From: Synechococcales cyanobacterium bin59.metabat.ball.084
GTDB lineage: Bacteria > Cyanobacteriota > Cyanobacteriia > Cyanobacteriales > Chamaesiphonaceae
Length of the DNA: 22,564 nucleotides
Assembly (NCBI GenBank): GCA_013297675.1
Contig: JAAFHZ010000070.1
Span: forward strand, 1-22,564
Direction: 5' to 3'
The notes under the pieces are model-generated. The model saw nothing but the letters and a program-made list of their open reading frames with translations, searched no databases and was not told where the DNA came from. Made by a program: the position numbers and the translations under genes. Position 1 is the first letter of the stretch, and the number at the start of each line of letters is the position of its first letter. Below, piece by piece: positions 1 to 22,564 of this stretch.

Positions 1-494
1 ATGCCGATCGATTGAGCGTAGGCAATCTCGGCTGCGTTGGTGCTGCCGGTGTCGCAGGTGATGATTAGCTTTACGCCTTGCTGTTGCAGTCGATCGAGGC
101 CGGGAATGTTTAGACCGTGAGATTCGGTGAGTCGATCGGGAATGTAGTAACTGAGGTTTTCCGGCAAAAAGAACTGACGTAATCCGTCCCACAAAACGCT
201 GGTGGCAGTGATGCCGTCAGCATCGAAGTCTCCCCAAATAGCGATCGGGGTTTTAGCTTGGCGGGCAAGGAGTAGACGTTCGATCGCCAGTTCCATTTCT
301 TGGCCAAAGGCGGCAGCAGCAGTTGGCTGATAGGCTGAATACTGCAAGTAGCTAAGCAGGTTACTTTCTGGGATTTGTCGTTGCCAGAGCAGTCTGCTGA
401 GATAACGTCCATCAATATGAGGAAACAAGGCGCAGACCTGTTGTTGGTAAGAGGCAGGTGGTGCCTCAAAATGAGGAAGTTTAAATTCAGCCAT
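1..494 (-). CDS. recJ: Single-stranded-DNA-specific exonuclease RecJ, N-terminal part (3' end runs off the window)
   Basis: This frame is absent from the ORF track because it has no stop in the window. The minus-strand ATG at 494-492 opens MAEFKLPHFEAPPASYQQQV...IAIWGDFDADGITATSVLWDGL...LIITCDTGSTNAAEIAYAQSIG with no stops. GDFDADG and ITCDTG match DHH-family motifs I and II of RecJ. Confidence 0.85.
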   Translation of the reverse strand, partial: MAEFKLPHFEAPPASYQQQVCALFPHIDGRYLSRLLWQRQIPESNLLSYLQYSAYQPTAAAAFGQEMELAIERLLLARQAKTPIAIWGDFDADGITATSVLWDGLRQFFLPENLSYYIPDRLTESHGLNIPGLDRLQQQGVKLIITCDTGSTNAAEIAYAQSIG

Positions 495-599
495 CTCTAT
501 AAGGTATCTCCTGCGATTCTAAAGCGAGTGCAAAACTAAACTTATCCAAATGCCAGGTTCTATCAAATTGTTACTCTAAACATGCTAGCATCAAGAACG

Positions 600-775
600 C
601 ATGTCGGTTCTGATGGGGATTCAGCCATCAGAGGAAACGGGGAAAGCTTGGTGCAAATCCAACACTGTCCCGCAACTGTAAGAAGCTTGCTTCGAGTCAG
701 AATGCCCGCCGATCGCTTGCACCACAGGCGAGTTGCACTTAAACCTATAATCTGCGTGGTACAGATAGGAAAATA
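600..775 (+). promoter_or_regulatory. Cobalamin (B12) riboswitch, copy 1, in the 5' leader of the 776..1162 gene
   Basis: Conserved aptamer core GGGAAAGCTTGGTGCAAATCCAACACTGTCCCGCAACTGTAAG ... GAGTCAGAATGCCCGCCGA (B12-box-like). A P1-like pairing joins TCGGT (604-608) and GCCGA (708-712). Hairpin ATCTG-CGTGGTA-CAGAT (750-766) sits just before AGGA (767-770) and ATG 776. Confidence 0.85.
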
Positions 776-1162
776 ATGAAAGATAAGCACACCATTTTTG
801 TCTGCGAAACCTGTGCCGGAGTCTGGAAAGACAGTCGCCAAGTAGGTAACAGCGGCGGCTACTTGCTGCTGTCAGAATTAGCCGAAAAAGCTGCTCACTG
901 GCCGTTGGCCGAAGAGTTTGAGATTGAAGGCGTAAAGTGCATGGGAGCCTGTAACCGCCCTTGCGCGATCGCCTTTGCTGCCCCCAATAAATCTACCTAC
1001 CTTTTTGGTGATCTGAATCATAGCGATTCTCTCGCTGATCTATCTGCCGATGTTTTAACTTGTGCCGCAATGTACCACCAAGATCCCGATGGTGCAATGC
1101 CTTGGTCTGCTCGTCCCGATCGATTAAAGAAAGGATTGATTGGCAGAGTGCCAAGCTGCTAA
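776..1162 (+). CDS. DUF1636-like predicted metal-binding (Cys-rich, thioredoxin-like) protein, a family often linked to cobalamin genes
   Basis: 128-aa ORF with CETC...CMGACNRPCAIAF cysteine motifs, located directly behind a B12 riboswitch. The family was assigned from memory of motif patterns, not by a search. Confidence 0.7.
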   Translation: MKDKHTIFVCETCAGVWKDSRQVGNSGGYLLLSELAEKAAHWPLAEEFEIEGVKCMGACNRPCAIAFAAPNKSTYLFGDLNHSDSLADLSADVLTCAAMYHQDPDGAMPWSARPDRLKKGLIGRVPSC

Positions 1163-1221
1163 GCAAGAATGAAGCTAATGTGCCAAGATGTTTTAAGGAA
1201 CAGCAGCGGCACATTTAGCTC

Positions 1222-3084
1222 ATGAGTAGTACACTTCTCAGCCAACCCGAAAAACTTGAAGCGCGACTTAAAGAAATTCCACCGGAGCCGGGGGTTTACT
1301 TTATGCGGGACGATCGCGACCATATTCTATACATCGGAAAATCTAAAAAACTGCGATCGAGAGTGCGCTCTTACTTCCGTGAAGCTCAAGATCTGTCGCC
1401 GCGCATTGCTTTGATGGTACGGCAGGTCGTAGAAATTGAATTTATTGTCACTGATACCGAAGCAGAAGCCCTAGCTCTGGAAGCTAATCTGATTAAGCTT
1501 CATCAGCCTCACTTTAACGTTTTACTCAAAGATGATAAAAAATATCCCTATGTAGTGATTACCTGGTCTCATGACTATCCACGGATTTTTATTACCAGAA
1601 ATCGGCGGTTGGGTAAAGGACGAGATAAGTATTACGGGCCTTACACCGACTCTCGACTACTGCGAGATACTTTGAATCTGGTACGACGCATCTTCCCCAT
1701 GCGTCAGCGACCTCAGCCACTGCACAAAGATCGGCCTTGCTTAAACTACGATATTGGTCGCTGTCCGGGGGTTTGCCAGCAAAAAATCACGCCAGAAGAA
1801 TATCACAAGACGATCGAGAAAATTGCCATGGTTTTTCAGGGGCGCGGCAGCGAATTGATCAATACTCTCACCAAGCAAATGGAGCAGGCCGCTGAGAACC
1901 TAGAATTTGAAATTGCAGCGGCCTTGCGCGATCGGATCACTGGACTCAGCTCCCTCACCGCTGGTCAAAAAGTTTCGTTACCCGATGATACGGTCAGCCG
2001 CGATGCGGTAGCCTTAGCCGCCAGTGATAAAACCGCCAGCATTCAGCTCTTCCAAATTAGAGCCGGAAAACTAGTAGGCAGGCTGGGGTTCATTGCCGAT
2101 GTCCCCGAAAATCATACCGATGTGGATCTGGGCATGATTTTACAGCGAGTGTTAGAAGAACATTATCAATATGCCGACCCAGTGGAGATCCCCCCGGAAA
2201 TTTTGGTGCAGCATCCTTTGCCAGATAGCGATATTTTAGCCACCTATTTAAGCGAAAAGCGCGGGCGTAAAGTAGCGATCGATTCTCCCCAACGTCAAGT
2301 AAAAGCCGAGACGATCGAAATGGTTGCTCGTAACGCTGAGTTTGAGTTAGCCCGCATCACCAAACAGACCGAGCGAGAAGCCGCCAGCCTGCAAGACTTA
2401 GCTGAAATCTTAGATCTGCCAGAACTACCTCGGCGAGTAGAGTGCTACGATATTTCCCATATTCAAGGCTCTGATGCGGTAGGCTCCCAAGTAGTGTTTA
2501 TTGACGGCTTACCCGCCAAACAATACTATCGCCACTATAAAATCAAGAATCCCGATATCCACATTGGCCGCTCCGATGACTTTGCCAGTCATGCGGAGGT
2601 GATTGGCCGTCGCTTCCGCAAATACAACGGTGGGGTTAATTTGGATGACAGCGATTTCCCAAACGTAGTTATTATTGATGGTGGCAAAGGCCAGCTATCG
2701 GCGGTAGTTAAAGTCTTAAGTGAAATGGAGCTAATGGCACACCTCTGCGTGGTAAGTTTAGCTAAACAGCACGAAGAAATCTTTCTTCCTGGCGCAAGCA
2801 ATGCTTTACCTACCGAACCAGAACAGCCCGGAGTACAGCTTGTTCGTCGCCTGCGCGATGAATCGCACCGCTTTGCTTTGAGCTTCCACCGACAGCAGCG
2901 CAGCAAACGCATGACTAGATCCTACCTAGACGAGATTCCTGGTTTGGGAGCATACAAACAAAAGCAGCTCATGTCGCACTTTCACTCGATCGACTATATT
3001 CGGGCAGCAGACTTAGATGCACTACAAAAAGTTCCGGGAGTGGGCGAGAATCTCGCTAAATCTATCTATAATTACTTTCATTAA
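1222..3084 (+). CDS. uvrC: Excinuclease ABC subunit C (UvrC)
   Basis: 620 aa with an N-terminal GIY-YIG region (PGVYFMRD...[17 protein letters not shown]), the UvrBC-interaction region, an Endo V-like domain and a C-terminal (HhH)2 ([13 protein letters not shown]...[13 protein letters not shown]). Confidence 0.97.
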
Positions 3085-3171
3085 ATTCCACGGGCAAAAA
3101 ATAGCCGATAACCCGACATTAAGCTAAAATTAAGTAGTCACTATCAGAGGCTGATGTTCCTCTAAAAATTT

Positions 3172-4269
3172 ATGCAAGGCTATTCCGCAATTTTGGCAGT
3201 TATTGTCAGCACCAATATCGCAATTACTTCCCAGATGGGTTCAGCTTTGGCCAGCACGCGCCAGCCAAACCAAACGATCGCAGCTAAGCCCGCTAAACCG
3301 GCGAAGCCTGTAGTATCAGATGCCGATAAACTGATAGCTTCTGCTGCTGACAAAATTGCCAAGGGCAAGTATCAAGAGGCATTAGCTGATTTAGACAAGG
3401 CGATTATCCTCGACCCAGAATCTGCTCGTGCTTACAACAGCCGAGGAATTTTGAAAGATGAAAAACTAGAAGACGCTCCGGGAGCACAGGCTGACCTAAA
3501 TCAGGCGATCGAACTAGCCCCCAAATATGCCGAAGCCTACAACAGCCGCGCCAACCTGAAAAAAAACCGTTTTGATGATGCCCAGGGTGCTTTTTCTGAC
3601 TATACCAAAGCGGTCTTATACTCTCCTAAATATTCTTTGGCCTACTACAACCGGGCGAATCTGCGCAAAAACAGGTTCAAAGACTTTAAAGGAGCCTTGG
3701 CCGACTACACCAAAGCGGTAGAAGCTAATCCGCAGTACGCCTTGGCCTATAACAATCGCGGCATTTTAAAATACGAAAATCTCAATGACATCAAAGGAGC
3801 TTTAGCCGACTATACCCAGGCAATCAGAGTTAATCCTAAATACTCTTTGGCTTACTATAACCGAGCATTACTAAAATCTTCAGAAAAAATCAATAATATT
3901 ACCGGTGCTTTAAATGATTACAACCGGGCGATCGAACTCAAGCCCGATTATGCTCTGGCCTACTTCAACCGAGCCAGCTTAAAAGACGAAAAGCTCAATG
4001 ACCCCAAAGGTGCAGATGCTGATTACACTGTTACCATTAAGCTCACGCCCCAAGATGCCGATTCTTATTACAACCGGGCAGTATTGCGCCAGAATAAACT
4101 CAGAAACAAAACTGGCGCAATTCAAGATTTTCGGTTAGCCGCTAAGCTTTATCGGGAGCAATCCAAAGATCAAGATTTGCAAGAAACCCTAGAACGGCTG
4201 CAAAAACTTGGTGCCACCGAAACAGGTGTAGCCCCACTGATTCCGGTGAAAACTCCCAAAAAGCGCTAA
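3172..4269 (+). CDS. Secreted or periplasmic tetratricopeptide-repeat (TPR) protein
   Basis: 365 aa with an N-terminal hydrophobic signal-like segment. About eight iterations of a 34-aa unit follow (A.AYNNRG.LK...L.D..GALADYT.AI..NP.YALAYYNRA). Confidence 0.9.
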   Translation: MQGYSAILAVIVSTNIAITSQMGSALASTRQPNQTIAAKPAKPAKPVVSDADKLIASAADKIAKGKYQEALADLDKAIILDPESARAYNSRGILKDEKLEDAPGAQADLNQAIELAPKYAEAYNSRANLKKNRFDDAQGAFSDYTKAVLYSPKYSLAYYNRANLRKNRFKDFKGALADYTKAVEANPQYALAYNNRGILKYENLNDIKGALADYTQAIRVNPKYSLAYYNRALLKSSEKINNITGALNDYNRAIELKPDYALAYFNRASLKDEKLNDPKGADADYTVTIKLTPQDADSYYNRAVLRQNKLRNKTGAIQDFRLAAKLYREQSKDQDLQETLERLQKLGATETGVAPLIPVKTPKKR

Positions 4270-4341
4270 AGCGGGAAGCTTTGCTCCGAGCCTTACCAGC
4301 AGGATTACTAGCACAGGGGTTGAATTCGGTGTTCGCCAGCT

Positions 4342-6735
4342 TTACTCCGCACCCAGCAACGCCTGAAAACCCTGTCCGGCAGTCCATTGCACCGCTCCAT
4401 CTCGACCAGTAATGAAAACCTTGGCACCCAATTTTTCTAGGTGCTGAATAGTTTCTGGGTTGGGAGTTACGGTGGCCGCGATCGCTACCTGGGGACGAAT
4501 GGCTTTAATGAACGTATCAGTCAGCACCCCCCCCGACCAGTAAATCGCCTGTACTGGTTGCAGCTTATCGGGCATCGCTAATTCCCGCTGTTGGTCAATT
4601 TGAATATCTCCCCCAATTAACCAGTGCTGACCACCGATTTCTAGATCAAGTAAGGGCGGATCGGCAAACAGTAAATTGGTTTTGCCGCCTAAAAGATCTT
4701 GGGCTTTACCCAAGGGAGACATATTTATTCCGGGAATTTTGAGTGGTTTTTGGGGTGGATGATAAAGCCTGTTAATTGGCAAATTATTATGGAGAGTTTG
4801 CCAACCTTTGGCTGCGGCATCGATCGCTACCCCTCCGGCGACCGATCCATCGCTACCTTCAATGCTATTGACAATGTTTACACTTCCACCTGGAGGCTTA
4901 CTGGTCTGTAAGGTGATTGCTTGATCCAGACTATTTACTGCCTCATTAGTCAAAAATGGCAGCACCGTAAAACGGGCAGTACTACTATCCCCAGTATCAA
5001 TCAAAGCTGTTTGATAATTCTTTTGAATAACTAGAATTCTTTCTTCCCGCGCGGCCAAAGCCGTAATCTTAAACTCTTGACCTTTGACCACCGCTAAAGG
5101 CACGGCAATCAATAGCACAGACAGGGCTAAAACCAACCGCCAGCGCTTTTGCCACCAGGGAAGCTGCCACACCAAGAAAATAGCGGCGTATAAAAATAAT
5201 AATTGCCATAGACGAATGCTGCCCACCGCAATATTAGCACCGGGCAAACTGGCAAACAATTCTACGATCGCCAGCAATAGCTTAGTGGGATACAACAATA
5301 ACCAAGCCACCGCACTGCCCGCTAGGGGAAAAACCCCGGCCACCAAAGCACTCACCATGCCACCAATGCTAATTAAGGTAATAAAAGGAGCCGCAATCAC
5401 ATTAGCGGGCAAAGAATACAAAGGCACTACCTTAAAAGTCCAAAGCTGGATCGGTAAAGTCCAAATCGTCGCCGCCAAAGGCACCGCGATCGCCTCTGCT
5501 AATACTGGCGGCACAAAATCTAATTTCTTTTGAATCGGCGTAGCACTCACCACTAAGCCCATTGTCGCCAAAAAACTAAGCTGAAAACCCACATCCCAAA
5601 TCCACAGCGGCTCAATTACCAACAGCACCACGGCGGCTAACAATAGCGAATTCAAGGGGCGCAACTGCCGTGATAGCAGCATTCCCCCTAAAACCGCTAT
5701 TCCCATTACTGCTGCCCGCAGCACCGAAGGCTGTGGCCCAGCCATGGCCACAAAAGCCACAATCCCCATTAGACCCAAACCAAACTGCCACTTCTTCGCC
5801 AGATATCGCTTGGTAAAACTCATGAGCGCTGCCACAATCAGCGATACCTGAAAACCCGAAGCCGCCAAAGCATGTGCTAAACCCACTCGCACAAAGACAT
5901 CTTTTACGTCAAAAGGTAAATCTACTGCCTCGTTACCCAAAGCCATGGCGCTGACCAACGGCCCGATCGGCACATCCAACCACCGCACCTGCGCCGCCAC
6001 AATTCGCTGTCGAATCTTGGCTAAATCCCAAGTACGAATTTGTTCTTCATCAGTCAAAAAAAGCTGATTCGCCCGCATCCCCGCAAAGCTACCCGATCGA
6101 GCCAAATAATTTTCAAAGTTCAAGCCCCCCGGATTTAACACCGGCATGGGCTTATACAAAGTGCCCGTCACCACCACCTGCACTCCCGGCTTAAGACCCG
6201 TTGCGCTGATCAAAGGAGCCGTCACATACAATCGCCCATCCACTTTCCGAATACTGGCCGGACTTGGATCATCTCCTTGAATTTGACTGAGCTGGTTAAC
6301 TTGTAGCCAAAACTGCGCCCGATCGCTGCGAGTTGCCTGAGGATAGCTATCTACTACCCCCCGCACCGTAGAAAACTGCTTGGTGCCTCGGCCTTCGATC
6401 GAGTTTACAAAAATGCTGATATCTTGGCTGGCCAGATGGGGCAACCGCATTTGACCGTAAAAGCTAGCCAATATGAGGACTAAGGCCCAGCCCATTCGCC
6501 AAGGCCAAGCAAAGGCAAACTTTAATCTTTTTTTGCGGCTGCGATACCAGGCTTCGGCCAGATACCACCCACCCACTAGTAATCCGGCGATCGCCCAACT
6601 CCACCAAGAATAAGAACTCACCGCCAAGCCCACCATGTAAGCCAGACACAAAAGTCCGATCCGAGCAGCGTTATCCATGCAAAATATCCAGGCAAAATTC
6701 AGGGGCAGATGAAGAAGCAAACCACAATTCAGCAC
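4342..6735 (-). CDS. comEC: ComEC/Rec2-family DNA-internalisation channel protein with a degenerate C-terminal metallo-beta-lactamase-like domain
   Basis: 797 aa with an N-terminal OB-like region, a polytopic Competence domain (many TM helices) and a C-terminal MBL-like tail. The true start may be the internal ATG at 6678 (MDNAARIGLL...). Confidence 0.85.
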   Translation of the reverse strand: MLNCGLLLHLPLNFAWIFCMDNAARIGLLCLAYMVGLAVSSYSWWSWAIAGLLVGGWYLAEAWYRSRKKRLKFAFAWPWRMGWALVLILASFYGQMRLPHLASQDISIFVNSIEGRGTKQFSTVRGVVDSYPQATRSDRAQFWLQVNQLSQIQGDDPSPASIRKVDGRLYVTAPLISATGLKPGVQVVVTGTLYKPMPVLNPGGLNFENYLARSGSFAGMRANQLFLTDEEQIRTWDLAKIRQRIVAAQVRWLDVPIGPLVSAMALGNEAVDLPFDVKDVFVRVGLAHALAASGFQVSLIVAALMSFTKRYLAKKWQFGLGLMGIVAFVAMAGPQPSVLRAAVMGIAVLGGMLLSRQLRPLNSLLLAAVVLLVIEPLWIWDVGFQLSFLATMGLVVSATPIQKKLDFVPPVLAEAIAVPLAATIWTLPIQLWTFKVVPLYSLPANVIAAPFITLISIGGMVSALVAGVFPLAGSAVAWLLLYPTKLLLAIVELFASLPGANIAVGSIRLWQLLFLYAAIFLVWQLPWWQKRWRLVLALSVLLIAVPLAVVKGQEFKITALAAREERILVIQKNYQTALIDTGDSSTARFTVLPFLTNEAVNSLDQAITLQTSKPPGGSVNIVNSIEGSDGSVAGGVAIDAAAKGWQTLHNNLPINRLYHPPQKPLKIPGINMSPLGKAQDLLGGKTNLLFADPPLLDLEIGGQHWLIGGDIQIDQQRELAMPDKLQPVQAIYWSGGVLTDTFIKAIRPQVAIAATVTPNPETIQHLEKLGAKVFITGRDGAVQWTAGQGFQALLGAE

Positions 6736-6947
6736 CCATCTTATCCCGATCGGGCGTCGATTTTATTTGGATAGCCGGGGCTACTACCGTTGAAAAAAAT
6801 TCCTGTGGGAAGGTTTTACCGTACTTTATGCTCTCTCGGATGGACAGTAGATCCAGATTGATCTCAGCCAATGTTAAAACCTGGGTGCTATTCTATACCC
6901 AGTTGTTTGTTCGTGGAGCTTCTCGATAAGAGAATTGAATTTTTTAT

Positions 6948-7667
6948 ATGCAACGTCGTCAGTTTTTGTATGGGTTAGGAATTTTAGGCTCGGCTAGTTT
7001 GGGCATCAGCAACTTTAGTGCTAATGCTAACGCCGCTGATACTCCGGGAAAGACCGCGCAGTTTACGTTACCTCCTTTACCATATGCTTTCAACGCCCTA
7101 GAACCGTTTATCGATAAACGCACCATGGAAATTCATCACGGTCGGCATCATGCGGCATATGTGAAGAACTTAAATGATGCCATTGCCAAATATCCCCAGC
7201 TACAGGACAAGTCGATCGAATATTTGTTACAAAACTTAGACAGCATTCCTGCCGATATTCGTACCACTGTGCGGAACAATGGCGGAGGCCATGCTAATCA
7301 TTCCATGTTCTGGCAAATGATGGCTCCCAAGGCGGGCGGTGAACCCAAAGGGGAGCTAGCCAAAGATATTATTAAAACCTTTGGAAGCTTTGCCGCTTTT
7401 CAAACTGCTTTTAATGAAGCTGGAGCGAAAAGATTTGGCAGCGGTTGGGTTTGGCTGTCGCGGGAAAAATCTGGCAAACTAAAAGTAGCGAGTTTTCCCA
7501 ATCAAGATAGTCCAATCATGGTGGGCGAATATCCGCTGTTGGGGAATGATGTATGGGAGCACGCCTATTATCTGACTTACCAAAACAAGCGCCCTGAGTA
7601 TCTCAAAGCTTGGTGGAATGTGGTGAATTGGGCTGAAGTAGAAAAACGCTATCAAGCAAAAGGATAA
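6948..7667 (+). CDS. sodA: Mn-type superoxide dismutase with a twin-arginine (Tat) signal peptide
   Basis: [19 protein letters not shown]...ANA-AD is a Tat-type signal. The mature part has [27 protein letters not shown] and [19 protein letters not shown], closely matching Mn-SOD signatures (Gln in the NQD context). Confidence 0.9.
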
Positions 7668-7676
7668 CCAAATTAA

Positions 7677-8660
7677 ATGAAAGTTGTTCATAAAACACCT
7701 CGCTTGCTGAAGCTCAAGCAAACCAATTGGATGCCTTGGTATGGACATTGCCTATTTTGGCCAACGGTAGGTATATTTTTGCTGATGCCGCTTGGTGGTC
7801 AATCATCAACTCTCATCTGTAGCCGAGCTAGCGGTCAGTGCCAACTCAATAATGAGTTGGCTGCTGACAATTCTAAAAGAACTATTCCGATCGATGCTGT
7901 CACTAAGATAGATGTGATCGCTACCGATAATACTAGCGAAGAATCCAGTGCCAAAATGGTACTAATTACCAAAGATGGGGAAATGGATCTTGGCTTGCCA
8001 GGTGGTTATGAAGCCAGAGACGCAGCCGCTGGTAAACTAGCTTGGTTTTTTGAAGATACTAGTTCTAAATTTATTACAGTAACCGAAAGCAGCCGATTTT
8101 GGACAAATAGTCTGGGTCTGGCCGGTTTAGCATCAATTTTGGGTGCTTTCTTGCTGCGCAAAACTTCAGAAGTGTCCTTCGATCGAGATACCGAGCGCTG
8201 TAATGTGCAACTATCCAGATTTTTTGGCTTGGTCAAAGGCCGGAGAGAAGTTTGTGAGCTGGCCAGCATCCAAAATATCGATCTGAGTGGCAGTCTGAAA
8301 GTAGCGGACGATCGAATTTTAGTGCATCAGTCTGGCAGATCGAGCTTCTTCTTGAGCGACTATGCTACTCGCGATCCACGTAATGAGCTAACCGCAATTA
8401 ACCAGATCAAAGATTTTCTCGGTCTATCGCTAGCGCAGTCTAACTCTCAACCCCAAGATAGTTTCAGTGCCGAAAGTGGCTGGATAGAGCAAGAATCTGC
8501 TTACTACAGCTCCTCAGAATATACCGAAACCTATACTACCGAGTCCGATCGCTCAGATAGTTCCTTTGGCTCATCTTGCGATAGTTCGAGTTCCGATAAT
8601 TCCTTTGGCTCATCTTCAGATAGTTCAAGTTCCGACAGCGGATCTTCGAGCAGTGATTGA
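7677..8660 (+). CDS. Hypothetical membrane protein with a Ser/Asp-rich low-complexity C-terminus
   Basis: 327-aa ORF starting 9 bp after sodA, so probably in the same operon. It has two hydrophobic helices (FWPTVGIFLLMPL; LGLAGLASILGAFLL) and the tail SSFGSSCDSSSSDNSFGSSSDSSSSDSGSSSSD. I recognise no family. Confidence 0.6.
   Translation: MKVVHKTPRLLKLKQTNWMPWYGHCLFWPTVGIFLLMPLGGQSSTLICSRASGQCQLNNELAADNSKRTIPIDAVTKIDVIATDNTSEESSAKMVLITKDGEMDLGLPGGYEARDAAAGKLAWFFEDTSSKFITVTESSRFWTNSLGLAGLASILGAFLLRKTSEVSFDRDTERCNVQLSRFFGLVKGRREVCELASIQNIDLSGSLKVADDRILVHQSGRSSFFLSDYATRDPRNELTAINQIKDFLGLSLAQSNSQPQDSFSAESGWIEQESAYYSSSEYTETYTTESDRSDSSFGSSCDSSSSDNSFGSSSDSSSSDSGSSSSD
8559..8636 (+). repeat. 39-bp in-frame tandem duplication encoding (S/N)SFGSS(C/S)DSSSSD x2
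   Basis: agttcctttggctcatcttgcgatagttcgagttccgat (8559-8597) is followed by aattcctttggctcatcttcagatagttcaagttccgac (8598-8636). Confidence 0.85.
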
Positions 8661-8710
8661 TTGATCTGATACACCTGATACATCAAGTGACTAGAATTTA
8701 TTATGTAACT

Positions 8711-8746
8711 CCTGTATCCTTGCTAAAAAGATACAGGTTTTCTTTG
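8711..8746 (+). terminator. Rho-independent terminator after the sodA-7677 unit
   Basis: Stem cctgtatc (8711-8718) pairs with gatacagg (8730-8737) around an 11-nt loop, followed by ttttctttg. Confidence 0.65.
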
Positions 8747-8867
8747 TGGTTGGAAAATAGTTTAATTATCTATGGCGGGAGTGCTGGCCATGAAGTAAAT
8801 TTCCAGGGGCTACTGTAACTTCCTCTGATTACCCAGGATTCTGACATGCTGTTTTAGTTTCAATATC

Positions 8868-11012
8868 TTGACCTTCAATGTCAGCCTATTGATTTTTATG
8901 ATGAACTCTAACTTTTTTGCTAAATCTATTGCCTTCTGGAGCCTACTTAGCATTTGGGTTTCTTTCAGCCCTGTAGCACTCAGTCGTGGCAACGAATTTG
9001 GTGGCAAAGAAGTGACCCTTGATGCCGCCACGGCTCAGAGCCTAGGAATTAAAACTACACCAGTCCAACGGCAAAAGCTGCCAGTAGAAATTGTGGCCAC
9101 TGGCCAAATTGAGCTGTTGCCCAACCAAAAAGTAGAAATCACCTCACCGATCAAAGGAAAAATTTTGCAGCTATTGGTACAGCCAAGAGCCACCGTGAAA
9201 GCTGGTCAGACAGTAGCCACTATGACCAATCCAGAACCAAGAGATCTACGAGTAGCCGCCCCAGAAAAAAAACATGAACCTACGGCCAGCTTACGGCAGG
9301 CTCAAGCCGAATTACAGCTTGCCCAAGAAGGCTATCGCCGCATTGCACAAATTGTTCAGGCCGACCAAGACCAAGCACTGAGTCAGCTAGCTGCGGCTCA
9401 AGCACGCTTGCTCAAAGAGAAGCAGTCAGTCAACGGCGGAGCTTTATTGCAGACAGCTAAAACTAACTACCTGCGCCAGCAGCAAATTTCTAGAGCCGAA
9501 ATTAGCGCCGCACAGTCCACGGTTAACTTTGCCGCAGAGCGTTACCAAGTAGATCTCAAATCGGCTGCCGATGGCATTGGTACCCGCCGACAAGCATTAG
9601 AGTCCCAAGCCCGCCTAGCCGAAGCTCGGGCAGGGTTGGCTAAAGCATTAGATCAACCCAAACTAATTCAGGCCGAGTCTGAGCTGCGCAGGGCTAAAAA
9701 TGATTTGCCAGTGGGAGAACTGCGAGCAGCCGAAAAACAGGTTGTTGAGGCCAAAGGTAAACTGGCTAAAGCCCTGAACCAGAAAGCTTTAATAGAAGCC
9801 GATCGCCAACTGCGCAAAGCTAAAGCAGCAATTTTGGCTGCCCAAACTCGGCAAAGCCCTAGTGCTGCTATCTATGACTCGCGGGCAACTCAGCTTGGGA
9901 CTAGTGGTGCCAGTGGCATTATTACCGTTAAATCACCGATCGATGGCACTGTGGCAGATCGAGATATTACGGCTGGTCAATCGGTGCCGGAAGCCGGAGC
10001 TAAAATTATGACCATCACCAACGATCAACAGGTTTTTGCCACAGCCAATATCTATGGAAGAGATCTGGCTAAAGTTAAGCTAGGCCAAGAGGCCAGAGTA
10101 AAAGTTGGCAAGGAAACTTTGACCGGAACAGTCAGCCGCATTGGCAGTGCGATCGATAGTCAAAGCCGGGTATTGCCGGTGCAAGTAGCATTACGCAACG
10201 CAGGAAACATGAAACCGGGCATGTCTGTAGAGTTACGGCTGGTCACTGACGATATCACTGAGCCGATCGTGGCAGTGCCCAACACCGCAATTGTAGAAGT
10301 GGATGGCCGGAAACTGGTCTATGTGCAAAATGGTACTGCCTATCAACCCGTGACCGTGGAGCTAGGTCAAACCATTGGAGATTTTGTAGAAGTCAAATCT
10401 GGGCTGTTTGTTGGTGATGAGGTTGTCACTCAACGCGCTTTTCAGCTTTATTCCCAGTCTCTGCAAGCACCTGCCCATGAGCCTAATCATGAGCAGGGCG
10501 CTGCTAAAACCACTGCCCCAATCGGTAGCAAAATACCTGTTAACTTCAAAATTCCTGTTAACTTACTGTGGCTGACCTTGCCGGGAGTAATTACTGCGGG
10601 TGGCGCTTGGTGGTGGTTTAAAAAAACTAAAAATCAAGACAGCAATGATACCGGTGTTTTCGAGACCAGTTTTTTGGAGGCAGATGTGTTAGATGCAGAA
10701 GTGTTGGAGGCAGAGATTGTCAGCGAACGACCCAATCCACTTTGGCAGCAATCGCACTATACAGACGATCACAGTGTCGCCGATCACCAGATTCCTACTT
10801 ATGATGTGGATGCTGAAGCTATTTATTCAGGTTCGCTGGTCATAGAGACCGCAGAGGTATCGGTAAATCGTGAGGTCAAAGCCGAAACTGTTGTAGTTAC
10901 TCCAGAGGCAGTGAATAAGCTATTGAATCAATCTGCAAAAAATGAGTTTGGGGCAAATTCTAAAATAATTACAATGCTGAATAACCTGCTGAAAAAATCG
11001 GCAACCAAATAA
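8868..11012 (+). CDS. HlyD/CzcB-type membrane-fusion (periplasmic adaptor) protein with a long coiled coil, an extra C-terminal TM helix and an acidic tail
   Basis: 714 aa. The TTG at 8868 is the ORF-track start; ATG ATG at 8898 (MMNSNFF...) is more plausible. It has a signal/TM segment, KEVTLDAATAQSLGIKTTPV, a lipoyl-like hairpin, a ~200-aa coiled coil, beta-barrel/MPD motifs (IDGTVADRDITAGQSV; VELRLVTD) and a second TM (LLWLTLPGVITAGGAWWWFKK). Confidence 0.8.
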   Translation: MTFNVSLLIFMMNSNFFAKSIAFWSLLSIWVSFSPVALSRGNEFGGKEVTLDAATAQSLGIKTTPVQRQKLPVEIVATGQIELLPNQKVEITSPIKGKILQLLVQPRATVKAGQTVATMTNPEPRDLRVAAPEKKHEPTASLRQAQAELQLAQEGYRRIAQIVQADQDQALSQLAAAQARLLKEKQSVNGGALLQTAKTNYLRQQQISRAEISAAQSTVNFAAERYQVDLKSAADGIGTRRQALESQARLAEARAGLAKALDQPKLIQAESELRRAKNDLPVGELRAAEKQVVEAKGKLAKALNQKALIEADRQLRKAKAAILAAQTRQSPSAAIYDSRATQLGTSGASGIITVKSPIDGTVADRDITAGQSVPEAGAKIMTITNDQQVFATANIYGRDLAKVKLGQEARVKVGKETLTGTVSRIGSAIDSQSRVLPVQVALRNAGNMKPGMSVELRLVTDDITEPIVAVPNTAIVEVDGRKLVYVQNGTAYQPVTVELGQTIGDFVEVKSGLFVGDEVVTQRAFQLYSQSLQAPAHEPNHEQGAAKTTAPIGSKIPVNFKIPVNLLWLTLPGVITAGGAWWWFKKTKNQDSNDTGVFETSFLEADVLDAEVLEAEIVSERPNPLWQQSHYTDDHSVADHQIPTYDVDAEAIYSGSLVIETAEVSVNREVKAETVVVTPEAVNKLLNQSAKNEFGANSKIITMLNNLLKKSATK

Positions 11013-11119
11013 TTTTGGTAAGACAAGTCCAAATTAAGTTCGATCGAGCGGCGCGTTACGAACTGAGCATGAAGCAGCAGAATCAGGAAATATCTACGAT
11101 AAGTATGATAGTATTTACT

Positions 11120-11288
11120 TTCGTTTCGGTTTTAACGGGAATCAGCCGTTAAAAGTAATGGGGAAAGAGTAGTAATAATCTACCGCTGTCCCGCAACTGT
11201 GATGAGTCATTAGTTTCTAATGAATCTCTAAGTCAGAATGCCCGCCGAGACTTGTCAAAACCAATAAAATATCTGCGAGGTACAGATA
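11120..11288 (+). promoter_or_regulatory. Cobalamin (B12) riboswitch, copy 2
   Basis: Paralogous to copy 1: TCGGT (11126-11130) ... GGGGAAAGAGTAGTAATAATCTACCGCTGTCCCGCAACTGTGATG ... AAGTCAGAATGCCCGCCGA (to 11248). The same expression-platform hairpin TATCTG-CGAGGTA-CAGATA is at 11270-11288. Confidence 0.8.
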
Positions 11289-11336
11289 ATGATCAAAATG
11301 AATTTTGCCACTTTTAACTGTCCAATGGGTAAGTAG
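11289..11336 (+). CDS. Possible 15-codon leader mini-ORF (MIKMNFATFNCPMGK*) directly behind riboswitch 2
   Basis: ATG 11289 lies immediately 3' of the platform hairpin, 8 nt after GAGG in the hairpin loop. The TAG stop at 11334-11336 abuts the TTG (11337) that opens the next ORF in the same frame. Confidence 0.2.
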   Translation: MIKMNFATFNCPMGK

Positions 11337-11762
11337 TTGAAAAAATCTACCCCTTGGCAAGCAGCATTTGTGCGCGATAACTTTCCGGTAATCGGCTATC
11401 TTGCTTGGAACGGTTTTAAACAGCAAGGTTGGGGAATACTAGTTTGTAGTATTGATCCCCTGCCGTTAAATGTTGATTTGATGTTGCATACCTGGAACTT
11501 CATTCCACAATTTGTGTCAAATCAAAATATAGCTGGTTGTTTATCAGAGTTCGCTGTATCCCCGGCGGAAGTCACTACCTTGGTGACTGCAATTCAACAA
11601 TACAATCCCTATCAAGAGATCATGCTTCTGATTCGCTGTGGCAAGTCAGTTGAAGTCTGTTGGCTGAAAAATCTAGCTAGTACTCCATTGGAATGCTATG
11701 AGCAGGTGCTAGATCGCTGGGATGAATTCATGCTGGATACCCTTGATCATGCCTCAATCTAG
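11337..11762 (+). CDS. Hypothetical protein (141 aa), first sizeable ORF behind riboswitch 2
   Basis: The open frame runs from TTG 11337 (alternative GTG 11370) and ends 25 bp before the desaturase gene. I recognise no family. Confidence 0.55.
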   Translation: MKKSTPWQAAFVRDNFPVIGYLAWNGFKQQGWGILVCSIDPLPLNVDLMLHTWNFIPQFVSNQNIAGCLSEFAVSPAEVTTLVTAIQQYNPYQEIMLLIRCGKSVEVCWLKNLASTPLECYEQVLDRWDEFMLDTLDHASI

Positions 11763-11787
11763 TTGTTTACCAGAGTATTTTAATTAA

Positions 11788-12927
11788 ATGTCAGATGTGA
11801 TTAAAAAGTCGGATTTTGTGATTACTCCCTACATGAAGAGTAGTAACTGGCGGGCAACCTATCAAATTTTAAATACGGTCATACCCTATCTATTGTTGTG
11901 GTTTTTGGCAGTAAAAGCTGTACCAGTTTCCCTATGGTTACTGCCACCAATTATGGTTTTAATGACGCTCTTTTCGGTGCGCTGCTTTTCTTTGATGCAT
12001 GACTGCGGACATTATTCGCTTTTTACCTCCAAAAAAATCAATCGGGTGGTGGGCTTTTTCCTGGGGGTAATTAATGCCATTCCTCAATATCCTTGGTCAC
12101 GGGGACATGCTTATCACCACAAAACCAATGGTGATTGGGAGCGCTATCGAGGACCATCGGGCTTAGTTTCAACTGAAGAGTTTGCTAAGCTCAGCACCTC
12201 TGCACAAAAGCACTACGAATTACTGCGACAGCCTTGGATGATTATTCCTGGTGGTTTTTTCTATCTGGCAATTAAGCCCAGAATGCAGTTGATATTGGGC
12301 ATTTATGGTTTAATTCGCCATGCCTTCGCCTGCTGGAAAAACCAATCAGGATTGAGCCTGTCAAAAATTTTCACTTCCTATGAATCTAGAAATTGGTATA
12401 CGACTGCTGAGTTTTGGGATTTGCTCTTAAATAATATCTGTGTGGTTGGTGCTTGGATTACTCTGAGTAACTGGCTGGGTGCTGGGTTCTTTTTAGGTAT
12501 TTACTCAGTTACCCTGACTTTTTCGGCAGCGATCTTTATTTGTGTATTCTTTGTTCAACACAACTTTGAGGGGTCTTACGCTCACAAAACCGAGGGTTGG
12601 GATTATTTATTGGGGGCGATCGAAGGCAGTAGCTATCTAAAGCTACCGGCGATCTTAAATTGGTTTTCGGCAGATATTGGATATCACAATATTCATCACC
12701 TTTCTGAGCGGATTCCTAATTACAATTTAGCAGCTTGCCATCAAGAAAATGCTCATCTTTTGGCTAAGGCTAAGGTTTTACGCCTAGCAGATATAACCGG
12801 TTGCTTTGGTTTCTTGTTGTGGGATGCGGCCTCGAATAGTTTAGTGTCGATCGACTCATTTCGTCGGGATGCTTTGGCCAAGACTGATGCCCAGATACCT
12901 GTTTTGGTTAGTGTTGCCAATCCATAG
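11788..12927 (+). CDS. Membrane fatty-acid desaturase family (di-iron, three His boxes)
   Basis: 379 aa with His boxes HDCGH, HAYHH and HNIHH, plus QHNFEG. Hydrophobic segments flank the boxes. Confidence 0.9.
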   Translation: MSDVIKKSDFVITPYMKSSNWRATYQILNTVIPYLLLWFLAVKAVPVSLWLLPPIMVLMTLFSVRCFSLMHDCGHYSLFTSKKINRVVGFFLGVINAIPQYPWSRGHAYHHKTNGDWERYRGPSGLVSTEEFAKLSTSAQKHYELLRQPWMIIPGGFFYLAIKPRMQLILGIYGLIRHAFACWKNQSGLSLSKIFTSYESRNWYTTAEFWDLLLNNICVVGAWITLSNWLGAGFFLGIYSVTLTFSAAIFICVFFVQHNFEGSYAHKTEGWDYLLGAIEGSSYLKLPAILNWFSADIGYHNIHHLSERIPNYNLAACHQENAHLLAKAKVLRLADITGCFGFLLWDAASNSLVSIDSFRRDALAKTDAQIPVLVSVANP

Positions 12928-12950
12928 ATTTTAAAATCTTGATGGGCTTT

Positions 12951-12990
12951 CCCTGGAATTTCCTGCGGGTGATTCCAGGGAATTTTTGTT
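12951..12990 (+). terminator. Rho-independent terminator after the desaturase gene
   Basis: Stem ccctggaat (12951-12959) pairs with attccaggg (12972-12980), followed by aatttttgtt. Confidence 0.7.
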
Positions 12991-13010
12991 GCTGGATATG
13001 GACTAGATGC

Positions 13011-13082
13011 CTAATTGGACATAATTGGACTTAATTGGCTATAATCGGCTCATTAATTGGACATGGTGGCTAATTTGGTGAC
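13011..13082. promoter_or_regulatory. Phased 10-bp iterons (TAATTGGAC-like) with an embedded TATAAT, overlapping the Fic gene start
   Basis: cTAATTGGAC (13011-20), aTAATTGGAC (13021-30), tTAATTGGCT (13031-40), aTAATCGGCT (13041-50), TAATTGGAC (13054-62) and TAATTTGGTGAC (13071-82). TATAAT is at 13040-13045, with TTGGAC at 13015-13020. Confidence 0.5.
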
Positions 13083-14121
13083 AGATATAGAGATTCTGAT
13101 CAGTCAAGAAGTTCTGCGGCTGATTGCGGAGATTGATGAATTTAAGGGCAGATGGCGGGCGCTGAATGCGTTGGCACCCGATCGATTAGCGGCGCTGCGC
13201 AAGGTGGCGACGATCGAAAGCATTGGTTCTTCCACGCGCATTGAAGGGGCACGGTTATCCGATCGACAGGTGCAAGCCCTACTCTCAAATTTGGGTAAGC
13301 AAAGCTTTGCTTCTAGAGATGAAGAAGAGGTTGCCGGTTATGCGGAGGTGATGGATTTGGTTTTTGCCAATTGGGAAGCGATTCCTTTTACTGAAAACTA
13401 CATTAAGCAATTGCATCAGATGCTGCTCAAACATAGTTTTCGAGACGAACGACATCGGGGTGAATACAAGAAGTTCTCTAATAGTGTCCAGGCTTTTGAT
13501 AGTGATGGGAATAGTTTAGGGGTGGTGTTTGAAACCACTTCGCCTTTTGATACACCTAGTCGAATGGCCGATATAGTGATCTGGACACAAGAGAATTTAT
13601 TGACAGCCAAGATTCACCCGCTGTTAACTATTAGTGTTTTTATTGTACAGTTCTTGGCGATTCACCCTTTTCAGGATGGTAATGGTCGGTTATCGCGAGT
13701 ACTGACCACATTGCTATTGTTGAAAGCCGGTTATATTTATGTACCCTATTCTTCGCTAGAAAGTATCATTGAAGAAAGCAAAGAAGGATACTATTTAGCT
13801 TTGCGTCAAACTCAGAATACTTTATTTCAAGATCCTAATTGGGAACCATGGCTATTGTTTTTTCTACGAGCTTTACAGCGACAGAAAAACCGTTTACAGG
13901 TGAAGATGGACAATGAAAAAATCATGGCTTCTACTCTGCCTGCACTATCGGTGAGCATTTTAGAATTAGCGAAGGAACATGGACGGGTAACAACTCAGGG
14001 AATTGAGCAGGCTACCGGGGAAAGTCGCAGTACAATTAAGGCGCGACTTAAGCAGTTAACGGACGATCAGCTATTAGTTCGCTATGGTCAAGGTCGATCG
14101 ACTTGGTATGCACTGAGCTAG
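13057..14121 (+). CDS. Fic-family AMPylase, class II (N-terminal inhibitory helix), with a C-terminal winged-HTH
   Basis: The canonical FIC motif HPFQDGNGRLSR begins at H203. The inhibitory motif S-x-x-x-E-G is SSTRIEG (S59-G64). The C-terminal segment ILELAKEHGRVTTQGIEQATGESRSTIKARLKQL looks wHTH-like. The start may be ATG 13063 rather than TTG 13057. Confidence 0.92.
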   Translation: MDMVANLVTDIEILISQEVLRLIAEIDEFKGRWRALNALAPDRLAALRKVATIESIGSSTRIEGARLSDRQVQALLSNLGKQSFASRDEEEVAGYAEVMDLVFANWEAIPFTENYIKQLHQMLLKHSFRDERHRGEYKKFSNSVQAFDSDGNSLGVVFETTSPFDTPSRMADIVIWTQENLLTAKIHPLLTISVFIVQFLAIHPFQDGNGRLSRVLTTLLLLKAGYIYVPYSSLESIIEESKEGYYLALRQTQNTLFQDPNWEPWLLFFLRALQRQKNRLQVKMDNEKIMASTLPALSVSILELAKEHGRVTTQGIEQATGESRSTIKARLKQLTDDQLLVRYGQGRSTWYALS

Positions 14122-14260
14122 CTTTATAGAGTTAATGCACTATGCAGGAATTATTGATTCAAGACCAAGCTGTTCACAAATATTAATCGGTGGTCATGTC
14201 TTTCTACTTAATTGATGCCTTTATAATAACAGTGGATTTCTTCTGACCTTCTAGAAATGT

Positions 14261-15484
14261 ATGGCTATTTATATCATCAGACCGAAACAAACTGCTGTTG
14301 CCCGATCGATGGATTTAATTTCCAGAAAGCTGGCCTCGAAAGATCGAGAAGACCAAGTAGCTGAAGTGACTGAATTACAAGCACAAGATCCAATCCAGAA
14401 AGAGATTCAGCATTGGATAGAAGATGAACAACATGGCAGTAACATTCGGGTACTGAAAAGTCCAAAGTTGCCGGGGGTAACGGGAGCAGCCGTTCTGGAT
14501 ATGACAGATGAAGTTGCTGATCGAATGCGGGAAGATTTATCGGGAATTTACGTTTTGAAAGATCAGCCGATCGAATTAATTCAGCCTGTCAAGCTAACTG
14601 CGACCTCGAAGAGAGAAGAAGAGCTGAATGTAGAAGACCTTTGGCATCTGCGGGCGATCGGCTACCAACCAGGCAAAGGTCTGACAGGCGAAGGACAAGG
14701 CATCGGTGTTGCGGTGTTAGATACAGGGGTAGATTCATCACATCCGGCTCTCCGAGGAAAAGTAGCGAGTGCCTATGAGTTTGATGCTCAAGCTTGGAAA
14801 ACTATTCAAAAGCCTAATTCACTGGATACGGAAGGTCATGGAACTCATGTAGCTGGATTGATTGCTGGTCAACGGATTGGTGTTGCTCCTGCAGCGAAGC
14901 TGTTTAGTGGCATTATTACTCCGAAAGGACGTGGAGACCTTTCTACTTTTATTTTGGCTTTGGAGTGGGTGGCAACTCAGCCAGAAATTCAGATTGTCAA
15001 TATCTCTGCTGGTTTTAGGGGATATTTGCCCCAGATGGATGATGTGATTGCTGATTTGCTGGCAATCGGGGTATTACCAGTTTGTGCAACGGGGAATGAT
15101 GGCAGAAATCGTACTTGTAGCCCCGGCAATTATCGGGATGTGATTTCGGTGGGGGCGGCAAATAAGCAAAATCTGGTGGCTAGTTTTAGTAGCGGTGGTA
15201 CTTTGGCGATCGAGAATCATCAGTATACGGTGCCAAATTTGGTGGCACCGGGGGCAAGTGTTTATTCTGCGGTGGTGACTGGGGGCTATGAAGCTTGGGA
15301 TGGTACTTCGATGGCAACACCAATTGTATCTGGGGTGGCGGCTTTGATTTTAGAAAAGTATCCAAATATGACTGTCACTGATCTGCGAGAAGAATTATTA
15401 TTGAGGTGTCAGGATTTGAAACAGCCGGTCGATCGACAGGGTGCCGGATTGATCCAATTGGAGCCAACTCGTGAATCTAAATGA
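14261..15484 (+). CDS. S8 (subtilisin-like) serine peptidase with no signal peptide and an N-terminal prodomain-like region
   Basis: The catalytic triad motifs are VAVLDTGVD (D154), HGTHVAG (H193) and GTSMATP (S350), with the oxyanion Asn in CATGNDG. The N-terminus MAIYIIRPKQTAVARS is not hydrophobic. The stop at 15482-15484 overlaps the next ORF. Confidence 0.92.
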   Translation: MAIYIIRPKQTAVARSMDLISRKLASKDREDQVAEVTELQAQDPIQKEIQHWIEDEQHGSNIRVLKSPKLPGVTGAAVLDMTDEVADRMREDLSGIYVLKDQPIELIQPVKLTATSKREEELNVEDLWHLRAIGYQPGKGLTGEGQGIGVAVLDTGVDSSHPALRGKVASAYEFDAQAWKTIQKPNSLDTEGHGTHVAGLIAGQRIGVAPAAKLFSGIITPKGRGDLSTFILALEWVATQPEIQIVNISAGFRGYLPQMDDVIADLLAIGVLPVCATGNDGRNRTCSPGNYRDVISVGAANKQNLVASFSSGGTLAIENHQYTVPNLVAPGASVYSAVVTGGYEAWDGTSMATPIVSGVAALILEKYPNMTVTDLREELLLRCQDLKQPVDRQGAGLIQLEPTRESK

Positions 15485-18086
15485 AAGCCATCTTCGTAAA
15501 ACTGATCCGATTCTCCTTGATAGGTTGATGCACGCTAAAGCAGGAGAAGTGTTGCGGGTGGCAATGACGCTCAACGCTGAAGCATTGGAAGCTGAGAAAA
15601 CTTTGACTTTGCCCACTCTCGATCCTGGTCAGTTTCCTTCACGGGTAGATTATCGACAAGCTCTGATTCAGCAACAACAAGCTCGATTAGAGACGAATTT
15701 GGGTGCAACAATTCAAGATTTGCAGGATCTTTCTTTGAAAACTTATGGTGGTACAACTAGTCGAGTGATTATTATTGAGGGTACGGCTGAACAAATTATC
15801 AAGTCTTTGGATTTAACGGGGGTTCACCATGCCAGTTTTGATCAATCGATCAGAATTGAACCTGCTTTGCCTTCTCAAGAAATGCTAAAATCCGCAGAGT
15901 ACTTGACGCAAGTTGCGATCAGGATTCTTGAATCACAAAAGGGTGAAAACATTCTGGGACAAGATCTAATTCGCCTAAACTTTAAGATTTTCATGGGGAG
16001 TAACTATAACCAAAAGAATAATAATGTTGTTGATGCTCAATTGATTAGTCATGCTTTTGAAAAGTATGTTGAGAATTACAAAGCTCGTTACTGTCTTTTG
16101 AAAGTATTGGGGATGCGTAAACCAGTAGAATTAGAGTCGGTTTATACAGATGTAAGATTGCTAAATGATATTGATATTCATCAATTTGAATCATTACAGG
16201 AAATGGAGAAGGCTTATCGAAAACAAACAAATATTCAATCTAAGAGTAGTCAAAGAGGCGGAGTAGATATTGCTAACCAACAAAGATTCTTAATGGTATT
16301 AGGTGCTCCTGGGGCTGGTAAATCCACTTTTTTGCGTCGAATAGGATTAGAAGCTTTAAAGGGTAAAAATTCACTCTTCGAGCATTCTTGTATTCCTATA
16401 TTGATAGAACTAAAACAGTTGAATAATATCAGTGTTGATCTAAGTAAGTTGATTGTAGAGGAGTTTGAATCATGTGATTTTCCTGATGCTCAAGAATTTG
16501 TAATGGCAGCGATACATCAGGGTAAACTGCTATTACTCTTAGATGGATTAGATGAAGTACCAACTTCTAGCCTAAGTGAAGTTGTCAATGAAATCATAAA
16601 TTTTGTGCAAAACAATCCAAAAAATAGATATATTTTCTCCTGTCGTACGGCTGCTTATCGCCAAGAGTTTCGTGGTTTTGTAAACGTAAAGATGGCAGAG
16701 TTTGAAGATGATCAAATCCAACAATTTATTAATAACTGGTTTAAGTCTGAAGTTGATCAAAAGGCCAATACTGCAGAACGCTGTTGGAATGATTTGCAAC
16801 AGCCAGAGCAGCAGGGAGCAAAAGAACTAGCTCATACACCATTATTACTAACATTTTTATGTTTGGTTTATGACCGCTCACAGAAATTTCCAATCAATCG
16901 CAGTGTTCTGTATAGCAAAGCCCTACGAATTTTAATGGAAGAATGGGCTGCGGATAAACGAATTTTGCAAGATGCTATATATCAAGGACTCAGTACAGAT
17001 CTAGAGGAAATTTTATTATCTGAAATTGCAGCAACTGGATTTGAAGCAAATCAAATGTTTTTTTCCAAAGGCAAATTGATTGACAGAATAAGGATATTTT
17101 TAGCTAATAATTTGAATGCTCCTAATCAATTGGATGGAGAAGCCATATTAAATGCAATTGTAGTTCAACAAGGTATTTTAGTGGAGCGCGCTGAGGATGC
17201 TTATTCTTTTTCTCACCTTACTTTGCAAGAATACCTAACAGCTCAATATATTAGTGACAATTCAGCCATTAAACATCTGGTGAGAGTCCATTTAACTGAT
17301 CCACGTTGGCAAGAGGTGTTTCTTATGGTGGCTGGACTCATGCGAGGTGGAGTAGATGAATTACTATTGTTAATGGAAGATCAGGCACAAAAATTTATTA
17401 GCCCTTCATGTAAACATGATGAAGATGTATTAGAATCCAGCTCTAATTTACAAAATCTTTTACAGTGGGCAGATTCAGTAGTAATGACTTCAGAAGAAGG
17501 AAGTAAACTTGCAACTAAACGATCAGAGGCCATTTTTCTAGCACTAAATCTTATCTACGATTATGATCGTAGCATTGACCGTGCTCGTAATCGTGCTCTT
17601 AATCTTGCTATTGACCTTACCAGTGAACGCGACCTCGCTATTGATCGTGCTCGTGATCGGGCACTCAACTTTGCAATCAACCTTACGACGATAAATAATA
17701 ATCTTGTTAACCCAGATGAGAAGGGTATTTACATGGCTCGTAATCGTGCTATTGCAAATGTCCAAAATTATCAAAAAATAAAAATTTTTCAACCCGAAAT
17801 CTACACGAATTTGATTTCAAGTATAGAGAGTTTGCAACCTGATGTTGTAGCGGGCGATCAAACTTTTGAGTTTATTCTTCGTATTAATTCTCTTTGGTTT
17901 GAGGCACTTCATTTGGAACCAGATACATTAAGATTTTCGCAGGATGAGAGAGAAAGGCTAGAAAAATATCTGTATTCGAATGAATTAATTGTAAAATGTA
18001 AAAAATCAGCGGTGCTTGTTTCAAAACAGACTTGGTCAATGATTGAGGATCGTATGTTCAAGGTTTTAACACCACTGAAAACATGA
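15471..18086 (+). CDS. NACHT-domain STAND NTPase (bacterial NLR-like) with a prodomain-like N-terminus and a helical-repeat C-terminus
   Basis: Walker A is LGAPGAGKST (G278-T286) and Walker B is LLLLDGLDE (D358). It also has CRTAAY, HTPLLLTFLCLVY and the WH-like FSHLTLQEYLTAQYI. The GTG start at 15471 overlaps the S8 stop by 14 nt; the alternative ATG is at 15528. Confidence 0.92.
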   Translation: MNLNESHLRKTDPILLDRLMHAKAGEVLRVAMTLNAEALEAEKTLTLPTLDPGQFPSRVDYRQALIQQQQARLETNLGATIQDLQDLSLKTYGGTTSRVIIIEGTAEQIIKSLDLTGVHHASFDQSIRIEPALPSQEMLKSAEYLTQVAIRILESQKGENILGQDLIRLNFKIFMGSNYNQKNNNVVDAQLISHAFEKYVENYKARYCLLKVLGMRKPVELESVYTDVRLLNDIDIHQFESLQEMEKAYRKQTNIQSKSSQRGGVDIANQQRFLMVLGAPGAGKSTFLRRIGLEALKGKNSLFEHSCIPILIELKQLNNISVDLSKLIVEEFESCDFPDAQEFVMAAIHQGKLLLLLDGLDEVPTSSLSEVVNEIINFVQNNPKNRYIFSCRTAAYRQEFRGFVNVKMAEFEDDQIQQFINNWFKSEVDQKANTAERCWNDLQQPEQQGAKELAHTPLLLTFLCLVYDRSQKFPINRSVLYSKALRILMEEWAADKRILQDAIYQGLSTDLEEILLSEIAATGFEANQMFFSKGKLIDRIRIFLANNLNAPNQLDGEAILNAIVVQQGILVERAEDAYSFSHLTLQEYLTAQYISDNSAIKHLVRVHLTDPRWQEVFLMVAGLMRGGVDELLLLMEDQAQKFISPSCKHDEDVLESSSNLQNLLQWADSVVMTSEEGSKLATKRSEAIFLALNLIYDYDRSIDRARNRALNLAIDLTSERDLAIDRARDRALNFAINLTTINNNLVNPDEKGIYMARNRAIANVQNYQKIKIFQPEIYTNLISSIESLQPDVVAGDQTFEFILRINSLWFEALHLEPDTLRFSQDERERLEKYLYSNELIVKCKKSAVLVSKQTWSMIEDRMFKVLTPLKT
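17574..17759 (+). repeat. In-frame degenerate repeats encoding IDRAR(N/D)RALN(L/F)AI(D/N)L in the NACHT C-terminal region
   Basis: attgaccgtgctcgtaatcgtgctcttaatcttgctattgacctt (17574-17618) and attgatcgtgctcgtgatcgggcactcaactttgcaatcaacctt (17640-17684) are 66 nt apart. A third partial copy ARNRAIAN is at 17736-17759. Confidence 0.8.
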
Positions 18087-18200
18087 TATAGCGGTTCCAG
18101 ATCGAATGCGGTGTAAGTAATTGTTGCCTAGCAGGGCTTAGAGCCACCTAAATTCATTTCATCCGAGACGGAACCACTATAATGACTGTTTTTATTTATT
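18087..18200. repeat. Long imperfect palindrome (about 95 nt, rod-like hairpin) plus a T-rich tract directly after the NACHT stop. It could be a terminator, a MITE-like element or a structured RNA.
   Basis: tatagcggttcc (18087-98) pairs with ggaaccactata (18170-81) at 11/12 positions. Inner pairings are gatcgaatg (18100-08) with catttcatc (18155-63), ggtg with cacc, and taag with ctta. The sequence tgactgtttttatttattt follows. Confidence 0.4.
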
Positions 18201-18285
18201 TGGAACATTATACTTTCGTATTTACAATAAATTAGTACTAGTAAATCCTACCTTTTATTGAGTAATAGATAGTATCTTAAAACTA

Positions 18286-18516
18286 TCATGAATCTAAAAA
18301 CTCTTCTTGGTCTAGAGCCATAAAAGCCAGCAGCTCCATATCTTGGGAATAATCATCAACTGCGGTGGTCGCGGCAATCCCCATTTGTTTTCGTCTTTGT
18401 TCTCTGGTCAGTGCTTGGCGGTTGATTTGGACTAGTTGCAGAGCTGTTTCTGCAATTTTAAGCTGATCGATGGGGTTTAGCTGTGGCAAGCTTGCTAGAA
18501 TTTCAGAGGTTCCCAT
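18286..18516 (-). CDS. Small hypothetical protein (76 aa), possibly an orphan antitoxin-like or addiction-module-like component
   Basis: The ORF is MGTSEILASLPQLNPIDQLKIAETALQLV...QEEFLDS, helical with an acidic C-terminus. No partner ORF of at least 60 aa lies adjacent. The family guess is weak. Confidence 0.4.
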   Translation of the reverse strand: MGTSEILASLPQLNPIDQLKIAETALQLVQINRQALTREQRRKQMGIAATTAVDDYSQDMELLAFMALDQEEFLDS

Positions 18517-18692
18517 GATTTCATTAGTAATGGGTATATCTATCCAGTATAACGGTCAGAGTGAAAACCAGCATTATTTGTTAGAAAGAGAGTTCAATGT
18601 GTCATTAATTTGTACAATCAGCGATCGTGCTGGCCGGATTGCTGCGGTTCCCGGTTAGGATATAGTTTGCAATCCTCCCATATTTTTCTGCC

Positions 18693-19844
18693 ATGAAGTT
18701 TCTTTGTCAGCAAGCCGATCTTAGCTCCAGTCTTTCGTTGGTGAGCCGAGCAGTCTCGGGTAAGCCCAGCCTGCCAATTTTGACCAACATCAAGCTGGTG
18801 GCCACTGCTGGGCGGGTGCAGTTGACCGGGTTTGACCTGAGTTTGGGCATTCAGACTAGCTTTGGGGCAGAGGTGAGCGAAGCAGGAGAGATTGCCCTGC
18901 CCGCGAAGTTGTTGAATGATATTGTTTCTCGGCTGCCCAGCGGCGAGATTACGATCGAACAAAATGATTCTCAGAATGGTGATGGCATTGTTGTCACCGT
19001 AAAATCTCAGACTGGTACTTATCAGGTGCGGGGCATGGATGCCACGGAGTTCCCGGAGTTGCCCGAACCAGAAGACGGCGAGATTCAACATTTGCCGATC
19101 ACGGCTTTGATTGATGGTTTACGGGGGGCGTTGATTGCTTGTAGCCAAGATGAAACCAAGCCGATTTTAACCGGGGTGAATTTTAAGCTAGAGGCCGAGA
19201 AGCTGGAGTTTGCGGCTACTGATGGCCACCGGTTAGGGGTGGTGGAGACTTTCTTAGAGGCGGAGCAGGGGGCGGAGAGCACTTTGGAGCTGACGGTGCC
19301 AGCGCGGGCTTTGCGGGAGCTGGAGAAGATGTTGGGGGGTAAGCAGGCCATTGAAAAAATTAGTTTTAGTTTGGGTGAGGGTCAGGCGGTGTTTGCTTGG
19401 GAGACTGCCCATGGTCAGCAGCAGTTGATTACTCGGACGATCGAGGGCAATTATCCAGATTATCGGGCGTTGATTCCGAGTAGTTTTGGCAAGCAGGTGA
19501 CGATCGATCGAAAGCAGTTGGTTTCGGCGCTGGAGCGGATTGCAGTTTTGGCCGATCAGCATAATAATTTGGTGAAGTTCACGATTAGCAATGAAAATCA
19601 GTCATTAGATCTTTCGGTAGAGGCTCAAGATATCGGTAGTGGTCGAGAGTCTTTGACTGCTCAGGTTTCGGGTGATGATATTGAGATTGCTTTTAATGTG
19701 CGCTATTTGCTGGATGGTTTGAAAAATATTAATGCTCAGGATGTAGCGATTAATCTCAATGGAGTTTTGGAGCAGGTGGTATTTTCACCAGTGGGCGGTG
19801 CGAAGACTATTTATTTGGTGATGCCGGTGCAGATTCGGGGTTAG
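18693..19844 (+). CDS. dnaN: DNA polymerase III beta sliding clamp
   Basis: 383 aa starting MKFLCQQADLSSSLSLVSRAVSGKPSLPILTNIKLVA, with a three-domain length and the characteristic ATDGHRL and C-terminal YLVMPVQIR. Confidence 0.97.
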   Translation: MKFLCQQADLSSSLSLVSRAVSGKPSLPILTNIKLVATAGRVQLTGFDLSLGIQTSFGAEVSEAGEIALPAKLLNDIVSRLPSGEITIEQNDSQNGDGIVVTVKSQTGTYQVRGMDATEFPELPEPEDGEIQHLPITALIDGLRGALIACSQDETKPILTGVNFKLEAEKLEFAATDGHRLGVVETFLEAEQGAESTLELTVPARALRELEKMLGGKQAIEKISFSLGEGQAVFAWETAHGQQQLITRTIEGNYPDYRALIPSSFGKQVTIDRKQLVSALERIAVLADQHNNLVKFTISNENQSLDLSVEAQDIGSGRESLTAQVSGDDIEIAFNVRYLLDGLKNINAQDVAINLNGVLEQVVFSPVGGAKTIYLVMPVQIRG

Positions 19845-19877
19845 AATAAGCTATAAAACTTACAAGAGAGGTATTCG

Positions 19878-20318
19878 ATGATGTCCTTTGAAGAAATGCA
19901 GTCTATCTTGCAAGAAATTCTGCTATCGCAACGACAGTTTCAGGCTGAAATAGTAGAGACAAAAGCAACTGCCGAACGTGCTAACCAAGCGGCTGAACGT
20001 GCCAACCAAGCGGCTGAACGTGCTAACCAAGCGGCTGAACGTGCTACTCAAGTTGCTGAACGTGCTACCCAAGTTGCTGAATCTAATGGTCGTGCTATTC
20101 AAGCAATGCTTGAACAAGCCGCTACTGATCGACTCGAAGCGCAAGAACGCGCCAAACATCATGAGGAACGAATGCAGCGGCTTGAAAATCTATCTGCGGG
20201 TCTAATTAATCTCACTGTCTCGCTTGATGAAGACCGCCCTACCATCCTTCGCCTCTTGAACTCTAATAACAACAAGCTTGACTTACTGCTCGATCGATTA
20301 CCTCCTCAACAGCAGTAA
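19878..20318 (+). CDS. Small coiled-coil protein with heptad AERA(N/T)Q(A/V) repeats
   Basis: 146-aa ORF starting 33 bp after dnaN, preceded by the RBS-like agagagg. It is predicted to be strongly helical and I recognise no family. Confidence 0.6.
   Translation: MMSFEEMQSILQEILLSQRQFQAEIVETKATAERANQAAERANQAAERANQAAERATQVAERATQVAESNGRAIQAMLEQAATDRLEAQERAKHHEERMQRLENLSAGLINLTVSLDEDRPTILRLLNSNNNKLDLLLDRLPPQQQ
19971..20081 (+). repeat. Five and a quarter tandem copies of a 21-bp unit (gctgaacgtgctaaccaagcg)
   Basis: Units start at 19971, 19992, 20013, 20034 and 20055, with a partial unit at 20076-20081. Units 1-3 encode AERANQA and units 4-5 encode AERATQV. Confidence 0.95.
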
Positions 20319-20395
20319 ACATTACCTCAGGTTTTATAATCAGAAGAACAATCACTATGAAAACCTTCGGAAAATGCTTTGTTCAGCATTTCCTG

Positions 20396-21288
20396 GTTCC
20401 AATCCTCGACTGCCCTGAAGGTTGATCGCTGCGTGCTGCTGCTCGACGAAAACAACGAACCACTCCATGTTCCAATCCTCGATCGCCCCGAAGGGCAATC
20501 GCTACTCTTTTTCTTGAGCAATTCCATGTTTTGATCGGTTCCAATCCTCGATCGCCCCGAAGGGCAATCGCTACCTTCGACCTACGCTAAATTTTACCTC
20601 CATGGTTTGTTCCAATCCTCGATCGCCCCGAAGGGCAATCGCTACGGCAGTTTGTCCGCAATGCATTCTCTAAAACCAATAGTTCCAATCCTCGATCGCC
20701 CCGAAGGGCAATCGCTACTAAGGATTTACTAAGAGATTTCTTTCCACCACCAATGGTTCCAATCCTCGATCGCCCCGAAGGGCAATCGCTACCCGGCGTT
20801 GGACTTTACACAGGTACTTCAGACGTTCCAATCCTCGATCGCCCCGAAGGGCAATCGCTACACTGCTGACTGGGTAGATGAGCTGAGCTGGGATGTAGTT
20901 CCAATCCTCGATCGCCCCGAAGGGCAATCGCTACTTCAGCACCCACCTGCGATGCTGACCTGTCCAGTTCCAATCCTCGATCGCCCCGAAGGGCAATCGC
21001 TACCTGATAACCCAAGAATAACTACTTTAGGGTGGATGATTGTTCCAATCCTCGATCGCCCCGAAGGGCAATCGCTACCACAAAGGGCGATATCTGCACC
21101 CAACGATAAAGTTCCAATCCTCGATCGCCCCGAAGGGCAATCGCTACAGACAGGCAAGCTGCTGAGGACGAGGCTAGAGTTCCAATCCTCGATCGCCCCG
21201 AAGGGCAATCGCTACTTTGGGCTATGTGCCAGTTTTTGAGCGCAGGGAGAAGTTCCAATCCTCGATCGCCCCGAAGGGCAATCGCTAC
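20396..21288 (-). CRISPR. CRISPR array with 13 repeats of 37 nt (12 identical, 1 degenerate distal) and 12 spacers of 31-38 nt
   Basis: The plus-strand repeat is gttccaatcctcgatcgccccgaagggcaatcgctac. Repeats start at 20396 (degenerate, 7/37 mismatches), 20469, 20538, 20609, 20682, 20756, 20825, 20898, 20967, 21042, 21111, 21179 and 21252. I infer minus-strand orientation from the degenerate repeat lying far from cas1-cas2, the minus-strand cas genes, and the minus-strand repeat GTAGCGATTGCCCTTCGGGGCGATCGAGGATTGGAAC ending in ATTGGAAC. Confidence 0.97.
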
Positions 21289-21458
21289 AGCCCCCATTTT
21301 AAACCCTTACGCAGCAAAAGCTTCAGCACCCGCCAACGCGAACCCCCAAAATCCAACATCATTCCAGACCCCTCAAACATACAGCAACCAACCTCAAACC
21401 CTTGCCCAGCAAGCCAACGCGAACCTCCCAGGAAAACCACCAGCACTAGAGGTTCGCG
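21289..21458 (-). promoter_or_regulatory. CRISPR leader between cas2 and the first repeat
   Basis: A 170-bp non-coding stretch flanked by the cas2 stop and the newest repeat (21252-21288). It contains an internal imperfect duplication and three copies of ACGCGAACC. Confidence 0.6.
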
Positions 21459-21752
21459 TCATAAAATCAACGGCTCATTAAAATCTACATACTTATCAAT
21501 GCCATAAGCCTCCACCGATCGATCACGGCCACCCATCAACTTATAGAATCGCAGACTATCCAACTGCAAATCAACAATCTTCAACAGCTTCGCCCTAAAC
21601 ATCTCAAACTGCATCTCATCAATCTCACACTCAAACACCGACAACTGCACCCGCTGACCATAATCTTTACAGACGATCGCCAGCTTGCGCAACCGTCGCG
21701 CCCCCGCCCGCGACTCCGTTTCACCCACATCATAAGTCACCAAAATATTCAT
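21459..21752 (-). CDS. cas2: CRISPR-associated endoribonuclease Cas2
   Basis: MNILVTYDVGETESRAGARRLRKLAIVCKDYGQRVQLSVFECEI...SLRFYKL is a canonical Cas2. The true start is ATG 21752, preceded by GGAG; the ORF-track start at 21797 is an upstream extension. Confidence 0.93.
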   Translation of the reverse strand: MNILVTYDVGETESRAGARRLRKLAIVCKDYGQRVQLSVFECEIDEMQFEMFRAKLLKIVDLQLDSLRFYKLMGGRDRSVEAYGIDKYVDFNEPLIL

Positions 21753-21823
21753 ACGTTTATTTCTCCAATAATTTAACGTAGGTTGAGCGGCTAGCACTGA
21801 GCGGAGCCGAAGTGAGTCGAAAC

Positions 21824-22564
21824 CTAACCTCGCAAAATAAACGGTGGATACTGGGGAATATCACCCCGCAAATGCCTCGCCAACAAACGAGCCTGCACAT
21901 GACACAGCAACCCCACCGGCACCTTAGACTCCAAAATAGGATGCGTCACCTCCTCCTTTTTACGATTTTGATACGCCGTCAAAAAATCTTGCCGCGCCTG
22001 ATCCTTCAAATACACCCCACCCCCCGGACGATCGACAAAATCACTAGGCTTGATCTGCCCCCGATTCACCAAACTTAACACCAATCGATCGGCCACTACC
22101 GATCGCAGCTCCTCCATCAAATCCAACGCCAGCGAAGGCCGCCCCGGACGCAGCACATGGGAAAAACCCATTTGCGGATCTAACCCCACCCCCTCGCAAG
22201 CTGCCACACACTCATTAGCCAGCAGCGTATAGGCAAAAGATAGCAAAGCATTAATACCATCCTTCGGTGGTCGCTTCGATCGCTCCTTAAACTCAAAACC
22301 ATCGCGATTCATCCGAATCATCTCGCTAAAAGCACCAAAATAAGCCTTAGCTGCATGGCCTTCAATGCCCCGCAACTGATCAATATCTACCGATTTTTCA
22401 ATGCTTTCAATGGCATCAGCATGAGCCTGCGCCGCCGATCGCAGCTTGGTTTCGTCCTTCCCCTCCTTGGCTTCTCGCGCAGCTCTCATCAGCACATTGC
22501 GCGTATTTTGCAGCTTGCCAGCCACCACATACCGGGCAATATTGAGCGTCGCCACTGGATTATT
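21824..22564 (-). CDS. cas1: CRISPR-associated integrase Cas1 (5' end off the window), resembling type I-C (DVULG-type) Cas1
   Basis: The frame stays open to the window edge. Motifs are RSKRPPKDGINALLSFAYTLLAN, RPGRPSLALDLMEELR and the C-terminal LLARHLRGDIPQYPPF. The subtype resemblance is from memory of I-C Cas1 sequences. Confidence 0.93.
   Translation of the reverse strand, partial: NNPVATLNIARYVVAGKLQNTRNVLMRAAREAKEGKDETKLRSAAQAHADAIESIEKSVDIDQLRGIEGHAAKAYFGAFSEMIRMNRDGFEFKERSKRPPKDGINALLSFAYTLLANECVAACEGVGLDPQMGFSHVLRPGRPSLALDLMEELRSVVADRLVLSLVNRGQIKPSDFVDRPGGGVYLKDQARQDFLTAYQNRKKEEVTHPILESKVPVGLLCHVQARLLARHLRGDIPQYPPFILRG

Follow-up and report, generated by a model that had tools for sequence, protein, structure and literature searches.

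In the window, a 22,564-nt stretch of cyanobacterial DNA, the gene for a cytoplasmic subtilisin-family (S8) protease overlaps the gene for a NACHT NTPase. This raises the question of whether the two proteins work together and, if so, how the protease is kept under control. The first-pass annotation had proposed an immune system with a protease effector. Our analysis strongly supports a functional link between the two genes. Furthermore, it suggests a previously undescribed way to dock a protease onto a bacterial immune-type switch.

The protease gene was read correctly. Its 407-aa product matches Pfam Peptidase_S8 over residues 145-388 (E=3.9e-50), and the reported triad D154/H193/S350 is present and invariant in S8 family alignments of 17 and 26 sequences, in which the oxyanion asparagine N290 is also invariant or nearly so. 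The reported lack of a signal peptide is consistent with the N-terminus, MAIYIIRPK, which lacks any hydrophobic stretch and forms the first prodomain strand in the model. The AF2 model of the protein (pTM 0.90) has unautoprocessed pro-subtilisins as its top PDB matches (E about 1e-23, 400-460 aligned columns), the structural alignment extending over the prodomain region. Residues 1-106 are modelled with the subtilisin-propeptide topology b1, a1, b2, b3, a2, b4 (pLDDT 75-95), a1 being split into two helices (26-41 and 44-56), and the tail motif DQPIELIQP (residues 101-109) closes the domain; a search of the S8 protein with Pfam sequence models did not detect this prodomain. Because it carries an N-terminal prodomain of its own, the S8 protein is a zymogen, and this prodomain is what chiefly keeps the protease under tight control. 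The earlier idea that a coupled STAND switch could provide such control had overlooked it. Nor are intracellular subtilases in themselves unusual, as had been stated; the structural matches include precursors of intracellular subtilisins.

The second gene encodes, as annotated, an 871-aa NACHT protein (57.6 bits against a Pfam cut-off of 26.7, residues 273-426) with intact Walker A (K284) and Walker B (D358, then D361/E362) residues. A GGAG lies 7 nt upstream of its GTG start, which is supported by homologues that start at the same aligned residue. The 14-nt overlap with the end of the S8 gene is real and identical in three related contigs (L087, L089, L092). At 8 further loci the S8 gene overlaps the downstream gene by 4-29 nt, and overlaps of that length are found at 12 of 18 loci overall. 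The domain E-values, together with the more than 20 independent loci in which the gene pair recurs, rule out chance.

Table 1. Features of the window, in order of position.
Feature	Position	Strand	Basis or detail
Desaturase	11788-12927		
Fic-domain gene	13057..14121	+	Pfam Fic; 139 nt upstream of S8 gene
S8 protease zymogen gene, 407 aa, ATG start, cytoplasmic subtilisin-family	14261..15484	+	ORF, Pfam, AF2
S8's own prodomain, aa 1-106	14261..14578	+	AF2 secondary structure, pro-subtilisin alignment, tail consensus
S8 catalytic domain, aa 145-388	14693..15424	+	D154 14720-14722, H193 14837-14839, N290, S350 15308-15310
Translational-coupling junction	15460..15484	+	GGAG 15460-15463, GTG 15471, TGA of S8 15482-15484
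NACHT (STAND/NLR-like) NTPase gene, 871 aa, GTG start	15471..18086	+	ORF, Pfam
N-domain, aa 1-135, predicted subtilase-prodomain-like (I9-like) fold, tail FDQSIRIEP	15471..15875	+	AF2, Foldseek, HMM
Linker from N-domain to NACHT, aa 136-272	15876..16286	+	Regional identities; comparison with P0014
NACHT NTPase domain, aa 273-426	16287..16748	+	Walker A K284 16320-16322, Walker B D358 16542-16544
Hypervariable region, aa 641-800	17391..17870	+	Degenerate RARNRALNLAIDL-type repeats; candidate ligand-sensing part
NCH2 (NACHT C-terminal helical domain 2), aa 807-863	17889..18059	+	Pfam PF22727, 43.9 bits, cut-off 27
dnaN	18693-19844		
CRISPR array, 13 copies of a 37-nt repeat	about 20396..21288		
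cas2	21459-21797	-	After CRISPR array
cas1	21824-22555	-	After cas2

The first-pass description of the NACHT protein missed its N-terminal domain, which is the true conserved partner of S8. Residues 1-135 form a separate domain (N-domain), predicted to have a second subtilase prodomain-like fold. The confident AF2 model (pLDDT 88.6) has the topology b-a-b-b-a-b, and 9 of its 11 best PDB matches in Foldseek are subtilase prodomains, including ProN-Tk-SP (probability 1.00 and 0.97), the Tk-subtilisin propeptide (TM 0.75, target-normalised), PCSK9, CspB and Alp1, at weak E-values of 0.025-0.2. The N-domain sequence matched nothing in Pfam or the PDB. Its similarity to the S8 prodomain is marginal: hhalign places the tail regions in register (E=1.6e-3) with a profile-profile probability of only 16%. 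Both tails contain the motif D-Q-x-[IL]-x-[IL], the consensus being D-[QR]-P-[IL]-E-L-I-x-P for S8 prodomains (26 homologues) and D-[RQ]-[PE]-[ILV]-x-L-[IV]-x-P for stand-alone N-domains (n=133). The same predicted fold at the start of both partners could mean that the N-domain binds the S8 prodomain in a Death-fold or EAD manner, and not the catalytic domain; a small domain carried by both effector and NTPase would match the 'EAD principle' (PMC8195603). We consider such homotypic pairing improbable, given the marginal similarity of the two sequences and a shared tail motif that points to a common cleft-binding mode. Moreover, the known binding partners of subtilase prodomains are catalytic domains and not other prodomains.

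An HMM of the N-domain matches all 26 family loci and none of 151 generic S8 loci. At 24 of the 26 the N-domain lies just downstream of a family S8 gene, either whole or as a remnant; the exceptions are L003, where too little upstream DNA makes the locus uninformative, and L001, which has no S8 gene. The pairing is conserved and translationally coupled: S8 is directly upstream of 6 of 7 NACHT homologues with the same N-terminus, and the partner follows directly in 12/12 S8 family loci. Outside cyanobacteria, however, S8 has no STAND partner. In Chloroflexi, Acidobacteria, Alphaproteobacteria and Bacteroidota the S8 gene is followed by a stand-alone N-domain protein of ~125-140 aa, with no STAND gene near these pairs. 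Thus, the ancestral unit is S8 with a small ~130-aa protein, not S8 with NACHT. The N-domain family (428 cluster representatives) usually consists of stand-alone proteins of about 130 aa. The domain always occupies the N-terminus, and in some proteins NACHT-NCH2, NACHT-HEAT, TIR or TIR+EAD7 is fused behind it; the TIR and NACHT-HEAT fusions were both checked and again lie immediately 3' of an S8 gene. In several loci S8 is lost or damaged beside an intact NACHT gene (none in L001, a fragment in L004-6, frameshifted in L015, an in-frame stop in L097), which counts against the reading preferred below.

The two genes have diverged to very different degrees. At the nucleotide level, identity to three related contigs falls from 93-95% (S8 gene) to 77-80% (N-domain) and 62-66% (remainder of the NACHT gene). 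Beside ~95%-identical S8 genes, NACHT alleles are only ~55% identical, 17-28% in residues 641-800, and they also differ strongly from one another. Against 18 aligned full-length homologues, residues 641-800 show 10-40% identity versus 58-74% in residues 441-640. In the linker, about 60 residues at the start are variable, and the remainder is common to ~700-aa paralogues that have no N-domain. Pairwise identity of S8 tracks that of the N-domain (rho 0.76) better than that of the NACHT core (rho 0.42). With its hypervariable region beside a nearly invariant S8 gene, the NACHT protein has an immune-receptor-like pattern.

Only S8 and its partner gene are constant across loci, while all surrounding genes change, and flanks differ even among contigs with near-identical S8 genes. 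Some relatives have toxin-antitoxin or ternary conflict genes as neighbors, with Trypco2/trypsin-iSTAND/MoxR/vWA and PemK genes near the pair, and others have housekeeping genes. The stand-alone N-domain proteins sit mostly among housekeeping genes (Lon, FeoB, FKBP, Ldh), so the ancestral pair may be unrelated to immunity. It could be a protease/inhibitor pair, toxin-antitoxin-like or for regulated proteolysis, that cyanobacteria wired to NACHT for a non-antiviral purpose such as stress-induced programmed cell death, developmental control or self/non-self (allorecognition-like) strain discrimination. Such a role would suit the stand-alone majority form. Fungal het loci, too, are characterised by highly polymorphic NACHT alleles next to a partner that is conserved, and there the S8 protease HET-Q2 and S8/NACHT/WD40 proteins govern cell death (PMC8851545). 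IetAS, moreover, was originally reported as a plasmid-stability pair of protease toxin and ATPase antitoxin (PMC13069673). However, TIR, EAD7 and NACHT-HEAT, to which the N-domain is fused, are fusion partners typical of conflict systems, the phyletic distribution is patchy with 50-60% identity across phyla, and genomic contexts are variable and in part rich in defence genes. We hold a non-antiviral role to be unlikely.

Our preferred reading, tentative at a probability of about 0.45, is that an NLR-like sensor holds the S8 zymogen through the prodomain-like module, which probably also inhibits the protease, and that oligomerisation of the sensor unleashes proteolysis. Gene 1 would supply a cytoplasmic pro-subtilisin-type enzyme whose catalytic domain is held by its own N-terminal prodomain, and gene 2 an NLR-like NACHT NTPase whose first 135 residues resemble a second one. 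In this scheme the N-domain would bind the S8 catalytic domain in propeptide fashion: its sheet would pack on the two surface helices and its tail would occupy the substrate cleft. Such binding would tether S8 to the sensor's N-terminus and keep it inactive. A trigger sensed via the hypervariable region would then drive NTP-dependent NACHT oligomerisation, and the tethered proteases would meet and degrade one another's prodomains in trans. An autocatalytic prodomain-degrading cascade is the known route of subtilisin maturation. Freed S8 might cleave cellular, possibly viral proteins, and the infected cell would then stop growing or die. We infer physical binding and inhibition, the immune role, the direction of control, the order of events and the substrates; the domain content, the gene coupling, the predicted fold, the common tail motif, the spread of the N-domain and the NACHT hypervariability are what the analysis shows. 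Why a second prodomain would be needed is not obvious, since S8 already has its own.

The hierarchy could also be reversed. S8 would then act upstream and the N-domain would be a docking-and-cleavage tag, cut at its end like the protease's own prodomain junction, so that C-terminal cargo (NACHT here, TIR elsewhere) is released or licensed and becomes the executor. The tail motif common to the N-domain and S8's own processing region would fit this, as would the strictly N-terminal position of the domain before a variable linker. The TIR fusion, a typical effector, would suit a protease that activates a latent effector, and protease-activated MBL, Pepco and EACC1 modules offer a parallel (bioRxiv 10.1101/2025.11.14.688446). 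But S8 is then left without an evident sensor, the NACHT protein apart from its N-domain has no effector domain recognised in the Pfam scan, and the stand-alone N-domain proteins carry nothing that could be released. The usual bacterial NLR syntax, with the effector or adaptor N-terminal and the sensor C-terminal (Kibby et al.), is also against it. We regard this order of control as unlikely, on a par with the non-antiviral role.

Docking of S8 on a NACHT switch can be placed beside several known systems. The MEROPS I9 set includes the subtilisin and Tk-subtilisin propeptides, fungal POIA1, yeast PBI2 and plant SPI-1. Like these, the N-domain has a predicted b-a-b-b-a-b fold with subtilase prodomains as best PDB matches, is encoded with its cognate S8, has a C-terminal tail resembling S8's own processing region and exists in stand-alone forms, as do POIA1 and SPI-1 (the latter cited in PMC8851545, ref. 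30). In contrast, neither Pfam nor the PDB gave a sequence match for it, and its fold adds two helices at the N-terminus and has a long first helix. It is also a bacterial, cytoplasmic protein whose separate gene is translationally coupled to that of S8, and it occurs fused to NACHT or TIR; its inhibitory function is a prediction. The NACHT protein shares with bNACHT/Avs antiphage proteins a NACHT in the middle of the protein with both Walker motifs intact, a C-terminus that diversifies rapidly, an N-terminal output module and a cyanobacterial expansion of paralogues. In place of a fused enzyme, however, its output is a domain predicted to dock an S8 from a separate gene, and the peptidases that Kibby et al. 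list for bacterial NACHT proteins (caspase, trypsin, transglutaminase-like and SMT4) do not include S8. CARD recruitment (Apaf-1/caspase-9, and the CARD-NLR of bacterial type II gasdermin systems) is similar in that the N-terminal adaptor of an NLR-like NTPase recruits a separate zymogen protease for induced proximity. Here the adaptor is prodomain-like, not Death-fold, its predicted contact is with the catalytic domain and not homotypic, the protease is S8 and not caspase or trypsin, and no gasdermin gene is present.

IetAS, an experimentally validated antiphage/toxin-antitoxin pair in which the ATPase IetA restrains the toxic S8 protease IetS (PMC13069673), is likewise a two-gene ATPase and subtilase module. 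Our S8 matches IetS models only locally (PADLOC E 2.8e-7; NCBIfam 21.8 bits vs a cut-off of 900), the ATPase is a NACHT, and a prodomain-like adaptor is not known in IetA. Small proteins adjoining a serine protease in conflict systems (Pepco, EACC1, MBL and alpha-beta-hydrolase modules) share with the N-domain a C-terminal tail, charged and rich in proline, that follows a conserved hydrophobic residue. There, sensor and protease are fused and the toxin is the small protein, Pepco forming beta-barrel oligomers, whereas the N-domain has a predicted prodomain-like fold and no Pfam match to those families. Fungal HET-Q2-like S8 proteins and S8/NACHT/WD40 NLRs beside gasdermins also combine a cytoplasmic S8 without signal peptide, linked to NACHT and to the control of cell death, with polymorphic loci (PMC8851545). 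Unlike here, the fungal S8 is fused to the NLR, HET-Q2 has no I9 domain and the adjacent gasdermin is the substrate; in our locus the genes are split, both proteins have prodomain-like domains and no substrate gene is conserved. The fungal case, NACHT-fused proteases that partner gasdermins in bacteria, and the match of S8 to the generic PADLOC 'subtilase' model would allow a gasdermin-type or other protease with a dedicated substrate encoded elsewhere or missed. Only two genes are conserved across loci, and window ORFs without assignment had no PADLOC match when scanned; we rate this as the least probable reading, and very improbable.

The first-pass annotation had also proposed a search for known defence systems. 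Against PADLOC and NCBIfam antiphage models the pair has no family-level assignment: the NACHT protein reached no PADLOC Avs or bNACHT model, and scored 57 bits against the NCBIfam EruA cut-off of 1000. The Fic gene matches the PADLOC model of the SoFic defence system (E=4e-49, 331/361 profile positions) and is not conserved beside the pair in relatives. The desaturase gene, described as terminator-bounded, gave no hit in a terminator scan and is followed by a 9-bp hairpin with a 12-nt loop and T-run (~12951-12990), making a terminator there plausible but weak. The rest of the described surroundings is in place, with Fic upstream, dnaN downstream and the CRISPR-Cas locus near, its array 2.3 kb from the NACHT stop.

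The window carries a gene for a subtilisin-family (S8) protease followed by a gene for a STAND-type NACHT NTPase. Both open reading frames lie where the first-pass annotation had placed them, with D154, H193, S350, K284 and D358 at the positions it named. The 14-nt overlap of the two genes and the GTG start of the second, both described there, are likewise real in the sequence. GGAG stands 7 nt before the GTG, and this start is supported because homologues begin at the same aligned residue.

Table. Features of the S8/NACHT locus and its surroundings in the window
Feature	Position	Strand	Remarks
Hairpin after the desaturase gene	12951-12990		CCCTGGAAT / ATTCCAGGG, 12-nt loop, then AATTTTTGTT
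Sigma-70-like promoter, just upstream of Fic gene	13016-13045		near-consensus, 11/12 positions
Fic-domain gene, DIP2311-like C-terminal HTH	13057-14121	+	PADLOC SoFic defence model E=4e-49, nearly full length
S8 gene, 407 aa	14261-15484	+	ORF
NACHT gene, 871 aa, GTG start	15471-18086	+	ORF
NACHT hypervariable region, aa 641-800	17391-17870	+	lineage-specific low-complexity heptad-like repeats
76-aa ORF	18286-18516	-	MGTSEILASLPQLNPIDQLKIAETALQLV...
146-aa ORF	19878-20318	+	six tandem 21-nt (7-aa, AERANQA-like) repeats at 19950-20102
CRISPR array	~20396-21288		13 copies of 37-nt repeat GTTCCAATCCTCGATCGCCCCGAAGGGCAATCGCTAC; spacers ~32-38 nt
cas2	21459-21797	-	
cas1, cut by window end	21824-22555	-	

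The protease belongs to Peptidase_S8 (Pfam PF00082, E=3.9e-50, aa 145-388), scoring 171.2 bits over a sequence cut-off of 21.8, and has the Asp-His-Ser order of the triad and the oxyanion-hole Asn. Alignments of 17 and 26 family members show that D154, H193 and S350 are invariant, in agreement with the intact triad reported earlier, and that the oxyanion residue N290 is invariant or nearly so. We modelled the protein with AlphaFold2 from 26 homologues (pTM 0.90). Residues 2-106 are modelled ahead of the catalytic domain as b1, a1 (as two helices), b2, b3, a2 and b4 with a tail strand, and the model comes closest in the PDB to pro-subtilisins that are not autoprocessed (pro-subtilisin E, pro-Tk-subtilisin and ProN-Tk-SP; E ~1e-23). 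Since these matches span 400-460 aligned columns, they include the prodomain, and on this model the S8 protein is a zymogen with a predicted N-terminal prodomain of its own. Its N-terminus is strand 1 directly, with M-x-I-Y-I-I-R-P-K conserved in the family, leaving no room for the signal peptide whose absence had been claimed. The same annotation held an intracellular subtilase to be unusual, which was not borne out: intracellular subtilisin precursors are among the structural matches, so that a cytoplasmic subtilase is not exceptional in itself. An IMG/VR scan for phage carriage returned generic S8 catalytic domains only, at no more than 37% identity.

The NACHT protein scores 57.6 bits against PF05729 (cut-off 26.7; aa 273-426), and its Walker A (GAPGAGKS, with K284) and Walker B (LLLLLDGLDE, with D358) motifs are intact, as had been noted. 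Beyond its N-terminal module it has a hypervariable C-terminal region with no recognised repeat sensor, only the C-terminal helical domain NCH2 being matched (Pfam, aa 807-863). The hypervariable repeats read RARNRALNLAIDL in the window and ANAYAYGYA, RDLARALPGDLARA and NVKAIANVEAYA in homologues (region compared in P0012, P0014, P0026 and P0039). The protein falls in a very large cyanobacterial NACHT-NCH2 family in which members of ~700 aa are without the first ~140-190 residues and members of ~800-910 aa have them; N-terminal module swapping is suggested in this family. Most of the ~700-aa paralogues (P0014 and ~100 other matches) are without the module described below. In P0014, the one paralogue sequence examined, the N-terminus is instead a short Gly/Trp-rich hydrophobic segment, GWKGGSGLFGWIG, which could be a membrane-active or amyloid-type output.

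The N-terminus of the NACHT protein (aa 1-135, hereafter the N-domain) is a separate domain and, by gene linkage, the real partner of the protease. For 12 members, Pfam scanning (E up to 10) gave no I9 or other meaningful match, and a profile search gave no meaningful PDB sequence match. Its AlphaFold2 model, built from 28 sequences and confident (pLDDT 88.6), shows two short helices and then b1(27-34)-a1(58-86)-b2-b3-a2-b4, an order that gives the open-sandwich b-a-b-b-a-b fold of a subtilase prodomain or I9 domain. Nine of the 11 best PDB matches of the model by Foldseek are subtilase prodomains. They comprise a chain listed under 8c4z; ProN-Tk-SP (two chains, probability 1.00 and 0.97); the prodomains of PCSK9 (two entries), CspB and PAM protease; the Aspergillus Alp1 propeptide; and the Tk-subtilisin propeptide (TM 0.75 relative to target), with the prodomains of cucumisin, pro-subtilisin E and PvSUB1 lower in the list. 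Foldseek E-values are weak (0.025-0.2), so that the assignment is at the level of the fold only and from a predicted structure. The N-domain is predicted to be subtilase-prodomain-like, on statistically modest grounds.

This assignment is more persuasive because an unbiased search returned the very domain known to bind S8 catalytic domains, and because the N-domain tail shares a motif with the S8 prodomain tail. The latter reads x-D-[QR]-P-[IL]-E-L-I-[QR]-P (n=26 sequences), that of stand-alone N-domains L-D-[RQ]-[PE]-[ILV]-x-L-[IV]-x-P (n=133 sequences) and that of the window protein F-D-Q-S-I-R-I-E-P. BLASTP gave no significant match between the N-termini of S8 and NACHT, and hhalign of the S8 prodomain with the N-domain put b3-a2-b4-tail in register with marginal significance (E=1.6e-3, probability 16%).

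We examined the linkage of the two genes from both sides. An S8 gene lies directly upstream in 6 of the 7 proteins with this N-terminus, the exception being locus L001, where a secreted retropepsin-like gene takes its place. Conversely, the ORF directly downstream has an N-domain in all 12 loci examined with an S8 gene of the window's clade (family loci), at least nine such S8 loci having come from a scan of genome contigs. An N-domain HMM matched 26/26 family loci versus 0/151 generic S8 loci (71 from genomes and 80 from viral contigs). Twenty-four of the 26 have the N-domain after a family S8 gene or its remnant; of the other two, L001 lacks an S8 gene and L003 has too little upstream sequence to show one. 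At 12 of 18 junctions the genes overlap, by 4-29 nt; a gap of 6-16 nt separates them at five and one of 475 nt at the last.

Searched exhaustively with a profile, 1.84 billion cluster representatives yielded 428 proteins with the N-domain at E<=1e-3 (324 at E<=1e-10), always at the extreme N-terminus. Lengths (n=189) divide into 132 stand-alone proteins (<175 aa), 39 of at least 700 aa and 18 intermediate. Fusions join it to NACHT+NCH2, NACHT+HEAT repeats, TIR, TIR+EAD7 and several unassigned C-termini, and the TIR and NACHT-HEAT fusions that were looked up each have a family S8 gene directly upstream. Fusions and S8 linkage together make the N-domain a portable N-terminal module, which by its sequence associations appears to couple one S8 clade to oligomerising, immune-type modules. 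This defines a protein family, without existing annotation and with at least 428 cluster representatives, that is tied to one cytoplasmic subtilase clade in at least five phyla.

Individual loci show further arrangements. P0269 (442 aa) combines the prodomain-like module with TIR and a C-terminal EAD7 adaptor, and P0314 (296 aa, 5001-5891 in contigs L095/L096) combines it with TIR and is directly followed there by a PNP_UDP_1 phosphorylase-family gene. A second S8 gene (L094 3718-4845, 375 aa) stands immediately upstream of the family S8 and stand-alone N-domain pair in Dyadobacter. Beside an intact N-domain protein the S8 gene is sometimes absent (L001) or damaged: it is a fragment in L004-L006, frameshifted in L015 (810-2008) and interrupted in L097 (721-1923), where an in-frame stop falls on the Trp of the motif YEAWDGTSMA, and that of L095 (4114-5004) may be 5'-truncated by an IS element. 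Selection against a toxic protease could account for such defects, as could errors of assembly.

In mature subtilisin, two surface helices carry the folded propeptide, whose C-terminal tail lies in the substrate cleft; inhibition after autoprocessing is tight, and an autocatalytic cascade in trans then removes the propeptide. We propose, tentatively and as the best reading, that the NACHT N-domain mimics a prodomain and in this way would dock on the catalytic domain of S8, tethering and silencing the protease. A trigger and NTP-driven oligomerisation of NACHT would then cluster the proteases, the prodomains would be degraded and the protease unleashed on its putative substrates, perhaps in an immune role. 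The TIR and NACHT-HEAT fusions fit this docking model because such modules also signal by assembly. A more novel reading, tentative at a probability of roughly 0.3, derives the N-domain from a duplicated subtilase prodomain that became a separate gene and then served as a portable 'protease socket': placed N-terminally on NACHT, NACHT-HEAT or TIR proteins, it would keep its cognate S8 zymogen inactive up to the oligomerisation of the host module.

The main rival to the docking model runs the other way: S8 would cut the end of an N-domain tag and thereby license NACHT or TIR, much like protease-activated effectors (bioRxiv 10.1101/2025.11.14.688446). For docking as a prodomain mimic, exclusive gene linkage and the shared tail motif give indirect support to a putative binding and inhibition of the cognate S8 by the N-domain, with its C-terminal tail in the active-site cleft. 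If the protease socket is true, it would be a new adaptor class in prokaryotic innate immunity, heterotypic, unlike CARD or Death-fold, and tether, inhibitor and fuse in one. It would make an immune switch of the binding of propeptide to subtilisin, which is well studied, inhibits tightly and ends in autocatalytic release. How separately encoded proteases are recruited and silenced in bacterial NLR signalling is understood for few systems, and this is a missing link that such a mimic would supply. The mechanism can be tested directly: binding and the inhibition constant, the site of cleavage and activation by induced proximity are all open to measurement. The finding is mechanistically specific and unexpected in detail, with a function predicted from sequence and models.

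A second rival keeps the pairing of protease and inhibitor and denies it an antiviral role. It draws on the distribution of the partner gene, for which the earlier proposal of synteny in other genomes held in part. In cyanobacteria, including unicellular Gloeothece PCC 7424, the downstream ORF is a NACHT protein; in other phyla the partner is a stand-alone N-domain of 124-140 aa (Chloroflexi MAG, Acidobacteriales MAG, Sagittula, alphaproteobacterial MAG, Dyadobacter). No STAND gene lies near the stand-alone loci, whose neighbours are Lon, FeoB, FKBP, Ldh and PurL, and the many stand-alone pairs in housekeeping neighbourhoods favour this rival, as does a likeness to fungal het loci. Under the socket reading, protease/inhibitor pairs of a toxin-antitoxin-like kind, made with the stand-alone form, would be widespread in bacteria.

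The closest S8 homologues are 95-96% identical to the window protein, the closest NACHT homologue 57%. Three contigs have both genes. Their nucleotides match those of the window at 93-95% in S8, 77-80% over the N-domain and 62-66% over the remainder of NACHT, and identity is lost in the flanks. NACHT alleles beside these near-identical S8 genes share with each other only 17-28% identity in aa 641-800, except for one closely related pair, and the 90%-identity cluster of S8 counts 13 members while that of NACHT is a singleton. Pairwise S8 identity correlates with that of the N-domain at rho 0.76 and of the NACHT core at rho 0.42, descriptive values only since the pairs are non-independent. GC content is 0.35-0.38 across the NACHT gene (15500-18000) versus 0.45-0.50 in the S8 gene (~0.46) and flanks, consistent with a different origin or a different evolutionary regime of the sensor gene.

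Near-identical S8 genes also sit in differing contexts. The window has Fic and dnaN; the contigs with the closest S8 genes, L087 and L089, have a ternary conflict system just downstream of the pair (Trypco2/trypsin-iSTAND/MoxR-AAA/vWA at 3903-6910, with PemK-like toxin fragments also present, and iSTAND/MoxR/vWA at 4969-7467, respectively). The picture is of a conserved effector module beside a fast-diversifying or recombining sensor, moving as a unit, a pattern typical of immune or allorecognition loci. Near-identical proteases next to highly divergent NACHT alleles are a natural experiment that could be used for mapping sensor recognition.

Bacterial NLR-like proteins are known to carry fused enzymes or Death-fold adaptors. 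We compared the pair with known defence families. PADLOC, proposed earlier as a check of the locus, recognised the Fic gene, and the pair matched no PADLOC or NCBIfam antiphage family. NACHT reached mad8 at 1.2e-5 only; with no PADLOC family match and 57 bits against an NCBIfam EruA cut-off of 1000, by these models it is not a bNACHT, Avs or EruA protein. S8 gave a generic 'subtilase' match and local IetS matches, and the NCBIfam matches of the pair to mycosin, IteS and EruA are all far below cut-off; membership in each of these families was rejected. The pair resembles the validated IetAS system of an S8 toxin and an ATPase antitoxin, yet IetS is matched over part of the protein only (E 2.8e-7 in PADLOC; NCBIfam 21.8 bits, cut-off 900) and IetA has no match. 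A gasdermin system was rejected as well: no third gene is conserved across loci, and the unassigned window ORFs scanned have no PADLOC match, in keeping with the earlier remark that no obvious gasdermin-like substrate gene is present. A Pepco/Trypco pro-toxin identity for the N-domain was rejected, as it has no Pfam match and its predicted fold is alpha/beta and prodomain-like, not a beta-barrel.

Other systems resemble the pair in principle. It would work like an NLR with an adaptor-recruited protease, as Apaf-1/caspase-9 and the bacterial CARD-NLR gasdermin systems do, and fungal S8/NACHT/WD40 proteins show a resemblance too; by membership tests the window system belongs to none of the IetAS, CARD-NLR gasdermin or fungal S8/NACHT/WD40 families. 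EAD-type systems place the same small non-catalytic domain on effector and NTPase (Kaur et al. 2020, 2021). Here S8 and NACHT are both predicted to start with a prodomain-like fold, with marginal sequence relatedness between them, and the N-domain, having no Pfam match, is not among the described EADs. In the literature searched, including Kaur 2020/2021, Kibby 2022 and a 2026 STAND survey, the pairing of an S8 protease with a prodomain-like NACHT or TIR protein is not described. We rate the pair as a candidate protease-effector system of NLR-like type, in a well-populated class, whose proposed adaptor principle is new to the works searched.

The surroundings of the pair agree with the order given in the first-pass annotation: desaturase, Fic, the pair, dnaN and a nearby CRISPR-Cas locus. 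After the pair come dnaN, a small repeat-protein ORF, the CRISPR array, whose first repeat copy (around 20396) is degenerate, and, on the minus strand, cas2 and cas1. A promoter and terminator scan showed no enrichment over shuffles and no terminator between the Fic and S8 genes. The terminator claimed for the desaturase gene is absent under the scan criteria; a long-loop hairpin with a T-run is visible there, which the scan missed because of its loop length. The repeat-containing 146-aa ORF just after dnaN has no solid family match, with weak GARP and JetC coiled-coil-like matches only. The 76-aa ORF, in the 600-nt AT-rich gap between NACHT and dnaN, might be a candidate orphan antitoxin-like gene.

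Follow-up and report, generated by a model that had tools for sequence, protein, structure and literature searches.

A small domain at the N-terminus of a cyanobacterial NACHT protein, here called ND, represents an unnamed family, the obligate genomic partner of one clade of cytoplasmic pro-subtilases. Both genes lie in the window, that is, the whole stretch of 22,564 nucleotides of cyanobacterial DNA that was analysed. ND probably couples the subtilase (S8) to the NACHT switch. The reading that we favour, and to which we give about an even chance, is that ND acts in trans as a pseudo-prodomain, binding its cognate S8 and probably restraining it. Bacterial NLR-like STAND proteins are known to fire fused effectors or to recruit effectors by way of EAD or death-like adaptors. 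Linking the sensor to a subtilase from a separate gene by means of a prodomain-like module would be a wiring principle new to STAND proteins, and no description of a subtilase coupled to a NACHT switch in this manner was found in the literature searched.

The S8 protease and its own prodomain

The upstream gene of the pair has the following features.

14261..15484, plus strand: signal-peptide-less pro-subtilase (S8), 407 aa (Pfam Peptidase_S8)
14261..14590, plus strand: cis prodomain of S8, aa 1-~110, β-α-β-β-α-β with a long, split first helix (AF2, Foldseek)
14561..14587, plus strand: prodomain tail motif DQPIELIQP (D101-P109), presumed autoprocessing junction (alignment A3)
14693..15424, plus strand: S8 catalytic domain (PF00082 on aa 145-388)

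S8 is made up of a prodomain and a catalytic domain only, the latter matching Peptidase_S8 (PF00082) over aa 145-388 with an E of 3.9e-50. Asp154, His196 and Ser350, the triad in S8 order, are invariant in 44 homologs, as is the oxyanion Asn279. Judged from its sequence, the protein is a subtilase of the S8 type with an intact Asp-His-Ser triad and oxyanion Asn. There is no signal peptide, because the predicted first strand already starts at residue 2 of the AF2 model, and the protease is cytoplasmic.

The initial annotation had read the S8 N-terminus as a subtilase prodomain, and structure comparison bore this out. The AF2 model (pLDDT 90) places strands at 2-8, 62-66, 77-81, 96-100 and 103-106 and helices at 26-41, 44-57 and 83-92. 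When the model was compared with the PDB by Foldseek, the best 19 matches were unprocessed pro-subtilisins aligned over their full length (~400-460 columns), with a TMq of 0.64-0.71 versus 0.54-0.57 for mature-only subtilisins. The complex of POIA1 with subtilisin (1v5i) was also among the matches. As modelled, the N-terminus is a canonical cis prodomain, docked as in pro-subtilisins. It matched neither Inhibitor_I9, nor an EAD, nor any other Pfam or NCBIfam family. D101 is nearly invariant and L106, I107 and P109 are invariant in the tail across 30 family members (alignment A3), and the prodomain helices carry the invariant residues R29, Q32 and W52. By analogy with the spacing in classical subtilisin propeptides, DQPIELIQP is presumed to be the autoprocessing junction.

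The N-domain of the NACHT protein

The downstream gene begins with a GTG codon and shares 14 nt with the end of the S8 gene. This start is supported by homologs, whose alignments begin at residue 1 of the protein.

15471..18086, plus strand: NACHT/NCH2 NTPase, 871 aa, GTG start (Pfam, Walker motifs)
15471..15863, plus strand: ND, NACHT aa 1-131, candidate prodomain-like S8-partner module (AF2, Foldseek, gene pairing)
15840..15863, plus strand: ND tail DQSIRIEP (D124-P131), putative counterpart of the S8 prodomain tail (read from the sequence)
16287..16748, plus strand: NACHT NTPase domain, aa 273-426 (Pfam PF05729, E 1.9e-15)
17889..18059, plus strand: NCH2 C-terminal helical domain, aa 807-863 (Pfam PF22727, E 2.7e-11)

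Walker A (GAPGAGKS, aa 278-285) and Walker B (LLLLDGLDE, aa 354-362) are both intact, and the protein has 27,039 homologs at E <= 0.001. By profile match and these motifs, the carrier of ND is a NACHT-type STAND NTPase.

ND is predicted to be a compact, soluble α/β sandwich with the β-α-β-β-α-β topology of subtilase prodomains. Its AF2 model (pLDDT 86.5) contains helices at 5-10, 13-21, 58-86 and 106-113 and strands at 27-34, 90-92, 99-105 and 118-127. Searches with profiles and structures, which the initial annotation had proposed against Inhibitor_I9 and EAD families, gave a divided answer. Inhibitor_I9 was not matched at E <= 10 by the window ND or by any of 17 ND family members in Pfam, no EAD family and no other Pfam or NCBIfam family matched ND, and a search of PDB sequences with the ND profile found no prodomain. 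The best PDB matches of the ND model, weak as they are, were nevertheless subtilase prodomains. S8 prodomains took ranks 1, 2 and 4-8 (E 0.08-2), the top matches being 8c4z_A, 3afg (probability 0.94), 4i0w_A, 2z58_B and PCSK9 P chains. Target-normalised TM values of 0.52-0.66 were obtained with 4i0w_A, 8c4x_B and 2z58_B, which are isolated prodomain chains. Every match had an E above 0.05, none reaching E <= 0.001, and generic ferredoxin-like folds (MORF, ACT, BLUF, KH) shared the list with the prodomains.

The initial annotation had proposed that the NACHT N-terminus is a second copy of the subtilase prodomain, based on a motif shared by aa 76-109 of S8 (AAVLDMTDEVADRMREDLSGIYVLKDQPIELIQP, 14486-14587) and aa 98-131 of the NACHT protein (RVIIIEGTAEQIIKSLDLTGVHHASFDQSIRIEP, 15762-15863); both segments lie exactly at these positions. 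Its structural parse was right. AF2 gives both N-termini the same topology, and the two upstream beta stretches that it named are the first strand of each domain (IYIIRPK at 2-8 of S8, VLRVAMTL at 27-34 of ND). The compared segments comprise a strand (77-81), a helix (83-92) and two strands (96-100 and 103-106) in S8, and a strand (99-105), a helix (106-113) and a strand (118-127) in ND. The proposed register (+22) gave the best agreement of predicted secondary structure of all offsets (32/39 positions).

As a detectable sequence homology within the window, however, the second copy did not hold up, with pairwise and profile scores at chance. Aligned without gaps, the 34-residue segments share 5/34 identities (BLOSUM62 score 1). 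Smith-Waterman alignment of both N-termini scored 33 (32.5 +/- 5 in shuffles), and BLASTP gave an E of 0.35. Comparison of the S8 family profile with an ND family profile built mostly from NACHT-fused forms yielded an hhalign probability of 0.26%, in a register that differs from the proposed one. Within the proposed register the profile-profile score was -14.7, and only the DQxIxL block was positive, at 10.6, a value reached by 37% of column shuffles. The window tail of ND, DQSIRIEP, is one residue shorter than that of the S8 prodomain.

Gene pairing and tail mimicry in standalone partners

Across the S8-anchored loci with downstream DNA, an ND open reading frame lies directly 3′ of the S8 gene in every case (24/24), usually with an overlap of 1-14 nt. 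Conversely, all five loci found through ND alone have a family S8 directly upstream. Fusions of ND to NACHT occur in cyanobacterial genomes and on several contigs without taxonomic assignment. ND stands alone, as a protein of 124-174 aa, in Bacteroidota, Chloroflexota, Acidobacteriota, Planctomycetota and Alphaproteobacteria, where the two-gene form has no sensor and no recurrent third gene was found nearby. This suggests that the function of ND is tied to S8 and not to NACHT, and that ND acts directly on the protease. Of the two roles that the initial annotation had put forward for ND, this favours docking or inhibition over a pure adaptor role.

A purely adaptor role would make ND a homotypic module in the style of the EADs, which pairs with the like-folded cis prodomain of S8 and recruits zymogens to the NACHT oligomer, where proximity drives autoprocessing and nothing is inhibited. 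We regard this as rather unlikely. It is consistent with the modelled fold and topology common to ND and the S8 prodomain, and with sister NACHTs, in which TIR_2 or EAD4 occupies the N-terminal position equivalent to ND (sister P0211, a positive control, matches EAD4 with an E of 7.9e-34). The invariant R29, Q32 and W52 may also form a conserved docking surface. In NTP-dependent conflict systems, EAD1-11 are defined as domains that occur twice, once in the protein on the NTPase side and once in the effector encoded next to it (Kaur et al. 2020, PMC7159879). ND resembles them as a small, non-enzymatic N-terminal domain on the NTPase side whose neighbouring effector carries a domain modelled with a like fold. 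However, ND matches no EAD family in Pfam, ND and the S8 prodomain are not detectably one family by sequence in the fused systems, and the effector-side "copy" here is the protease's own prodomain. ND also occurs as a standalone partner in the absence of any NTPase, where, with neither sensor nor third partner, it would have nothing to adapt to.

The standalone proteins also bear on the shared motif, which was at chance in the window pair but is nearly identical between the S8 prodomain and standalone NDs. The tail DQPIKLIEP of a standalone ND copies the protease's own prodomain tail DQPIELIxP, and DRPIKLVRP, DRRIELVAP and DTPLPPLRP occur at the same position in other homologs. The motif match had p <= 0.008 in four of the seven standalone loci tested. 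S8 DQPIELIRP and ND DQPIKLIEP score 38 in L085 (p = 0.001), and S8 DRPLNLIQP and ND DRPIKLVRP score 35 in L019, reached by 0/1,000 shuffles; the tails also match in L086 (score 31) and L020 (score 26). All four matches fall where the last strand ends. Further, hhalign brought standalone ND (31-143) and the S8 prodomain (3-121) into one alignment that spans the whole domain (P = 0.0026), in 105 collinear columns and with the elements in the order first proposed. This score was reached by 0/150 column shuffles and by 5/150 block shuffles, the latter indicating that the signal rests largely on the 9-residue tail.

These results make it improbable that the resemblance is generic. In that case ND would be a ferredoxin-like domain unrelated to prodomains, such as one that senses small ligands or peptides or one that assists folding, linked to S8 for another reason and matching its tail by convergence or chance. 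Such an explanation would fit the structure matches, all weak (E > 0.05) and including ACT, MORF, BLUF and KH, the lack of an HMM-level link between ND and I9, and the chance-level score of the window pair. It does not account for prodomains at PDB ranks 1, 2 and 4-8, a tail match that four independent lineages show at the corresponding place in the structure, an hhalign alignment collinear across the whole domain, or an S8-ND gene pairing that is strict in both directions.

Proposed mechanism and known systems

Based on these observations, we infer physical binding of ND to S8, its probable inhibition and the direction in which NACHT would exert control. As a pseudo-prodomain, ND would dock on its cognate S8 and present its tail to the substrate cleft, which would keep the protease bound and, most likely, restrained. 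The copying of the S8 prodomain tail by standalone NDs points to this mode of binding indirectly. Docking on the zymogen is problematic, since the docked cis prodomain of S8 already occupies that site. Outside the cyanobacteria, the genes would form a self-contained protease/partner pair. The cyanobacterial partner gene would have been fused into the N-terminal effector slot of a NACHT/NCH2 NTPase, whose NTP-dependent oligomerisation would then decide the release or activation of the protease. One possible route is mutual cutting of tethers or prodomains among clustered S8 molecules.

The cytoplasmic pro-subtilase and its small partner are now defined as a two-gene module that has no name yet, is widespread, with occurrences in at least six phyla, and may be a protease-based toxin-antitoxin or defence unit. 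The fuller proposal is that a paralog of the subtilase prodomain became a free-standing "second prodomain" gating its cognate cytoplasmic protease, as a toxin-antitoxin-like pair in many phyla that was grafted onto a NACHT sensor in cyanobacteria; we hold this tentatively, at somewhat less than an even chance. If true, an NLR-like switch would control a protease via a pseudo-prodomain, a principle distinct from recruitment by death folds, EADs or amyloid motifs. A domain of ~130 aa with a 9-residue tail that could switch the protease on or off also offers a testable handle.

The closest structural likeness is to subtilisin propeptides and I9 inhibitors (pro-subtilisin E, the Tk-subtilisin propeptide, fungal POIA1 and yeast PBI2). 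In its model, ND has their β-α-β-β-α-β open sandwich, whose last strand leads into the tail and bears a D-x-x-[IV] motif. Some I9 inhibitors are free-standing inhibitors of a cognate subtilase. In contrast, the Pfam Inhibitor_I9 model does not match ND, which carries two further helices at its N-terminus and a first helix of ~29 residues, is encoded on top of a complete cis prodomain, and is fused to NACHT in cyanobacteria.

CARD and PYD domains recruit procaspases to the apoptosome or inflammasome. By analogy, ND may represent a small N-terminal module, related to the protease's pro-region, that ties a zymogen protease to an NLR/STAND oligomer, although the death fold and the α/β sandwich are unrelated.

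Standalone NDs end in a conserved Ile or Leu followed by a charged, Pro-rich C-terminal tail, which by its sequence has the look of a protease-activated effector such as Pepco and counts against a pseudo-prodomain. Pepco (117 aa) becomes active once it is cut after a conserved Ile in a tail of this kind. The Pepco representative studied has a trypsin-like protease as its partner, EACC1 has cysteine (caspase-like) proteases, and Pepco systems carry the sensor on the protease and leave the small protein unfused (Evans et al. 2025, bioRxiv 10.1101/2025.11.14.688446). ND could likewise be a latent effector or substrate, cut by S8 after the conserved Ile/Leu (after PIKLI and before EP, for example) and thereby freed or activated, in the way of Pepco and EACC1; in the fused form the cut would sever ND from NACHT. 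We consider this reading, which the initial annotation did not raise, a serious rival but unlikely, if less so than the adaptor. Where defence loci conserve a protease beside a small non-enzymatic protein, such pairs have proved to consist of a protease and its effector, and ND shares with Pepco (Trypco) and EACC1 a size of ~120-145 aa, a constant place beside a protease and a frequent occurrence in cyanobacteria. Standalone tails such as IELV-APRGRKQPPPKGHETDAS and IKLI-EPVVDKSHSGE fit the Pepco type, the ND tail copies S8's own junction motif and is thus a plausible cleavage site, and TIR, a true effector, can fill the N-terminal slot of sister NACHTs. Nevertheless, the predicted fold of ND is a compact, soluble, prodomain-like α/β sandwich, with S8 prodomains as its nearest PDB folds, and not that of a barrel-forming or membrane-active protein. 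ND matches no Pfam family of any kind and no NCBIfam model, although the Pfam release may lack Pepco/Trypco or EACC1 models. The sensor (NACHT/NCH2) is here fused to the small protein and not to the protease, which is a subtilase with its own prodomain, and in the standalone pairs an activator and a latent toxin would lack control by a sensor.

The architecture of the NACHT protein itself, with an N-terminal effector or adaptor, a central NACHT domain and a C-terminal sensor, is that of the bNACHT/Avs proteins, in whose paralogs cyanobacteria are rich (Kibby et al. 2022, 10.1101/2022.07.19.500537). Peptidases are among the known bNACHT effectors, namely caspase, trypsin, transglutaminase-like and SMT4 domains, fused in cis (10.1101/2022.07.19.500537). 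The subtilase described here is instead encoded separately and would be coupled to its NACHT protein via the prodomain-like module.

Genomic pairing of the subtilase with the N-domain

The layout of the locus around the subtilase (S8) and the NACHT protein is as follows:

13057-14121, + (same strand as S8): Fic/DOC-family gene with a DIP2311-like C-terminal domain, directly upstream of S8
14261-15484, +: S8 ORF, 407 aa; stop overlapped 14 nt by the NACHT GTG start
15471-18086, +: NACHT ORF, 871 aa, GTG start; N-domain (ND, aa 1-131) at its start
18693-19844: dnaN, just downstream of the NACHT gene

The upstream protein was identified as a subtilase by Pfam (Peptidase_S8 on aa 145-388, E 3.9e-50). 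Its best PADLOC model was 'subtilase' (PDLC03014, E 4.8e-38), with IetS matching weakly, and its best NCBIfam model was that of T7SS mycosins at 129.5 bits, far under the cut-off of 278.75. Pfam identifies the downstream protein as a NACHT NTPase that carries NCH2 at its C-terminus; its motifs for Walker A (GAPGAGKS) and for Walker B (LLLLDGLDE) are both intact. The motif DRAR[ND]RALN[LF]AI[DN]L occurs twice in it, at 17577-17618 and 17643-17684, upstream of NCH2, in what is presumed to be its C-terminal sensor region. Genes around the pair in the window are Fic/DOC, a fatty-acid desaturase, an HlyD-type gene and dnaN; the Fic/DOC gene is not conserved beside the pair in the other loci examined, and no gasdermin-type target adjoining S8 was seen among neighbour annotations in the window. 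Two + strand ORFs, 7677-8660 (327 aa) and 11337-11762 (141 aa), had no Pfam match. The GC skew switches sign at about 20 kb of the window, where cumulative skew reaches its maximum; this could be a mere effect of gene orientation.

Homologs were gathered by full-length searches of the S8 and NACHT proteins; word-index searches with the isolated N-termini returned nothing for NACHT and one fragment for S8. The S8 family (~400 aa) is well populated, conserved from residue 1 in its alignment, and present in cyanobacteria, Chloroflexota, Bacteroidota, Alphaproteobacteria and others. Relatives of the NACHT protein number in the thousands, and only ~20 of the best 150 representatives carry ND. In 60 more distant S8 genes, an ND-HMM found not even a weak match at the N-terminus, and tblastn of ND against plasmids gave no match.

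Our strongest result is the genomic association of S8 with ND. In Gloeothece PCC 7424, a family S8 is followed by a NACHT protein carrying the same ND. In Dyadobacter, no NACHT is present; the gene after S8 overlaps it by 4 nt and encodes a 127-aa standalone protein whose homology to NACHT aa 1-131 is plain. A genome scan was seeded with the S8 alignment, the ND alignment being too divergent as a seed; together with further look-ups, it placed an ND ORF directly after S8 in all 24 family loci with downstream DNA. ND is fused to NACHT/NCH2 in 15 of these (cyanobacterial genomes and a few contigs of no assigned taxon) and stands alone, at 124-174 aa, in nine, from Bacteroidota, Chloroflexota, Acidobacteriota, Planctomycetota and Alphaproteobacteria. 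Standalone loci share no third conserved gene, their neighbours varying from locus to locus. A scan seeded with ND only found five metagenome loci, each with a family S8 directly upstream (5/5). The pairing obtained from both seeds and the standalone forms show that ND is the partner of S8 and that its fusion to NACHT is secondary.

Some loci had features of their own. An extra S8 peptidase gene (375 aa) lies directly upstream of S8 and the standalone ND in Dyadobacter sp. CY261 (L004, 4718-5845). At a metagenomic locus (L088, 873-4532), the S8-NACHT pair has as neighbours an HSP70-WD40 protein and an EAD8-Trypsin_2 gene, both typical members of conflict-system islands. At L022 (4227-5508), the S8 gene is apparently split into a 75-aa ORF (prodomain start) and a 332-aa ORF (the rest), with the downstream ND intact; the gene is either a pseudogene or misassembled.

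GC content falls from 46.7% in S8 through 42.7% in ND to 35.9% for the NACHT body, with flanks at 47%; the respective GC3 values are 0.38, 0.34 and 0.26. The composition step (15850-18300 of the window) falls inside the NACHT ORF at ~15,900, the ND/linker boundary. A comparable GC drop was found in three further loci (L021, L016 and L007) and is absent from some others. The step may be a trace of S8-ND units and NACHT bodies having been shuffled as modules.

Sequence comparison of the two N-termini

The initial annotation likened S8 aa 76-109 to NACHT aa 98-131. Both 34-residue segments lie exactly where it placed them, but their likeness is not above chance, with 5/34 identities and a BLOSUM62 score of 1 in the ungapped register proposed. 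Direct homology of the two segments was rejected, all comparisons being at chance level: BLASTP of the N-termini (E = 0.35), Smith-Waterman (score 33; shuffles 32.5 +/- 5), hhalign of the mostly NACHT-fused ND alignment against that of the S8 N-terminus (probability 0.26%, in a different register) and profile-profile scoring of the proposed register (-14.7). The DQxIxL pattern said to be shared was the sole positive block in the last score, but 37% of column shuffles reach it. Searches of Pfam and NCBIfam, with Inhibitor_I9 and the effector-associated domains (EADs) among their families, gave no match for either N-terminus, and PADLOC models likewise gave no family name for ND. When the N-terminal alignments were each used as a profile against PDB sequences, only noise came back.

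The motif D[QR]PIELIxP (D101-P109) closes the S8 prodomain; its L106, I107 and P109 are invariant. Classical subtilisin propeptides have the spacing D-x-x-V-x-x-P1, and the S8 motif presumably corresponds to P4-P2' of the autoprocessing junction. In standalone NDs, a near-identical nonamer closes the last strand, and a short tail that is charged and rich in Pro comes after it. Each ND tail was compared, ungapped, with the S8 motif of its own locus using 1,000 shuffles.

Standalone ND tails scored against the S8 motif of the same locus (four of seven loci, p <= 0.008)
Locus; ND tail; score; shuffle result
L085 (ND at 6209-6634); DQPIKLIEP; 38; p 0.001
L019; DRPIKLVRP; 35; 0/1,000 shuffles
L086; DRRIELVAP; 31; p 0.001
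L020; DTPLPPLRP; 26; p 0.008

NACHT-fused tails, the window's DQSIRIEP among them, are diverged and gave no score in this test. When the nine standalone NDs were aligned with the S8 prodomain family by hhalign (P = E = 0.0026, probability 11.5%), ND 31-143 matched S8 3-121 collinearly over the whole domain (105 columns). The real score of 24.1 was reached by 0/150 column shuffles (12.0 +/- 2.2, maximum 19.3) and by 5/150 eight-column block shuffles, and the reversed alignment scored 13.5. These controls indicate that the profile signal is real, yet mainly carried by the tail.

Predicted structures

AlphaFold2 models of S8 and ND were built with family alignments, and both were confident. The S8 model (pLDDT 90.1) contains E2-8, H26-41, H44-57, E62-66, E77-81, H83-92, E96-100 and E103-106. 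Its best 19 Foldseek PDB matches were all unprocessed pro-subtilisins (~400-460 columns, TMq 0.64-0.71), including pro-subtilisin E (3whi), pro-Tk-subtilisin (2e1p), ProN-Tk-SP (3afg) and fervidolysin (1r6v); mature-only subtilisins matched over ~270 columns (TMq 0.54-0.57). The modelled elements and these matches argue that the S8 N-terminus is a canonical cis prodomain of its own, with the signal peptide predicted to be absent.

The ND model (pLDDT 86.5) contains H5-10, H13-21, E27-34, H58-86, E90-92, E99-105, H106-113 and E118-127. ND had been described as looking like a second copy of the prodomain; the predicted β-α-β-β-α-β order is indeed that of the S8 N-terminus, but the sequences agree only at chance level. 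The proposed +22 register was the best among all offsets for predicted secondary structure (32/39 agree), and the upstream strands it named were borne out, IYIIRPK being the first strand of the S8 domain and VLRVAMTL that of ND. No Foldseek PDB match of ND reached E <= 0.001. Ranks 1, 2 and 4-8 were subtilase prodomains, all weak matches, among them 8c4z_A, 3afg (probability 0.94), CspB (4i0w_A), the propeptide of Tk-subtilisin (2z58_B, with a TM to target of 0.66) and PCSK9 P chains; MORF, ACT, BLUF and KH folds followed. A search of viral folds in BFVD found nothing significant.

Proposed role of the N-domain and comparison with known systems

In close NACHT relatives, the N-terminal position of ND is taken by TIR_2 (P0187, P0188) or EAD4 (P0211), which marks it as an effector or adaptor slot. 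Sister NACHTs P0196, P0200 and P0167 have in this slot a common domain of ~170-210 aa (..SVKPIINYPSLAQIGQTYLMTIDL..) that has no Pfam match and may be a further unnamed effector or adaptor module. That ND is purely an adaptor is unlikely, since S8 and ND also occur in a two-gene form lacking the sensor. ND fits a putative prodomain-like partner module that would bind S8 directly. The most economical reading is that ND is a putative restraining pseudo-prodomain of S8; subtilase inhibitors of the I9 type that stand free set a precedent for it. On this reading, fusion of ND to NACHT would place S8 release or activation under sensor control. With the canonical site in the zymogen already filled by the cis prodomain, ND would have to act after autoprocessing or bind elsewhere.

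A recent preprint (10.1101/2025.11.14.688446) shows that where defence loci contain a conserved pair of a protease and a small protein, the small protein is often a latent effector; Pepco, for one, has a charged C-terminal tail rich in Pro and is activated when this is cut behind a conserved Ile. The likeness of the ND tail to this cleavable tail makes it a serious rival reading that ND is a substrate or latent effector of S8. The predicted fold of ND speaks against this, as do its failure to match any family and the reversed logic of the fusion, NACHT being joined to the small protein and not to the protease.

In open-access papers and bioRxiv, we found no description of a subtilase and a NACHT protein that a prodomain-like module couples. 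For EADs, the definition is that both partners carry the same domain, and S8 is mentioned there in another system only (Kaur et al. 2020, PMC7159879). Fused peptidase effectors in the bNACHT survey are caspase, trypsin, transglutaminase-like and SMT4 (10.1101/2022.07.19.500537). In S8-ND-NACHT, an NLR-like sensor with a protease effector is the known part, and the putative coupling module would be of a new type. Alongside the NACHT case, S8 and ND make up an unnamed, widespread protease-partner pair.
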